A DNA stretch of 64,000 nucleotides from NCBI GenBank assembly GCA_947624565.1, contig CANQKX010000001.1:44587-108586 (forward strand). The letters run 5' to 3'. The notes below the pieces were generated by a model. It worked only from the letters and a program-made list of their open reading frames with translations. It was not told where the DNA came from and did no database searches. Below, one piece after another: positions 1-64,000 of this stretch; position 1 is the first letter of the stretch; the number at the start of each line of letters is the position of its first letter. Source of the DNA: an uncultured Bacilli bacterium. Its GTDB lineage: Bacteria; Bacillota_I; Bacilli_A; RF39; UBA660. The translations under genes and the position numbers were made by a program.

Positions 1-148
1 GATTTCTTCCTATTATTTTTGTTAACACTGTTGCTTCAATTTCATCTGAATTTTCAAAGTACTTATCTAATTTACTTAATTTGCTTTCAATATATTGCTT
101 TATTGAATCTGTGTTTTCTCCCTTCTGACTTCTTATAATATATTTCAA
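1..148 (-). CDS. hpf: ribosome hibernation promoting factor (HPF/YvyD family), N-terminal part; gene runs off the left edge
   Basis: Minus-strand translation from a TTG at 148 (RBS AAAGGAG 8 nt upstream) gives LKYIIRSQKGENTDSIKQYIESKLSKLDKYF..., which matches the HPF N-terminus (MNYNIRGENIEVTPALKDYVEKK...). Not in the ORF track because it is partial. Confidence 0.5.
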   Translation of the reverse strand, partial: MKYIIRSQKGENTDSIKQYIESKLSKLDKYFENSDEIEATVLTKIIGRN

Positions 149-194
149 ACTATCATCTCCTTTTAAATATTATATCAAAAAAACTAAAAAACTA

Positions 195-422
195 CTATAA
201 AATAGCAGTTAAATCTTTTTCATTTACAGTTTTTACATCTGTTGCTTGTAGTCCTTTGTCAGTTTTAATTAAGTTAAATTCAACAGTTTGTCCCTCTGAT
301 AAGGTTCTATAACCATCCTGTTTTATGGCAGTATAATGAACAAATATATCTTCATCTACTGAACCATTTATAAATCCATATCCTTTCTCATTGTTAAACC
401 ACTTTATTATTCCTTTTGACAT
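195..422 (-). CDS. csp: cold-shock protein (CspA family, S1-like cold-shock domain)
   Basis: MSKGIIKWFNNEKGYGFI ... typical Csp RNP motifs. A long AT-rich 5'UTR lies upstream, and a TTTACA-N18-TAAAAT promoter is visible on the minus strand. Confidence 0.9.
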   Translation of the reverse strand: MSKGIIKWFNNEKGYGFINGSVDEDIFVHYTAIKQDGYRTLSEGQTVEFNLIKTDKGLQATDVKTVNEKDLTAIL

Positions 423-730
423 CTTTTATTCCTCCTTCTTATGTCCTATATTTATAATACATCTTAAACATTGCTGTATTCAAGAAAAATAAACCCCAAA
501 AATTCGACATATTTTATAAAAATAAAATAAGATTTGTAAATGTAATTATATCATTTTTTTTATGTTTTATATAAAAGTTTATATTTTTTGAAAAAAATTC
601 TAATTTTTTTGCGTTTTTTTATTAAAATACTTCAAAATATACGATTTTTTTTATATTTTTTTTGTTTTTTTCACTAAAAATTCTTTTTAAATAAAAAAAT
701 GATATTATGTTTTTGTAATGAGGAGATTAT

Positions 731-1336
731 ATGAAGAAAAAATTTATTAATTTTTGTTTATCAATTATAACTGATTATAATGATAATTTATCACAAAAAG
801 AAATAGATAAAATGAAATATGGTTTAGAAGGTTTATATCTAACAATAACAAAATTAATTATAATTATCCTTATTTCATTAATTCTTGGAATATTTAAAGA
901 AGTTTTTTTATTGATATTAATTTTTAATGGTATTAGGTTAACTGCCTTTGGAGTTCATGCTAAAAGAAGTATAGATTGCCTTGTATCCTCTTGTTTATTT
1001 TTTATAATATTCCCAATATTATGTATTAAACTTACTATACCAATAATCATAAAACAAATTTTATTTATTCCATTGGTTTTATTAATTGGGATACTTGCTC
1101 CATCTGATACCGAAAAAAGACCATTAAAGAAGAAAAAGAAAAGATTAATATTTAAGTTTTTGTCAATTTTAATAGCCGTAATATATATGTCATTATCTTT
1201 AATAATAAAAGATAATACGATTAGTAATTGTTTTGTGTTTGCTATAATAATTCAAATTATTATAATGCTTCCTATAACATATAAAATATTTGGAGTATCA
1301 TACAACAATTACAAAAAATATGAGGTTAATGTTTAA
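731..1336 (+). CDS. agrB: AgrB-family membrane endopeptidase (AgrD propeptide processing/export)
   Basis: Multi-TM 201-aa protein. The conserved catalytic His...Cys pair is in the motif LTAFGVHAKRSIDC (cf. S. aureus AgrB RRHAHGAHAPSSFWC). A basic loop APSDTEKRPLKKKKKR matches AgrB APAATKKKPIPVRLIKRKK. RBS GAGGAG. Confidence 0.85.
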   Translation: MKKKFINFCLSIITDYNDNLSQKEIDKMKYGLEGLYLTITKLIIIILISLILGIFKEVFLLILIFNGIRLTAFGVHAKRSIDCLVSSCLFFIIFPILCIKLTIPIIIKQILFIPLVLLIGILAPSDTEKRPLKKKKKRLIFKFLSILIAVIYMSLSLIIKDNTISNCFVFAIIIQIIIMLPITYKIFGVSYNNYKKYEVNV

Positions 1337-1360
1337 CCATAGATAAAGGAGGTTGTTTAT

Positions 1361-1480
1361 ATGAAAAAAGTTCTTGCTACTATATTAACAGCTGTTGCTG
1401 CTGTTATTGGAACTGCTGCTACAAGCGCTTGTATTGTTGTTTTATTTGATGAACCAGAAATGCCTGATTCATTAAAATAA
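1361..1480 (+). CDS. agrD: AgrD-like autoinducing peptide precursor (39 aa), missing from the ORF track
   Basis: ATG at 1361 preceded by AAAGGAGG (1346-1353), 24 nt after the agrB stop. MKKVLATILTAVAAVIGTAATSACIVVLFDEPEMPDSLK has a hydrophobic N-terminal leader, a single central Cys (thiolactone candidate) and an acidic C-terminal recognition tail DEPEMP (cf. staphylococcal DEVEVPKEL). Confidence 0.75.
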   Translation: MKKVLATILTAVAAVIGTAATSACIVVLFDEPEMPDSLK

Positions 1481-1500
1481 TTACTTCTTTATTACTACTA

Positions 1501-1535
1501 AAAAATAAGATTAACCAACAATTAATCTTATTTTT
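1501..1535. terminator. bidirectional intrinsic terminator between the convergent agrBD and agrAC units
   Basis: Perfect 14-bp inverted repeat AAAAATAAGATTAA / TTAATCTTATTTTT with a 7-nt loop CCAACAA. U-runs follow on both strands. The stem overlaps the agrC stop codon (1534-1536). Confidence 0.6.
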
Positions 1536-2835
1536 ATTTATAATATATTATTATAGTTTGTTTAAATTTATCATCAATAACATCACTAAATGTATCTATA
1601 TCTTTATTATTCTTCTTTATATCTTTAACTATTGATAATCCAAAACCATGACCTACTCCTTTAGTTGAAAAACCTTTCTTACCAACTTGCGTTACATCAA
1701 CTGAATTATCAAAAGTATTTGTTATAGTAATTATTACACTATTATCTTTTGTCTTTATATCTAACTCTATTTCTTTTAAATCTGCATCTTTTGAAGCATC
1801 TATTGCATTATCTATAAAAACTCCAAGTAATTTTGTTACATCCCTATATGTATTTATATCAAGTTTTGATTCAAATATATTTTTTGTATTATTATCAATA
1901 TAAATATAATGCTTTATTTTATTATCTTCCATTTTACTTAATTTATGATAAATTAAACCTTTTATACCTCCATCAGGAAGAGCACTTAATTGTTTAACAT
2001 CATAATTTTGTCCACCGCGTTGTTCTTGAATTATTAAATCTAAATATTCTTTTAATTTATCTGGCTTTTTAATATACCCTTTTAAAACCATTAATTGATT
2101 ATTAAATTCATGATTTTTCTTACCTTGTTCGTTAATTATTTTTTCATATTTAGATACATATTCCATCATTTCATTATACTTATCTTCTAATTTAAATTTT
2201 TGAAAATTATTGTATACAACATATATCAATGTTACAAATACAAATATTACCATACCTACATTTATATAATAAGATAAACTATTTCCTAAATTATATCTAT
2301 TAAAAGTCATTAAAAATATCATTAATACTACTATTATGGTTATATAAATCCATTCTTTATTATTTTTTACTATTAATTTTTCAAATTTTCTTACTGATTT
2401 ACACAAAAATTTGAATTTTGATATTAAAATTATTGCAATTGAATTAAATAGTGAAGAAAATAATACAGAAAATTCGTGATTTGCATATGTATTTAAATCT
2501 AGTTTTAATATAAACAAAACTATCAAGGATAAGACCAATTCAAAAATAAATGCAAATATTTCATAAACTACAGCATAATACACACACTTTGATATATTTT
2601 TATTAAATAAAGTAAAATATAATGCTAAAATCATCATTACAATATTAAAAGATAATCTTGTAACTCCTTCAAAAAAAGTATAAATTAATACAAAAGATGG
2701 AAATAATATTAATACAAATTTTATAAATTTTTTTATATCTTTTTTTTCATTTGAAAAATTTGATATGGATATAATTATAACTATTGATGAAATTATAGAA
2801 CTTAATACAATATTTATTAAATTTATCCAATTCAT
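1534..2835 (-). CDS. agrC: AgrC-like sensor histidine kinase (HPK10 family; multi-TM sensor plus GHKL ATPase)
   Basis: N-terminal ~6-7 TM helices. H-box KNHEFNNQL, N-box GVFIDNAIDAS, G-boxes GVGHGFGLSIV. A 4-nt overlap with the upstream response regulator. Confidence 0.8.
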   Translation of the reverse strand: MNWINLINIVLSSIISSIVIIISISNFSNEKKDIKKFIKFVLILFPSFVLIYTFFEGVTRLSFNIVMMILALYFTLFNKNISKCVYYAVVYEIFAFIFELVLSLIVLFILKLDLNTYANHEFSVLFSSLFNSIAIILISKFKFLCKSVRKFEKLIVKNNKEWIYITIIVVLMIFLMTFNRYNLGNSLSYYINVGMVIFVFVTLIYVVYNNFQKFKLEDKYNEMMEYVSKYEKIINEQGKKNHEFNNQLMVLKGYIKKPDKLKEYLDLIIQEQRGGQNYDVKQLSALPDGGIKGLIYHKLSKMEDNKIKHYIYIDNNTKNIFESKLDINTYRDVTKLLGVFIDNAIDASKDADLKEIELDIKTKDNSVIITITNTFDNSVDVTQVGKKGFSTKGVGHGFGLSIVKDIKKNNKDIDTFSDVIDDKFKQTIIIYYK

Positions 2836-3488
2836 TTATTCACACTCCTTTCTTTTTTTGATTGTTTGACTAAAAACTTTTTATTTTGTTTATTAATATA
2901 ATACATATCATTTTTTTTATAAAATCTATAGTCTAAATTTTTTATTAGAAGTTTAAATGGTGTATATGTTTTATAATAATTATCTTTTGTTTTCACAACA
3001 GTATATTTTTTTATATGATCATGTTTAATAAAATATATGTCTTTAAGGGGTATCTTTAAATTTTTGTTATTAATTTGTATTTTTATATATTTATTAATAT
3101 TTAATGATTCAATTCCTTTAATAATTATTTTTGATAAATTTGATTCATAATCTTCAAATTTCGATACATAATCAAATATCATTAATTTTGATTTTAATGT
3201 ATATGGCAGATATTCAGTATGAGTTGTAGATATTATAATTAAACTATTTAAATCTATATCTCTAATATTTCTAGCTATATCAATACCAGATATATCTTCT
3301 AGTTCTATATCTAAAATGTAAATCTTATTTTCTATGTTGCTTAGTATTATTTTATTTAGTTCTTCTGAATAGTTTGAAAAAGGATATATTCTATAATCAA
3401 TATTATTTTCAAACATTGTTTTATTTATTATATCTATATTTTTTTGTAATATTATTTTATTATCTTCACACACAATAAAATTTACCAT
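2832..3488 (-). CDS. agrA: AgrA-like response regulator (REC + LytTR DNA-binding domain)
   Basis: Receiver domain with the Asp in YILDIELEDISGIDIARNI. C-terminal LytTR-type domain (IKIQINNKNLKIPLKDIYFIKHDHIKKYTVVKTKDNYYKTY). RBS AGGAG. Stop overlaps the agrC start (ATGA). Confidence 0.8.
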   Translation of the reverse strand: MVNFIVCEDNKIILQKNIDIINKTMFENNIDYRIYPFSNYSEELNKIILSNIENKIYILDIELEDISGIDIARNIRDIDLNSLIIISTTHTEYLPYTLKSKLMIFDYVSKFEDYESNLSKIIIKGIESLNINKYIKIQINNKNLKIPLKDIYFIKHDHIKKYTVVKTKDNYYKTYTPFKLLIKNLDYRFYKKNDMYYINKQNKKFLVKQSKKERSVNK

Positions 3489-3513
3489 TTAAACACTCCT
3501 ATTTTTTTAGTCA

Positions 3514-3562
3514 ACAAACTGATTATAACACAAAAATTCCAATTTTTTACAATTTTTGACAT
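3514..3562 (-). promoter_or_regulatory. putative sigma-A promoter for agrA-agrC with an extended -10 (TGTGTTATAAT)
   Basis: Minus-strand reading: ...TTGTAAAAAATTGGAATTTTTGTGTTATAATCAG... The TATAAT is the reverse complement of 3522..3527, with a TG at -14/-15. A 5'UTR of about 25 nt carrying AGGAG follows. Confidence 0.4.
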
Positions 3563-3584
3563 ATTATACGAAAAAAAAGAAAAA

Positions 3585-4655
3585 TTACTTTTTCTTTTTT
3601 ACTTTTTTCTTTATATCATCTTTTATTGTTTTTCTATCAAATAATATATCTGTTGTTAATACAATCCATAAAACTAATATAAATAAAATTATATATATTA
3701 TCTGACCTAACTTAGCATTTTTTAATACATAAACTATAGATGCAAAAGAGAATAATATATTAATAACATATATTATTAATACTGTTTTAACTTGACTTGA
3801 TGTCATTTGTAATAATTGATGATGTAGATGTTTTTTATCACCTTTAGTTGGAGATTCTCCTTTTATTAATCGTCTTGTTATTGCGAAAAATGTATCTAAT
3901 ATTGGTATTGCTAATATTAATATTGGAACAATAAAAGATGTTATTGTTACATTTTTAAATCCTAATAGAGATATAACAGATATCATATATCCTAAAAACA
4001 TAGATCCACTATTACCTAAAAATATTTTTGCGGGATAAAAATTATGAACTAAAAATCCTAATGTTGCACCTATCATTATTAATGATAATGAAGCATCAAG
4101 TCCATTATATATTCCAGTATAATTTATTATAATTGATATTGTTACAAAAAATATTGTAGCAATTCCTCCTGCTAAACCATCAAGTCCGTCTATGAAGTTT
4201 AAACAATTCATTAAGGCAACTATAAATATAATTGTAAGAATTGGGGCAAATACTCCAAAATTTAAATATAAACCATATGCAGATACATCTTGCATCACTA
4301 TATTTCCATAGAATACTACTACACAAGCAGACGCAATTTGTCCAACAAATTGTACTGATGGAGGCAATCTTTTTATATCATCAAATATTCCAAATACTAA
4401 TATAATTATTCCTCCTATTAATATTGATATCATTTGAGGAGTTTGATTACAAAATAGCATATATCCTAATAGGAAGCCAAAAAATATAGCTAATCCACCT
4501 AATTTTGGCATTATTCTATTATGTATATGTCTTCCTCCTGGCAAATCTACTGCATTTATATATACTGCAAGTTTTTTTATAAAAGGTATTATGCACGCTA
4601 CAAAAGCAAACACAATAAATATAACCTTTAAGTTGTTTAATAAATTATTACTCAT
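3585..4655 (-). CDS. tagO: UDP-GlcNAc:undecaprenyl-phosphate GlcNAc-1-phosphate transferase (WecA/TagO; MraY-like GT4 family)
   Basis: Polytopic membrane protein with the MraY/WecA signature NCLNFIDGLDGLAGG, a DD motif (GIFDDI) and a C-terminal basic tail. Confidence 0.8.
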   Translation of the reverse strand: MSNNLLNNLKVIFIVFAFVACIIPFIKKLAVYINAVDLPGGRHIHNRIMPKLGGLAIFFGFLLGYMLFCNQTPQMISILIGGIIILVFGIFDDIKRLPPSVQFVGQIASACVVVFYGNIVMQDVSAYGLYLNFGVFAPILTIIFIVALMNCLNFIDGLDGLAGGIATIFFVTISIIINYTGIYNGLDASLSLIMIGATLGFLVHNFYPAKIFLGNSGSMFLGYMISVISLLGFKNVTITSFIVPILILAIPILDTFFAITRRLIKGESPTKGDKKHLHHQLLQMTSSQVKTVLIIYVINILFSFASIVYVLKNAKLGQIIYIILFILVLWIVLTTDILFDRKTIKDDIKKKVKKKK

Positions 4656-4727
4656 ATAATCACAACTCCATATTACTATTTATAAATTAATTATAACATA
4701 ACATAGTAAAAAAAATAAGTGTTTAAC

Positions 4728-5717
4728 TTATTTTTCAAGTAATTTTATATTATCAAGCATTACTGCTGTACCTTCTGCTACACAGGTAAGGGGTGATTCT
4801 GCAATTGATATTGGAACTTTTAATTCTTGTTTTAATAGTTCACTTATGCCCGATAAAAGTGCTCCTCCACCGGTAACTACTATACCATTATTTACTATAT
4901 CTGCTGATAACTCTGGCATTGTTTCTTCTAATACTGACTTTGCAGCTGTAACAATTTTATGTGCTGAGTCTTTTAATGCCTCTTCTACTTCTTTAGAAGA
5001 TATACTAATCGAATTTGGCAAACCTGTTACTAAATCTCTTCCTCTTATTGTCATCTTTTCTTTTTTAGCATCTGGATAGACAGTTCCAACTTTTATTTTT
5101 ACATCCTCTGCAGTTTTCTCTCCTATTAATAATTTATATTTATTTTTAACATATTTTATTATTTCTTGATCAAATAAATCTCCTGCAACCCTAATAGATT
5201 TACTTGTTACAATATCACCTAAAGATAATATTGCAATATCTGTAGTCCCCCCACCTATATCAATTACCATTGATGCAGATGGTTTTGATATATCTAATCC
5301 TGCACCTATTGCTGCTACTTTTGGTTCTTCTTCTACATAAACTTTTCTAGCGCCTGCTGATTCTGCTGCTTCCCTAATAGCATTTCTTTCAACCTGTGTA
5401 ATATTTGATGGACAGCATATTAATATTCTTGGTTTTGAAAAAATTCCTTTTGCCTTTATCTTTTTTATAAAATTATTTAACATTGCTTGTGTAAGTTCAA
5501 AATCAGCGATTACTCCATCTTTTAATGGTCTAATAGAACTTACTTTACCTGGCGTTCTACCTAACATTTGATGTGCTTCTTCTCCAACTGCTAATACTTC
5601 TTTAGTTTCTGAATTTATTGCTACTACACTTGGTTCATTAAGAACAATACCTTGCCCTTTTACATATATTAAGACATTTGCTGTTCCTAAATCTATTCCA
5701 ATATCTTTACTTAACAA
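4728..5717 (-). CDS. mbl: rod-shape-determining actin homologue MreB/Mbl
   Basis: DIGIDLGTANVLIYVKGQGIVLNEPSVVA ... DIGGGTTDIAILS. Canonical MreB phosphate/adenosine motifs. Adjacent to spoIIID, as mbl is in Bacillus. Confidence 0.9.
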   Translation of the reverse strand: MLSKDIGIDLGTANVLIYVKGQGIVLNEPSVVAINSETKEVLAVGEEAHQMLGRTPGKVSSIRPLKDGVIADFELTQAMLNNFIKKIKAKGIFSKPRILICCPSNITQVERNAIREAAESAGARKVYVEEEPKVAAIGAGLDISKPSASMVIDIGGGTTDIAILSLGDIVTSKSIRVAGDLFDQEIIKYVKNKYKLLIGEKTAEDVKIKVGTVYPDAKKEKMTIRGRDLVTGLPNSISISSKEVEEALKDSAHKIVTAAKSVLEETMPELSADIVNNGIVVTGGGALLSGISELLKQELKVPISIAESPLTCVAEGTAVMLDNIKLLEK

Positions 5718-5721
5718 GATA

Positions 5722-5985
5722 TCATCCCTTTCTTAATTTTTCGTATTTTATTTTTGTTGCATTTCCTCCATTTATATGTCTTGTTTCAATATGTTTTTTT
5801 AAAATTTTATCTACTTTATTATATTTTTGTTCATCTATATAAAATAATCTTTCGTGTAAATCTTTATGCACTGTACTTTTACTTACTTTCATAATCTTAG
5901 CGATTTCTCTAATTGTCATGTTTTTATCTAATATATAATTAATCTCTTCTTGTATTCTTTTATATATTTTATTATTCACAATCAA
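5722..5985 (-). CDS. spoIIID: stage III sporulation protein D (HTH transcriptional regulator SpoIIID)
   Basis: IREIAKIMKVSKSTVHKDLHERL...HIETRHINGGNATKIKY matches SpoIIID (VIAKEFGVSKSTVHKDLTERL...HLRGGEATKLKY). Confidence 0.85.
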   Translation of the reverse strand: MIVNNKIYKRIQEEINYILDKNMTIREIAKIMKVSKSTVHKDLHERLFYIDEQKYNKVDKILKKHIETRHINGGNATKIKYEKLRKG

Positions 5986-6033
5986 ACACCTCTATAATAA
6001 AATATATAATTTTATAATTATTTTATGATTATT

Positions 6034-6669
6034 TTATATTTCACTTATCTTTTTATCAAAATAATTTACTGGATTTACATATTTACCATCTTTTATAAGT
6101 TCAAATAATAAAGAATTTTCTGATGTTTCCCCAAGTTCAAGTTTACCACTTTTACCAATTATATCTCCTTGATTCAATAATTGTCCTTTTTGAACATCTA
6201 CTGTTGATAATCCTTCGTATGTACTTATTAAATTATTTGAATGCTTTACTTCTACAACGTTTCCTAGTAATTCATCCTTTTTTACATCCAACACTGTACC
6301 ATCTAATATTGAAATTATATCAAAACTCTCATCTGATTTATAAAGTACACCTGAATTTTGCATATAAGTATTATTATAATAAATAATTGCTTTTTGTTTT
6401 TCTTCATCTGTTGAATTTGAATCATAGAATCCTTTTGATATTTGTACTTTTTCAGAAGAATATGGTTTTAATATTGTTACCTCTTCTGCGACTACTGGAA
6501 TGTTACTTGTAATTATACTGTTATTAACATATGTATAATTATTATTATCATCACTTGATACTTTTTTATTTTGTAAATTATCAAGCATAACAAGTGACAT
6601 TAATAAAGCTGCGAATGCTACACCATAAATAGCTGGCATTACAAATGGTTTTAATTTCTTTTTTTCCAT
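6034..6669 (-). CDS. spoIIQ: M23/LytM-domain membrane protein, SpoIIQ-like (likely degenerate, non-catalytic)
   Basis: N-terminal TM. C-terminal LytM fold (GNVVEVKHSNNLISTYEGLS...GDIIGKSGK...LLFELIKDGKYVNP). The second His of the HxH motif is replaced (LLFEL instead of LHFE). Lies between spoIID and spoIIID as in Clostridia. Confidence 0.5.
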   Translation of the reverse strand: MEKKKLKPFVMPAIYGVAFAALLMSLVMLDNLQNKKVSSDDNNNYTYVNNSIITSNIPVVAEEVTILKPYSSEKVQISKGFYDSNSTDEEKQKAIIYYNNTYMQNSGVLYKSDESFDIISILDGTVLDVKKDELLGNVVEVKHSNNLISTYEGLSTVDVQKGQLLNQGDIIGKSGKLELGETSENSLLFELIKDGKYVNPVNYFDKKISEI

Positions 6670-6723
6670 ATTTTTTCACCTCATTTTAAGTTTGGTGAAA
6701 AATTTAAATTTTATACATATTTT

Positions 6724-7659
6724 TTATAATTTTTGTATTTCTGTTCCTTGATAATAATATTTAAGTATATCTTTATAATTTTTATTTTGTTTAGCGAGTG
6801 CATTCGCACCATATTGACTAAGTCCTACCCCATGTCCAAAACCTTTTGTTGTTATTTTTACTGTATTATTTTCTTTTTTTATTGTAAAATCATTTGATCT
6901 TAGTGAAAGTTTATTTTGAAAATTTCTACCTGTAAATTCCACTTGATTTATTTTTATACTTGATACTCTCCCAGATTCAGTTCTTTTTTCATCTGTTATA
7001 TTTAAATTATCATTATATTCTATTCCTAATTTTGAGTAAAAATCTGATAAATTAAAAGTTTTTTCACTATAAAAATTATTAGTTTCATTTTCATCAAAAC
7101 TACTATCTACTACTTTTAAGTAAGGTAAGTCTTGTCCAAATACATTTTTATTATCTTCTGTTTTACCGTTACTTGTAGAAAAGAAAAATGCATATATTAT
7201 TTTATTATCATATGTAACATATTCACCTTTTGTTTCATTAACACATTTTTTTATTTTGTTAATATATTTATCATAATTATCTTTCCATTTTTCTTTTAAT
7301 TCTTCATCTGTTTGATAAACTTGAGTTTGTGTATCATCAGTTACATCATATGGTAAATCTTTTTTATTTTCAATTTGCTTTAATGCATAAGTTCTTGCAG
7401 CGACTGCCTGTGCTTTTATTGCTTCTTCTTCAAAACTTGCAGGTACTTCTGAAGATACTACTCCAATTAAATAATCTTCTAAATTTAAAACTTCTATATT
7501 ATTATCTTTTAATACTCTTATAGTTTGTTCAGTTTTATTTGAATTAAAACCAGATATATATTTTTTTACATCATATTCATAAAAAAAATTAGTAATTATA
7601 AGAGGTACTATAATAATACTCACTAATACTACTAATATTTTCTTCATAGTCTTCACCAA
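6724..7659 (-). CDS. spoIID: stage II sporulation protein D (SpoIID/LytB-domain lytic transglycosylase)
   Basis: Signal anchor followed by a SpoIID domain with EEEAIKAQAVAARTYAL and GFGHGVGLSQYGANALA motifs. Confidence 0.85.
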   Translation of the reverse strand: MVKTMKKILVVLVSIIIVPLIITNFFYEYDVKKYISGFNSNKTEQTIRVLKDNNIEVLNLEDYLIGVVSSEVPASFEEEAIKAQAVAARTYALKQIENKKDLPYDVTDDTQTQVYQTDEELKEKWKDNYDKYINKIKKCVNETKGEYVTYDNKIIYAFFFSTSNGKTEDNKNVFGQDLPYLKVVDSSFDENETNNFYSEKTFNLSDFYSKLGIEYNDNLNITDEKRTESGRVSSIKINQVEFTGRNFQNKLSLRSNDFTIKKENNTVKITTKGFGHGVGLSQYGANALAKQNKNYKDILKYYYQGTEIQKL

Positions 7660-7670
7660 TAAATTATATG

Positions 7671-8108
7671 CTAGTTTTTTAATTCATATTCACTAATTTT
7701 ATTATTTCTTCTAACATGTCTATCTAAATTAGAAAATGGTGTATTTATAAATTCTTCAATCATTCTTTTTACTTTTTTCAAATTTATTTCACTACTAAAT
7801 GAAATTATATTTGCGTTATTATCATTTCTTGTTATAATTACATCTTTAATAGAATTTACTCTTGCACATCTTATTCCTTTAACTTTATTACATGCGATGC
7901 TCATTCCTATTCCACTTCCACATATTGCAATTCCAAAATCTACTTTCTTATTATTTATTGCTTTCCCTAACTTAAATGCATAATCTGGATAATCTACACT
8001 TTCTTTTGAATTAGTTCCATAATCTATAAATTCTATATTTTTCATTTCTTTTATTATTTTGCTTTTTAAATCATAACCTCTATGATCTGATATTATACCT
8101 ATTTTCAT
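7671..8108 (-). CDS. rpiB: ribose-5-phosphate isomerase B (RpiB/LacAB family)
   Basis: MKIGIISDHRGYDLK...CGSGIGMSIACNKVKGIRCA; typical RpiB active-site region. Confidence 0.8.
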   Translation of the reverse strand: MKIGIISDHRGYDLKSKIIKEMKNIEFIDYGTNSKESVDYPDYAFKLGKAINNKKVDFGIAICGSGIGMSIACNKVKGIRCARVNSIKDVIITRNDNNANIISFSSEINLKKVKRMIEEFINTPFSNLDRHVRRNNKISEYELKN

Positions 8109-8172
8109 AATACATTCTCCATTCTAATTATAGTATACCATAAAAAGTAAAAAAATTAGGTATCTTACCTAA

Positions 8173-8388
8173 TTATTTATTTTCTTTTGTCTTAAATCCA
8201 TATTTAGCATTAAATTTTTCTACATTTCCTGCTTTTGAAGTTCTACTTTGTTTTCCTGTATAAAATGGATGACATTTTGAACATACTTCTACAGAGATTT
8301 TTTCTTTTGTAGATTTTGTTGTAAATGTTTCGCCACATGCACATGTTACAGTCGCATCAACATATTGTACATTTCCTTGTTTTGCCAT
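8173..8388 (-). CDS. rpmE: 50S ribosomal protein L31 (type A, Zn-ribbon CxxC...CxxC)
   Basis: [22 protein letters not shown]...[12 protein letters not shown]. The internal ATG at 8388 has the RBS GGAAGGAG, whereas the track's start at 8409 would place the ATG inside that RBS. Confidence 0.85.
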
Positions 8389-8458
8389 TTTTATTTCTCC
8401 TTCCGCCATAACTAATTTTTAGTTATAGAATTACTAAAATCTTCTATATTATATCAAG

Positions 8459-9187
8459 TTAATGTTTTTTATGCAAGTACAATTCATCAATTTTACTATA
8501 TATTTTATTAAATAATGCCAAATTACCATCATTTGTTATATATACTGAATTTGATTTTGTTAAATAATCTTCATTTTTATTTAATATACTAAATGTATCA
8601 ATAAAAATTATATTTTTTTTAGTCATTAGATTTTTTACTTTTTTATTTATATAATCGTAATATTTGTTGTTATCTATATTATTAGTATCATTAAAATAAC
8701 CTAAAAATATAATATTACCATCATTTATTTTTTTTATCTTATCTATCAATTTTTGTAAATCTGTTATTACTTCATCTAAATAGGCATATACAATATTATC
8801 ATTATTTTCATCAGTATCTAATTTTGATAATTTATAATTTATTTCATTATTTCCTATATTTAGTACAAGCAAATTAGTTCTCTTTAAAATATTTTGAATA
8901 GTTATATCATCTATTTCAATATTATCGTCTATATTATTTATTAAATCTGTTATTCTTATATCTTTACTAATAAAATCTTTACTATAAAATCCAAAATCTT
9001 TTTGTTCAATTAATTTTTCATATATTAAATCAGAAAAATTTTTTGACATTAAATTATTTGAAAAAATATCTTTATCACCAATTATAGTATAATTTATTTC
9101 TTCTTTTTCATTATGAATATATGTAAATAAAACTAATAAAGAAAAGAAAATTAGAACAATTAGTACTTTCATTTTCATTAAACCCAT
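8459..9187 (-). CDS. hypothetical secreted/anchored protein (signal-anchor N-terminus); YwmB-like by position next to murA
   Basis: N-terminal hydrophobic segment (MKVLIVLIFFSLLVLF) and an N/D/I-rich body with no recognisable catalytic motif. Sits between murA and rpmE, where B. subtilis has ywmB; positional evidence only. Confidence 0.35.
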   Translation of the reverse strand: MGLMKMKVLIVLIFFSLLVLFTYIHNEKEEINYTIIGDKDIFSNNLMSKNFSDLIYEKLIEQKDFGFYSKDFISKDIRITDLINNIDDNIEIDDITIQNILKRTNLLVLNIGNNEINYKLSKLDTDENNDNIVYAYLDEVITDLQKLIDKIKKINDGNIIFLGYFNDTNNIDNNKYYDYINKKVKNLMTKKNIIFIDTFSILNKNEDYLTKSNSVYITNDGNLALFNKIYSKIDELYLHKKH

Positions 9188-9203
9188 CCTTTATACTAAT
9201 AAA

Positions 9204-10460
9204 TTATATTTCGATAAGTTTTATTTTAGCACCTAATTTTTCTAATTTTTCTACAATGTTTTCATATCCTCTTAATATATAATCTGCATTATTTATAGTT
9301 GTTTCACCTTCAGCAATTAATGCCGCTATAACTAATCCTGCGCCTGCACGCAAATCAGTTGCTGTTATATCTTCTGATTTTAATTTTGTTGGACCTTTTA
9401 TATATCCTTTATTTGATACTACTTTTATATTTGCTCCCATTTTTCGAAGTTCATATAAATTTTGAAATCTATTTTCAAATATTGTTTCTTCTATTTTTGA
9501 TTCTCCTGTTGCTTGAGTCATTAAAGTTGCAATTATTTGTTGCATATCTGTTGGAAAACCTGGGTAAACTAAGGTAGTTACTTTAGTCGCTTTTAGTTTA
9601 TTTTTATTTGTAACATATATTTTATCATCATCTATTTTCAAATCCACACCCATTTCAAGTAATTTTTGAATTAGTGCTTCCAGATGTTCTGGTATAATAT
9701 TTTCTACAGTTAAATTTTCTGATAATAAGGCTCCTATCATTATATATGTGGCAGCTTCTATCCTATCTGGAATAACTTCATGCGTACAAGATTTTAAGTA
9801 TTGAACCCCTTTTATTTTTATTGTATTTGTTCCTGCTCCTGTTATTTTTGCTCCCATAGAATTTAAAAACATGGCAATATTTACTACTTCTGGTTCTCTT
9901 GCTGCATTATCTATAATCGTTACACCTTTTGCTTTTACTGCTGCCAACATAATATTTATTGTAGCCCCTACACTCGCTATATCTAAGTATATATTGCTTC
10001 CTATTAACTCATCTGCAGTAATTATTACTTTATTACCTTTTTGTTCTACTTTGGCACCTAAAGATTCAAATCCCTTTAAATGTAAATCTATCGGACGAGA
10101 TCCTATTGTACATCCTCCTGGAAATGATACTTCTGCTTTCTTATATTTACCTAATAATGCCCCCATAAAGTAATATGAAGCTCTTAATTTTCTAGTCATA
10201 TCTTCAGTTATTTCCTTATTTTCTATATTACAAGATGCAATATAAAAACTATCTTGTGACTTTTTTTCTACTTTTGCATTTAAATATTTTAATATGGAAT
10301 TTAATGAATCTATATCTGAAATATTTGGTACATTTAAAATATGTACATTTTCATCACATAATATTGCAGCTGGAAATAAAGCTACTGCGCTATTCTTTGC
10401 TCCACTTATTTTTACTGTACCATTTAGCTTTCTTCCACCATCAATTTTAAGTATCTTCAT
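9204..10460 (-). CDS. murA: UDP-N-acetylglucosamine 1-carboxyvinyltransferase
   Basis: MKILKIDGGRKLNGTVKISGAKNSAVALFPAAIL...; full-length MurA (418 aa). Confidence 0.9.
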   Translation of the reverse strand: MKILKIDGGRKLNGTVKISGAKNSAVALFPAAILCDENVHILNVPNISDIDSLNSILKYLNAKVEKKSQDSFYIASCNIENKEITEDMTRKLRASYYFMGALLGKYKKAEVSFPGGCTIGSRPIDLHLKGFESLGAKVEQKGNKVIITADELIGSNIYLDIASVGATINIMLAAVKAKGVTIIDNAAREPEVVNIAMFLNSMGAKITGAGTNTIKIKGVQYLKSCTHEVIPDRIEAATYIMIGALLSENLTVENIIPEHLEALIQKLLEMGVDLKIDDDKIYVTNKNKLKATKVTTLVYPGFPTDMQQIIATLMTQATGESKIEETIFENRFQNLYELRKMGANIKVVSNKGYIKGPTKLKSEDITATDLRAGAGLVIAALIAEGETTINNADYILRGYENIVEKLEKLGAKIKLIEI

Positions 10461-10537
10461 ATTTACCTCCTGATATATTAATATATGTTTTCTAATCTTA
10501 TTTTACCATATTTTATAAAAAGAAAAAATACTCAAAA

Positions 10538-10566
10538 ATGAGTATTTTATAACTATAATTATTTTC
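10538..10566 (-). terminator. intrinsic terminator downstream of the lipoprotein gene
   Basis: Hairpin AAAATACTCA-aaaa-TGAGTATTTT. A U-run follows on the minus-strand transcript (AUUUUUUCU). Confidence 0.45.
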
Positions 10567-10597
10567 TTTTTATTAATTTTTTTTAATTATACTAAAT

Positions 10598-11563
10598 TTA
10601 CATAATTTTTTTTAATACATTATTTTTTGATTGGGTATTTGACATATTAGAGTTTTGTTGTATTTTTTCATACATTTGCTCTTGATTTGAACACATACCT
10701 TCTTCATATTTTGTATATATTAAACTTGCTTTAATTTGAAAAATTTCATTTGCTAATTCTAATGGTATTTCTTGACCATTTCTATCTAGGCTTTCATATA
10801 ATGCAAGTTTATCAGATTCTTCATCAGTCATCGCAATTTTAAAATCATTTCCTTCTGAATCTATTATATTAGTTCCATTTGTTGCAAGTACTGTTAAATA
10901 TGTTAATCTTCTATTACATAAATTTTTTACATAATTTATTCCTTCGCTATCAACTTCGCTATTCATATGTCCTTGATCATTATTGTATGATTTTTCCATT
11001 TTAACAATTGCATGTGCTAAGTTTTGTTTATCTTGTTCTGTTATATTTCCATTAACAGCAGATTGTTGTATAGAATCTCTTAATACTTCATATTCAAGAA
11101 CATCTTGTTTTACTTCTTCATTATTTATAAAAGGTGTTAATGTAGGAGCTTGCGCAGGTGTAAAGGTTAAAGGAATATTATTTTTTGTATTATCAATAGC
11201 TTGTATTAAAGTATCTGATAAAATTATTTGATCCATTAAATATATTGCATCATTTAAATCATCTTCAGTTAACCCTGTTAAATCATCATTTATTATTTTT
11301 ATCATGTTTTCTACTTGAATAACATCTATACCTATATAATCATAAAATTCTCTATATTGACTATATGACTGCATAGCTAACTGTTCATAACTATTTGAAT
11401 CTTCTTGTTGAATTTGTTCTTGTTGTATTGTTGAAGATTGCTGTGTAGTTGTTTGTTGATTTTGATTAGTTTTACCACAACCTGATAAAGAGGCAAACAT
11501 ACTTGCAATTAATGTTGAAGTTAACATTTTTTTTCTTAATTCATTTTTTCTTTCTTTAGTCAT
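10598..11563 (-). CDS. hypothetical lipoprotein (lipobox LSGC), Q/N-rich
   Basis: Signal peptide MLTSTLIASMFASLSG|C, then a Q/T-rich linker and a globular domain with two Cys. No family recognised. Confidence 0.5.
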   Translation of the reverse strand: MTKERKNELRKKMLTSTLIASMFASLSGCGKTNQNQQTTTQQSSTIQQEQIQQEDSNSYEQLAMQSYSQYREFYDYIGIDVIQVENMIKIINDDLTGLTEDDLNDAIYLMDQIILSDTLIQAIDNTKNNIPLTFTPAQAPTLTPFINNEEVKQDVLEYEVLRDSIQQSAVNGNITEQDKQNLAHAIVKMEKSYNNDQGHMNSEVDSEGINYVKNLCNRRLTYLTVLATNGTNIIDSEGNDFKIAMTDEESDKLALYESLDRNGQEIPLELANEIFQIKASLIYTKYEEGMCSNQEQMYEKIQQNSNMSNTQSKNNVLKKIM

Positions 11564-11583
11564 TTCTTATTCCTCCTTTAAAA

Positions 11584-12753
11584 TTACATATGATATGTTA
11601 ATCTATTTGAACCATAATAAGTTACATCATCTTCATCATCTTCTATTGGCATATCATCATCATAACTTGGTGCTTCTTCTTCAATAATTATTTCCTCTGT
11701 TGTTATAGTTTCTTCTGTTGTTTCTTGTGTTGATGGTGCAGATGTATTTTCTTGTTTTGATGGTTTTGATGTATTTTCTTGTGTTGATGGTTTTGATGTA
11801 TTTTCTTCTATTGGCATATCCTTTGGTATTTCTGGTGCTTTTTCTTCTGTTGTTACTGTTTCTTCTGTTGTTTCTTGTTTTGATGTTGAATTTTGATTAT
11901 TATTAAAAGGATAATCAACCGCTGGTGCTGATTCTGTTGTTGATTGTGGAATTACATGTGTTTGTGGTTTATTATCACCAATACCTGGATCTAATGGTTT
12001 AGGATTTGAGAAATATCCTGAATTAATGTTACTTCCATTGTTATTAGGATTACTATTAATAGAACCATTATTAGAATTACTATTATTTTGATTTACAGAA
12101 TTATTTGGTGTTACTATAGTATATTTTTCTGTTGATGTTGAATTTTGTTGATTCTGTATTGTATTTTCTTGAATTTGAGTTGTATTTGTTTCAACTTGAG
12201 TTGTATTTTGTTGCATACTATTACTATCTGTTATATTATCATTATATTGATTATCTTGTGTTGTTATTTCTGTACTAGTTTGCATTGTTTTATGATCATT
12301 TTTATTATTGTTTAATTGTTTAATACCAAATACCCCAGCAACTAATGCTGCTCCTATTGAAAATCCTAAAATACATTTTTTAAATCTTCTTCTCTTTATA
12401 AGTTTATTAAGAGATGTTGATTTATCTATATTTTTAATATATCTATTACTTGAAGAGTAAACATTTTTTTGATTAATTTTACTTTCAGCATATTCCTTTT
12501 CTTTTTCATTGTTTGTTGTTTCAATGATTTTTTCTAATTCTTCTTCATCTAATTTTTTGAAATATCTTTCATTACTAAAAAGTATTTTTCTTAATTCTTT
12601 ATACTCCTTTTCTAGATATTCAATCTTTCTTGTATCATTATTTCTTTTTGCAGAAATATATTGTCCTCTTAAATTTTCTATTTGTTCTTTTATATCTTCT
12701 AAAGTTGTTAATTTTACTGTAGATTTTGGTTTATTTGCTTTATTATTTGGCAT
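11584..12753 (-). CDS. hypothetical bitopic membrane protein: cytoplasmic coiled-coil N-domain, 1 TM, extracellular N/Q/T/S-rich low-complexity region with 9-aa repeats
   Basis: Basic coiled-coil N-terminus (KEQIENLRGQYISAKRN...), a TM segment (ILGFSIGAALVAGVFGI), then low-complexity sequence with (ENTSKPS[TK]Q)x3 and an acidic C-terminus. RBS AGAGGGGGA. Confidence 0.5.
   Translation of the reverse strand: MPNNKANKPKSTVKLTTLEDIKEQIENLRGQYISAKRNNDTRKIEYLEKEYKELRKILFSNERYFKKLDEEELEKIIETTNNEKEKEYAESKINQKNVYSSSNRYIKNIDKSTSLNKLIKRRRFKKCILGFSIGAALVAGVFGIKQLNNNKNDHKTMQTSTEITTQDNQYNDNITDSNSMQQNTTQVETNTTQIQENTIQNQQNSTSTEKYTIVTPNNSVNQNNSNSNNGSINSNPNNNGSNINSGYFSNPKPLDPGIGDNKPQTHVIPQSTTESAPAVDYPFNNNQNSTSKQETTEETVTTEEKAPEIPKDMPIEENTSKPSTQENTSKPSKQENTSAPSTQETTEETITTEEIIIEEEAPSYDDDMPIEDDEDDVTYYGSNRLTYHM
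11714..11821. repeat. 27-bp tandem repeat (3 full and 1 partial unit) encoding the ENTSKPSTQ repeats
   Basis: GATGTATTTTCTTGT[T/G]TTGATGGTTTT recurs at 11741, 11768 and 11795, with a degenerate copy upstream. Confidence 0.55.
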
Positions 12754-12785
12754 ATTAATCCCCCTCTTTCAAATTGACGAGGTCT

Positions 12786-12814
12786 ATAATAACATAACTT
12801 ACTGTATTTGTCAA
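12786..12814 (-). promoter_or_regulatory. near-consensus sigma-A promoter for the repeat-protein gene
   Basis: Minus strand: TTGACA (reverse complement of 12809-12814), a 17-nt spacer, then TATTAT (reverse complement of 12786-12791). Confidence 0.45.
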
Positions 12815-12851
12815 ATATTTTTGCATAAAAATAAGACTTATGAATAAGTCT

Positions 12852-13385
12852 TTATTTAAAAAATTTATCTATTAATTCTTTAACAAAAAAAGTATACTCT
12901 GCATCTGTTGTTTCTTCTTCAGAAACTTCTACTAAACATAACGGTGGAAATAATACACACCAAAAGTTATCTCCTTTTGCTTCACCAAGTGCTATAACAA
13001 GTGATTCATACTTTCCTTCTTTATATTCTATTCCTTTATATTCTTTTTTTGGAAAATAATTATATCCGTAATTAACTTCATATTTTTTATCATAATTTAA
13101 TTTTTCTAATGTTTCTTTTACAAGATTTTCTATTTCATTTATATTTTCTTTTAATACTTTTCTTGTACTTTCTAAAGTAGTTTTACCTTTTAGTAACTCA
13201 AATATTTTATTTTGAACAACATTTCTTATTTGTAACTTTATATTTTGATCATATATAGTATTACTATTTGCTATTACTCTAAATCTTATAGCTTCATCAG
13301 GAATTATATCTTCTGCTTTATTTATATTATTATATACAAATATTAGTGAGATAATTGATATTACTAATATTATTACTTTTTTCAT
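12852..13385 (-). CDS. spoIIR: stage II sporulation protein R (SpoIIR, forespore signal for pro-sigmaE processing), probable
   Basis: Signal peptide, IRFRVIANSNTIYDQNIKLQIRNVV and NFWCVLFPPLC motifs characteristic of SpoIIR. Located next to prmC-prfA as in B. subtilis. A terminator hairpin at ~12828-12857 overlaps its stop. Confidence 0.55.
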   Translation of the reverse strand: MKKVIILVISIISLIFVYNNINKAEDIIPDEAIRFRVIANSNTIYDQNIKLQIRNVVQNKIFELLKGKTTLESTRKVLKENINEIENLVKETLEKLNYDKKYEVNYGYNYFPKKEYKGIEYKEGKYESLVIALGEAKGDNFWCVLFPPLCLVEVSEEETTDAEYTFFVKELIDKFFK

Positions 13386-13430
13386 AAAAAAATCATCCTT
13401 TCAAAATACTTATGGATGATTTATTTCTTT

Positions 13431-14150
13431 TTATTCAAAATTATGTATAAATATCATTCTATCTCTTTGTTGTAAATCTTTTTTTACTTCTATTGTTGGA
13501 TTTTTTAAATACTTATTTATAATAGATATAATATCTTTTGCCTGATTCATACCTATTTCAAAACATATTAGATATTTATCATTTATTATTTTATTTATAT
13601 TTCTTAATATTTCTTCATAGTAATATAAACCTTTGTTATCTGCAAATAAAGCAATATGAGGTTCATTATTATATACTATATCCATTATTTTTTCATCATA
13701 TGAAATATATGGTGGATTACTTATTATACAATCAAATTTGTTATTTATACCATCATATAAATTTGTATGAATGAAATTTATGTTAACATTATTTCTTTTA
13801 GAATTGTGTTTTGCTACTTTTAAGGCTTTTTTTGATATATCTGTTGCAGTTATATTTATCTTTTCATTTTGTTTTTTTAATGCAATTGATATACATCCTG
13901 ATCCTGTTCCTATATCTAAAACTTCTATATTTCCCTTAAAATATTTATTTATATATTTCAATGTATTTTCTACTAGTTCTTCTGTCTCAAATCTTGGAAT
14001 AAGTACATTTTTATTAACATTTATCTTATATCCATAAAAATCTACATTACCAATAATATATTGTACAGGAATACCCTTTTCTAGTTTTCGTTTAGCTTTT
14101 TTTAAATTCTTTTTATCTACATTTTTTTCTAAATATTCTAAATCTGTCAT
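13431..14150 (-). CDS. prmC: release factor glutamine N5-methyltransferase (PrmC/HemK)
   Basis: SAM-binding motif DIGTGSGCISI and catalytic NPPY (IISNPPYISYDE). Immediately downstream of prfA. Confidence 0.85.
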   Translation of the reverse strand: MTDLEYLEKNVDKKNLKKAKRKLEKGIPVQYIIGNVDFYGYKINVNKNVLIPRFETEELVENTLKYINKYFKGNIEVLDIGTGSGCISIALKKQNEKINITATDISKKALKVAKHNSKRNNVNINFIHTNLYDGINNKFDCIISNPPYISYDEKIMDIVYNNEPHIALFADNKGLYYYEEILRNINKIINDKYLICFEIGMNQAKDIISIINKYLKNPTIEVKKDLQQRDRMIFIHNFE

Positions 14151-15205
14151 TATTCTCCTGCTAATTTTCTTCTTTGATCTTCATTTATTAATGCTTCTAT
14201 TATTTCATCTAACTTACCTTGCATGACTCTATCAAGCTGCATTATTGTTAAATTTATTCTATGATCAGTGACTCTATTTTGTGGATAATTATATGTTCTT
14301 ATTTTTTCTGCTCTATCTCCTGTACCTATTTTACTTCTTCTTTCATCTTCTATTTGTGCATTTTGTTGTTTTTGTAAATCTTCATATATTTTGCTTTTTA
14401 ACACTTGCATTGCTCTTTCTTTGTTCTTAAGTTGACTTCTTTCATTTTGACAAGTAACAACTGTATTAGTTGGTAAATATGTAATTCTAACTGCACTATC
14501 TGTTGTATTTACTCCTTGTCCTCCTGCTCCTGTACTTCTATATACATCTATTCTTAAATCTGATTCTTTTATTTCTATATCTATATCTTCAACTTCTGGA
14601 AGAACTGCTACTGTCGCTGTTGATGTGTGAACTCTTCCTTGTGATTCTGTAGTTGGAACCCTTTGAACTCTATGTGTTCCTGATTCATATTTTAATTTTG
14701 AATATACACTATCTCCTTTTATTACAAATTCAATTTGTGAATATCCTCCACTTGTTCCTTCTATTTCATTTATTATTTCAACTTTCCATCCCATGTTTTC
14801 TGCATACCTGCAGTACATATCAAATAAATCACCTGCAAAAAGATTTGCTTCATCTCCTCCTGCGGCTCCTCTTATTTCAACAATTATATTTTTGTCATCA
14901 TTTGGATCTTTAGGTAATAGTAATACTTCTAATTGCTTTTCTACATCTTCTTTTTGCTGTTGTAAATTTGATAATTCTTCCTTAGCAAAAGATGCCATCT
15001 CTTTATCATTTAACATTTCTTTTGCTTCTGTTATATCTTCTTGTATTCTTTTATACTCTTTATATTTTTCTATTATTTCCGTAAGTGATGATTGTTCTTT
15101 AGATAGAGTAGTCATCTTTTTAACATCACTTAAAACTTCTGGTTTACTTAATTCTTCAGTTAAGAAATTGTATCTTGCTAAAGTAGCTTCTAATCTATCT
15201 ATCAT
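14150..15205 (-). CDS. prfA: peptide chain release factor 1
   Basis: GGQ motif (RSTGAGGQGVNTTDSAVRITY) and an RF1-type N-terminus MIDRLEATLARY... Confidence 0.9.
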   Translation of the reverse strand: MIDRLEATLARYNFLTEELSKPEVLSDVKKMTTLSKEQSSLTEIIEKYKEYKRIQEDITEAKEMLNDKEMASFAKEELSNLQQQKEDVEKQLEVLLLPKDPNDDKNIIVEIRGAAGGDEANLFAGDLFDMYCRYAENMGWKVEIINEIEGTSGGYSQIEFVIKGDSVYSKLKYESGTHRVQRVPTTESQGRVHTSTATVAVLPEVEDIDIEIKESDLRIDVYRSTGAGGQGVNTTDSAVRITYLPTNTVVTCQNERSQLKNKERAMQVLKSKIYEDLQKQQNAQIEDERRSKIGTGDRAEKIRTYNYPQNRVTDHRINLTIMQLDRVMQGKLDEIIEALINEDQRRKLAGE

Positions 15206-15213
15206 TTTTTCAC

Positions 15214-15657
15214 CTATTCTTCTAATTCTTCTTCGTCTACTATTGATAAATCTTCTAATTCATCATCAGGTAAGTCATCAATATCATCATCACTATAATC
15301 ATCTTCAATTACTGAATCTTCTTCACTATCTTCAACATCTTGTTCTTCATTATCTTCAGAATCTTCATCAACGACTTCATCTTCGCCTTCATCTACAACT
15401 ACTTTTACAACATGATTTTCTTTTAAATCCCAATTAACACTATCAATTAAGATAAATCTTTTATCTGTTGAAAGAGCAGTAAAGAAATCACCTATTTTTG
15501 ATTCAAACTCCTCTTCACTCATTTCAAGTAAATTACATACTTCCTTAAATAAATTTGGAGTATTATATTGTTTTTTATCTTCCTTTATTATTTCATAAGC
15601 TATATCTGTATAACTCATTAATTCTAAATCTAGTTTTTCTTTTTTTCTTATACTCAT
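15214..15657 (-). CDS. rpoE: DNA-directed RNA polymerase delta subunit (RpoE)
   Basis: N-terminal HARE-HTH-like domain (SYTDIAYEIIKEDKK...FILIDSVNWDLKE) followed by a long poly-acidic C-terminal tail. Confidence 0.75.
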   Translation of the reverse strand: MSIRKKEKLDLELMSYTDIAYEIIKEDKKQYNTPNLFKEVCNLLEMSEEEFESKIGDFFTALSTDKRFILIDSVNWDLKENHVVKVVVDEGEDEVVDEDSEDNEEQDVEDSEEDSVIEDDYSDDDIDDLPDDELEDLSIVDEEELEE

Positions 15658-15720
15658 AATATTAATCCTTTCATTTATAAATATTCATTATATGTATATG
15701 TATTATATAATTTTATGACT

Positions 15721-17430
15721 TTACATTTTATCTGGCATCTTTATACCAAGTAATCCACATCCTGTTTTTAATACACTACCAACCATATCTATTAGATATA
15801 ATCTTGCTTTTCTTTCTTCAATATCATCTGATAATACTTTATTTTGATTATAAAATAAACTATATGCTTGTGCTAAATCAATTAAATATCTAGATACTAT
15901 ATATGGTTCATTTTTATTTGATGCTTGAATTACTACATCAGTAAAATTATAAAGCAATTTAACTATATTATATGATAGTTCGTCATTAAGTTTACTATAG
16001 TTTATATCTTTTAGCAATACATTTTCATTAGATTTTTCAATTATGCTTTTAATTCTTACATACATGTATTGAATATAAGGACATGTTTCACCCTGAAATG
16101 AAAGCATTTCATCTAAATCAAAAACTTCATCTTTTATTCTAGAATTATATAAATCACTAAATATAACTGCCCCTATTCCAACCTTTTGTGCTACATCATC
16201 ACTATTATCTAAGTTTGGATTTTTTTCTTCTATTATTTCTTTTGCTTTTGTGATTGATTCATTTAATATATCTTCTAATTTTATGAAATTTCCTTTTCTT
16301 GTAGACATTTTTCCTTCTTTTAAACGATACATTCCATAAGATACGTGTATTAACCCTTTTATGTATTTTTCGTCTAAATCTAGATATTTTGCTACCTCAA
16401 ATACTTGTTTAAAATGAAGATCTTGTTCATATCCTGTAACATAAATACTTTTATCATAGTCATAAGTTTTAGCCCTATACATAATAGCAGCTAAATCACG
16501 TGTAGCATAAATAGATGATCCATTTGCCTTTTGAACTATACAAGGGGTTTTTATTCCTGCATCTTCTAAATTTACAATTTTTGCACCCTCTGATTCTATT
16601 AATTTTCCATTTTTTTCTAGTTTATTTATTATTTCTTCCATATTTTTTGCATAAGATGCTTCTCCTTTATATGAATCAAATTTTATGTCTAACAACTTAT
16701 ATATTTTTTCAAAATCTATCATACTTAGGTCTTTAAACTTATTCCACAAGTCTACGCAATATTTGTCTCCTTGTTCTAAAAGTCTAAAATTTTCTCTGCA
16801 TCTTTCTAATACATTTTCATCTTCACTACATAGTTTATTTATTCTTACATACATATCTACCATTTGATCCATTGCATTTTCTTGTAAATTATATTCTTTT
16901 CCCCACATTTTATATGCTTCTATTAATTTACCAAATTGAGTCCCATAATCGCCTAAATGATTAATACCAATGGTATTATAACCTAAAAATTTATATATAT
17001 TATATAATGCATGTCCTATTACAGTTGTTCTTAAATGTCCTATATGAAATGGTTTTGCAATATTTGGTGAAGAATACTCTATTAATACTGTTTTATTTGT
17101 TCCTATATCTGATTTGCCATAATCTTGCCTTTTTAATTCATATTCTTTGAAAACTTCTTTTGTTAAATATTCTTTATCTATATAAAAATTTAAATATCCA
17201 TTTACACTTTCAACTTTTTCTATAAATTTTGGAAGTTTTAATTTTTCTTTTAATTCTTCAGATATTTGATTAGGAGATTTTTTTAACTGTTTTGATAAAG
17301 TAAAACAAGGAAAAGTATAATCACCTTTATCTTTTTCTTTTATTAAAGATATATTTTGATATATCATATCTTTTTGTATTGATATTACTTCTGATATTAA
17401 ATCTGTTATTTCTTGTTTAAAATTTAACAT
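15721..17430 (-). CDS. argS: arginine--tRNA ligase
   Basis: Class I HIGH motif (PNIAKPFHIGHLR); 569 aa with an ArgS-type anticodon-binding C-terminus ending ...KM. Confidence 0.9.
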   Translation of the reverse strand: MLNFKQEITDLISEVISIQKDMIYQNISLIKEKDKGDYTFPCFTLSKQLKKSPNQISEELKEKLKLPKFIEKVESVNGYLNFYIDKEYLTKEVFKEYELKRQDYGKSDIGTNKTVLIEYSSPNIAKPFHIGHLRTTVIGHALYNIYKFLGYNTIGINHLGDYGTQFGKLIEAYKMWGKEYNLQENAMDQMVDMYVRINKLCSEDENVLERCRENFRLLEQGDKYCVDLWNKFKDLSMIDFEKIYKLLDIKFDSYKGEASYAKNMEEIINKLEKNGKLIESEGAKIVNLEDAGIKTPCIVQKANGSSIYATRDLAAIMYRAKTYDYDKSIYVTGYEQDLHFKQVFEVAKYLDLDEKYIKGLIHVSYGMYRLKEGKMSTRKGNFIKLEDILNESITKAKEIIEEKNPNLDNSDDVAQKVGIGAVIFSDLYNSRIKDEVFDLDEMLSFQGETCPYIQYMYVRIKSIIEKSNENVLLKDINYSKLNDELSYNIVKLLYNFTDVVIQASNKNEPYIVSRYLIDLAQAYSLFYNQNKVLSDDIEERKARLYLIDMVGSVLKTGCGLLGIKMPDKM

Positions 17431-17432
17431 TT

Positions 17433-17816
17433 TTACACCTCCTTTATATTTACTTCATATATAAATTTTCCTGAGTATTCATCTTGTAAATATAACTCAT
17501 ATTCAATATATAGTCTATCTTTTTTTATTTCCAATTTATTTGTTTTTATTTTAGTATCTATATAAAAATTAAGACTTTTGATAAAATATTTACTTTCTGT
17601 TTCTTTATTTTTTATAAAATTAAAAGTTAAAATTGATTCATTATTTTCCTTATACATAATTATATTATCTTTTTTAATAGTTATTTTTATACTTTCATTA
17701 TCATATTTAAAAGATAATTCATTATTTTTATATTTTGTGTTTATATTTTTCTTTACTATTTTCTCATCATTATTTTGAATTGAAAAATTAATTACATAAT
17801 TCATAAGAATCACCAA
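17433..17816 (-). CDS. DUF1934/YwiB-like small beta-barrel protein (conserved upstream partner of argS)
   Basis: 127 aa whose stop overlaps the argS start. Position and size match B. subtilis ywiB; weak sequence support. Confidence 0.45.
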   Translation of the reverse strand: MVILMNYVINFSIQNNDEKIVKKNINTKYKNNELSFKYDNESIKITIKKDNIIMYKENNESILTFNFIKNKETESKYFIKSLNFYIDTKIKTNKLEIKKDRLYIEYELYLQDEYSGKFIYEVNIKEV

Positions 17817-17902
17817 ACTTTTTTCTAGGAGAATTATATCATATATATATTAAAATTGCACTTATATTTTTCTATTTTTTTTACATAATAAAAATAGAAT
17901 TT

Positions 17903-19849
17903 ATGGTGATTTTAATGAAAATAAGAAGAATACTACTTAAATTTTTTGTTTTTTTTAGTTTTTTTATATGCATTTTATTTACAACTATATATTTTTATAT
18001 TAAATTAACACCCAAAATTGACTTAAAAAAAACTAATAATATAATCTTATATGATAAAAATAATGAAATTTTTTTTAAAGGAAATGGATCTAAAGAATGG
18101 ATAAGTCTTAATTTAATTGATAAAGATTTAATAAATGCAACTATATCGATTGAGGATAAAAGATTTTATTCTCATAATGGTTTTGATTATATAAGAATTA
18201 TTAAGTCAATATATAATAATATTAAAAATAAAAATATTGTTGAAGGAGCATCTACTATATCTCAACAATATGCTAGAAATTTATACTTAAATTTTGATAG
18301 AAATTGGGAAAGAAAAATAAAAGAAGCATGGCTTGCTTTAAAACTTGAAATAAATTACTCTAAAGATCAAATTTTAGAGGGATATTTAAATACTATTAAT
18401 TACGGTAATGGGGTAATGGGAATACAAAATGCGGCACAATATTATTTTAATAAAGGAGCTGAAAATTTATCTTTAGCAGAATCTTCAATGCTTGCAGGTA
18501 TACCTGGATCTCCCCAAGAATATTCTCCTATAAATAATGAAAAAAAGGCAAAAGAAAGACAAAGAATAATACTTGATACTATGGTTAATAATGGATATAT
18601 AACAAAAAAAGAAGCAGATGCTGCTTATAATATTAAACTTTCTTATTATGGAAAAAAAGATACTTTAAATTTATCTACATTAATGTATTATAAAGATGCT
18701 GTTATGAGTGAACTTGAAGATTTAAATGTAATTCCAAATGATTATTTAGATTCAAATAGTTTAAAAATTTATACTAATTTAGATTTAGATGCACAAACAT
18801 CTTTAGAAAATTCTGTAAATTCTAATATAACAGATAATAATGAAATTCAAGCATCTAGTGTTATGGTAGAAAATAAATCTGGTAAAATTATTGCTCTTAT
18901 AGGTGGAGTTAATTATGAAAAAAGCCAATATAATAGAGTTTTGTATTCTAAAAGACAAGTTGGATCTACTATGAAACCATTTTTATATTATGCAGCACTT
19001 GAAAATGGATTTAATGCTTCTTCTACTTTTTTATCTGAACCTACAACATTTTCTTTAGATAATAAACAAACATATAGTCCATCTAATTATGCAGACATAT
19101 ATGCTAATTATCCTATACCATTAACTCTTGCTATTGCATATTCAGATAATATATATGCAATTAAAACTCATTTGTTTTTAGGTGAAGAAGAACTAATTAA
19201 TGTAGCTAAAAAGGCTGGTATTTCTACAAGACTTCCTAAAAATGTATCTTTGCCTCTTGGAACAACAGAATTAAATATTTTAGAATTTACAAAAGCATAT
19301 ACAACTCTTGCTAATGAAGGAAAAAGAAATAATTTATATTTAATTAGAAAAGTAGAAGATGAAAAAGGAAACACAATTTATAAGCACAAAAATTATACTA
19401 AACAAGTTTTAGATAAAAACTATACATTTATTCTTAGTTCCTTACTTAATAATTGTTATGATAATACTTTATCTAGTTATACATCACCTACTTGTTTAGC
19501 TATTAAACCTAAATTAACTAAAACATATGCAATCAAAACTGGTACTACTAGTGCTGATTCTTGGACTGTAGGATATAATAAAGATTATACTTTAAGTGTT
19601 TGGGTTGGTTATGATAATAATAAAGAAATAAAAAGTAAAGATATGAAATATGCTAAAAATATATGGGCTGATACTATAGAAAACTATTTAAGAGATAAAG
19701 AAGATTCTTGGTATGAAAAACCTAAAAATGTAATATCTGTAATTGTTAATCCACTAAATGGAAAACTTGCAACTAACTCATCACCTAGAAAAAAAGTTGT
19801 GTACTATTTAAAAGGTACACAACCTACTGAGTATGATGATACTGAATAA
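17903..19849 (+). CDS. class A penicillin-binding protein (GT51 transglycosylase + transpeptidase)
   Basis: N-terminal TM. GT51 motifs EDKRFYSHNGFD, GASTISQQ and RKIKEAWLALKLE. Transpeptidase STMKP (SxxK), SDN and KTGT. Confidence 0.8.
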   Translation: MVILMKIRRILLKFFVFFSFFICILFTTIYFYIKLTPKIDLKKTNNIILYDKNNEIFFKGNGSKEWISLNLIDKDLINATISIEDKRFYSHNGFDYIRIIKSIYNNIKNKNIVEGASTISQQYARNLYLNFDRNWERKIKEAWLALKLEINYSKDQILEGYLNTINYGNGVMGIQNAAQYYFNKGAENLSLAESSMLAGIPGSPQEYSPINNEKKAKERQRIILDTMVNNGYITKKEADAAYNIKLSYYGKKDTLNLSTLMYYKDAVMSELEDLNVIPNDYLDSNSLKIYTNLDLDAQTSLENSVNSNITDNNEIQASSVMVENKSGKIIALIGGVNYEKSQYNRVLYSKRQVGSTMKPFLYYAALENGFNASSTFLSEPTTFSLDNKQTYSPSNYADIYANYPIPLTLAIAYSDNIYAIKTHLFLGEEELINVAKKAGISTRLPKNVSLPLGTTELNILEFTKAYTTLANEGKRNNLYLIRKVEDEKGNTIYKHKNYTKQVLDKNYTFILSSLLNNCYDNTLSSYTSPTCLAIKPKLTKTYAIKTGTTSADSWTVGYNKDYTLSVWVGYDNNKEIKSKDMKYAKNIWADTIENYLRDKEDSWYEKPKNVISVIVNPLNGKLATNSSPRKKVVYYLKGTQPTEYDDTE

Positions 19850-19864
19850 GATTATTTTCATTTT

Positions 19865-20845
19865 TTATTCTTTATCTACTTTTATTACAAATTGATATAT
19901 TTCATCAAAATCATATTTATCTAATTTTACAGAAAATCCTAGTTTTTTAATTTCAGTTAATAATTTATCTATTTTATCAATGACTACATCTATATCTTTT
20001 TTATTAAACTTATATATTTCATCTAAATTAATTATTTCATCATTTGTTTCTGGTTCATCTTCAATAACTTCTATTTCTTCATCTAAATTTGGAATATTTA
20101 TACTATTTAATATAGAGTCTATTTCATTATCGTTAGATTCATAGTTATTTTTAAATAACTCTGGAAATTCAAAATTTTTATCATTTTTACTAGGTGTTAA
20201 ATTTGAAATTTTAATAAATTCAAGATCTTCTTTTTTTGGTTGTAATTTTTCATTTATTAACTCTTCTGTATCTCTAACGTTCAATCTTTTTTCTATTATT
20301 TCTTTTAATACTTGTCTTTGAAGTTCTTTATCATCTAATCTAAGAAGACTTCTTGCATGTCTTTCTGATATTTTATTATTTAATAAAGCATCTTGAACTT
20401 CTTGATCTAAATTTAAAAGTCTTAATTTATTAGAAACTGTAGCTTGTGTTTTACCCATTCTTGTTGCTAATTGATCTTGAGTTAAATATCCTCTGTCAAG
20501 TAATTTTTTATATGATTTAGCCTCTTCTATTGGAGATAAATCTCTTCTTTGAATATTTTCTACAATAGCTACTTCTGCAGATTCATTATCATTTAAATTG
20601 ATTATTACTGCTGGTACAGTTGAAAGACCTGCAATATATGATGCTTTATATCTTCTTTCTCCTGCGATTATCTCATATTTATTTCCGACTTTTCTAAGTA
20701 CTAATGGTTGAATTATACCATGTTGTTTTATTGACTGTGCAAGTTCATTTAATCCTTGTTCATCAAAAGATAATCTTGGTTGAAACCTATTTGGAATTAT
20801 ATCATCTAAAGATACTTGAACAATCTCTTTCTCTGCTTGATTCAT
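19865..20845 (-). CDS. noc: ParB/Noc-family nucleoid-associated protein (Noc/Spo0J paralogue)
   Basis: ParB N-domain (LDDIIPNRFQPR, GIIQPLVLRK, IIAGERRYKASYIAGL) and an HTH, immediately after rsmG as noc is in Bacillus. The start at 20845 (MNQAEKEI) has the RBS AAGGGTGAG; the track's longer N-terminus lacks an RBS. Confidence 0.7.
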   Translation of the reverse strand: MNQAEKEIVQVSLDDIIPNRFQPRLSFDEQGLNELAQSIKQHGIIQPLVLRKVGNKYEIIAGERRYKASYIAGLSTVPAVIINLNDNESAEVAIVENIQRRDLSPIEEAKSYKKLLDRGYLTQDQLATRMGKTQATVSNKLRLLNLDQEVQDALLNNKISERHARSLLRLDDKELQRQVLKEIIEKRLNVRDTEELINEKLQPKKEDLEFIKISNLTPSKNDKNFEFPELFKNNYESNDNEIDSILNSINIPNLDEEIEVIEDEPETNDEIINLDEIYKFNKKDIDVVIDKIDKLLTEIKKLGFSVKLDKYDFDEIYQFVIKVDKE

Positions 20846-20899
20846 ACTACTCACCCTTTTATTCTTATATAATATTAGTTTACAATAAAAATCCATTTT

Positions 20900-21604
20900 T
20901 TACAATGGATTTTTTTTAATTTTATCAAAATTACGAGGATACTTTTCTTTTGTTTTTCCTATTTTTTTAATTTTTATTAGATTTCTAATACTATTTTCTT
21001 TCGGTAAAGTAAATGATATAACTTCTTCTATATTATAATTTAGTTCTTGTATAGATTTTTTTGATAGATTTATTTCATCTTCTATATTTGCTTTCATAGG
21101 TATAAAGTAGCCATTTATTTTTACCATTGGAAGACATATTTCATTTAAAATATTTAGTTTAGCTACTGCTCGCGAAGTAACTATATCAAATTTTTCTCTA
21201 TTTTCTTTTGCAAAGTCTTCTGCTCTTTGATGAACTGCAACTATATTTTTTAAATTTAATTCTTTTATTACTTCGTTTAAAAATTTTACTCTTTTATTTA
21301 ATGCATCTACTAATGTTACGTTAAGATTTGGAAAGACAACTTTTAGAACTAATCCAGGAAATCCTGCACCTGTTCCTATATCACAAATAGATATATTTTT
21401 AGTTAAATCATATGACTTTATTAAAGTTAAACTATCATAAAAATGTTTTAAATAAACTTCTTCTTTTTGTGTAATAGATGTTAAATTTATTTTTTCATTC
21501 CAACTTATTAACATCTCATAATATTTATTTAATTTATTTATCATGTCATCAGTTATATTTATACCTAATTGTTTTATACTTTCTATAAATTCATTAATTT
21601 TCAT
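20900..21604 (-). CDS. rsmG: 16S rRNA (guanine527-N7)-methyltransferase RsmG (GidB)
   Basis: ICDIGTGAGFPGLVL SAM motif; follows mnmG. Confidence 0.9.
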   Translation of the reverse strand: MKINEFIESIKQLGINITDDMINKLNKYYEMLISWNEKINLTSITQKEEVYLKHFYDSLTLIKSYDLTKNISICDIGTGAGFPGLVLKVVFPNLNVTLVDALNKRVKFLNEVIKELNLKNIVAVHQRAEDFAKENREKFDIVTSRAVAKLNILNEICLPMVKINGYFIPMKANIEDEINLSKKSIQELNYNIEEVISFTLPKENSIRNLIKIKKIGKTKEKYPRNFDKIKKNPL

Positions 21605-23450
21605 TAAAATACCTCTTCATATAAATTGATAGTATTGATATGTCAGATGGATTAACTCCACTTATTCTAAGTGCTTGTCCAAAACTTTCTGGTCTTATTT
21701 CTTTTAATTTAATTCTTGCTTCTGATGCCAAATTAGGTATATTGTCATAATTAATGTCTTTGGGTATTTTTTTATTTTCTAGTTTTCTCATTTTTTCTGC
21801 TTCTTTTTTTGTTTTTCTTATATATCCTTCATATTTAACTATTATTTCTGCTTGTTCAAGTTCTACTTCATCAAATTTTTCACTTAATTTTTCTTTTATA
21901 TCACTAATAGATACTTCTGTTCTTTTTAAATAATCATATGCATTTATATTTTTTTCATCTTTTATTTTTATTTCTTTTAATTCTTGTAATATTTTTTCTA
22001 TATTTTTTTCTTTATTTAATAATTTATTATATTGTTTTTCATTTATTAAACCTACTTCATATCCATATTTTCTTAGTCTTAAATCTGCATTATCATGTCT
22101 TAGTAATAACCTATATTCTGCACGTGAAGTTAAAAGTCTATATGGATCTTTAACACCTTTAGTTACTAAGTCATCAATAAGTACACCAATATATGCTTCA
22201 TCTCTTTTAAGTATCAATGGATCTTTATTTTCTAATTTTAGCGATGCATTAATTCCAGCGATTAATCCTTGCCCTGCAGCCTCTTCATATCCACTAGTTC
22301 CATTTATCTGCCCTGCAGTAAATAAATTTTCTATTATTTTTGTTTCTAGTGATTGTTTTAAATCTCTTGAATCTATCGCATCATATTCAATCGCATACGC
22401 ATACCTAAGTATTTTTGCTTTTTCTAATCCTGGTAGACTATGAACCATTTCTTCTTGAACATCATATGGCATACTTGTTGAAAAACCTTGTAAATATATA
22501 TCATCATAATATAAACTTTCTGGTTCTAAAAATAATTGATGTCTTTCTTTATCTGCAAATCTAACTACTTTATCTTCTATTGAAGGACAATATCTAGGAC
22601 CAGTTCCTAAATTTTCATGAAAGCCTCCATACATACTTGATCTACTTAAATTATCTCTTATTATCTTATGTGTTTCTTTTGTTGTATAAGTTAAATAACA
22701 TGGTTCTTGACTTTCTATAGAATAATATGGTGCATCATCAAATGAAAATGTATAAAGTTTACTATCTCCATCTTCTCTTTTAGTTTTTGAAAAATCTATA
22801 GTACTTCTTTTAATTCTAGGAGGTGTTCCTGTCTTTAATCTTATAAGTTTAAATCCTAATTTTTCTAAGTTTTTACTTAAATATAATGAAGGTCTTGTGG
22901 CTTTTGTTTTAGATAAGTCTTTTTCTGTTGGATTAGATATTGGTCCACTAGATGTTCTTTTTTCTCCTACTAATATATCTGATCTCATATATGTTCCTGT
23001 AGTTAATATTACAGCATCACACATTATTTCTTTTCCTGTGGATAATTTAATACCTCTTATTTTATTGTTTTCTACTATTAAATCTTCTACAATTTCTTCT
23101 TGTATGTCTATATTTTTATTTTCTTCTATTATTCTTAGCATTTCTTTTGGATAAGTTATTTTATCTCCTTGTGCTCTAAGAGATCTTACTGCTGGGCCTT
23201 TACTTGAGTTAAGCATTTTCATTTGTATTAAAGTTTTATCTGCTACTTTTCCCATATATCCACCAAGTGCATCTATTTCTCTTACTACAATACCTTTTGC
23301 AGAACCACCAATTGATGGATTACATGGCATCATTGCTATTGTATCTTTACTACCTGTAACAAGTAAAGTTTTATGACCTTTGTTTGCGCAAGCAAGTACT
23401 GCTTCACATCCTGCATGTCCACCACCAACTACAATTACTTCATACTTCAT
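21594..23450 (-). CDS. mnmG: tRNA uridine 5-carboxymethylaminomethyl modification enzyme MnmG (GidA)
   Basis: FAD-binding N-terminus MKYEVIVVGGGHAGCEA; 618 aa. Confidence 0.9.
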   Translation of the reverse strand: MKYEVIVVGGGHAGCEAVLACANKGHKTLLVTGSKDTIAMMPCNPSIGGSAKGIVVREIDALGGYMGKVADKTLIQMKMLNSSKGPAVRSLRAQGDKITYPKEMLRIIEENKNIDIQEEIVEDLIVENNKIRGIKLSTGKEIMCDAVILTTGTYMRSDILVGEKRTSSGPISNPTEKDLSKTKATRPSLYLSKNLEKLGFKLIRLKTGTPPRIKRSTIDFSKTKREDGDSKLYTFSFDDAPYYSIESQEPCYLTYTTKETHKIIRDNLSRSSMYGGFHENLGTGPRYCPSIEDKVVRFADKERHQLFLEPESLYYDDIYLQGFSTSMPYDVQEEMVHSLPGLEKAKILRYAYAIEYDAIDSRDLKQSLETKIIENLFTAGQINGTSGYEEAAGQGLIAGINASLKLENKDPLILKRDEAYIGVLIDDLVTKGVKDPYRLLTSRAEYRLLLRHDNADLRLRKYGYEVGLINEKQYNKLLNKEKNIEKILQELKEIKIKDEKNINAYDYLKRTEVSISDIKEKLSEKFDEVELEQAEIIVKYEGYIRKTKKEAEKMRKLENKKIPKDINYDNIPNLASEARIKLKEIRPESFGQALRISGVNPSDISILSIYMKRYFNEN

Positions 23451-23505
23451 TTATTGCACCCTCTTTTTGCAAATGTATTATACTACAATATTTAATTTTA
23501 GACAA

Positions 23506-24111
23506 TTAACTATTATTTGATAATAAAGATATCAATGTTAAATTTGCAATATAAAAGGTCCATTCTATGCAATGACAAATAATTTTTAAATTTGTAGATA
23601 AATCAAATTTTCTTATAATTACAATATTTATATCACATACTAAAAGACATAATATAGCAACTAAAAATAATATTGATATTCTTTTTAATCTTATTTTTTT
23701 AATCGTTAAAAATATATTTATAATTACTATTAAACCATATAATATAGCCTCAACTATCAATATTTTTTTATCAAGTATTAAACATATAATAAAATTTATT
23801 ATTGATAGTAATAAGATTTTATTTGATTTATCTTTAATAAAAAAGAAATAAAATATCTGAACTATTATAAAAGAAGATATTCCTAATACTGATTTTTTTA
23901 TTAATATAAAAAAGATATCTGCTAAAAAAGAAAATATTAAAGATAAAGTTAAGTAAAAATTTACTTTATTTGATTTAATTCTGTTTATTAAAATATATAT
24001 AATACTTATCAATGTAGGAAAAATCTTAATAATATCAAAATTCGTACTATTTACAAAATTAATGATAATTATAATTAAGAAAATTATTTGAAAAAAAATA
24101 TATAAATACAT
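23506..24111 (-). CDS. hypothetical polytopic membrane protein
   Basis: ~6 predicted TM helices and no recognisable motif. First gene of the insertion between mnmG and mnmE. Confidence 0.35.
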   Translation of the reverse strand: MYLYIFFQIIFLIIIIINFVNSTNFDIIKIFPTLISIIYILINRIKSNKVNFYLTLSLIFSFLADIFFILIKKSVLGISSFIIVQIFYFFFIKDKSNKILLLSIINFIICLILDKKILIVEAILYGLIVIINIFLTIKKIRLKRISILFLVAILCLLVCDINIVIIRKFDLSTNLKIICHCIEWTFYIANLTLISLLSNNS

Positions 24112-24174
24112 TTTAACACCTTCATTACTTTAAATTATGATGTGTATTAATAATGTTTTTATACATTTTTATTG

Positions 24175-24672
24175 CTATTGTACAGCATATAAATATTCAA
24201 TACTTGTTATCTCATTATTGTTAATAATAAAATTTAATTGTGTTTTTTGTTTTGTATATGTATACATATTATCTATTTTCTCATAATCATCTCCATATGT
24301 TTTTTTCATTTTATCAAATGAATCAGTTATTTTTATTCCTTCTTTAGTTTTTACATTTTCATCTAAAAAATAAATTGAATATATTTTATCTTTGTCATTA
24401 TCAGAAAATGTTGTAACTTCATAACTTCCATAATTAAATGTTTTATCAAGTCCTTCAAATGCGCAAGACTCAACCTCTGTATAATCTTCAGGTTGTCCAT
24501 ATTTTTCTATTGAAAAAACTTCTCCTAATTTCATCGTTTTTCCATTATGTTCAAATTCATATAATTGAATTTCATCTTTTTGTTTTTGATTATAATTACA
24601 ACCAAATAATACTCCTATTAAAAATAATGTTATAAAAATTTGTTTTATTTTTTTCATAGAATCCTCCTTCAA
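24175..24672 (-). CDS. hypothetical lipoprotein (lipobox LFGC)
   Basis: Signal peptide ITLFLIGVLFG|C followed by a small globular domain. Its start overlaps the downstream end of the preceding gene by 4 nt. Confidence 0.45.
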   Translation of the reverse strand: MKEDSMKKIKQIFITLFLIGVLFGCNYNQKQKDEIQLYEFEHNGKTMKLGEVFSIEKYGQPEDYTEVESCAFEGLDKTFNYGSYEVTTFSDNDKDKIYSIYFLDENVKTKEGIKITDSFDKMKKTYGDDYEKIDNMYTYTKQKTQLNFIINNNEITSIEYLYAVQ

Positions 24673-25673
24673 TATCTTATATCATTGTAATACATATTTA
24701 TCTTTTTTTGATATATTTTATTAATTTTTTCATTTTTCCTATAATCTATCAAATCGTAGTTTTCTTTTAATATATTTGAAAAATATTTTGATAATTTTGT
24801 TGCACCTGATAAATTAAGATGTAAACCTCCATCATATGTATCTAAATTATAATTTATCCCTATTTCATTTGATATACTGGCAAAATTATAATATTGTAAA
24901 TTATTTTTCCTTGAATATTCTTGAATTTGTGTTTCATATTCTTCATACCAATATGGATATAAACTAGGTGCTTTTATAAGTATTAATTCTATATTATTTT
25001 TTTTACATAAAGAAACAATCTTGTCAAGGTATGAATAATCTATATCTGAAAAACTATAATTTGAAAGAATTTTTTTTGAAGGTAGTGAAGTATAAGGTTT
25101 TACATTAGTATTTATTAAAAAACCATTATGTGTATTTTTTTTTCTTTTAAATAAATATTCAAAATCTTCTTTTGTTAATTTGTCATATCTAGAATGATAC
25201 CTTATTATTGGAAATAAATAGGAGATAAAAGTTTCATCTTTTAACATTGAATTATTTATAATTTCTATTTTTTCTTTTGACCATTTCATTTTATCTATTG
25301 TTAACCTATTATAAGCTTCACTTACAGGCTTATTATATCTCATAGAATTAACATTAAATACCACTACTTTTGGCTTTTCATATTTTAAAGTTTCTTTTAA
25401 TATAGAATAAGATTGCCATATCAATTGTTGAGGTGTACCTCTTACATAAGAAGAAATTCCTTCTTCTTCATACATAACAATAGGAGAAAAATTTGCATAT
25501 ACTTCACAATCTCCTATAAAAATTACATCATGAGGAACTTCTTCATCGTAGTATTCTGATATCATTGATCCCTCTATTAGATTTGTTGCATATTTTGGAG
25601 AAAAAAGAATATTTAAAAATATAAATATAAGTGTAAAAGAAAATATTATAAGAAAAGTTTTTATATACTTCAT
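24669..25673 (-). CDS. SGNH/DltD-like (AlgX/PatB-like) putative O-acyltransferase partner protein, membrane-anchored
   Basis: N-terminal TM anchor then an extracytoplasmic domain, encoded immediately downstream of the MBOAT protein. This is the conserved MBOAT+SGNH pairing (DltB/DltD, PatA/PatB). Sequence-level family assignment is tentative. Confidence 0.4.
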   Translation of the reverse strand: MKYIKTFLIIFSFTLIFIFLNILFSPKYATNLIEGSMISEYYDEEVPHDVIFIGDCEVYANFSPIVMYEEEGISSYVRGTPQQLIWQSYSILKETLKYEKPKVVVFNVNSMRYNKPVSEAYNRLTIDKMKWSKEKIEIINNSMLKDETFISYLFPIIRYHSRYDKLTKEDFEYLFKRKKNTHNGFLINTNVKPYTSLPSKKILSNYSFSDIDYSYLDKIVSLCKKNNIELILIKAPSLYPYWYEEYETQIQEYSRKNNLQYYNFASISNEIGINYNLDTYDGGLHLNLSGATKLSKYFSNILKENYDLIDYRKNEKINKIYQKKINMYYNDIRY

Positions 25674-25685
25674 ATATACTACCTC

Positions 25686-26963
25686 CTAAAATTTACTATA
25701 AATAAACTCGTTAACATTAAATCCTATACCATATCTTCCAAAAGTAATAACTAATAGAAATAAAATTAAAATTATAATTATCTTTTTATTCGTTGTCATC
25801 TTCTTAATTTCTTCTTTTATTCTTAATTTTTTTATATCAAATATCATAATAATAACTATAGATATAATTAATATTAAATAATCTGATATTTCCAAACCAA
25901 AAATAAATAAATTTTTAAATAAACTTATATAATTAAATTCATAAAATATTGTTGACAATTTTGTAAGTGCTTCAATAGAATTTGGATAAATGAAAAATAT
26001 CCATAACAAAGAAACTATTATATAATTAAATATAATATTTAAAATTCTATTTTTACTTTTTTTATTGTTTTCTATAATTAATATAATACCATTTAATAAA
26101 CCCCACAAAATATAATTTATTCCATGCCATATTCCAGATACAAAGAAAGTTATTAAAATATTTATATTATTTCGTATTTTACTTACTCTATTTCCCCCTA
26201 ATGGAATGTATACATAATCTTTTAGAAAATTTGATAATGTAATATTCCATCTTTTCCAAAATTCTTTCAAATTTTCTGATAAATAAGGACTATCAAAATT
26301 TTCTACTAATTTTATATCAAATAAATTTGATACTCCTAATACTATATCAATTCCTCCACTAAAATCACAATATATAAGTATAGAATATAACAAACACGAT
26401 AATAATACATACGATCCCGTAAAATTATTTTCTACAATATAATTTATTATCACTATGATTCTTTGAGCAATTATAACTTTTTTAAATAATCCAAAAAGTA
26501 TTCGCATAAACCCATAAATGAAATTTTCTAATTTTATCTTCTTTTTCTTTTTTAATTGATTACCCAATTGAGAATATCTTGATATTGGGCCTATAAATAA
26601 ATATGGTAAATATAGTGCATATAATAAGAAATTAAATAAATTTGTTTCGGCATCTATTTTTTCGTTATATACATCAATTAAGTATGAAATTATTTGAAAA
26701 GTATAGTATGATATTCCAATAGGAACAATTATTGATGTTTTTTCAAAAATTCCAAAGAAATTGTTGTATATATATAGTTTGAAAAATAAAAGTAATAATA
26801 TATTTAATATAATTACAATCAATATTAATTTTTTTCTTTTTGATTTTTTCAATGTTTTCGCACTAAAAAAGGATATTAATGTACTTAATAATATATAAAT
26901 TAAATTATATATACCAAAACTGGCATAAATTAGTATACTAAATATTAATATAAAAATATTCAT
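25686..26963 (-). CDS. MBOAT-family membrane-bound O-acyltransferase (DltB/AlgI/PatA-like)
   Basis: Polytopic protein with the MBOAT catalytic His motif FFVSGIWHGINYILWG. The start at 26963 (MNIFILIF) has the RBS AGGAG 6 nt upstream, which removes the track's overlap with the upstream gene. Confidence 0.75.
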   Translation of the reverse strand: MNIFILIFSILIYASFGIYNLIYILLSTLISFFSAKTLKKSKRKKLILIVIILNILLLLFFKLYIYNNFFGIFEKTSIIVPIGISYYTFQIISYLIDVYNEKIDAETNLFNFLLYALYLPYLFIGPISRYSQLGNQLKKKKKIKLENFIYGFMRILFGLFKKVIIAQRIIVIINYIVENNFTGSYVLLSCLLYSILIYCDFSGGIDIVLGVSNLFDIKLVENFDSPYLSENLKEFWKRWNITLSNFLKDYVYIPLGGNRVSKIRNNINILITFFVSGIWHGINYILWGLLNGIILIIENNKKSKNRILNIIFNYIIVSLLWIFFIYPNSIEALTKLSTIFYEFNYISLFKNLFIFGLEISDYLILIISIVIIMIFDIKKLRIKEEIKKMTTNKKIIIILILFLLVITFGRYGIGFNVNEFIYSKF

Positions 26964-26971
26964 AAAATCTC

Positions 26972-28579
26972 CTATTCTGCAAGTGGAAATATGGATTGAT
27001 CCCACACTCTACCTTTCATACTTGCACTACTTAATTTTTCAATATCTGTTGCAGGACCCATTATATGATTTCCTGGTGTTGAATCAAAATGCCTATATAC
27101 TTCATTTATTTTAACTAAATTCCAATAATGAGTTTTATCTGTTGTATAAATCAAATAATTTGGAATTTCTTGTTTATCAAGAGCTTGTTTTACTAACAAT
27201 GCATGTACATAACAATTTCCCTTTTTTTCAGTTAAACCATACCAAATTGGATCCGAGCCTCCCCAATTTGAATTATACTTTATCATATTTCTTATTGTAC
27301 TAACTATTCCTGTTACATCTTTGCCAACTAAATAATTATTATAAAATTCATTAAATTTTTCTGATGTATCAAACTGGTCATGTTCAACATATATTTTTCT
27401 TTTTTTGTATGTTTTATTTCCACTTTTATCTTCGGAATAATAAGTTGCATAATAAGTACCAAAAACAGCCGTATTTACACTACTACTATCTACAGAAAAA
27501 CTAACATAGCCATCTTTTGCATCGTAAGCGCTTACTCCTGAATTATAGTCAATATTTGTATTTTTATTTATAGTTATTGTAGTTAATCCATTAATACTAG
27601 GACCAACTTCATCTTTTATTATATTTAAGGTACATTTTTGTTCTGTTTTGTTTCCACTTTTATCTATAGCTTCTATTATAATTTCTTGTTGACCTATATT
27701 GTTATTTATATCAGTTTTTAAATTTGTTTCAACTCCTTCTTGTTTATCATATACGTACTCAATAAAGGAATCTTTATTTATGTGTTGACCATAATATATA
27801 GTTACATTACGTAATTTTAATTCTGGAGGTGTTGTATCTTTTATTATTATTTTTACATTATAATTTTCATTATTATATTTTATTGGTATATTATATTCTC
27901 CAGGTGGAGAAGAATTTATTTTATCTAATATTTCTTGATTTATTAAATCTCCATTTTTATTAGAATTTAATAAAATTTCTTCTTTTGTTAGTAAATCACC
28001 TAACTCCTTTTCAATTTTTTCATTTAATAATTTTATTTTTAAGTTGCAGGTCTTTCTAGTACTATTCCCATATATATCTTTTACTTCTATAATTATTTTA
28101 TAATTTCCAAACTTGGTGATTTTTGGTTTATTTATGATATTTACAAGAATTTTTGAACTATCACTTTTACTAACAATAAAATCTTCCGCATTAATTTTAT
28201 AATCTATATCTTTTTCCAAATTTCTAAATTTTACTTTTGGAGGTGTTGTATCTTTAATATATAAATTTACATTTCTAGTAATGTTATTATATTTTATTTT
28301 TATATTATAGTTTGATACTTTTGAAGTGTCTATTTTTTTTACATTAGTTACAAAATAACTATCTTTTGGAGATTTTCCATCTTTGAAGAAACTTTGTATT
28401 TTTATTTCTTTTGTTCCTATTTCTAGTATTACCTCTTTTTTTACATTATTATAAATACATTTATATGAAATAAAAGAAACAAGGAAAAAAGCTAATAAAA
28501 TTATTAACTCTATAAATAATGAACGAAATAATACATATTTAAAGCTTTTTTTCTTTTCCTTCAAATTTTTTTTAAACAT
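26972..28579 (-). CDS. signal-anchored surface protein: two Ig-like (DUF5011-type) repeats plus a C-terminal transglutaminase-like (Cys-His-Asp) domain
   Basis: N-terminal TM. Two ~95-aa repeats share YIKDTTPPKVKFRNL / IIKDTTPPELKLRNV. C-terminal GNCYVHALL...THYWNLV...HFDSTPG resembles the papain-like transglutaminase core. Confidence 0.45.
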   Translation of the reverse strand: MFKKNLKEKKKSFKYVLFRSLFIELIILLAFFLVSFISYKCIYNNVKKEVILEIGTKEIKIQSFFKDGKSPKDSYFVTNVKKIDTSKVSNYNIKIKYNNITRNVNLYIKDTTPPKVKFRNLEKDIDYKINAEDFIVSKSDSSKILVNIINKPKITKFGNYKIIIEVKDIYGNSTRKTCNLKIKLLNEKIEKELGDLLTKEEILLNSNKNGDLINQEILDKINSSPPGEYNIPIKYNNENYNVKIIIKDTTPPELKLRNVTIYYGQHINKDSFIEYVYDKQEGVETNLKTDINNNIGQQEIIIEAIDKSGNKTEQKCTLNIIKDEVGPSINGLTTITINKNTNIDYNSGVSAYDAKDGYVSFSVDSSSVNTAVFGTYYATYYSEDKSGNKTYKKRKIYVEHDQFDTSEKFNEFYNNYLVGKDVTGIVSTIRNMIKYNSNWGGSDPIWYGLTEKKGNCYVHALLVKQALDKQEIPNYLIYTTDKTHYWNLVKINEVYRHFDSTPGNHIMGPATDIEKLSSASMKGRVWDQSIFPLAE

Positions 28580-28665
28580 TTTACACCTACTATATAGTAG
28601 TATACATTTTTTTAAATTTTAATGTCAATTTTTTGTTTTATAACAATGTAAAAAAATGTATATTT

Positions 28666-29622
28666 TTATACATTTTTAATATTATTTACAAACTCATTTA
28701 TATCAATATAATCGTTTAATAAATTATATAAATTTTTTATTAAATTTAAATCTAAATTATACTTAATCATCAAATTATATGATGAATCTATATTATCAAA
28801 ACCTTCTATAACCATACCTATTTCTTTGGTTATTTCATCTTTTTTCTTACCTTTAGATAGTAATATTCCTGCCCTTTTATTTCTACTATCATTTCCTATT
28901 GATGTTGTTAATAAATCTCCTAATCCTGACAAATTATAAAATGTGCTTTCTTTTGCACCTAGTTTTATTCCTATTTCTTTTATCTCATTTAATCCTTTAG
29001 TTATTATAAAAGATAATGTATTTGTATCATATCCTAATCCTTCAAATATTCCACTTGCGATTGACACAACATTTTTTAATGCTCCACCTATTTGTATTCC
29101 TATTATATCTTCATTATTTTCAAGTTTAAAATTGTCTGTTTCAAATAATTCCTTTATCTTCTTATTACCTGAATATTCAATAACTGTTATCATATCATTT
29201 ATAATTTGATTAGCATGTGATGGACCTGATATTACGGATATTTCACATTTTGGTAATTCTTCTTTTACTACATCTGATAATATCTTATTTGTTTTTTCTT
29301 CTAATCCCTTTGATGAGATTATTATCTGTTGATTTGTTACATATTTTTTTATATCTATGCAGGTTTGTCTTACAACTTTAGATGGTGTTGCAATAACTAT
29401 ATATTCACTATCAATTAAAGTTTCTTCATAATTTGTATAACATTTTATATTTTTATCTAAAAATAAATCTTTTAAATACATACTTTTATGTTCATTGTTT
29501 ATTAAATCACATTCTTCTTTTTTATATGACCATATTTTGATATTATTATCTTTCTTTTTGCTTAATACATACGCAAGTGCGCATCCAAAACTCCCACTAC
29601 CTATTATAGCTATATTTTTCAT
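28666..29622 (-). CDS. gpsA: NAD(P)H-dependent glycerol-3-phosphate dehydrogenase
   Basis: MKNIAIIGSGSFGCALA Rossmann N-terminus. The track's longer start (29643) would overlap the mnmE stop. Confidence 0.85.
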   Translation of the reverse strand: MKNIAIIGSGSFGCALAYVLSKKKDNNIKIWSYKKEECDLINNEHKSMYLKDLFLDKNIKCYTNYEETLIDSEYIVIATPSKVVRQTCIDIKKYVTNQQIIISSKGLEEKTNKILSDVVKEELPKCEISVISGPSHANQIINDMITVIEYSGNKKIKELFETDNFKLENNEDIIGIQIGGALKNVVSIASGIFEGLGYDTNTLSFIITKGLNEIKEIGIKLGAKESTFYNLSGLGDLLTTSIGNDSRNKRAGILLSKGKKKDEITKEIGMVIEGFDNIDSSYNLMIKYNLDLNLIKNLYNLLNDYIDINEFVNNIKNV

Positions 29623-29627
29623 ATTTC

Positions 29628-30974
29628 CTACTTTCCTAAACAAAAGTTACTAAATAATGTATCTATTAATTTTTCATCATAACTTTCACCTATTATTTCA
29701 TTTAATATTTCACAGATTTGTTTAATATCTATTTCAAGTATATCTATTGGAATATCTTCTTTTAAAGATTTTGATAAATTTTTTGCAATTTTGATTGCTT
29801 GTTTTACAAGCGATATCTGTCTTGAATTTGATAAATACGTAAAATCTTTATTATTTAATTCATCAAGTTTAAATATATCACTTATTTCTTCTTTTAATTC
29901 ATCAATTTCTTCTAAAGCTGATATTTTTATTATTTTTTCATCTTTAAAGATATTTAAATCTATTTTAGCATCTAAATCAATTTTATTTATTACTATTATT
30001 CTTTTTTTATCTTTTGTTATTTCTAATAAATTTAAATCCTCTTTTGTAATTTCTTCATTATTATTTAAAACTAATATTATTAAGTCTGCATTTTCTATTA
30101 AATTAATACTTTTTTCTACACCTATTTTTTCAACGATATCATCTGTTTTTCTAATTCCCGCCGTATCTATTATATTTAATAATACTCCATTTATTCTAAT
30201 TTGTCCCTCAACAATATCTCTCGTTGTTCCTGCTACATTTGTTACTATTGCTTTTTCTTCATTTAATAGTTTATTAAGTATTGAACTTTTACCTACATTT
30301 GGTCTTCCTAAAATTAGAGTATTTATTCCTTCTTTTATTATTTTTCCATTTTCTGATTCATTAAGTAATTTAGATAATTCTTCATTTATATATTTTGAAA
30401 TATCTTCTATTTCTTTTTTTGTAACTATCTCTATATCTTCATATTCTGGATAATCTATATTAACTTCTATATTAGCATTAAGGTTAATTAATTTATTTAC
30501 TATATCTTTAATTAATTTTGATATTTTTCCATCTATACCATTAATTGCAAGTTTTCTAGCATTTTCTGTCTTAGAATTTATCATATCCATTACTGATTCG
30601 GCTTCAATTAAGTCAATTCTTCCATTTAAAAATGCTCTTTTTGTAAATTCACCAGGTTCAGATAGTCTTGCTCCTTTACTCAACAAAATTTCAAGTATCT
30701 TATTTGTTGTTGAAATAGATCCATGACAATTTATTTCAACCATATCTTCTCTTGTAAATGTTTTAGGTGATTTCATAATTGTTACCATTACTTCATCTAT
30801 TATTTCATTATTTTCTATTATATGTCCATAAGTTATAGTATGAGAATCTTTTTTATTTAAATCTTTATCAAAAATACTATTTACTATATTTATTGATTCT
30901 TCACCACTTACTCTTATAATAGAAATTGCACCTATACCAACAGCCGTTGATATAGCACATATCGTATCATTCAT
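29628..30974 (-). CDS. mnmE: tRNA modification GTPase MnmE (TrmE/ThdF)
   Basis: G-domain GRPNVGKSS, DTAGIR and C-terminal CLGK. The start at 30974 (MNDTICAIST) is the typical MnmE N-terminus; the track's extension overlaps jag. Confidence 0.9.
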   Translation of the reverse strand: MNDTICAISTAVGIGAISIIRVSGEESINIVNSIFDKDLNKKDSHTITYGHIIENNEIIDEVMVTIMKSPKTFTREDMVEINCHGSISTTNKILEILLSKGARLSEPGEFTKRAFLNGRIDLIEAESVMDMINSKTENARKLAINGIDGKISKLIKDIVNKLINLNANIEVNIDYPEYEDIEIVTKKEIEDISKYINEELSKLLNESENGKIIKEGINTLILGRPNVGKSSILNKLLNEEKAIVTNVAGTTRDIVEGQIRINGVLLNIIDTAGIRKTDDIVEKIGVEKSINLIENADLIILVLNNNEEITKEDLNLLEITKDKKRIIVINKIDLDAKIDLNIFKDEKIIKISALEEIDELKEEISDIFKLDELNNKDFTYLSNSRQISLVKQAIKIAKNLSKSLKEDIPIDILEIDIKQICEILNEIIGESYDEKLIDTLFSNFCLGK

Positions 30975-31010
30975 AATATCATCTCTTTCTTTATTTATAA
31001 AAAGAACCAT

Positions 31011-31619
31011 CTATTTTGATGGTTTTATAACTACACATCTGTTTGGTTCTTCGCCTTCACTTTCTGTTTTTACTCCTTTGAAATCTTTTAATACTTCATG
31101 AATTAATCTTCTTTCATAAGAATTCATAGAATCCATTTTGATTTCTATTTGAGTTTGAACAACTTCTTTAGCTAATTTTTTTGCTAAAAATTCTATGCTT
31201 CTTTGATGTTTTTCTTTATAATCTTCAACATCTAATACTATATTAGCATGTATTCCTGTTTTCACATATATTGATTGTCTTAATATTACTTGTAAAGACT
31301 CTAAAGTTTTACCATTTTTTCCAATTAAAATTGAATTATTATTAGAATGTAATTTTATTAATATATGATTTTCTTTTCTTTTTGTTTCTATATTCAATTC
31401 AAGTCCAATTGCTTGTACTATTTGTTTTAAAAATTTTTTACTATATTCCAAAACTTCTGTTTTTAATACAACATTTAAAATTAATTTTTTCTTTTTTAAT
31501 AATCCTGTTGTTTCTTCTTTTACTGTATACAATAATTCATCTTCTTTTACTTCTAACTCATTTAATGCCTTTAATACTAATTCTTCTTCTGTTTTTCCTT
31601 CATATACATATATTTTCAT
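31011..31619 (-). CDS. jag: Jag/KhpB RNA-binding protein (KH + R3H domains)
   Basis: C-terminal R3H (SMNSYERRLIHEVLKDFKGVKTESEGEEPNRCVVI). Follows yidC. Confidence 0.85.
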   Translation of the reverse strand: MKIYVYEGKTEEELVLKALNELEVKEDELLYTVKEETTGLLKKKKLILNVVLKTEVLEYSKKFLKQIVQAIGLELNIETKRKENHILIKLHSNNNSILIGKNGKTLESLQVILRQSIYVKTGIHANIVLDVEDYKEKHQRSIEFLAKKLAKEVVQTQIEIKMDSMNSYERRLIHEVLKDFKGVKTESEGEEPNRCVVIKPSK

Positions 31620-31620
31620 A

Positions 31621-32565
31621 TTACTTTACCTCTTTCTTTGCTGTTTTTTTAACTATTAAATTTTGAATTATTGTAAACAATGTTGATGCTATCCAATATA
31701 GTGATAATGCTACTGAAAAGTTTAGTGACATAATTGCAATCATTATAAGTAAGAAATTAGTCATTGTATTTGGATTTATATCATCTGTTTGTGGTGTTGG
31801 CGCAGTTGTGTTTAATTTTTGTGATATAAATGTTGTTCCTATTATTAATATAACTATTATTGCATACTCAATATGACCTGAAGTAATTGCTTTTAAAGGA
31901 GTTGTTCCTAATATAAGTCCAAATAAATTTTCTTCAAATATAACAGGAACTCTATTTATTGCTTCTAAAAATCCAAATAATAATGGAATTTGTATAAATG
32001 CAAATAAACAACTTGAGAAAGGATTAATATTATATTTTTTGTATAATGTCATCATTTCCATAGATTTTTGATTTAATGATTGTTGATCTGTTTTATTTTC
32101 ATATTTTTTATTTATTCTATCCATTTCTGGTTGCATTTTTTTCATGTTTTCAGATTGCATAGCTGTCTTCTTTGTAAAAGGTGCCAAAATAAGTCTAATT
32201 ATTATAGATAATATTATCAATGCTATACCATAACTTTTAACTAAACTACCAATTTTAATCGTTAACCATGCTAATGGTTTAACTACTAATGTTTCCCATA
32301 AATTATTATAATTTCCATCACTTGGTGTAAAATTTGAACATTCTGGCAATTTTTCTATATTTATTTGTTTTTTGTACTCATTATATTTTTTTATAAGTCC
32401 TTTATTAGTTGGTTTACATAATATATTTTGATTTAATGTTATTTTTACTTTATCATCCTCGTATGTAACAACCTTTTTTGTTTTTGGGTCTTTTAGTGTT
32501 ACTGTACATCCTGTAAGTAGTATTATTAATAAAAAAATAAATATTCTTTTTATATTTTTTCTCAT
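31621..32565 (-). CDS. yidC: membrane protein insertase YidC/SpoIIIJ (lipoprotein form)
   Basis: Lipobox LLTGC, YidC TM core and a C-terminal basic tail. Confidence 0.85.
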   Translation of the reverse strand: MRKNIKRIFIFLLIILLTGCTVTLKDPKTKKVVTYEDDKVKITLNQNILCKPTNKGLIKKYNEYKKQINIEKLPECSNFTPSDGNYNNLWETLVVKPLAWLTIKIGSLVKSYGIALIILSIIIRLILAPFTKKTAMQSENMKKMQPEMDRINKKYENKTDQQSLNQKSMEMMTLYKKYNINPFSSCLFAFIQIPLLFGFLEAINRVPVIFEENLFGLILGTTPLKAITSGHIEYAIIVILIIGTTFISQKLNTTAPTPQTDDINPNTMTNFLLIMIAIMSLNFSVALSLYWIASTLFTIIQNLIVKKTAKKEVK

Positions 32566-32575
32566 AAAATTTCTC

Positions 32576-32905
32576 CTAATCTAACATCTTTGTAAATAAT
32601 TTTATTAAATTTTCTTTTTTTTCTTGATAATTTAACTCATTTATTTCTTTCTTTATAATTATAACATAATCATATGAAGAATTAAATATTAAATTGCTTT
32701 TATCTATAATATCTTTTATTTGTCTTTTTACCTTATTTCTCTCAACAGCATTACCTATCTTTGTTGAAATGCATATTGCAAATCTATATTTATTAAGGTT
32801 ATTTTTTCCACTATATATTGAAAAATATTTATTTTTTATGCAATTTTTATTATTTATTATTTTATTAATTTCATAATTTTTTTTAATAATATTTATTTTT
32901 TTCAT
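32576..32905 (-). CDS. rnpA: ribonuclease P protein component
   Basis: 109-aa basic protein between rpmH and yidC with an RnpA-like RNR motif region (KVKRQIKDII). Confidence 0.8.
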   Translation of the reverse strand: MKKINIIKKNYEINKIINNKNCIKNKYFSIYSGKNNLNKYRFAICISTKIGNAVERNKVKRQIKDIIDKSNLIFNSSYDYVIIIKKEINELNYQEKKENLIKLFTKMLD

Positions 32906-32951
32906 TAATTCACCTACTTACAAAAAAAACCACTAGTATAAAGTGGAATTA

Positions 32952-33074
32952 TTATTTAGATAAAGTCTTACGTCCTTTTTTTCTTCTATTATTTAATACT
33001 TTACCTTTTACTCTAGAAAAAAATCCATGTTTTTTTGCTTTCTTTCTATTATTAGGTTGAAATGTTCTTTTCAT
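32952..33074 (-). CDS. rpmH: 50S ribosomal protein L34 (40 aa; below the ORF-track size cut-off)
   Basis: Minus-strand [40 protein letters not shown], canonical L34 (MKRTFQP...GRK.L). RBS GGAGGTG. Confidence 0.85.
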
Positions 33075-33138
33075 TTTAACACCTCCAGCTCATAAAACAT
33101 TACAATTATATATTTTTTTTAAAAAAAAGTCAATAATT

Positions 33139-33666
33139 TTAATTTTGTGATAACTTTTTTTCTTTATTTTTTCTTTCTGAAATTATTTCTTCTAATACTT
33201 CATCACATATTCCTTCAATTTTTTTGATTGATTCTTTATTTCTTTGGGTGTGACATAAATCAACAAAATAATTATATGATTCTTCGTCTGCTTCTTTATA
33301 TTGGCTTATATCCACATAAGATCTTACATATCCCTTTCTATTATAAGTTGAGGCTATATTTCCTTGAACATCATAAAATGAATAACCAATTTTAACTACA
33401 GAATGAAAATCATTTGAAGCTGATGTATAAATTTTTGAATCATTTTCAAAAATCTTATTCAACATATGTGAAAAATAGTAACAACTTCCTTCCATAAATA
33501 TTGACATTGTAAGTTGATATTTTGTATCTTCGTCTAATTTTTGAAAATCAGAATCAGAATCAAGATATTTTTGAGAAAATTTACTTATAATTGAATCAAT
33601 TACATCTAAAATAGGTTCACTTTGCTTATTTATTAACTCTGATACTTTTTTAAAATAATCTTCCAT
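33139..33666 (-). CDS. hypothetical cytoplasmic protein (no recognisable family) heading the rpmH-rnpA transcription unit
   Basis: 175 aa, acidic/aromatic-rich, no TM. Occupies the position where rpmH normally faces dnaA. Confidence 0.4.
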   Translation of the reverse strand: MEDYFKKVSELINKQSEPILDVIDSIISKFSQKYLDSDSDFQKLDEDTKYQLTMSIFMEGSCYYFSHMLNKIFENDSKIYTSASNDFHSVVKIGYSFYDVQGNIASTYNRKGYVRSYVDISQYKEADEESYNYFVDLCHTQRNKESIKKIEGICDEVLEEIISERKNKEKKLSQN

Positions 33667-33773
33667 AAAAAACCTCTTTCCTTAGAATTTATACAATATT
33701 ATACATTTTTTTAGATAAATTTCAATATTTTTTATAAAAACAATATGATATAATGTAAATAGGAAGTGATTTT

Positions 33774-35135
33774 ATGATAAATATTAAAACTGATTCAAGA
33801 AAAGTTAAGGAAGGAGATACTTTTATAGCAATTAAAAATGTTAATACTGATGGACATGATTTTATTAATCAAGCAATTGAAAATGGAGCTAAAAAAATAA
33901 TTTGTGAACATGGAGAATATCCTGTTGAAACTGTAATTGTTAATAATACAAAAGAATTTTTAAATAAATATTTATATGATAATTATTATGAAAAAATTAA
34001 AGATATGAAATTAATTGGTGTAACAGGAACCAACGGAAAAACAACTATTTGTTATTTAGTTTATCAAATATTGACATTACTTAATAAAAAATGTGCATAT
34101 ATAGGAACAATTGGTTTTTTCTGTGGAAATATAAAAAGAGAATTGAATAACACAACTCCTGATACAGATTTATTATATGAAATGTTTTTAGAAGCAAAAG
34201 AAAATAATTGTGAATATATTGTTATGGAAGTAAGTAGTCATGCCCTTGATAAAAATAGAATTTATGGATTAGAATTTGATGAAGTAGCCTTTACAAATCT
34301 TACACAAGACCATTTAGATTATCACAAAACTATTGAAAATTATATTGAAGCAAAAAAGAAATTATTTTTTAGAACTAGAAATAATAAAATTGCTATTATA
34401 AATGCTGATGATAAATATTATAAAAATTTTCTAAATAAAGATAATAAAAATATTTTGATAAGTGAAAATAATGCAGATTTATCTATTAAAAAAATTAATT
34501 TATCTCATCTTAATACTAATATCATATTTAACTTTGAAAATATTGAATATGAAACTACAATAAATATGATAGGAAAATATAATGTTTATAATTTTTTAAC
34601 AGCCTTGTTACTTGTAAATAAATTAGGATTTGATATAAAAGATATCTTAAAAATTACAAATAAATTAAATGCTCCAAATGGTAGAATGGAGTTAATAAAA
34701 TATAAAACAAATAGTATTTTTATTGATTATGCACATACCCCAGATGCTGTTTTAAATGTTTTAGAAAATGCTAAAGAATATAAAAAAGGAAAAATTATAA
34801 CAATTATTGGTTGTGGAGGGGATAGAGATAGATCAAAAAGACCAATAATGGGAAAAATTGCTGAAGAAAATTCTGATTTTGTTATTTTTACTAATGATAA
34901 TCCAAGAACAGAAGATGAAAATCAAATTATGAATGATATTATTAATGGGTTAAGTAAAAAAAATCATGAAATAATTTTAGATAGAGAAGAGGCTATAAAA
35001 AAAGGAATATCCTTATTAAATAATAATGATATATTAATGGTTTTAGGAAAAGGGCATGAAGATTATCAAATAATTGGAAATACAAAATATCATTTTAGTG
35101 ATAAAGAAATAGTTTTGAAATATATTAAAATATAA
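33774..35135 (+). CDS. murE: UDP-N-acetylmuramoyl-L-alanyl-D-glutamate--2,6-diaminopimelate (or L-lysine) ligase MurE
   Basis: Mur ligase P-loop GVTGTNGKTT and a DNPR-type C-terminus (FTNDNPRTED). Slightly short N-terminus. Confidence 0.85.
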   Translation: MINIKTDSRKVKEGDTFIAIKNVNTDGHDFINQAIENGAKKIICEHGEYPVETVIVNNTKEFLNKYLYDNYYEKIKDMKLIGVTGTNGKTTICYLVYQILTLLNKKCAYIGTIGFFCGNIKRELNNTTPDTDLLYEMFLEAKENNCEYIVMEVSSHALDKNRIYGLEFDEVAFTNLTQDHLDYHKTIENYIEAKKKLFFRTRNNKIAIINADDKYYKNFLNKDNKNILISENNADLSIKKINLSHLNTNIIFNFENIEYETTINMIGKYNVYNFLTALLLVNKLGFDIKDILKITNKLNAPNGRMELIKYKTNSIFIDYAHTPDAVLNVLENAKEYKKGKIITIIGCGGDRDRSKRPIMGKIAEENSDFVIFTNDNPRTEDENQIMNDIINGLSKKNHEIILDREEAIKKGISLLNNNDILMVLGKGHEDYQIIGNTKYHFSDKEIVLKYIKI

Positions 35136-35146
35136 GGAGTCTATGT

Positions 35147-36526
35147 ATGAAAAAGATTTTAATAAAAGATATTTTAAATATATGCAATGCAGAATTATTT
35201 TTTGGAAAGAAAAATTTAATATGTAATTATTTTTCTAATGATACTAGAAAAATAAAAAAAGGGGATATATACATTGGTATTAAAGGAAATAACTTTGATG
35301 GAAATAAATTTTATGATGATGCTTTTCAAAAAGGCGCAAAAGCATGCATTTTAGAAAAAAAATATTTTGATAAAAATAATTTTGATAAAATAAAATATAA
35401 AAATAAAACTATAATTCTTGTTGATAATTCTATTGAAGCCTTACAAAAAATTGCAGAGTATAAACGTTCTTTATATAATATACCAGTAATAGCAGTAACG
35501 GGTAGTGTTGGTAAAACAAGTACAAAAGATATAATTGCAAGCACATTAAGTGAAAAATATAAAGTTTTGAAAACTGAAGGTAATTATAATAATCATATTG
35601 GTTTACCATTAACTATATTAAAGTTAAATAAACATAATGCAATGGTTTTAGAAATGGGAATGAATAATTTAGGAGAAATTCATTTATTAAGTAAAATTGC
35701 TAAACCTACAATTGCAGTTATTACAAATATAGGAACAGCTCATATTGGTAATTTAGGATCTAGAGAAAATATATTAAAAGCAAAACTTGAAATTACAGAT
35801 TTTTTAGATGAAAATGGAGTTCTTATTATAAATAATGATAATGATTTATTACACGAAAATTTAAATTTCTTAAAAAATAAGTTAAAATTAATTACAATCG
35901 GTATTGAAAATGATAGTGATTTTATAGCAAAAAATATTAATTTTGATATATTTAAAAGTAAATTTGAAATAGAAAATAACGTAATAAAAATAAATGTAGG
36001 AGGATATCCTTATATTTATAACTCTTTATTTGCATATTCTATTGGTAAATATTTAAATATTAAAGAAAATAAAATAATAAAAGGAATAGAAAATTTTAAA
36101 TTATCAAATAATAGAATGGAAAAAATAATTAATAATAAGGGAATAACTATTATAAATGATACATATAATGCTAGTTATGATTCAACTATATATGCCATTG
36201 ATTTAGTTGATAAATCTAATTATAAAAGAAAAATTTTATTACTTGCAGACATCTTAGAACTTGGTAAATTTTCTAAAGAAATCCACAGTAAAATAGGTAA
36301 TTATATTATTAATAAAAATATAGATTATGTAATTTTGGTGGGTAATGAAGTAAAATATATTAAAGATATTTTAGAAAAAAATAATTTTAATAATATATAT
36401 TTATTTAATAAAGAAGAAGAAACTTATGACTTTTTAGATAACTTTTTACAAAAAGAAGATATTATATTAATAAAAGGTTCTCATGCAATGAATTTAATTA
36501 ATATTGTTAACTATTTAAAAAAGTGA
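35147..36526 (+). CDS. murF: UDP-N-acetylmuramoyl-tripeptide--D-alanyl-D-alanine ligase MurF
   Basis: P-loop AVTGSVGKTSTK and a Mur ligase middle and C-terminal domain. A terminator hairpin AAGTGAA-aataaa-TTCACTT plus T-run overlaps its stop (36520-36548). Confidence 0.85.
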   Translation: MKKILIKDILNICNAELFFGKKNLICNYFSNDTRKIKKGDIYIGIKGNNFDGNKFYDDAFQKGAKACILEKKYFDKNNFDKIKYKNKTIILVDNSIEALQKIAEYKRSLYNIPVIAVTGSVGKTSTKDIIASTLSEKYKVLKTEGNYNNHIGLPLTILKLNKHNAMVLEMGMNNLGEIHLLSKIAKPTIAVITNIGTAHIGNLGSRENILKAKLEITDFLDENGVLIINNDNDLLHENLNFLKNKLKLITIGIENDSDFIAKNINFDIFKSKFEIENNVIKINVGGYPYIYNSLFAYSIGKYLNIKENKIIKGIENFKLSNNRMEKIINNKGITIINDTYNASYDSTIYAIDLVDKSNYKRKILLLADILELGKFSKEIHSKIGNYIINKNIDYVILVGNEVKYIKDILEKNNFNNIYLFNKEEETYDFLDNFLQKEDIILIKGSHAMNLINIVNYLKK

Positions 36527-36540
36527 AAATAAATTCACTT

Positions 36541-36740
36541 TTTTTGTGGAAAAAATATGACTTTTTTATTATAATATAAGGAAAAATTTAATTATAAACA
36601 TTATCAACATATTTGTGGATAAATATAAAATATTTATAAACATGTTGTTTATATAAAATTTGTGGAAATTGTGGAAAACTATAGAATTTTATTATTTTAT
36701 AACAATTTTTATAAACTTTTATTGTTGATAATTTTTTAAC
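36541..36740. promoter_or_regulatory. oriC-associated DnaA-box cluster and dnaA promoter region
   Basis: DnaA-box 9-mers: TGTGGATAA perfect at 36614-36622; one-mismatch boxes TTATCAACA (36601), TGTGGAAAA (36545, 36670), TGTGGAAAT (36661) and TGTTGATAA (36723). Confidence 0.65.
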
Positions 36741-36814
36741 ACATTATTTTTTTGTTGAAATAAAAGAAAAATAGGTTATAATTAAGTTATAAATACTTCA
36801 GGGGAGATGATAAT

Positions 36815-38185
36815 ATGAACATTGATAATATTTGGAATCAATTTTTAAATATAATAAAAACAAGATTATCTTCTCTTTCATATAATACTTGGTTTAGCTC
36901 GTCTAAACTTGTTGAATTAAATGAAGAACATGCTGTTATAATTGTTCCAACGATTGCTCATAAAAAACATTTATCTGAATCATATATAGATATTATAAAT
37001 GAAATATTTAATGATATAACAGGAACTAATTTTAATATTGAATTTGTATTAGAAAATGAATATGAAAAAAATAAAAATCAAACTAGTAAAAATATTGAAA
37101 ATGATATAGAAGAATATGGTGTTCCTTATAATAGTAGTGAGAAAGCTAATTTAAATCCAGATTATACTTTTGAAAATTTTATAGTAGGTGAAAGTAATAG
37201 ATTTGCACAAGCGACTGCTCTTGCTGTTGCTGAAAATCCTGGAAAAATGTATAATCCTTTATTTATATATGGAAATAGCGGATTAGGTAAAACCCATTTA
37301 ATGCAAGCAATTGGAAATTATATAATAAAAAATAGTAATAAAAGAGTATTATATGTTACTAGTGATCAATTCATCAATGATTTTCTTGGTTTAAATAAAA
37401 AAGATAAAGATGGAACTAATTTTGATTATGTTGAAATATTTAAAGATAAATATAGAAATATAGATGTATTAATTATTGATGATATTCAATTTTTAGGGAA
37501 TGCTCCAAAAACACAAAATGAATTTTTTCACACATTTAATACATTATATGATGATAAAAAACAAATAATTATTTCTTCTGATTCTTCTCCTGATGATTTA
37601 AAACATTTAGAGGATAGGTTAAGAACAAGATTTAATTGGGGATTAAAAGTAAATATTTTTCCACCTGATAATAATCTTAGAAAAGAAATATTAAGAAAAA
37701 AAATGGCAAATATGGATTTTTCTAGACATATTACTGAGGATGCGATTGATTATATTGCTAACATGTGTGCTTCTGATGTAAGAAGTTTAGAAGGTGCTTT
37801 AACAAGAGTTTGTGCTTATTCAACTATCTTTTTTGAAGAAGAAATTACACTTGATCTTGCTGTTGAAGCTTTAAAAGGAACAATTTCTCAAACTTCTAAC
37901 TTTAAAAACGATATTCAAAAGATACAAAGAATTGTTGCTGAATATTATAATGTATCTGTTGAAGATTTAAAATCAAAAAAAAGAGTAGCAAGTATTGCTT
38001 TTCCTAGACAAATTGCTATTTACTTATCAAGATTATTAACTGATGAATCATTTCCAAGAATTGGTATGGAATTTGGAGGAAGAGATCATTCAACTGTAAT
38101 TCATTCATGTGATAAAATTGAAAAAGAAATTAAAAATAATAAGCAATTAGAAAAAATAATAGAAGAAATTAAATTAAAATTATAA
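36815..38185 (+). CDS. dnaA: chromosomal replication initiator protein DnaA
   Basis: AAA+ Walker A GNSGLGKTHL, DnaA signature and a C-terminal DNA-binding domain. Confidence 0.95.
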   Translation: MNIDNIWNQFLNIIKTRLSSLSYNTWFSSSKLVELNEEHAVIIVPTIAHKKHLSESYIDIINEIFNDITGTNFNIEFVLENEYEKNKNQTSKNIENDIEEYGVPYNSSEKANLNPDYTFENFIVGESNRFAQATALAVAENPGKMYNPLFIYGNSGLGKTHLMQAIGNYIIKNSNKRVLYVTSDQFINDFLGLNKKDKDGTNFDYVEIFKDKYRNIDVLIIDDIQFLGNAPKTQNEFFHTFNTLYDDKKQIIISSDSSPDDLKHLEDRLRTRFNWGLKVNIFPPDNNLRKEILRKKMANMDFSRHITEDAIDYIANMCASDVRSLEGALTRVCAYSTIFFEEEITLDLAVEALKGTISQTSNFKNDIQKIQRIVAEYYNVSVEDLKSKKRVASIAFPRQIAIYLSRLLTDESFPRIGMEFGGRDHSTVIHSCDKIEKEIKNNKQLEKIIEEIKLKL

Positions 38186-38363
38186 TATGTTGAAAAGTTT
38201 AAGTTATCTACATTTTAATTAACAATAATAAACAGACAAAAATTCTATAAAATGTTATAAAATAAAGAAAATTTATACTTTTAAACATTTTAAACAGTAA
38301 TAATAAAAATAAAATCATTAAATTAATAATATATATGATATAATTCATTGTAGGAGGTTTAAA
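38186..38363. promoter_or_regulatory. dnaA-dnaN intergenic region: DnaA box plus AT-rich putative DNA-unwinding element
   Basis: TTATCTACA (38204-38212, one mismatch) followed by >100 bp of >85% AT. Confidence 0.4.
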
Positions 38364-39485
38364 ATGAAGTTTAGCATTAAAAAAGAAATATTATTAGAAA
38401 ATTTAAATAATGTATCAAAGGCAGTATCAACAAAAAATGTTATACCTGTTCTTGGAGGAATTAAATTTAATTTAACTAAAGAAGGATTATTTTTAACAGC
38501 TACTAATAGTGATATAGATATAGAAAGTTTTATTGATAAAAAATATATAGATAAAATAGAATCAACAGGAACAATTATTATTCAAGGAAAATATCTTCTT
38601 GAAATAATTAGAAAATTACCGGATGGTCTTATTAATATAGAAATAATAGATGGATTAAAAATATTAATATATACTCAAAATTCAAATTTCAATTTAAATG
38701 GTATTGATTCATCAGAATTTCCTAATATAAATTTAGATATATCTACAAATCCTATTATACTAAGTAAGAGAGTAATAAAAAATATAATTAATCAAACTTT
38801 ATTTGCAACATCTATGCAAGAAGCAAGACCAATATTAACAGGAATTAATATAAAAATAGAAAATGATAAAATGGAATGCGTTGCAACAGATTCATATAGA
38901 CTAGCAAAAAAAGTGGTTAATTTAGATAATAGTGTAGATAATTTAATAAATATAGTTATTCCTGGAAAAAATATTGGAGAACTTAATAAAATATTAACTG
39001 ATGATGATGATAATGTTGAAATACATATATTTTCTAATAAAATATTATTTAAGTTTGATAATTTATTATTTCAATCTAGATTATTAAATGGAACTTTTCC
39101 TGATACTTCAAGATTAATTCCAGATGAATTTGAAATAGAGATAAAAGCTGATTTAAATGAATTCTTTGGTGTAATTGATAGAGCAGCTTTATTAACATCT
39201 GAAAAAGAGAAAAATGTAATAAAGTTTGAAACAAACAAAAATGAAGTAACTGTAAGTTCAAATACTCCAGAAATAGGTAGAGTAGAAGAAAAATTAATGG
39301 TTACTAAAAATAATGATAAAGAAATAAAAATATCTTTCTCATCTAAGTTTATGATGGAAGCATTAAGAACAATTAATAGTAAAGATATAAAAATATTATT
39401 AAATTCTGATATAAAGCCAATTATTTTAAAAACTGACGAAGATGATGGTTTAACACAATTATTATTACCTATTAAGACATATTAA
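38364..39485 (+). CDS. dnaN: DNA polymerase III beta sliding clamp
   Basis: MKFSIKKEILLENLNNVSKAVS...; three-domain clamp, 373 aa. Confidence 0.95.
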   Translation: MKFSIKKEILLENLNNVSKAVSTKNVIPVLGGIKFNLTKEGLFLTATNSDIDIESFIDKKYIDKIESTGTIIIQGKYLLEIIRKLPDGLINIEIIDGLKILIYTQNSNFNLNGIDSSEFPNINLDISTNPIILSKRVIKNIINQTLFATSMQEARPILTGINIKIENDKMECVATDSYRLAKKVVNLDNSVDNLINIVIPGKNIGELNKILTDDDDNVEIHIFSNKILFKFDNLLFQSRLLNGTFPDTSRLIPDEFEIEIKADLNEFFGVIDRAALLTSEKEKNVIKFETNKNEVTVSSNTPEIGRVEEKLMVTKNNDKEIKISFSSKFMMEALRTINSKDIKILLNSDIKPIILKTDEDDGLTQLLLPIKTY

Positions 39486-39600
39486 AAGAAAAAAATGTAT
39501 TTTTTCTTTTTTTATCCTAAAAATCGACAAATTTTGCGAAAAAAAGTGTTATTAATATAGGCAAATTATTATTTTTAATAATTTTAAAGGAGGGGATTTT

Positions 39601-40047
39601 ATGGAACAATATGAAATAAATTCTAAAACAATAGCTCTTATACCAATTGAAGAAAATATGAGTAAAGTAATTGAAGAGGATAATTCTTTTGTAGTAAAAA
39701 TGAAGACTATGGAAATTATAAAAAGAAGTTGTGAATATTTTGGAAGTACTTATTTAGGAAGACATATAGGAACAAAAAAATTAACTGGAATTTCTTATAA
39801 ATCTCCAATAATAATTGAAGAAAGTAAAAATATTATATATTTTCCAACTTCATCACCAAGACAAAATGAATGTATATGGATGTCATTAAAACATATATTA
39901 AATTATAAAGAAAATAATGGTAAATCAATAGTATTCTTTGAAAATGGTGAGAATATAGAAATAGATGTATCATATAATTCTTTTGATAATCAATACTTAA
40001 GAGCTACAAAATTAGAATCTATTTTAAGAAAAAGAAAAATGAATTAA
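39601..40047 (+). CDS. comK: ComK-family transcription factor (short form, 148 aa)
   Basis: Matches B. subtilis ComK blocks: YEINSKTIALIPIEEN ~ YEVNGATIAVLPEE; RSCEYFGSTYLGRHIGT...SYKSPIII...IYFPTSSPRQNECIWMS ~ RSCRFFGSSYAGRKAGT...SHKPPIMV...FLFPTLSSTRPQCGWIS; ISYNSFDNQYLRA ~ ISYNSFENQVYRT. RBS AAAGGAGGGG. Confidence 0.65.
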   Translation: MEQYEINSKTIALIPIEENMSKVIEEDNSFVVKMKTMEIIKRSCEYFGSTYLGRHIGTKKLTGISYKSPIIIEESKNIIYFPTSSPRQNECIWMSLKHILNYKENNGKSIVFFENGENIEIDVSYNSFDNQYLRATKLESILRKRKMN

Positions 40048-40183
40048 TACAAAAATAATAAATTTTTGTATTTTTTTATAAAAAAGTAAAAAAAAGCCCT
40101 ATTTTGTGTTATAATTATATTGTGTGTATAGTAGCATTATTTTAGTATAAAGGTGATAATATGGTCATAAAAATAGGTTTAAA

Positions 40184-41290
40184 ATGTTTCTAGAAAAAAT
40201 TGAACTTAAAAATTTTAGAAATTATTCAAATTTAAAATTAAATTTTGATAAAAATATAAACATTTTTATAGGAAATAATGCTCAGGGGAAAACCAATATA
40301 TTAGAAAGTATATATTTTTTATCAATTACTAAATCTCATAGAACAAATAAAGAAATCTTTTTGATAAAAAATAATGAGATTTTTTCCAAAGTCACAGGAA
40401 TTATTAAAGACAATTCAAATTTTTCAAAAAAATATGAAATTATTATTAATAAACAAGGTAAAAGAGTACTTATTAATGATAATCTTATAAAAAAGATAAG
40501 TGATTACTTATCTAATATAAATGTTGTAATGTTTTGTCCAGATGATTTAGAGATAATAAAAGGTACTCCTTCTAATAGAAGATCTTTTCTAAATATTGAA
40601 ATAGGACAATTAAACAATTTTTATATAAAACATTTAAATAATTATAATAGACTATTAAAAACAAGAAATGATTATTTAAAAAATAGTAAAGAAAAGTTTG
40701 ATAATGTTTATTTTGAGATATTGACTAATAAATTAATTGACGAAAATATAAAAATAATTAATTTTAGAAATGAATTTATTAATAATTTAAATAAATATAT
40801 TTCTAAAATATATAAAGACATAACAGGTAAAAAAAATATATACTTAAAATACGAAACTTTTATAGATATTAATTCAGAAGAAAATATGATTAAATCTATG
40901 AAAGAAAAATACGATAAAAATTTAAATAATGAAATATTTCAGGGGGTTACTCTATTTGGTACACATAAAGATGATTTTTCGGTATACATAGATGATATAA
41001 AAATAAATAATTATGGATCTCAAGGACAACATAGAATTGCAATATTATGTATTAGATTATCAGAGATTGAGATATTTAAAAAAGAAAAAAAGAAAAATCC
41101 TATATTATTATTGGATGATATATTCAGTGAATTAGATGAAATTAAAAAAAATAATATTATTAGATATATAGATAATGATTTACAAGTTTTTATAACATCT
41201 ACAGATATTGAAAATATAGATAATAAATTGCTTAAAAATTCAAATATTTTCTATGTAAAAGAAGGAAACGTAATAAGAAAGGAAGATTAG
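40184..41290 (+). CDS. recF: DNA replication and repair protein RecF
   Basis: Walker [15 protein letters not shown] and an SMC-like signature. Confidence 0.9.
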
Positions 41291-41294
41291 AGTT

Positions 41295-43214
41295 ATGACA
41301 GATAATAATTATGATGCTTCAGCAATACAAGTACTAGAAGGTTTAGAAGCAGTAAGAAAAAGACCAGGTATGTATATAGGAACAACAGATGTTAAAGGAT
41401 TACATCATTTAGTATGGGAAATAGTTGATAATGCAATAGATGAAGCTCTAGCTGGTTATTGTAAAAATATTGAAATAATAATAAATAAAGATAATTCAAT
41501 AACTGTAAAAGATGATGGACGTGGAATTCCTGTAGGTATACATAAAAAAACTGGAATATCTACCGTTGAAACAGTTTATACAGTACTTCATGCCGGTGGT
41601 AAATTTGGAGGAGGAGGATATAAAGTATCAGGAGGACTTCATGGTGTAGGAGCATCTGTAGTTAATGCATTATCAAGTTCAGTAGTAGTAACAGTTTATA
41701 AAGATGGAAAAATATATGAAGTAAAGTTTGAAAATGGTGGAAAAATAAAACAACCTTTAACTGTTGTTGGAGAATGTGATAAAAATAGAACAGGAACAAC
41801 AGTTACTTTTAAACCAGATGCAGATATTTTTGATACTGAAATATATGATTATGAAACATTAAAGGTTAGAACAAGAGAACTTGCTTTCTTAAATAAAGGA
41901 TTAAGATTAACATTAAGAGATGATAGAAAAGGTGATAGTACAACAGGAGAAACTTTTATTTATGAGGGTGGTATTAGTGAATATGTAAAATTTTTAAATA
42001 AAAATAAAACTCCTATTCATGAAGAAATAATTCATTTAGAAGGAGAAGAATCAGGTGTTATGTTCGAAGTTGCAATGCAATATAATTCTAGTTATACAGA
42101 TAATATATATTCATTTGTAAACAACATAAATACACATGATGGTGGAACTCATGAAGAAGGAGTAAAAAGAGCCTTAACTAGAATAATTAACAATTATGCA
42201 AGAAAAAACAATATATTAAAAGAAAAAGATGAGTCTTTAACAGGTGATGATGTTAAAGAAGGGTTAACAATGATTATTTCTTGTAAACACCCAAATCCAC
42301 AATTTGAAGGACAAACAAAAGGAAGACTTGGAAATTCAGAAGTTAGAAAAATAGCAGATAATGTTTTTGCAGGTGGTTTTGAAAGATTTTTAATGGAAAA
42401 TCCAGATGAAGCAAGAATAATAGTAGAAAAAACAATGACTGCTGCAAGAGCAAGAGTAGCAGCTAAAAAGGCTAGAGAATTAACAAGAAGAAAAAGTGAT
42501 TTAGATGTAGTTAACTTTGGTGGAAAACTTAATGATTGTAAAGAAAAGGATCCAAGTGTTTGTGAAATATTTATAGTAGAGGGAGATTCAGCAGGAGGTT
42601 CTGCTATTAAAGGTAGAGATTCAATGACTCAAGCAATACTACCTCTTAGAGGAAAAATATTAAATGTAGAAAAGGCAAGAATTGATAGAGCATTATCAAA
42701 TGAAGAAATAAGAACAATAATTACTGCCTTTGGTACAGGAATAGGTGAAGAATTTGATTTAAATAAACTTAGATATAATAAAATAATAATAATGACGGAT
42801 GCCGATGTAGATGGATCACATATTAGAGTATTACTTTTAACTTTATTTTATAGATTTTTTAGACCTATTGTTGAAACAGGCCATGTGTATGCTGCACAAC
42901 CACCATTATTTTCTATAAGTCATGGAAAGACTATAAAATATGTTCTTAATGAAGAAGAAAGAGATGAGTATATTGCTTCATTAAATCCTAATACAAAATA
43001 TGAAGTAAAGAGAATGAAAGGTTTAGGAGAAATGGATGCAGAAGAGTTGAATGAAACAACAATGGATATTAATAAAAGAGTTCTTAGAAAAATAACAATA
43101 GAGGATGCCATAGCTGCAGATGAAGCTTTCTCAAAATTAATGGGTGAAGAAGTAGAACCTAGAAGGCAATTTATAGAAGAAAATGCAAAATATGCAGAAA
43201 ACTTAGATATATAG
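41295..43214 (+). CDS. gyrB: DNA gyrase subunit B
   Basis: GHKL ATPase, TOPRIM (EGDSAGG), C-terminal ...ENLDI. Confidence 0.95.
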
Positions 43215-43230
43215 GAAGGAGTATAAAATA

Positions 43231-45675
43231 ATGGATCATAGTAGAGATAGATTAGAAGAAAACAATATAGTAGATGAAATAGAATCATCTTTTATAGAAT
43301 ATTCAATGAGTGTAATTGTATCACGTGCTCTTCCAGATTTAAGAGATGGTCTTAAACCTGTTCATAGAAGAATTTTATGGTCAATGTATGAATCAGGATA
43401 TACTCCAGATAAGCCTCATAAAAAATCCGCTCGTATTGTTGGTGATGTTATGGGTAAATATCATCCACATGGAGATTCAAGTATATATGAAGCAATGGTT
43501 CGTATGGCTCAAGATTTTAGTTATAGAAATATGCTAGTAGATGGTCATGGAAATTTTGGTAATATAGAAGGTTATGGTGCAGCAGCAATGCGTTATACTG
43601 AGTCTAGATTATCAAAAATTTCACTTGAAATGCTTAGAGATATAAATAAAAACACTGTTAATTTTAAACCAAACTTTGATGAATCAGAAAAAGAACCAGA
43701 GATTTTACCATCTAGATTTCCAAATATATTAGTAAATGGAACAATGGGTATTGCTGTTGGTATGGCAACAAATATTCCACCACATAATTTAGGTGAAGTA
43801 ATAGACGGATGTATTGCATATATAGATAATCCAGAAATAGACACAGCAGGATTAATGGAATATATAAAAGGACCAGATTTTCCAACAGGAGGAATAATAT
43901 TAGGTAATAGTGGAATAAAAAAAGCATATGAAACAGGAAGAGGAACTATTACAATTAGAAGTAGAGCAAGAATAGAAGAAGAAAAAGGAAAACACTTAAT
44001 TATAATCGATGAGGTTCCATATGGTGTTAATACAATGGAATTAAAAAATAAGGTTGCAGAACTTGTTCATAATAAAACTATAGATGGTATTGCTGATTAT
44101 CATACAGACTTAAAAAATGGTGTAAAAATTACAATAACATTAAAGAAAGATGCAAATGCACAAGTTGTTTTAAATAATTTATATAAACATACATCATTTC
44201 AAACAAATTTTGGAATAATTTTCTTAATGTTAGATCAAGGAGTACCAAAAACTCTAGGACTTAAAGATATTATTTCAAAATATGTTGAATATCAAAAAGA
44301 AATAATTATAAGAAGAACAAAATTTGATTTAGATAAAGCTGAAAAAAGAGTTCATATTTTAGAAGGATTAAAGATTGCTTTAGATCATATAGATGAAGTT
44401 ATTAAATTAATAAGAGGTTCAAAAACAGATGAAGAAGCAAAATCTGGTTTAATGAATAAATTTGGTTTAAGTGAAGCACAATCAGATGCAATTCTTGAAA
44501 TGAAGTTAAGAAGATTAACAGGATTAGAAAGAGATAAAATTGAAAATGAATTAAATGAATTATTAGATAAAATAAATGAATTTAAATTAATTTTAGCATC
44601 TGATGAAAAAATATATGGAATTATCAAAACTGAATTGTTAGAAATAAAAGATAAATATAGTGATGATAGAAGAACAAGTATAGATATGACAGCAATAGAT
44701 TACATTGAAGATGAATCTTTAATTCCAGTAGAAGATATAATTGTAACTTTGACAAATAAGGGATATATTAAAAGATTAACAACAGATACATATAAAGTTC
44801 AAAATAAAGGTGGAGTTGGAGTAAAGGGAATGTCTACTAATGAAGAAGACTTCGTTGAACAAATGTTAACTCTAAAAACACATGATCATGTTCTATTCTT
44901 TACTAATAAAGGAAAAGTATATAGAATAAAAGGATATGAAATACCTGAATTTTCAAGACAAGCTAAGGGATTACCAATAATAAATCTATTACCAATTGAA
45001 AAAGATGAATTTGTAAAAGCAATATTACCAATAACTGTTGATGATGATATTGCTACAAAATTAGTAACTTTTGTAACAAAAAATGGTCTTGTAAAACGTA
45101 CTGATATATCAGAATTTGAAAATATAAGAAAAACCGGTAAAATAGCAATAAATTTAAAAGAAGATGATGAGTTATTATTTGTTAGCTTAACAACAGGAAA
45201 TGATGAAATTGTAATAGGTGCATCAAATGGTAGATTAGTAAGATTTAATGAAAATGAAATAAGAATTATGGGAAGAACAGCAAGTGGAGTAAAAGGAATT
45301 GATATACCAAATGGAGTTAATTGTGTAAGTGCAGAAAAAGTAAATAAAGAAAGTGATATATTAATAATTACTGAAAAAGGTTATGGAAAACGTACGAAAA
45401 TTGATGAATATAGATTAACTCATAGGGGAAGTAAAGGGGTTAAAGCATTAAATATAACAGAAAAAAATGGAAATTTAGTTTCAGTAAAAAATGTTAATGA
45501 AAATGAAGACTTAATGATTATAACAAACAGTGGTATTGTTATTAAAATTCCAGTTAATCAAGTATCAAAGATGAGTAGAGTAACTCAAGGTATAAGATTA
45601 ATAAATTTAAAAGAAAATCAAAAAGTTACCACAATTGCTACTACAAAAGAAGAAGAAGAGACTATAAATGAATGA
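43231..45675 (+). CDS. gyrA: DNA gyrase subunit A
   Basis: Catalytic Tyr region (AAMRYTE), a QRDR-like segment ([17 protein letters not shown]) and a GyrA-box beta-pinwheel C-terminus. Confidence 0.95.
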
Positions 45676-45767
45676 ATAGTCTTTTTTTTACAAAAAGCGA
45701 ACAAAATATTTCCCGGGAAATATTTTACGAACAAAAAGCGAACAAAAAAATAAAAAATAATATTTAT

Positions 45768-45796
45768 TTGACTTATTTATATTAATGTAGTATAGT
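45768..45796 (+). promoter_or_regulatory. near-consensus sigma-A promoter driving the small SRP RNA
   Basis: TTGACT (45768-45773), a 17-nt spacer, then TATAGT (45791-45796). Confidence 0.5.
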
Positions 45797-45802
45797 TTTA
45801 AT

Positions 45803-45880
45803 GCACAACGGGAATATTGGAACCAGGTCAGGATAGAAATATAGCAGCCTTAACAATCAATTTTCGTGTGTGCTTTTTTT
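45803..45880 (+). ncRNA. ffs: signal recognition particle RNA (small 4.5S-type ffs/scr)
   Basis: CCAGGUCAGGAUAGAAAUAUAGCAGCC aligns position-for-position with the universally conserved SRP domain IV CCAGGUCAGGUCCGGAAGGAAGCAGCC (GNRA-type GAAA tetraloop, conserved flanks). The 5' GCACA pairs with the 3' UGUGC, followed by a U7 terminator. tadA follows it, as in B. subtilis (tadA-scr-dnaX). Confidence 0.65.
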
Positions 45881-45892
45881 GTGGAGGAATGT

Positions 45893-46300
45893 ATGAGTAT
45901 AATTAATATAGAAAAAGAATTAAATAAATTAATATTAAAAGCATTAAAGTATAATGAGGTTCCAATTGCAGCAATAATAATAAAAAATGGTAAAATTATA
46001 AGTAAAGCTTATAATAAAGTTAATAAAACTAATAATTTTATGGATCATGCAGAAATAATATCTATAAAAAAAGCAATAAAAAAATTAAAAAATTGGAGAT
46101 TAAAAGAATGCATAATGTATGTTAGTTTAGAACCTTGTGCAATGTGTAAAGAAATTATAAAAAAATCTAGAATAGAAGAAGTATATTATTTTGTTAATCA
46201 GAATGCTGAAAAAACTGAAAAAAATCCTAATTATAAAAAAATAAATTCTACAACTGATTTTTCAACAACATTAAAAAAATTTTTTGTTAATAGACGATAA
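45893..46300 (+). CDS. tadA: tRNA-specific adenosine deaminase TadA (CDA-fold)
   Basis: Zn motifs HAE(IISIKKA) and PCAMC. The start at 45893 (MSIINIEKELNK) has the RBS GGAGG; the track's start at 45866 would overlap the SRP RNA and its terminator. Confidence 0.8.
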   Translation: MSIINIEKELNKLILKALKYNEVPIAAIIIKNGKIISKAYNKVNKTNNFMDHAEIISIKKAIKKLKNWRLKECIMYVSLEPCAMCKEIIKKSRIEEVYYFVNQNAEKTEKNPNYKKINSTTDFSTTLKKFFVNRR

Positions 46301-46306
46301 TTATAT

Positions 46307-46400
46307 AATGTTCCACGTGGAACATTCAAATAATAAGTAACTAATGTTTCACGTGGAACATTGATAAAAATAAAAAATATAATGTTTCACGTGAAACATT
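46307..46400. repeat. three tandem 20-bp palindromes AATGTT(C/T)CACGTG(G/A)AACATT in the tadA-dnaX intergenic region
   Basis: Copies at 46307-46326 (perfect), 46343-46362 (one mismatch) and 46381-46400 (perfect, followed by GTTTTT). Centre-to-centre spacing is 36 and 38 bp. Confidence 0.6.
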
Positions 46401-46461
46401 GTTTTTAATACTGAAAATTAATAAAATATGATATAATTATATAGGCAATAAAGGAGGTTTT

Positions 46462-48060
46462 ATGGAATATCAAGCATTATATAGAAAATATAGACCAAAA
46501 ACATTTGATGATGTATATGGTCAAGAAATAATTGTTCAAACATTAAAAAATATTATTAAAAACAACAAATTAACACATGCATATTTATTTATAGGACCTC
46601 GTGGTACAGGAAAAACAAGTATTGCAAAAATATTTGCTAAAACAATAAATTGTTTAAATTCTAAAAATGGAATATCTTGTGAAAAATGTGAAATTTGTAT
46701 TAATAATAATCAAAATGAAAATATAGATATAATTGAAATGGATGCTGCATCAAATAATGGTGTTGATGAAATACGTGAAATAAAAAATCATGTTACATTG
46801 TTGCCAACTATTTCAAAATATAAGATATATATTATAGATGAAGTACATATGTTAACCACAGGGGCATTTAATGCATTATTAAAAACATTGGAAGAACCCC
46901 CAAAACATGTTATTTTTATTTTAGCAACAACGGAACCTCATAAAATTCCATTAACCATTGTATCTAGATGCCAATCTTTTGAATTTAAACCAATTCCTAA
47001 AAAAATAATAAAAGAAAGATTAAAATATATTTGTGAACAAGAAAAAATAAAAATTGATGAGAAAGCATTAGAATTGATAGCTTTAGATTCAAATGGTGGA
47101 ATGAGAGATGCAATAGGACTATTAGATCAGTTAAATTCATATTCAAATTCAAATATAAAATATGAAGATGTTTTATTACTCAATGGTAGAATATCAACAG
47201 ATGAAATAAATAATTTAATTTTAAATATAAAAAATAATAAATTAAAAAATGTGTTTGATATAATTGAAAATTTTGAAACTGATGGCAAAAATTTTATTTA
47301 TATAAGTGAAGATATAATAAAAATATTAAGAGATGAATTAATAATATATCAAACTGGAAAACAATCAACATTAATAAATAAAATAAGTAGTGAAAAAGCC
47401 TTTGATATAATCTTACTTATAAATAAATCTATTAATGATATGAAAAATTCAAAAGATAAAAAAATATTTTTTGATATTATGATTATGAAAATATATGAAA
47501 TATTAAATAATCAAACAAATGTTTATATAAATAATAATAAAAATGAACAGAAAGAAAAAATACAAAAAGAAATAACATCTGAAAAATTTGATACAAAATT
47601 ATATGAAAAATTAATGGAAATAAGACTAAATAATATTTTATCAAATGCAAATAAACAATTATTAATTGAATATAAGTCAAAATTTAAAAAATTAGATAGT
47701 GAAATAACTAACTTAGATCAATTAAAAATTGCTAATATTTTGATGGAGTGTGAAGTTCATGCTGGAAGTGATGAAGGAATAGTAATTACTACAGATATTG
47801 AAAATTTATTGATTGATATTTATAAAGAATTAGATATAATAGAACAAGTGATATCAGAAATTATTGGAAGAAAAGTAAAAATATGTGCGTTATTAAAAGA
47901 TATTTGGAATAATAAAAGACAAATATATGTAGATAAAATCAAAAATAAAGAAAAAATTGAATATATAAGTGAAGAAGATATAGTAAAAAAGATAAATGAG
48001 TTATATAATATAAAAGAAACAAATGAATTTGAAGATTTATTAGAGATAAAAGGAGAATAA
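46462..48060 (+). CDS. dnaX: DNA polymerase III subunit gamma/tau
   Basis: AAA+ GPRGTGKTS, Zn module CEKCEIC and a clamp-loader SRC motif. Confidence 0.9.
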   Translation: MEYQALYRKYRPKTFDDVYGQEIIVQTLKNIIKNNKLTHAYLFIGPRGTGKTSIAKIFAKTINCLNSKNGISCEKCEICINNNQNENIDIIEMDAASNNGVDEIREIKNHVTLLPTISKYKIYIIDEVHMLTTGAFNALLKTLEEPPKHVIFILATTEPHKIPLTIVSRCQSFEFKPIPKKIIKERLKYICEQEKIKIDEKALELIALDSNGGMRDAIGLLDQLNSYSNSNIKYEDVLLLNGRISTDEINNLILNIKNNKLKNVFDIIENFETDGKNFIYISEDIIKILRDELIIYQTGKQSTLINKISSEKAFDIILLINKSINDMKNSKDKKIFFDIMIMKIYEILNNQTNVYINNNKNEQKEKIQKEITSEKFDTKLYEKLMEIRLNNILSNANKQLLIEYKSKFKKLDSEITNLDQLKIANILMECEVHAGSDEGIVITTDIENLLIDIYKELDIIEQVISEIIGRKVKICALLKDIWNNKRQIYVDKIKNKEKIEYISEEDIVKKINELYNIKETNEFEDLLEIKGE

Positions 48061-48062
48061 TT

Positions 48063-48356
48063 ATGAATTTAAATATGTTAATGCAACAAGCAAATAAAAT
48101 GCAAAAAGATATGCAAAAGGCAAAAGAAGAAGTAAGTAAAATGACTTTTACATCTAAACAACCATTAGTTGAGGTAACAGTTAATGGAGATAAAAATATA
48201 ACAAATATCAAAATAAATGAAGAAATAACAAAAGAAGATATAGAAATATTACAAGATATGATTATGCTCGCAGTAAATGATGCTATTGGTCAAGCAACAA
48301 AAGCAATGGAAGATAAATTAGGCAATTTTGCTTCAGGCATTCCAGGTTTGTTTTAA
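48063..48356 (+). CDS. ybaB: nucleoid-associated protein YbaB/EbfC
   Basis: MQQANKMQKDMQKAKEE... typical YbaB; lies between dnaX and recR. Confidence 0.85.
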   Translation: MNLNMLMQQANKMQKDMQKAKEEVSKMTFTSKQPLVEVTVNGDKNITNIKINEEITKEDIEILQDMIMLAVNDAIGQATKAMEDKLGNFASGIPGLF

Positions 48357-48955
48357 TGAAATATCCAAATAGTTTACAACAATTAATAGAATGTTTTAAG
48401 TTGCTTCCTGGTATAGGAGAAAAAAATGCAGAAAGACTATCTTTTTCTGTTTTGAAATTTGATGATGAGCAAATAAATTGTTTTTCCAAATCAATAAAAG
48501 ATGTAAAAGAAAAAATAAAAAAATGTGTAATATGTAATAATTTAACTGAAGATGACAAATGTGATATTTGTAAAGATGAAAGTAGAAATAAAGAAACATT
48601 ATGTGTTGTAGAAAATACTAAAAATTTAATTTTATTTGAAAAAGCAAATATATATAATGGAAAATATCATGTTTTAGAAGGATTAATATCTCCACTTGAA
48701 GGTATAAATCCTGAAGATATAAAAATAAATCAGTTAATAAATAGAATAAAAGATGAAAAAATAAAAGAGGTAATACTTGCATTAACTCCTAGTATTGAGG
48801 GAGAAACAACTTCAGCATATATACTTAAAATGCTAGAAGGTTTAGATGTTTCAATAACTAAAATAGCATCAGGAATACCGGTAGGAGCAGATATGGAATA
48901 TTTAGATCCTTTAACAATTGCAAGAGCTATGGAAGGTAGAAATAAAATTTCATAA
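48356..48955 (+). CDS. recR: recombination protein RecR
   Basis: HhH followed by a C4 zinc finger (CVICNNLTEDDKCDIC) and a Toprim domain. Confidence 0.9.
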   Translation: MKYPNSLQQLIECFKLLPGIGEKNAERLSFSVLKFDDEQINCFSKSIKDVKEKIKKCVICNNLTEDDKCDICKDESRNKETLCVVENTKNLILFEKANIYNGKYHVLEGLISPLEGINPEDIKINQLINRIKDEKIKEVILALTPSIEGETTSAYILKMLEGLDVSITKIASGIPVGADMEYLDPLTIARAMEGRNKIS

Positions 48956-48995
48956 AAGTGTTTTTTATTCATAAAATGTATTGAGGTGGACAAGT

Positions 48996-49187
48996 ATGTT
49001 TAAATCAATACTAAAAATATTAAAAAAAATAATAATAAGTGTTATTGTTTTATATGGGTATAATTTAGTTACACAGTCTTTTAATTTAAATATACCCATA
49101 AATATAATAACAGTTGCAATAATGACTATGTTTGATGGTGCTGGTTTTTTAGGATTAGTAGCGTTCTATTTATTAAATTTTAGATAG
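48996..49187 (+). CDS. bofA: BofA-like small membrane protein (pro-sigma-K processing inhibitor family)
   Basis: Two TM helices. NIPINIITVAIMTMFDGAGFLGLVAF matches the BofA HVPINLVTTAISGILGIPGIAALVV. Position after recR as in Bacillus. The start at 48996 has the RBS GAGGTGGA. Confidence 0.55.
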   Translation: MFKSILKILKKIIISVIVLYGYNLVTQSFNLNIPINIITVAIMTMFDGAGFLGLVAFYLLNFR

Positions 49188-49204
49188 ATTAGGTGGTGGT
49201 AAAT

Positions 49205-50134
49205 ATGCTTGAAAAATACATTAATAATCAAGAAATAGTAACTAAATTATTAATGCAAAGTTTAAAAGATGCAAAAATTGTACAAGCATATTTATTCTGC
49301 TGTGATGATATAGATTTCATATATAATTATGCAAAAGATTTTACAAAAGATATAATTAGTTTATCTAACTTAGATGAAAAAGTATTAGATAATATATATA
49401 AAAGGATTGATAAAGAAGAATATACAGAACTTAAAATAATTGAACCAGATGGAAATTATATAAAAAAAGAACAATTAGCACAATTACAAAATAGTGTTTT
49501 AAATAAACCAATTGAAGGAAATAAGATTGTGTATATAATAAAAAATTGTGATAAATTAAATATATCATCTGCTAATTCAATATTGAAATTTCTAGAAGAA
49601 CCTGAAGATGATATAATTGCAATATTATTAACAGATAATATAAATATGGTTATTCCTACAATTAAATCAAGATGTCAAATTTTAAATTTTAAAAGTGTAA
49701 AGAATAACTTGCAAGACAATCAAAAATTATATAAATATATATTTGAAAATATAGAGGATTTAGATGAAGAAACTTTAAAAATATTTATAGAAAATTCAAT
49801 AAATGTAATAGAAACAATAGAAAATAAAGGCAAGAATACTTTTATATACTTGAAAAAAATAGTTTTGGACATTTTTAAAACACCAAACGATATATTACAT
49901 CTATTAAATAGCATGATTTATTTTTATACAGATTGTTTGTATTATAAATTAGGAAAAAATATTAATTATTTTCTTAATTATGAAGAAAAAATAGTCGATA
50001 TATCAAATAAAAATGAAGAAAATCAATTAGTAAAGAAAATAAGCATAATAGAAGAAATAAAAAATTATAATAGATCAAATGTAAATAGTAAGTTACTCTT
50101 CGATAAACTAATTATAGAAATGAGTGAGGTATAA
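49205..50134 (+). CDS. holB: DNA polymerase III delta' subunit (HolB)
   Basis: AAA+-like clamp-loader fold (AYLFCCDD, SRCQIL). The start at 49205 follows the RBS AGGTGGTGG. Confidence 0.7.
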   Translation: MLEKYINNQEIVTKLLMQSLKDAKIVQAYLFCCDDIDFIYNYAKDFTKDIISLSNLDEKVLDNIYKRIDKEEYTELKIIEPDGNYIKKEQLAQLQNSVLNKPIEGNKIVYIIKNCDKLNISSANSILKFLEEPEDDIIAILLTDNINMVIPTIKSRCQILNFKSVKNNLQDNQKLYKYIFENIEDLDEETLKIFIENSINVIETIENKGKNTFIYLKKIVLDIFKTPNDILHLLNSMIYFYTDCLYYKLGKNINYFLNYEEKIVDISNKNEENQLVKKISIIEEIKNYNRSNVNSKLLFDKLIIEMSEV

Positions 50135-50135
50135 T

Positions 50136-50933
50136 ATGCAGGAAAAAAAAGTAAATGTAGTTGGGGTAGTATTTAAAAAATACGGTAAAAAATATTATTT
50201 TGATTGTCATGATTTAAAATTAAAGAAAAATATAACTGTTATTGTCGAAACAGAAAGGGGATTACAATTCGGCACAGTTATTACAGACATAATTCAAATG
50301 GATAAAAATAAAATTCATTTTCCTTTAAAAAAAGTAATAAGAATATCTACAAAGAAAGATTATACTAATTATTTAAATAATATAAAAGATGAAAAACAAG
50401 CTTTTGAAAAATGTAACGAACTTATAAAAAAGCATAACTTAGATATGAGATTAGTAGAAGTTAGTTATACGTTTGAAAGAACACAATTATTTTTTACCTT
50501 TATCGCATCAGATAGGGTAGATTTTAGAAATTTAGCTAAAGATTTAGCAAAAATATATAAAACAAGAATAGAACTTAGACAGATTGGTCCAAGAGATAAA
50601 GCAAAAGAAATTGGTGGAGTTGGTCCATGTGGTAGACCTCTTTGTTGCTCATCTTATCTTTATACATTTGATAATATTACAATTAATATGGCAAAAAATC
50701 AAAATATTGCATTAAATCCAACAAAAATAAATGGTGCTTGTAATAGATTATATTGTTGCTTATCATATGAGGATGATACATATACTGAATTAAAAAAAGA
50801 TTTACCATCTATAGGGCAAATAATTAAGCATGATGGTAAAGAAGGAAAAATTATATCAGTAGATGTATTTAAAAAATCATATAAAATTGAAACTGATGAA
50901 AAAGAGATAATAGAAATATATGCAAATAACTAA
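50136..50933 (+). CDS. ricT: PSP1-domain protein RicT/YaaT
   Basis: Conserved Cys clusters GPCGRPLCCSSYL and CNRLYCCLSYE. RBS GAGTGAGGT. Confidence 0.8.
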   Translation: MQEKKVNVVGVVFKKYGKKYYFDCHDLKLKKNITVIVETERGLQFGTVITDIIQMDKNKIHFPLKKVIRISTKKDYTNYLNNIKDEKQAFEKCNELIKKHNLDMRLVEVSYTFERTQLFFTFIASDRVDFRNLAKDLAKIYKTRIELRQIGPRDKAKEIGGVGPCGRPLCCSSYLYTFDNITINMAKNQNIALNPTKINGACNRLYCCLSYEDDTYTELKKDLPSIGQIIKHDGKEGKIISVDVFKKSYKIETDEKEIIEIYANN

Positions 50934-51639
50934 TAGATTATTAAATTTTAAAGATTTAAAAATAGTTCAGAATACAGATTGGTTTAATTTTTCTTTAGAT
51001 TCAGTTTTATTATCAAACTTTGTTACAATAAACAAAAATTGTAATAATATAATAGATTTTTGCACAGGAAATGCACCCATACCTCTTATGTTAAGTACAA
51101 AAACAGATTCTAACATAGTTGGTGTAGAACTGCAAAAAGAGGTATATGAGTTAGCAAAAAAATCAGTGGAAATAAATAATTTACAAAACAGAATAAAAAT
51201 ATTAAATATTGATGTAAAAGATTTACCAAGAAAATATGAAACAGATACTTTCGATTTAATAACATGTAATCCACCTTTTTTCAAAGTAAATAATAATTCA
51301 AAATTAAATAAAAATGATGTGAAGACAATCGCAAGACATGAAATTGAAATTAATCTAGATGAAATTTTTCAAGTTGCTAGAAAAATACTTAAAAATAATG
51401 GATTAATATCTATTGTACATAGACCAGATCGTTTAACAGAAATATTTGAAATAATGAAAAAAAATAATATTGAACCTAAAAAAATTCAGTTCGTTTATCC
51501 AAAATATGATAGTGAATGTAATATGATTTTAATTGAAGGTAGCAAAAATGGGAAACCAGGATTAAAAATACTCCCACCATTATATGTTCATGATGAAAAT
51601 GGTAAATATTTAGAAAAAATAGAAGCAATGTTTCAGTAG
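50920..51639 (+). CDS. SAM-dependent methyltransferase, YabB/TrmN6-like (tRNA m6A37)
   Basis: N6-adenine MTase motif LITCNPPFF. Position after yaaT as yabB is in B. subtilis. Confidence 0.6.
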   Translation: MQITNRLLNFKDLKIVQNTDWFNFSLDSVLLSNFVTINKNCNNIIDFCTGNAPIPLMLSTKTDSNIVGVELQKEVYELAKKSVEINNLQNRIKILNIDVKDLPRKYETDTFDLITCNPPFFKVNNNSKLNKNDVKTIARHEIEINLDEIFQVARKILKNNGLISIVHRPDRLTEIFEIMKKNNIEPKKIQFVYPKYDSECNMILIEGSKNGKPGLKILPPLYVHDENGKYLEKIEAMFQ

Positions 51640-51647
51640 GTGATAAT

Positions 51648-52490
51648 ATGAGTCAAAAAAGTTATGATAATAGTCCTAGTTTATATTTAATACCAACACC
51701 AATTGGTAATATGGAGGATATTACAATTAGATCAATCAATACATTAAAACAAGTAGATGTAATTTTTTCTGAAGATACAAGAGAAACAATGAAACTACTT
51801 AATTATTTTAATATAAATAAAAAACTAATTTCTTGTCATAAATTTAATGAGGATAATGCGTATTTAAAAGTTTTACAATATTTAGAAGATGGTAAAAATG
51901 TAGGTTTAGTCACTGATAGAGGTACACCTGCCATTAGTGATCCAGGATATGTGTGTGCGTATAATGCTATTAAGAATAATTATAATGTTATATCTCTTCC
52001 AGGTCCAACCGCTTTCGTTCCTGCTTTAATTACATCTGGAATAAATCCAAATCAGTTTTTATTTTATGGTTTTTTAAATAGCAAAAAATCATCAAAAAAG
52101 AAAGAATTAGAAGATTTAAAAAAAAATAAATATACTATGATTTTTTATGAATCTCCATTTAGAATAAGAGAAACACTTGAAATTATGCAAAGTATATTTG
52201 GTGATAGAAATATAAGTATATCACGAGAAATAAGTAAAAAATATGAAGAAATATATAGAGATTTAATCAGTAATGTATTAAAAGAGTTACTTGATCCTAA
52301 AGGAGAATTTGTAATAATAGTTGAAGGAAATAAAGAAGAGGAAAAATATGATGAAATTGATTTAATTGATCATGTTAAATTACTAATAAGCGAAGGAGTT
52401 TTAGAAAAGGATGCAATAAAAAAAGTTGCAAAGTTACATAATGTAGAAAAAAATAAAGTTTATATGGAATATCATGGAGGAAAAAAATGA
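51648..52490 (+). CDS. rsmI: 16S rRNA (cytidine1402-2'-O)-methyltransferase RsmI
   Basis: LYLIPTPIGNMEDITIRSINTLKQVDVIFSEDTR, the tetrapyrrole-methylase-fold RsmI N-terminus. Confidence 0.85.
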   Translation: MSQKSYDNSPSLYLIPTPIGNMEDITIRSINTLKQVDVIFSEDTRETMKLLNYFNINKKLISCHKFNEDNAYLKVLQYLEDGKNVGLVTDRGTPAISDPGYVCAYNAIKNNYNVISLPGPTAFVPALITSGINPNQFLFYGFLNSKKSSKKKELEDLKKNKYTMIFYESPFRIRETLEIMQSIFGDRNISISREISKKYEEIYRDLISNVLKELLDPKGEFVIIVEGNKEEEKYDEIDLIDHVKLLISEGVLEKDAIKKVAKLHNVEKNKVYMEYHGGKK

Positions 52491-53041
52491 AATTAATTGT
52501 GGGTTTAGGTAATCCAGGTAAAGAATATGAAAATACAAGACATAATGTAGGATTTGATATAATAGACAAATATGTATTAATTAAAAATATTGAAAAAAGT
52601 AAATCGAAATTTAATGGCATATACTATGAAACAACAATAAAAAATGAAAAAGTAATATTATTAAAACCACAAAAATATATGAATTTATCTGGTGAGGTTG
52701 TTAAAAAATTTGTAGATTATTTTAAAATAAAAATAGAAGATATTTTAATAATACATGATGATTTAGATCAAGATATTGGTAAAATAAAATTAAAACAAAA
52801 TAGTTCATCCGGTGGTCATAATGGAATTAAAAATATAGAATTAAATTTAAATACAAAAGATTATAAAAGATTAAAAATTGGTATTTCAAATAATAAAATG
52901 ATAGATACAAAAGATTTTGTATTAGGTAAATTTAGTAATGAAGAAAGAAAAATAATAGACAAATCAATAGATATATGTTTAAATATAATCGATGATTTTT
53001 TTGAGTTAGATTTTAATAAACTAATGAATAAATATAATTAA
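52487..53041 (+). CDS. pth: peptidyl-tRNA hydrolase
   Basis: MKLIVGLGNPGKEYENTRHNVGF. Confidence 0.9.
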   Translation: MKLIVGLGNPGKEYENTRHNVGFDIIDKYVLIKNIEKSKSKFNGIYYETTIKNEKVILLKPQKYMNLSGEVVKKFVDYFKIKIEDILIIHDDLDQDIGKIKLKQNSSSGGHNGIKNIELNLNTKDYKRLKIGISNNKMIDTKDFVLGKFSNEERKIIDKSIDICLNIIDDFFELDFNKLMNKYN

Positions 53042-53068
53042 ATTAATAATTTTAGATAGGTGAATATC

Positions 53069-56000
53069 ATGAAATTAGTAAATAATTTAATAGACATTGA
53101 TGAAATAAATAATATAAGTGTATCTGGATTAACAAATCAGTTAATCTCTTTTTGCGTTGACAATATATATAATAAACACAAAAAAGATATATTAATAGTA
53201 ACAAATTCATTATATGAAGCAAATATATATTATTCATCATTATCAAAAATAAATAAAAATGTTTACTTATTTCCTATGGATGATTTTTTGACTAGTGAGT
53301 CAATTGCAATATCTCCAGAGTTAAAATCAATAAGAATTAATACTTTGAATAACATATCAAAAAATGATAATAATATTGTAATAACAAATCTTATGGGATT
53401 TTTAAGATATTTACCATCTAAAAAACTATGGAATGAAAGTAATATAAAATTAAGTAAAAATCAAGATATAAATAAAGAACTATTATATAAAAAATTAGTA
53501 TCAATTGGATATGAAAATGATGTATTAGTTAATAAAACAGGAGAAGTTGCAAATAGAGGATATATAATAGATATTTTTCCTAGTAATACAGAAAATCCTA
53601 TAAGAATAGAATTTTGGGGAGATACCATAGAATCTATTAGATCTTTTGATATAGAAACACAAAGATCGTTAAGTGAACTTGATACAATAGAAATTACACC
53701 TTTTTCAGAATTCATAAATGAAAAACAAATACAAGAAGTCCCAGATAAACAAAAGTATTTACCTGTTGTTACAGACCAAATACAATCAATAATAAACTAT
53801 TTAACAAATCCAATTTTAATATATAAAGATTATAACCAAATAAAAAATGCATATTTAAACTTAAACGAAGAAATATTAAATTATAGTCAAACAAAAGAAG
53901 AAATGTATGAAACAACATATATGCATAATTTTTATGATATTAAGTGCAATAATATCATATATTTACAGACAATAGATAATATAATAGATAATTTAAAAGT
54001 AAAAAAACAATATAATTTTACATCACGATTACCAGATAAGTTTAATTCTAATTTTAAATATCTAAATGAGTATTTAGAAAAAAGTTTATATAATAAAAAG
54101 CAAGTCATAATATGCTTAAGTGATGATTCAAAAATAAAAAATATAATAAAATATTTAAATGTTCCGTATATAAAAACAAATGTTGAAAATTTAACAGATA
54201 ATAAAATAAATATTATTAAAGAAGACATTGATGAAGGATTTGAAATAGATAAATATATTGTATTATGTGAAAATGAATTATATAAAACAAAAAATAAAGA
54301 TATAAATTATAAAAATAAATTTAAGTATGGAACAAAAATAAATTCAATAGAAAATTTAAAAATAGGTGATTATGTTGTTCATACTAATCATGGTATTGGT
54401 ATATATACAGGAATTAAAACTTTAGAAAAAAACGGAAATAAAAAGGATTATTTAGAAGTTGTATACAAAGATAATGATAAATTATATATTCCTGTTGAAA
54501 AAATACAATTAATAAGTAAGTATTCTTCAAATGAATCAATAGTACCAAAAATAAATAAATTAGGTTCAACAGATTGGCAAAAAACAAAAATAAGAATAAG
54601 AAATAATGTAAAAGATATAGCAGATAAACTTTTAAAAGTTCAAGCAGAAAGACAAATGAAAAAAGGTTTTGCATTTAAAAGAGATGAAGAAGAAGAAAAA
54701 TTATTTGCTGATGAATTTAAATATGAACCTACAGTTGATCAATTCATTGCAATAGATAAAATAAACCAGTCAATGGAAAAAGAAAATCCTATGGATATGC
54801 TTTTATGTGGTGATGTTGGTTATGGAAAAACAGAAGTAGCGTTTAGAGCAATGTTTAAAGCGGTAAATAATGGAAAACAAGTTGCTTATTTATGTCCTAC
54901 TACTATACTATCATCTCAGCAATATAAAAGTGCAGTTGAAAGATTTAGTAACTTTGGTGTATCAATTGCTCTTTTAAATAGATTTACAACATCTAAAGAG
55001 TATAGAGAAATAAAAGAAAAATTAATTCAAGGTAAAATAGATATAATATTTGGAACACACAGATTATTAAATAGTGAAATCAAATTTAAAGATTTAGGAT
55101 TACTAATAATTGATGAAGAACAAAGATTTGGAGTAACTCATAAAGAAAAAATAAAAGAATATAAAAGTACAGTTGACGTATTAACATTAAGCGCAACACC
55201 AATACCAAGAACACTTCAAATGTCACTTGTTGGAATTAGAGAACTTGCTTTAATTGAAACACCACCTATAAATAGATATCCAGTTCAGACATATGTAATT
55301 GAAGAAAGTCCTCAAATTATTAGAGAAGCAATATATAAAGAAATGTCTAGAAACGGACAAGTATTTATATTGTTTAATAGTGTAGAACATATAGAAGAAA
55401 AGTTATTTGAAATAAAAAAGATAGTCCCAGAAGCAAATATAAGAGTTGCACATGGTAAAATGAATAAAAATGAAATAGAAGATACAATGGTAAGTTTTAT
55501 AAACAATGAATTTGATATATTATTATGTACAACGATTATAGAAACAGGTATTGATATTCCAAATGTAAATACATTAATAATATATGATGCAGATAGATTT
55601 GGACTTAGTCAGTTATATCAAATAAGAGGAAGAGTAGGAAGAAGTAATAAAATAGCATATGCTTACTTAATGTATGCGTCTAATAAAACTTTAAATGAAT
55701 TAGCAGTAAAAAGATTAAATGTTATTAAAGAATTTACTAATTTAGGTAGTGGATTTCAAATTGCAATGAGGGATTTATCAATAAGAGGTGCTGGAGATAT
55801 TTTAGGTAGTAAACAGGCTGGGTTTATTGATACAGTAGGATATGAACTATATGTAAAAATATTAAATGAAGAAGTTAATAAACTAAAAGGTATAAAAATT
55901 CAAGAAGAAATAAAAGAAGAGGAAAAACCTTTAATAGAAGTAGAAAATCATATTAAAGATGAATATGTAAAAGATGAAGAATTAAAAATAGAGTTACATA

Positions 56001-56374
56001 AAAAAATAAGTGATATAGATAGTATAGAAAAATTGAAAAATGTACAAAATGAAATAGAAGATAGATTTGGAAAAATGGATGAAAAATTAATTATATATAT
56101 GTATAGTAAATTATTTGAAAATAGAGCAAGAAAATTAAATATAATTAATATAAAACAAACGAATCTATATGTTCAAATAATTTTAACAAAAGAAGAAGTT
56201 AGTAAAATGAACATAGATAAGTTATTTATGAATGTAAGTTTGATAAGTACTAATTTTAAATTTGAATTTAAAAATGATAGAATATATATAAAATTATTAT
56301 TTCATAATTTAGAAAAACATTTTATTTATTATTTGAATCAATTATTAGATGAAATAGAAAATATATTAGTATAA
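53069..56374 (+). CDS. mfd: transcription-repair coupling factor Mfd
   Basis: UvrB-homology N-domain, superfamily-2 helicase motifs (GDVGYGKTEVA, DEEQRFG) and a TRG motif. The start at 53069 follows the RBS AGGTGA. Confidence 0.9.
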   Translation: MKLVNNLIDIDEINNISVSGLTNQLISFCVDNIYNKHKKDILIVTNSLYEANIYYSSLSKINKNVYLFPMDDFLTSESIAISPELKSIRINTLNNISKNDNNIVITNLMGFLRYLPSKKLWNESNIKLSKNQDINKELLYKKLVSIGYENDVLVNKTGEVANRGYIIDIFPSNTENPIRIEFWGDTIESIRSFDIETQRSLSELDTIEITPFSEFINEKQIQEVPDKQKYLPVVTDQIQSIINYLTNPILIYKDYNQIKNAYLNLNEEILNYSQTKEEMYETTYMHNFYDIKCNNIIYLQTIDNIIDNLKVKKQYNFTSRLPDKFNSNFKYLNEYLEKSLYNKKQVIICLSDDSKIKNIIKYLNVPYIKTNVENLTDNKINIIKEDIDEGFEIDKYIVLCENELYKTKNKDINYKNKFKYGTKINSIENLKIGDYVVHTNHGIGIYTGIKTLEKNGNKKDYLEVVYKDNDKLYIPVEKIQLISKYSSNESIVPKINKLGSTDWQKTKIRIRNNVKDIADKLLKVQAERQMKKGFAFKRDEEEEKLFADEFKYEPTVDQFIAIDKINQSMEKENPMDMLLCGDVGYGKTEVAFRAMFKAVNNGKQVAYLCPTTILSSQQYKSAVERFSNFGVSIALLNRFTTSKEYREIKEKLIQGKIDIIFGTHRLLNSEIKFKDLGLLIIDEEQRFGVTHKEKIKEYKSTVDVLTLSATPIPRTLQMSLVGIRELALIETPPINRYPVQTYVIEESPQIIREAIYKEMSRNGQVFILFNSVEHIEEKLFEIKKIVPEANIRVAHGKMNKNEIEDTMVSFINNEFDILLCTTIIETGIDIPNVNTLIIYDADRFGLSQLYQIRGRVGRSNKIAYAYLMYASNKTLNELAVKRLNVIKEFTNLGSGFQIAMRDLSIRGAGDILGSKQAGFIDTVGYELYVKILNEEVNKLKGIKIQEEIKEEEKPLIEVENHIKDEYVKDEELKIELHKKISDIDSIEKLKNVQNEIEDRFGKMDEKLIIYMYSKLFENRARKLNIINIKQTNLYVQIILTKEEVSKMNIDKLFMNVSLISTNFKFEFKNDRIYIKLLFHNLEKHFIYYLNQLLDEIENILV

Positions 56375-56418
56375 ATATTCCAAGTTTTCCCAAAATATAA
56401 TTGTAGGGAGGAAAACTT

Positions 56419-56943
56419 ATGAAATCAACAGGAATAACTAGAAGAATAGATGATTTAGGAAGAATCGTAATTCCAAAAGAAATAAGAAAAAATTTAAAGA
56501 TAAAAGAAAATGAAATACTAGAAATATTTATTGATAATGAAGAGATAATTTTAAAGAAATTTTCTTCATTTAGTGATATGGAAAAAATATTATTTAATTT
56601 TGCAGAAACTTTATACAAAATGACAGGTAATAATATATTTATAACTGATAGAGATAAAATAATCGCATGTAATGAAAGTAAAAAAGTTAATTATTTAAAT
56701 AAACAAATTGGTGAAACTATTAATTATGTAATAGAAAGTAGAATGCCTATTATATCTAATGATTTAGATAAACTAGAATTAAAAGAATCAGAAGAATTAA
56801 ATATAAATTATTATATTGTTCCAATAATTACTAATAGTGACATACTTGGAGTAGTTATAATAACTTCTAATAATAAAATAGATGAAGAAGATAAATTATC
56901 CATTAACATAGTATCAAAATTAATATCTAATTATATTGAATAA
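56419..56943 (+). CDS. spoVT: stage V sporulation protein T (AbrB-N + GAF-like domain)
   Basis: AbrB/MazE swapped-hairpin N-terminus MKSTGITRRIDDLGRIVIPKEIRKNL and a GAF-like C-domain. Follows mfd as in Bacillus. Confidence 0.8.
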   Translation: MKSTGITRRIDDLGRIVIPKEIRKNLKIKENEILEIFIDNEEIILKKFSSFSDMEKILFNFAETLYKMTGNNIFITDRDKIIACNESKKVNYLNKQIGETINYVIESRMPIISNDLDKLELKESEELNINYYIVPIITNSDILGVVIITSNNKIDEEDKLSINIVSKLISNYIE

Positions 56944-57009
56944 CACTAGAAAAAGATTCTAATATGCTATATAATATAGTTATAATTAGAATTTTTTTTG
57001 GAGGTAATT

Positions 57010-57477
57010 ATGGAAAAAATTAGAGGATTTGAAATTGCAAAAGGATTTGAGGATAAAGAAATTGAATTACCAATTAGAAAAACTTCAAGATCAGCAGCAT
57101 ATGATTTACAAGCAGCAGAAGATACAGTTATACCATCTTTTAAATTAGGTCAAAAACCAACATTAATTCCAACTGGATTAAAAGCATATATGCAAAATGA
57201 TGAAGTATTAATGCTATTTCCAAGAAGTTCTGCACCTAAAAAACAAGGAATAATGTTTCCACATAGTGCTGGAATAATAGATGCAGATTATTATGGAAAT
57301 GTAGATAATGATGGTCATATAATGATACAATGTATAAATATAAAAGATGAAGATGTAACAATAAAAAAAGGAGAAGCAGTTGCTCAAGCAATGTTTCAAA
57401 AATTTTTAACAGTTGATAATGACAATGCACAAGGTGAAAGAAAAGGTGGATTTGGTTCCACAGAAAAGGGTGAATAA
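57010..57477 (+). CDS. dut: dUTP diphosphatase (trimeric dUTPase, YncF/YosS-like)
   Basis: LQAAEDTVIP, FPRSS, GIIDADYYGNVDNDG and C-terminal ERKGGFGSTE match dUTPase motifs I-V. The start at 57010 follows GGAGG. Confidence 0.75.
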   Translation: MEKIRGFEIAKGFEDKEIELPIRKTSRSAAYDLQAAEDTVIPSFKLGQKPTLIPTGLKAYMQNDEVLMLFPRSSAPKKQGIMFPHSAGIIDADYYGNVDNDGHIMIQCINIKDEDVTIKKGEAVAQAMFQKFLTVDNDNAQGERKGGFGSTEKGE

Positions 57478-57479
57478 TT

Positions 57480-59057
57480 TTGAAAAAAACATTTTATATA
57501 ACAACACCAATATATTATCCAAGTGGTAAATTTCATATTGGTACAGCATATACAACAATATTAGTTGATTCATTAAAAAGATATAAAACACTAAGAGGTT
57601 ATGATGCATATATGTTAACTGGTACTGATGAACATGGCCAAAAAATAGAAAATGTTGCTAAAGAAAATAATGAATCACCTAAGCAATATGTAGATAAAAT
57701 TGCAAAACAAGCAAAAGAATTATGGAAAAAATTAGAAATTGAATATGATGATTATATTCAAACAACAGAAGAAAGACATGAAAAAGTAGTTCAAAAAATA
57801 TTTGAAAAATTCCTAAAACAAGGAGATATATATAAGGGAGAATATGAAGGATGGTATTGTGAACCATGTGAATCATATTTTACTGAAACACAGTTAATTG
57901 ATAATAAATGTCCAGATTGTGGACGAGAAGTTAAAAAAATGAAAGAAGAATCATATTTCTTTAATATGAATAAATATATAGATAGATTATTAAAGTATTA
58001 TGATGAACATCCTAATTTTATAAAACCGGATTATAGAAAAGAAGAAATGATTAATAATTTTATAAAACCAGGGTTAGAGGATTTATGTGTTACAAGAACA
58101 TCATTTGATTGGGGTATAAAAGTATTATCAGATCCAAAACATGTAATTTATGTATGGCTAGATGCTTTAGCAAATTATATAACTGCTTTAGGATATATGT
58201 CAGAAGATGATAGTTTATTTAAAAAATATTGGCCTGCAAATGTTCATGTAGTTGCTAAGGATATTGCAAGATTTCATTTGATTTATTGGCCTATATTCTT
58301 AATGGCTCTTGATTTACCACTTCCTGAAACAATATATGTTCATAATTTCATAATGATGAAAGATGGAAAAATGAGTAAATCAAAAGGTAATGTTATTTAT
58401 CCAGAAATATTAGTAGATAGATATGGACTTGATGCTATTAAGTATGCATTGCTTAGAGAAATGCCATATTCTCAAGATGGAGTTTTTTCTCCAGAATCAT
58501 TTATTGAAAGATATAATTTTGATTTATGTAATGATTTAAGTAATTTGCTTAATAGAACTATATCAATGGTAAATAAATATTTAAATGGTAATATAGAAAA
58601 GTATACAGGATTTGTTAATAATTATGATGAAGAAGTAGAAAAATTTTGTTTAGAACAAATAAATTTATTTGAAAAAAAAATAGATAATTTTGAAATTGCA
58701 AATGCTTTAAAAGAAATATGGTCTATAGTTTCAAGAACAAATAAATATATAGATGAAACATCTCCATGGGTTTTATCTAAAAATGGTCAAGAAGATGAAT
58801 TAAAGTCTGTAATGTATCATTTAGTTGAAAATCTAAGAAAAATTGCAATATTAATTTATCCATTTATGAAAGATACTTCAATAAATATAATGAATCAAAT
58901 TGGAATAACAGATGAAAAATTAAAATCATGGGATAGTTTATATAAATATGATCTACTTAACAATATAAAAGTAATAGAAAAAGGTGAACCTATATTTATG
59001 AGACTTGATTATGATAAAGAAGTTGAATACATTAAAAATGCAATGAAAAATAATTAA
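57480..59057 (+). CDS. metG: methionine--tRNA ligase (short form without C-terminal tRNA-binding domain)
   Basis: Conserved N-terminus KKTFYITTPIYYPSGKFHIG, Zn knuckle CEPCESY...CPDCG and KMSKS. Uses a TTG start 3 nt after the dut stop. Confidence 0.9.
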   Translation: MKKTFYITTPIYYPSGKFHIGTAYTTILVDSLKRYKTLRGYDAYMLTGTDEHGQKIENVAKENNESPKQYVDKIAKQAKELWKKLEIEYDDYIQTTEERHEKVVQKIFEKFLKQGDIYKGEYEGWYCEPCESYFTETQLIDNKCPDCGREVKKMKEESYFFNMNKYIDRLLKYYDEHPNFIKPDYRKEEMINNFIKPGLEDLCVTRTSFDWGIKVLSDPKHVIYVWLDALANYITALGYMSEDDSLFKKYWPANVHVVAKDIARFHLIYWPIFLMALDLPLPETIYVHNFIMMKDGKMSKSKGNVIYPEILVDRYGLDAIKYALLREMPYSQDGVFSPESFIERYNFDLCNDLSNLLNRTISMVNKYLNGNIEKYTGFVNNYDEEVEKFCLEQINLFEKKIDNFEIANALKEIWSIVSRTNKYIDETSPWVLSKNGQEDELKSVMYHLVENLRKIAILIYPFMKDTSINIMNQIGITDEKLKSWDSLYKYDLLNNIKVIEKGEPIFMRLDYDKEVEYIKNAMKNN

Positions 59058-59109
59058 TTTAAAGATTATATCAAATATGGTATAATCTTTTTAGGTATAG
59101 GAGTTTTAT

Positions 59110-60159
59110 ATGACAAAAGAAGATTACAAAAAGTTAAACGAATATTTAAATGAAATTTTTTTATATCTTTCCAAAAATGATTCTTTTTTTCTTAATAATA
59201 TGCAATATTTTGCGGTTATGAGTGAAAAATATTTGAATTTTATATCTAAATATGATTTAAAATTAAAAAAAATACCAGATTGTTTAACTTTTATTGAAAT
59301 ATATGATATAACAAGAGAAATAATAAAAAGTATAAATGATGAATATTTAAAAGAATATGATAAAATTCTAGATAATGGTGTATTAGGTTTTGATTATTCA
59401 ACTCTAGAGGGTGATTTTAAAACAGATTTAAGCGCTTTTAATAGTGTAAATGGCAATAAAGAAATAATTTTGAGAACCAATTTTAACTATGAGTCGGTTA
59501 CTACATTAGTTCATGAATTTATGCATTATATAAATGATTGTGATACAATAAATAGATATCTTTTGACAGAGTTTATCTCAATTAGTTGTGAAGAGTATGC
59601 AAGAAGATATCTAGTAAATAAAGGAATAAATAAGGAATTATTGCAATATGATGATAGACTTATTGAAGCAAAAAAAATAGCACGAGAAATTAATTTTTAT
59701 ATTAAATATTTAATTTTATTTGATAAATTTGGACCATTAGATGAAAATGGTTATATATTTATAAATGAAAATGTATGTCCTATTAGCAGGGAAACATATG
59801 AATCAGATTGTCTATTTATACTAGATATATTAAGAAAAAAAGAAGATAAGTATAAATACAATATAAAATATAATATTCAAAATCAAGGTAGTTTAGATGA
59901 AATATTGTCTCATGAAATATCTTATGGGTATAGATATTTTTTTGGAGATTTATTAAGTTTTTATTGTCTAGAATTTAATGATATTAAAGATATAGTAAAT
60001 TTATGTGATTATTTGGATAAAAATTATAATATAGTAGATTTACTAAAACAATGTAAAATTTATATTGAGGATGAAGATTTTTATCAGAAAATTAATAAAA
60101 GCATTGAAGGTCATATAAATTTTTATAGTGGGGAAGCAAAAAATTTAAAAAGCAGGTGA
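59110..60159 (+). CDS. hypothetical cytoplasmic protein with an HExxH zinc-metallopeptidase-like motif
   Basis: 349 aa, no TM; TLVHEFMHYINDCD is the only recognisable motif; M3-like at best. Confidence 0.35.
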   Translation: MTKEDYKKLNEYLNEIFLYLSKNDSFFLNNMQYFAVMSEKYLNFISKYDLKLKKIPDCLTFIEIYDITREIIKSINDEYLKEYDKILDNGVLGFDYSTLEGDFKTDLSAFNSVNGNKEIILRTNFNYESVTTLVHEFMHYINDCDTINRYLLTEFISISCEEYARRYLVNKGINKELLQYDDRLIEAKKIAREINFYIKYLILFDKFGPLDENGYIFINENVCPISRETYESDCLFILDILRKKEDKYKYNIKYNIQNQGSLDEILSHEISYGYRYFFGDLLSFYCLEFNDIKDIVNLCDYLDKNYNIVDLLKQCKIYIEDEDFYQKINKSIEGHINFYSGEAKNLKSR

Positions 60160-60163
60160 TTTT

Positions 60164-60913
60164 ATGATTATTGATACACATTGTCATATGTATAATAGCG
60201 AATATGAACAAGCAGAAGAAATAATAAGACAATGTAATGATAATAATATATTTATGATTTTAAATGGAATTGATAAAAAAAGTAATGAAGAAATATTATA
60301 TCTTGCAGAAAAATACGATAATGTTTATGCTGCAATTGGGTATGATCATTCTACTGTGGATAAAATAACAGATGATGATTTATTACTACTAGAAAGTCAA
60401 TTACAAAATAAAAAAGTAGTGGCTATTGGAGAAATAGGACTTGATTATTATTGGATAAAAGAAAATAAAGATAAACAAAAAAAATTATTTGAGAATCAAT
60501 TATTACTTGCAGAAAAATATAATTTACCTGTTATAGTTCATAGTAGGGATGCTGTTCAAGATGTCTATGATATATTAAAAAAATATAATATAAAAGGTAG
60601 CATTCATTGTTATTCTGGAAGTGTTCAAATGGCAAAAGAATTTACAAAATTAGGATTTTATATTGGAATAGATGGACCTATAACTTTTAAAAATAATAAA
60701 AGACAAAAAGAAATAGTTAAAGAAATAGATAATAATTATTTACTAGTAGAAACTGATTCTCCTTATTTATCACCTGAACCAAAAAGAGGAGAAAAAAACA
60801 CACCATTAAATCTAGTATATATAATAGATAAAATAGCAGATGAACTAGAAATTGATAAGGAAGATATGAGTAATATTCTTACAGAAAATGCTAAAAGATT
60901 ATTTAAAATATAG
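60164..60913 (+). CDS. tatD: TatD-family metal-dependent deoxyribonuclease (YabD)
   Basis: MIIDTHCHM..., TIM-barrel hydrolase His/Glu/Asp pattern; 249 aa. Confidence 0.85.
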   Translation: MIIDTHCHMYNSEYEQAEEIIRQCNDNNIFMILNGIDKKSNEEILYLAEKYDNVYAAIGYDHSTVDKITDDDLLLLESQLQNKKVVAIGEIGLDYYWIKENKDKQKKLFENQLLLAEKYNLPVIVHSRDAVQDVYDILKKYNIKGSIHCYSGSVQMAKEFTKLGFYIGIDGPITFKNNKRQKEIVKEIDNNYLLVETDSPYLSPEPKRGEKNTPLNLVYIIDKIADELEIDKEDMSNILTENAKRLFKI

Positions 60914-60921
60914 GAGTTTAT

Positions 60922-61740
60922 ATGAAAGAAATAATAGAAAAATACGATTTTAAATTTAAGAAAAAATACGGACAAAATTTTTTGAAAGATAAAAATATAT
61001 TAGAAAGCATAGCGTTAAAAAGTGAAATAGATAAAGATACACTTGTAATTGAAATAGGAGTAGGTGCAGCATCTTTAACTAATTACTTAAGTTTATATTC
61101 AAAGAATGTTTTAGCATATGAAATAGATGAAACTTTGAAACCTATAATAGAAGAAGAATTGAAAGATAAAAACAATGTTGAAGTAAAATATATAGATTTT
61201 CTAGAAAGTAATGTAGTTGAAGATATAAAAAAATATGAGTATTCAAAGTTATATGTAGTTGCAAATTTACCTTATTATATTACAACTCCTATAATTGAAA
61301 AAATAATAAATGATAAATTAGATGTAGATAAAATAGTTATTATGGTTCAAAAAGAAGTTGGGGATAGATTTAGTGCTAAACCTTCAAGTAAAGAATATAA
61401 TTCTCTAACAGTTTTTTTAAATTATTATTTCGATATTAAAAAAATAATAAATGTATCTAGAAATTGTTTTATACCTGTTCCTAATGTAGATAGTGTAGTT
61501 ATAGAAATGAAACGAAAAAAAGATAAATATATTGTAAATAATGAAGAATTATTTTTTAAATTAGTAAGAGATTCTTTTAAATATAAAAGGAAAAATTTAA
61601 GAAATAATCTAAAAGGTTACAATTTAGATAAAATAAATAAAATATTATCTAAATATAATTTAGATTTAACTGTAAGAGCAGAAAATTTAACAATTGAACA
61701 ATTTATAGATATAAGCAATAAATTAAATGAAGAACAGTAA
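60922..61740 (+). CDS. rsmA: 16S rRNA (adenine1518/1519-N6)-dimethyltransferase RsmA/KsgA
   Basis: KKYGQNFL, IEIGVGAASLT, NLPYYITTPI. Confidence 0.9.
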   Translation: MKEIIEKYDFKFKKKYGQNFLKDKNILESIALKSEIDKDTLVIEIGVGAASLTNYLSLYSKNVLAYEIDETLKPIIEEELKDKNNVEVKYIDFLESNVVEDIKKYEYSKLYVVANLPYYITTPIIEKIINDKLDVDKIVIMVQKEVGDRFSAKPSSKEYNSLTVFLNYYFDIKKIINVSRNCFIPVPNVDSVVIEMKRKKDKYIVNNEELFFKLVRDSFKYKRKNLRNNLKGYNLDKINKILSKYNLDLTVRAENLTIEQFIDISNKLNEEQ

Positions 61741-61803
61741 CTTCATTTTTTTATTTTCATAAAATATAGTGTGTATAAGTCCATTGGGAGTGTGATAAAT
61801 ATA

Positions 61804-62586
61804 ATGATTAATGTAGGGGATGTTGTATCAAGAAATAAATACAATAATGATATGTTATTTAAAGTTGTTAAAATAGAAGATGATATATATTATTTAACAG
61901 GAATAGAAATAAGATTATGCGCAGATAGTAATTTATCAGATTTAAAAAAAGAAGATATAGTATTAGAAGATAGTAGCAATGATGATGAAAGATTATTAGA
62001 ATCACTAAATAACAATATAACAGAACAACGAGATGATTTTTTTTATATACCGGGCAAGATATTGCATATTGATGGGGATAATGAGTATCTAAAAAGATGT
62101 TTAAAATTTTATAAAAGTGCTGGATTAACTGCATATGGTGTATATGAAAAAGAAGAAAATTTATATAGAAATATTACTAAATATTTGGAAGATATAAAAC
62201 CAGATATAGTAATAATTACAGGTCATGATGCATATTATAAACAGAAAGGTGCGGATGAAAGAACATACAAAAATAGTGATAATTTTGCTAAGGCAATAAG
62301 GGTAGCAAGAAAATATGAAAAATCATATGATAAGTTGAAAATAATTGCTGGTGCTTGTCAATCAAACTATGAAGAGTTAATAAGTGCTGGTGCAAATTTT
62401 GCATCTAGTCCCAAGAGAGTAAATATACATGCCTTAGATCCTGCTATTATTGCAATTTCAATATCCAAAACTGAAAATACTAAAGAATTAAATATAATTG
62501 AACTACTTAATAAAACAAAATGTGGAAAAGATGGAATTGGTGGAATAAAATCTTATGGTAGTATGTATGTCGGTTATCCAAGATAA
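61804..62586 (+). CDS. yabG: sporulation-specific protease YabG
   Basis: MINVGDVVSRNKYNNDMLFKVVKIE...IRLCADSNLSDL matches the YabG N-terminus MQFQIGDMVARKSYQMDVLFRIIGIE...VRLIADSDFSDL. The track's start (61771) adds 11 aa with no RBS. Confidence 0.7.
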   Translation: MINVGDVVSRNKYNNDMLFKVVKIEDDIYYLTGIEIRLCADSNLSDLKKEDIVLEDSSNDDERLLESLNNNITEQRDDFFYIPGKILHIDGDNEYLKRCLKFYKSAGLTAYGVYEKEENLYRNITKYLEDIKPDIVIITGHDAYYKQKGADERTYKNSDNFAKAIRVARKYEKSYDKLKIIAGACQSNYEELISAGANFASSPKRVNIHALDPAIIAISISKTENTKELNIIELLNKTKCGKDGIGGIKSYGSMYVGYPR

Positions 62587-62594
62587 GGTGATCA

Positions 62595-62798
62595 ATGTAT
62601 CAGGATAAAAAAGAAGAATTATTAAAATTAAAGGGAAAAAATGTGACTGCTATAATAGATGAAGGAAGAAGTAGAAAAAGGATAGAAAAAGCAATAATAA
62701 AAGATGTATATGACAGAATTTTTACAATAGAAATAAATAACATGATTACATCATTTAGTTTTTCTGATTTAATTTGTAAAACAATTATACTAAAATAA
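62595..62798 (+). CDS. veg: Veg-family biofilm/sporulation-associated small protein
   Basis: ...GRSRKRIEKAIIKDVYDRIFTIEINNMITSFSFSDL follows the Veg pattern [24 protein letters not shown]...SYSYADIL. RBS AAGGTGA. Confidence 0.65.
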   Translation: MYQDKKEELLKLKGKNVTAIIDEGRSRKRIEKAIIKDVYDRIFTIEINNMITSFSFSDLICKTIILK

Positions 62799-62847
62799 GT
62801 ATAATTGTTTTAATTTTTATGATATAATTCACATAGTAGGTGAAATA

Positions 62848-63234
62848 ATGAAAAAAACAGGATTTACTTTGGTAGAATTATTAGCAGTTATATTTATAAT
62901 ATCATTGATATCAACATTAGCTTTTGTTACAGTTGAAAAAAAAGGGGAACAATTTAAAGATATATCATATAAAAAATTTGAAGATATGATAATAACATCT
63001 GCAAAAGAGCATATATCTAGTAATTATAATATTGATAATACTCTTAAAAGTGGTAAGAAAGTCACAATATCATTTGAAGATTTAGTAAATTCAAACAAAT
63101 TAGACAGCAAAAATTTACAAAACCCAAAGACAAATAATAAAATAGATATAAGTGCCTCAAATGTAACCATAAGTTATGTTGATTATAAATATAATTATGT
63201 AGTTAATATAGTAGATATTCAAAGCGATAATTAA
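62848..63234 (+). CDS. prepilin-type N-terminal cleavage/methylation-domain protein (type IV pilin / competence pseudopilin-like)
   Basis: Class III signal MKKTG|FTLVELLAVIFIISLISTLAFV (G-F-T-L-x-E), then a small C-terminal globular domain. RBS AGGTGA. Confidence 0.65.
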   Translation: MKKTGFTLVELLAVIFIISLISTLAFVTVEKKGEQFKDISYKKFEDMIITSAKEHISSNYNIDNTLKSGKKVTISFEDLVNSNKLDSKNLQNPKTNNKIDISASNVTISYVDYKYNYVVNIVDIQSDN

Positions 63235-63305
63235 TAAACTACTTGCTAAATTTTATCTAATATTGTATAATTATTGTAACGGATACTGGAAGGAGATGAT
63301 AGGTG

Positions 63306-63563
63306 ATGAAAGTTACATCAGTAAAAGTTAAAAAAATTGAAAAAGAAAATTCTAGAATGAAAGGACTTGCTTCTATATTATTAGATGATATGATAGCTAT
63401 TCATGATATTAGAATAATATCAGGCGATAATGGATTATTTGTAGCTATGCCTAGTAGAAAAACAGCAACAGGTGATTATAGAGATATAGTTCATCCTATT
63501 TCACAAGAAGCAAGAGATATAATTGAAGGCGCAATTATAGAAGAATATAATTCACAAGAATAA
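63306..63563 (+). CDS. spoVG: septation/sporulation regulator SpoVG
   Basis: MKVTSVKVKKIEKENSRMKGLASILLDDMIAIHDIRIISGDNGLFVAMPSRKT closely matches B. subtilis SpoVG. The ATG at 63306 follows GGAAGGAG. Confidence 0.85.
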   Translation: MKVTSVKVKKIEKENSRMKGLASILLDDMIAIHDIRIISGDNGLFVAMPSRKTATGDYRDIVHPISQEARDIIEGAIIEEYNSQE

Positions 63564-63632
63564 CTCTTATTTAAGAGTTTTTTTGTTCTAAAAAAATTGT
63601 ACAAGCATATTATCTACTATAAGGAGGATAAT

Positions 63633-63920
63633 ATGGAAATAGTAAAAGATGTTAATACAAATCTAAACCATTCATTTTCAGTATCAGAAAGAAAGAACAT
63701 AATAATATCAGGAGTTGTAAAAATAGATAGTTTTGATAATGAAGAATTTTTGATTGAAACAGTTCAGGGATATATGAATATAAAGGGAGAAAATTTAGAA
63801 GTAGTAAAACTTGATACTTATCAAGGAAATGTTACAATAAAAGGAAGAATTGATGCATTAAGTTATATAGATGAGAATGCAAAAAAAGAATCCTCTGTTT
63901 TTACTAGATTATTTAAATGA
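63633..63920 (+). CDS. yabP: sporulation protein YabP
   Basis: ISGVVKIDSFDNEEFLIETVQGYMNIKGENLEV matches the YabP core (LDGIVNVISFDDQEIIVETVQGVLTIKGEGLHI). The start at 63633 follows AAGGAGG. Confidence 0.65.
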   Translation: MEIVKDVNTNLNHSFSVSERKNIIISGVVKIDSFDNEEFLIETVQGYMNIKGENLEVVKLDTYQGNVTIKGRIDALSYIDENAKKESSVFTRLFK

Positions 63921-64000
63921 CATTAATAATTCAAATTAAGTCATTAGCATTTTCTTTTTTATATGGGATATTTTTTGCATTTACTTATAAAATTAATTAT
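63917..64000 (+). CDS. yabQ: probable spore cortex protein YabQ, N-terminal fragment (continues past the window end)
   Basis: ATG overlaps the yabP stop (ATGA). Hydrophobic N-terminus MTLIIQIKSLAFSFLYGIFFAF. Position as in B. subtilis yabP-yabQ. Confidence 0.4.
   Translation, partial: MTLIIQIKSLAFSFLYGIFFAFTYKINY

Follow-up and report, generated by a model that had tools for sequence, protein, structure and literature searches.

The spacer between tadA and dnaX of an uncultured Bacilli bacterium carries three closely spaced palindromes. They are most probably parS sites of the chromosome and would make up a small centromere-like array, which lies 9.6 kb to the right of oriC. We put the probability of this reading at roughly three in four. 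An earlier note on the same DNA, a stretch of 64,000 nucleotides (64 kb; hereafter the window), had proposed a triplicated parS array near the origin as one of several possibilities, and this proposal is supported by the exact motif, the short distance to oriC and the perfect arrays found in relatives. The three palindromes with CACGTG cores have the sequences and coordinates that the note had given them. Candidate copy 1 (46307–46326, unstranded) reads AATGTTCCACGTGGAACATT with the core TGTTCCACGTGGAACA at 46309–46324, and candidate copy 2 (46343–46362, unstranded) reads AATGTTTCACGTGGAACATT with the core TGTTTCACGTGGAACA at 46345–46360; both are exact matches to TGTTNCACGTGNAACA. Candidate copy 3 (46381–46400, unstranded) reads AATGTTTCACGTGAAACATT, and its core (46383–46398) has no mismatch to the perfect consensus TGTTTCACGTGAAACA.

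Such a cluster is not expected by chance. The window holds three matches to TGTTNCACGTGNAACA (cores at 46309, 46345 and 46383) where 0.17 would be expected, and none of 100 shuffles gave three matches. Further copies of TGTTNCACGTGNAACA are absent from the 64 kb even with up to two mismatches, and tolerating three mismatches to TGTTTCACGTGAAACA adds no site in the window. CACGTG itself occurs just six times in the window, which has 22% GC, and three of these occurrences are the palindromes. Copies 1, 2 and 3 differ from TGTTTCACGTGAAACA at 2, 1 and 0 positions, respectively, and from the published parS sequence TGTTNCACGTGAAACA at 1, 1 and 0 positions; the description of copy 3 as an exact parS and of the other two as one base off is therefore true of TGTTNCACGTGAAACA.

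The window spans the replication origin. GC skew flips sign at approximately 33–34 kb, and a cluster of five DnaA boxes (36545–36731, unstranded), which marks oriC, lies upstream of dnaA (36815–38185). dnaN, recF, gyrB and gyrA (43231–45675), assigned by ORF positions and synteny, come after dnaA. They are followed on the forward strand by a gene for the small bacterial type of SRP RNA (45797–45882; Rfam RF00169, 54.9 bits), by tadA, encoding tRNA adenosine deaminase (45894–46300; Pfam deaminase domains), and by dnaX, encoding clamp-loader tau/gamma (46462–48060; Pfam DNA_pol3_delta2 and related domains). The array begins 7 bp past the tadA stop and ends 62 bp before the dnaX start codon. The SRP RNA had been placed upstream of tadA in the earlier note, and the Rfam match agrees with this. 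The true start of tadA is probably the ATG at 45894, which stands behind a GGAGG, rather than the listed GTG at 45866; the latter, a mechanically assigned ORF start, overlaps the SRP RNA gene. Since GGAGG and this ATG follow almost directly on the end of the SRP RNA at 45882, the arrangement suggests a joint transcript of SRP RNA and tadA that is subsequently processed.

Several other features of the region were recorded in passing. The origin gene cluster is rearranged (17903–36526 in the window, together with L004 and L006): noc and gidB are directly followed by a class A PBP gene on the opposite strand, without soj-spo0J, and two Mur-ligase genes (33774–36526) stand between the rpmH-side genes and dnaA. 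The organism, whose DNA is known from metagenome assemblies such as ENA ERZ27249541, carries the sporulation genes for SpoIIR, SpoIID, SpoIIID and SpoVT. An apparently ordinary L31-Firmicutes ribosomal-protein leader precedes rpmE (8397–8428, reverse strand; RF03156, 35.1 bits).

Closely spaced parS sites are an ordinary architecture, as indicated by how common they are across phyla. When reference genomes were scanned for pairs of parS sites 10–40 bp apart, at least 120 loci from many phyla came up. Among the matches listed, arrays of two to four parS at 26–56 bp spacing are common, and triplets include several Collinsella genomes with exactly 39/39 bp and a Eubacteriales MAG with 37/39 bp; many of the tandem-parS loci listed adjoin rsmG and parA/parB. 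In the window, start-to-start distances are 36 bp from copy 1 to copy 2 and 38 bp from copy 2 to copy 3, close to the earlier estimate of about 37 bp, and all three copies fall within 94 bp. Helical phasing was considered as a rule for this spacing and rejected: the short spacings within the clade are 36, 38, 42, 44, 45, 47 and 53 bp, and the tandem spacings listed across phyla are spread broadly over 26–56 bp with no clear helical phasing.

The same interval carries parS in relatives of the organism. A search of metagenomes for DnaX relatives retrieved 80 loci, the best of them 45% identical, and 12 of the 80 have any parS; 11 of these 12 are low-GC (about 25–28% GC). Eight low-GC DnaX loci have the order gyrB-gyrA-spacer-tadA-dnaX-ebfC-recR, with two to seven perfect parS in that interval. 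Four further loci with a matching interval came from the genome scan among the matches listed; three are labelled "uncultured Bacilli bacterium" (L026, L098 and L111), and the fourth, labelled Muribaculaceae (L046), may be misbinned. In total, 12 syntenic loci from low-GC gut genomes each carry 2–10 perfect parS in the gyrA-SRP RNA-tadA-dnaX interval, and their GyrA proteins are 65–77% identical to that of the window (complete genes only). The closest relative among the matches listed, L098 (GyrB 81% and GyrA 77% identical), has ten perfect parS; two of these stand between tadA and dnaX, the position that the sites occupy in the window too. In each of the 11 relatives whose sequence covers the gyrA-tadA spacer, the SRP RNA is located there, so the order gyrA-scr-tadA-dnaX is a trait of the lineage. 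By contrast with this interval, approximately 100 kb of other DNA from the lineage (L001, L004, L006, L209 and L210) contains no parS. Judged from these sequences, this low-GC Bacilli lineage preferentially has its parS, and often Noc-binding sites (NBS) as well, in the gyrA-SRP RNA-tadA-dnaX interval. Whether the copies would prove origin-proximal or scattered had been raised as a point to check, and the former holds for the window and for these 100 kb.

In relatives, parS or NBS sites also occur in frame within the variable linker of DnaX (around amino acids 350–405). They were located at 7874–7979 of L098, 5083 and 5179 of L129, 2209 and 2278 of L046, 5041 of L131, 5140 of L143, 5066 of L144, 5045 of L152 and 3792 of L026. 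There parS is encoded as (N/D)V(S/P)RET and NBS as NYFPGN or NISREI. Some genomes have parS in this region and others have NBS; the dnaX of the window has neither.

What is conserved among these sites is the DNA motif itself. In the 63 lineage sites, which come from 13 loci, only two core positions vary: position 5 (T/C) and position 12 (A/G). The conserved palindrome reaches 18 bp, with an A at −1 (58 of 63 sites) and a T at +1 (all 63); because relatives conserve just these 18 bp (A-TGTTYCACGTGRAACA-T), the A/T at the outer ends of the 20-bp palindrome is particular to the window. Beyond the 18 bp, flanks, spacing and copy number all vary among the lineage loci. An invariant core with free flanks, which occurs in frame inside dnaX and nowhere in about 100 kb of DNA from elsewhere in the lineage, supports a protein-binding parS array; this pattern of conservation and confinement also argues against an RNA element, a dnaX-specific operator and a dispersed repeat.

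The first of these alternatives holds that the palindromes are RNA hairpins of the tadA 3′ end or dnaX leader, acting as terminator, attenuator or stabiliser, with an incidental likeness to parS. As the earlier note had expected from an 8-bp stem with an ACGU loop, every copy folds into a stable hairpin with an 8–9 bp stem and an ACGU loop (−7.4 to −9.3 kcal/mol; −8.8 kcal/mol for copy 1), and the 146-nt region folds at −40.6 kcal/mol (z = −6.9), but such a strong z-score is expected of any palindrome. Positions 5 and 12 face each other in the hairpin and yet vary independently without covariation (observed 20/30/9 versus expected 20.8/28.5/9.8), and the commonest class, C5/A12, is a C·A mismatch in the RNA stem. 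This independence points to selection on DNA half-sites (GTTTCAC/GTTCCAC) and not on RNA pairing. The loop and all stem bases are, moreover, invariant rather than compensating, no Rfam family matches at the array, and in relatives the motif lies upstream of the SRP RNA, between genes or in frame inside dnaX. We regard a primary role in RNA as very improbable.

A secondary role for one copy is another matter. Directly after copy 3 we read GTTTTTAAT (46401–46409, forward strand), where the earlier note had pointed out GUUUUU, and the extended hairpin of copy 3 (−9.3 kcal/mol) is followed by UUGUUUUU. In all four loci with a site in the tadA-dnaX spacer (window, L129, L098 and L046), the dnaX-proximal parS is followed by five or six T. 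A simple consensus scan called no terminator at the array; copy 3 was missed because its stem has too few G-C pairs. The proposal that copy 3 acts as the tadA terminator is thus favoured by the T-run in four of four loci and weakened by the weak hairpin, the blank scan and a motif that RNA pairing does not conserve. Copy 3 and its T-run may plausibly serve as a weak tadA terminator in addition to a role in DNA binding, the symmetry of the site and the T-run having this as a side effect.

The earlier note had also named an operator array for another dimeric regulator; in that case an unrelated transcription factor would control dnaX from these sites. Three phased palindromes do look like operator arrays, and the end of this one lies 5 bp upstream of a promoter-like match before dnaX (46405–46432, forward strand; TTAATA-16-TATGAT, 9/12 in a consensus scan). 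This match is weak, however, and the number of such matches is not above background. The motif is exactly the parS consensus, including the known degenerate position; its copy number ranges from 2 to 10 among loci; and most sites of relatives either precede dnaX by 500–1700 bp, on the far side of tadA and the SRP RNA, or fall within the dnaX coding region. An operator is accordingly disfavoured, and we consider it marginally less probable even than the RNA element.

Least probable of all, and hardly credible in our view, is a selfish or neutral repeat family of the REP or MITE kind that is palindromic by chance. Such a family would account for the tandem expansion in relatives, where arrays are duplicated in 119-bp units (L130) and 44-bp units (L098), and for the flanking sequence that copies 1 and 2 of the window share. 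Against it, only the 18-bp palindrome is conserved between loci, all copies lie in a single origin-proximal interval, and they come without a transposase or terminal structures. The 36-nt units of the window are 81% and 69% identical to copy 1, mostly due to the palindrome itself, and the inter-copy spacers are otherwise largely unrelated. The chromosomal parS array that we favour also differs from the iterated centromeres of plasmids. The F plasmid sopC consists of 12 repeats of 43 bp, each with an inverted repeat. Closely spaced tandem ParB-type palindromes are common to both, and L098 and L130 have true tandem units; the window array, in contrast, is not made of head-to-tail units that include the spacer, lies on a chromosome, and uses the universal chromosomal parS.

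The only ParB-family product encoded in the window, according to Pfam and NCBIfam scans of its ORFs, is a Noc-like protein of 326 aa (19865–20845, reverse strand; Pfam ParB_N and HTH_ParB), whose gene adjoins rsmG/gidB; these scans found no Soj/ParA. Its top PDB matches are Noc structures (7NFU, 1.9e-64, versus 7e-52 for Spo0J, 1VZ0), and it scores 293 bits against NCBIfam TIGR04285 (nucleoid_noc), under the cut-off of 315, with the match covering profile positions 1–200 of 255. At the specificity positions 173/179/184/201 the protein has Q-K-N-R. Extant ParBs have the pattern R-x-x-G without any variation at R173 or G201, and R173 was retained by all parS-specific variants (PMC7383237); Q173 reads adenine 1 and R201 cytosine 6 of NBS, given a lysine at 179 or 184 (PMC7383237). 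Both specificity-switching residues and one permissive lysine are therefore present, with N rather than K at residue 184. The exact QKNR variant does not appear in the portion of the supplementary text available for this deep-mutational-scan paper (PMC7383237). Q-K-N-R is shared by all 120 orthologues listed (P0001–P0120), and the representatives clustered at 50% (P0121–P0269, 57–84% identical) belong only to the Noc-like family and all have Q-K-x-R. By the published residue rule, the protein is predicted to read an NBS at 45707–45722 instead of parS. Its nomination as the binder of the array in the earlier note is probably wrong, since it belongs to the NBS-reading class.

The Noc-like protein departs from typical Noc at both ends. 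Its start is the ATG at 20845: a Shine-Dalgarno sequence goes with this codon, and in a relative (L209) a stop codon interrupts the frame further upstream. A longer ORF of 343 aa, with a possible amphipathic extra N-terminus, was rejected, as it has no ribosome-binding site and meets that stop codon in L209. Just 16–17 residues precede PNRFQPR in all 120 orthologues listed, and an N-terminal amphipathic membrane-targeting segment is missing from the Noc-like protein. Amphipathic N-terminal membrane targeting is required for nucleoid occlusion (PMC8429893), and the label "nucleoid occlusion protein" may consequently be wrong for a family that has no such helix. The AlphaFold model (mean pLDDT 70) shows the N-terminal and DNA-binding domains of ParB type with confidence; they are joined by a disordered linker to a small C-terminal domain of 40 residues with a helix and a beta-hairpin. 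This conserved C-terminal domain ends in YDFDxxYQFVIKV, and the tails of the family extend over about 230–980 aa. The L209 protein is 85% identical to that of the window. The region before the gene (20846–20900, reverse strand) resembles positions 9935–9975 of L209 (ATTGTAAAAAATGGATTTTTATTGTAAAC versus ATTGTAAAATATGTATTTTTATTGTACAAT); this region, in which an ATTGTAxA element is repeated, could be a promoter or operator.

A perfect site exists for such a protein. The predicted NBS at 45707–45722 (unstranded) reads TATTTCCCGGGAAATA with no mismatches, lies 32 bp past the stop codon of gyrA, 600 bp before the parS array begins, and contains the sole CCCGGG of the 64-kb window; matches with up to three mismatches are expected 0.39 times in the window by chance. 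Relatives L140, L143 and L131 also have an NBS just after gyrA. A total of 226 kb from the lineage contains 59 exact parS and 19 exact NBS but not one hybrid or mixed site, and the two classes differ in their flanking preferences. The absence of hybrids implies two separate readers.

In L130, the gyrA-SRP RNA spacer (2778–3326) is occupied by 4.6 copies of the 119-bp unit, 94% identical to one another. Each unit has one parS and one NBS, such that the two motifs alternate about every 60 bp. We know of no description of interleaved ParB/Noc site arrays like this one.

The strongest alternative to a separate ParB is that the Noc-like protein is the one ParB-family protein of the lineage and binds either both parS and NBS or parS alone. 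Its gene is the sole ParB-family gene found within about 80 kb of oriC, here and in relatives; the protein is without the membrane-targeting N-terminus of Noc and has N, not K, at position 184; and some engineered ParB/Noc intermediates are promiscuous (PMC7383237). However, Q173 and R201 specify NBS, parS-specific variants all kept R173, and so did every promiscuous variant named in that study (PMC7383237). Furthermore, two sharp motif classes with unlike flanks and no hybrids are not expected from a single recognition helix, and the protein has a perfect NBS of its own. A single reader thus seems improbable to us, even if less so than the RNA, operator or repeat readings.

Under the two-reader reading that we prefer, the cognate ParB would be encoded elsewhere. 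A canonical ParB (R-x-x-G) or Soj was not found within about 80 kb around oriC. No parA or parB is present in the contig flanks, about 8 kb beyond either window end, or in the noc neighbourhoods of relatives; a Pfam scan of unannotated neighbour genes of ParA/ParB size gave nothing, and a homologue search with the Noc-like protein returned, among the matches listed, orthologues only. The ancestral Firmicutes ORI cluster has parA and parB beside noc and gidB and has been broken up in some lineages (PMC8136486). Because the ancestral cluster keeps these genes together, their absence beside noc/gidB is atypical; because it has been broken up elsewhere, a ParB gene at another place in the genome is the most likely explanation. 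We infer the cognate binder solely from the conservation of its site.

The mechanism that we propose is transferred from the established ParB-parS pathway. A canonical ParB dimer of the Spo0J type (R173/G201), encoded outside the window, would nucleate on each of the three sites, bind CTP, close into a clamp and slide onto flanking DNA. Three loading sites within so short a distance would raise the rate of ParB loading, and the resulting partition complex would single out the origin region as the part of the chromosome to be segregated and to receive the SMC condensin. Meanwhile, the Noc-type paralogue (19865–20845) would read the NBS and leave parS to ParB. ParB binding at the array, the location of its gene, SMC loading and terminator activity are all steps that we infer.

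This arrangement can be set beside well-studied systems. Origin-proximal clusters of 1 to about 23 parS are established (PMC7333895; PMC7022226); for example, there are about 20–23 in Streptomyces coelicolor, 22 in Myxococcus xanthus, 10 in Corynebacterium glutamicum, and parS1–4 in Pseudomonas aeruginosa (PMC7333895; PMC7022226). The window resembles these in having multiple parS near oriC, and the number likewise varies by species. In contrast to many loci of our scan, which adjoin rsmG/parAB, this lineage has its sites across oriC from there, in the gyrA-SRP RNA-tadA-dnaX interval. B. subtilis has 10 parS in total, 8 of them in the ori domain (PMC7022226). Its parS/Spo0J system has in common with the window the 16-bp palindrome TGTTNCACGTGAAACA, several origin-proximal sites, and a Noc paralogue with NBS alongside; unlike B. 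subtilis, the window packs three sites into 94 bp of the tadA-dnaX spacer, lacks soj-spo0J beside noc/gidB, and has a cognate ParB that is a predicted one. With the Noc-NBS system of Bacillus and Staphylococcus, the window shares the perfect NBS TATTTCCCGGGAAATA and a ParB paralogue beside gidB with Q173/K179/R201. The window protein differs in its missing amphipathic segment, in N at 184 and in its long tail, and the NBS of relatives are interleaved with parS.

We offer one tentative idea that is rather unlikely as it stands: in this lineage, two CTP clamps of the ParB family may share the gyrA-dnaX interval as a composite landing pad, namely ParB at parS and an anchor-less Noc-derived protein with a new C-terminal tail at adjacent or interleaved NBS. 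The NBS that precedes the window array and the parS-NBS units of L130 would be examples. If this were true, the Noc paralogue would have been repurposed from nucleoid occlusion to origin organisation or segregation alongside ParB. In a more radical variant, no canonical ParB may exist, and the Noc-like family may now serve the centromere in its place.

An origin-proximal parS cluster in an uncultured gut Firmicute is ordinary in itself, and the immediate use of this one is for annotation, as it helps to place the centromere and the origin region in a lineage that has been poorly sampled. The arrays of the lineage stand in the gyrA-dnaX interval and not beside parAB, with fast turnover of copy number and spacing and with some sites in frame inside dnaX, and they are natural examples in which to study what makes parS sites cluster and what determines how many there are, a question that is still open (PMC7333895). 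Side-by-side parS and NBS without hybrids show in natural genomes the sharp division of specificity between ParB and Noc that is known from laboratory mapping, and annotating the members of this large anchor-less Noc-like family as nucleoid occlusion proteins may be unsafe.
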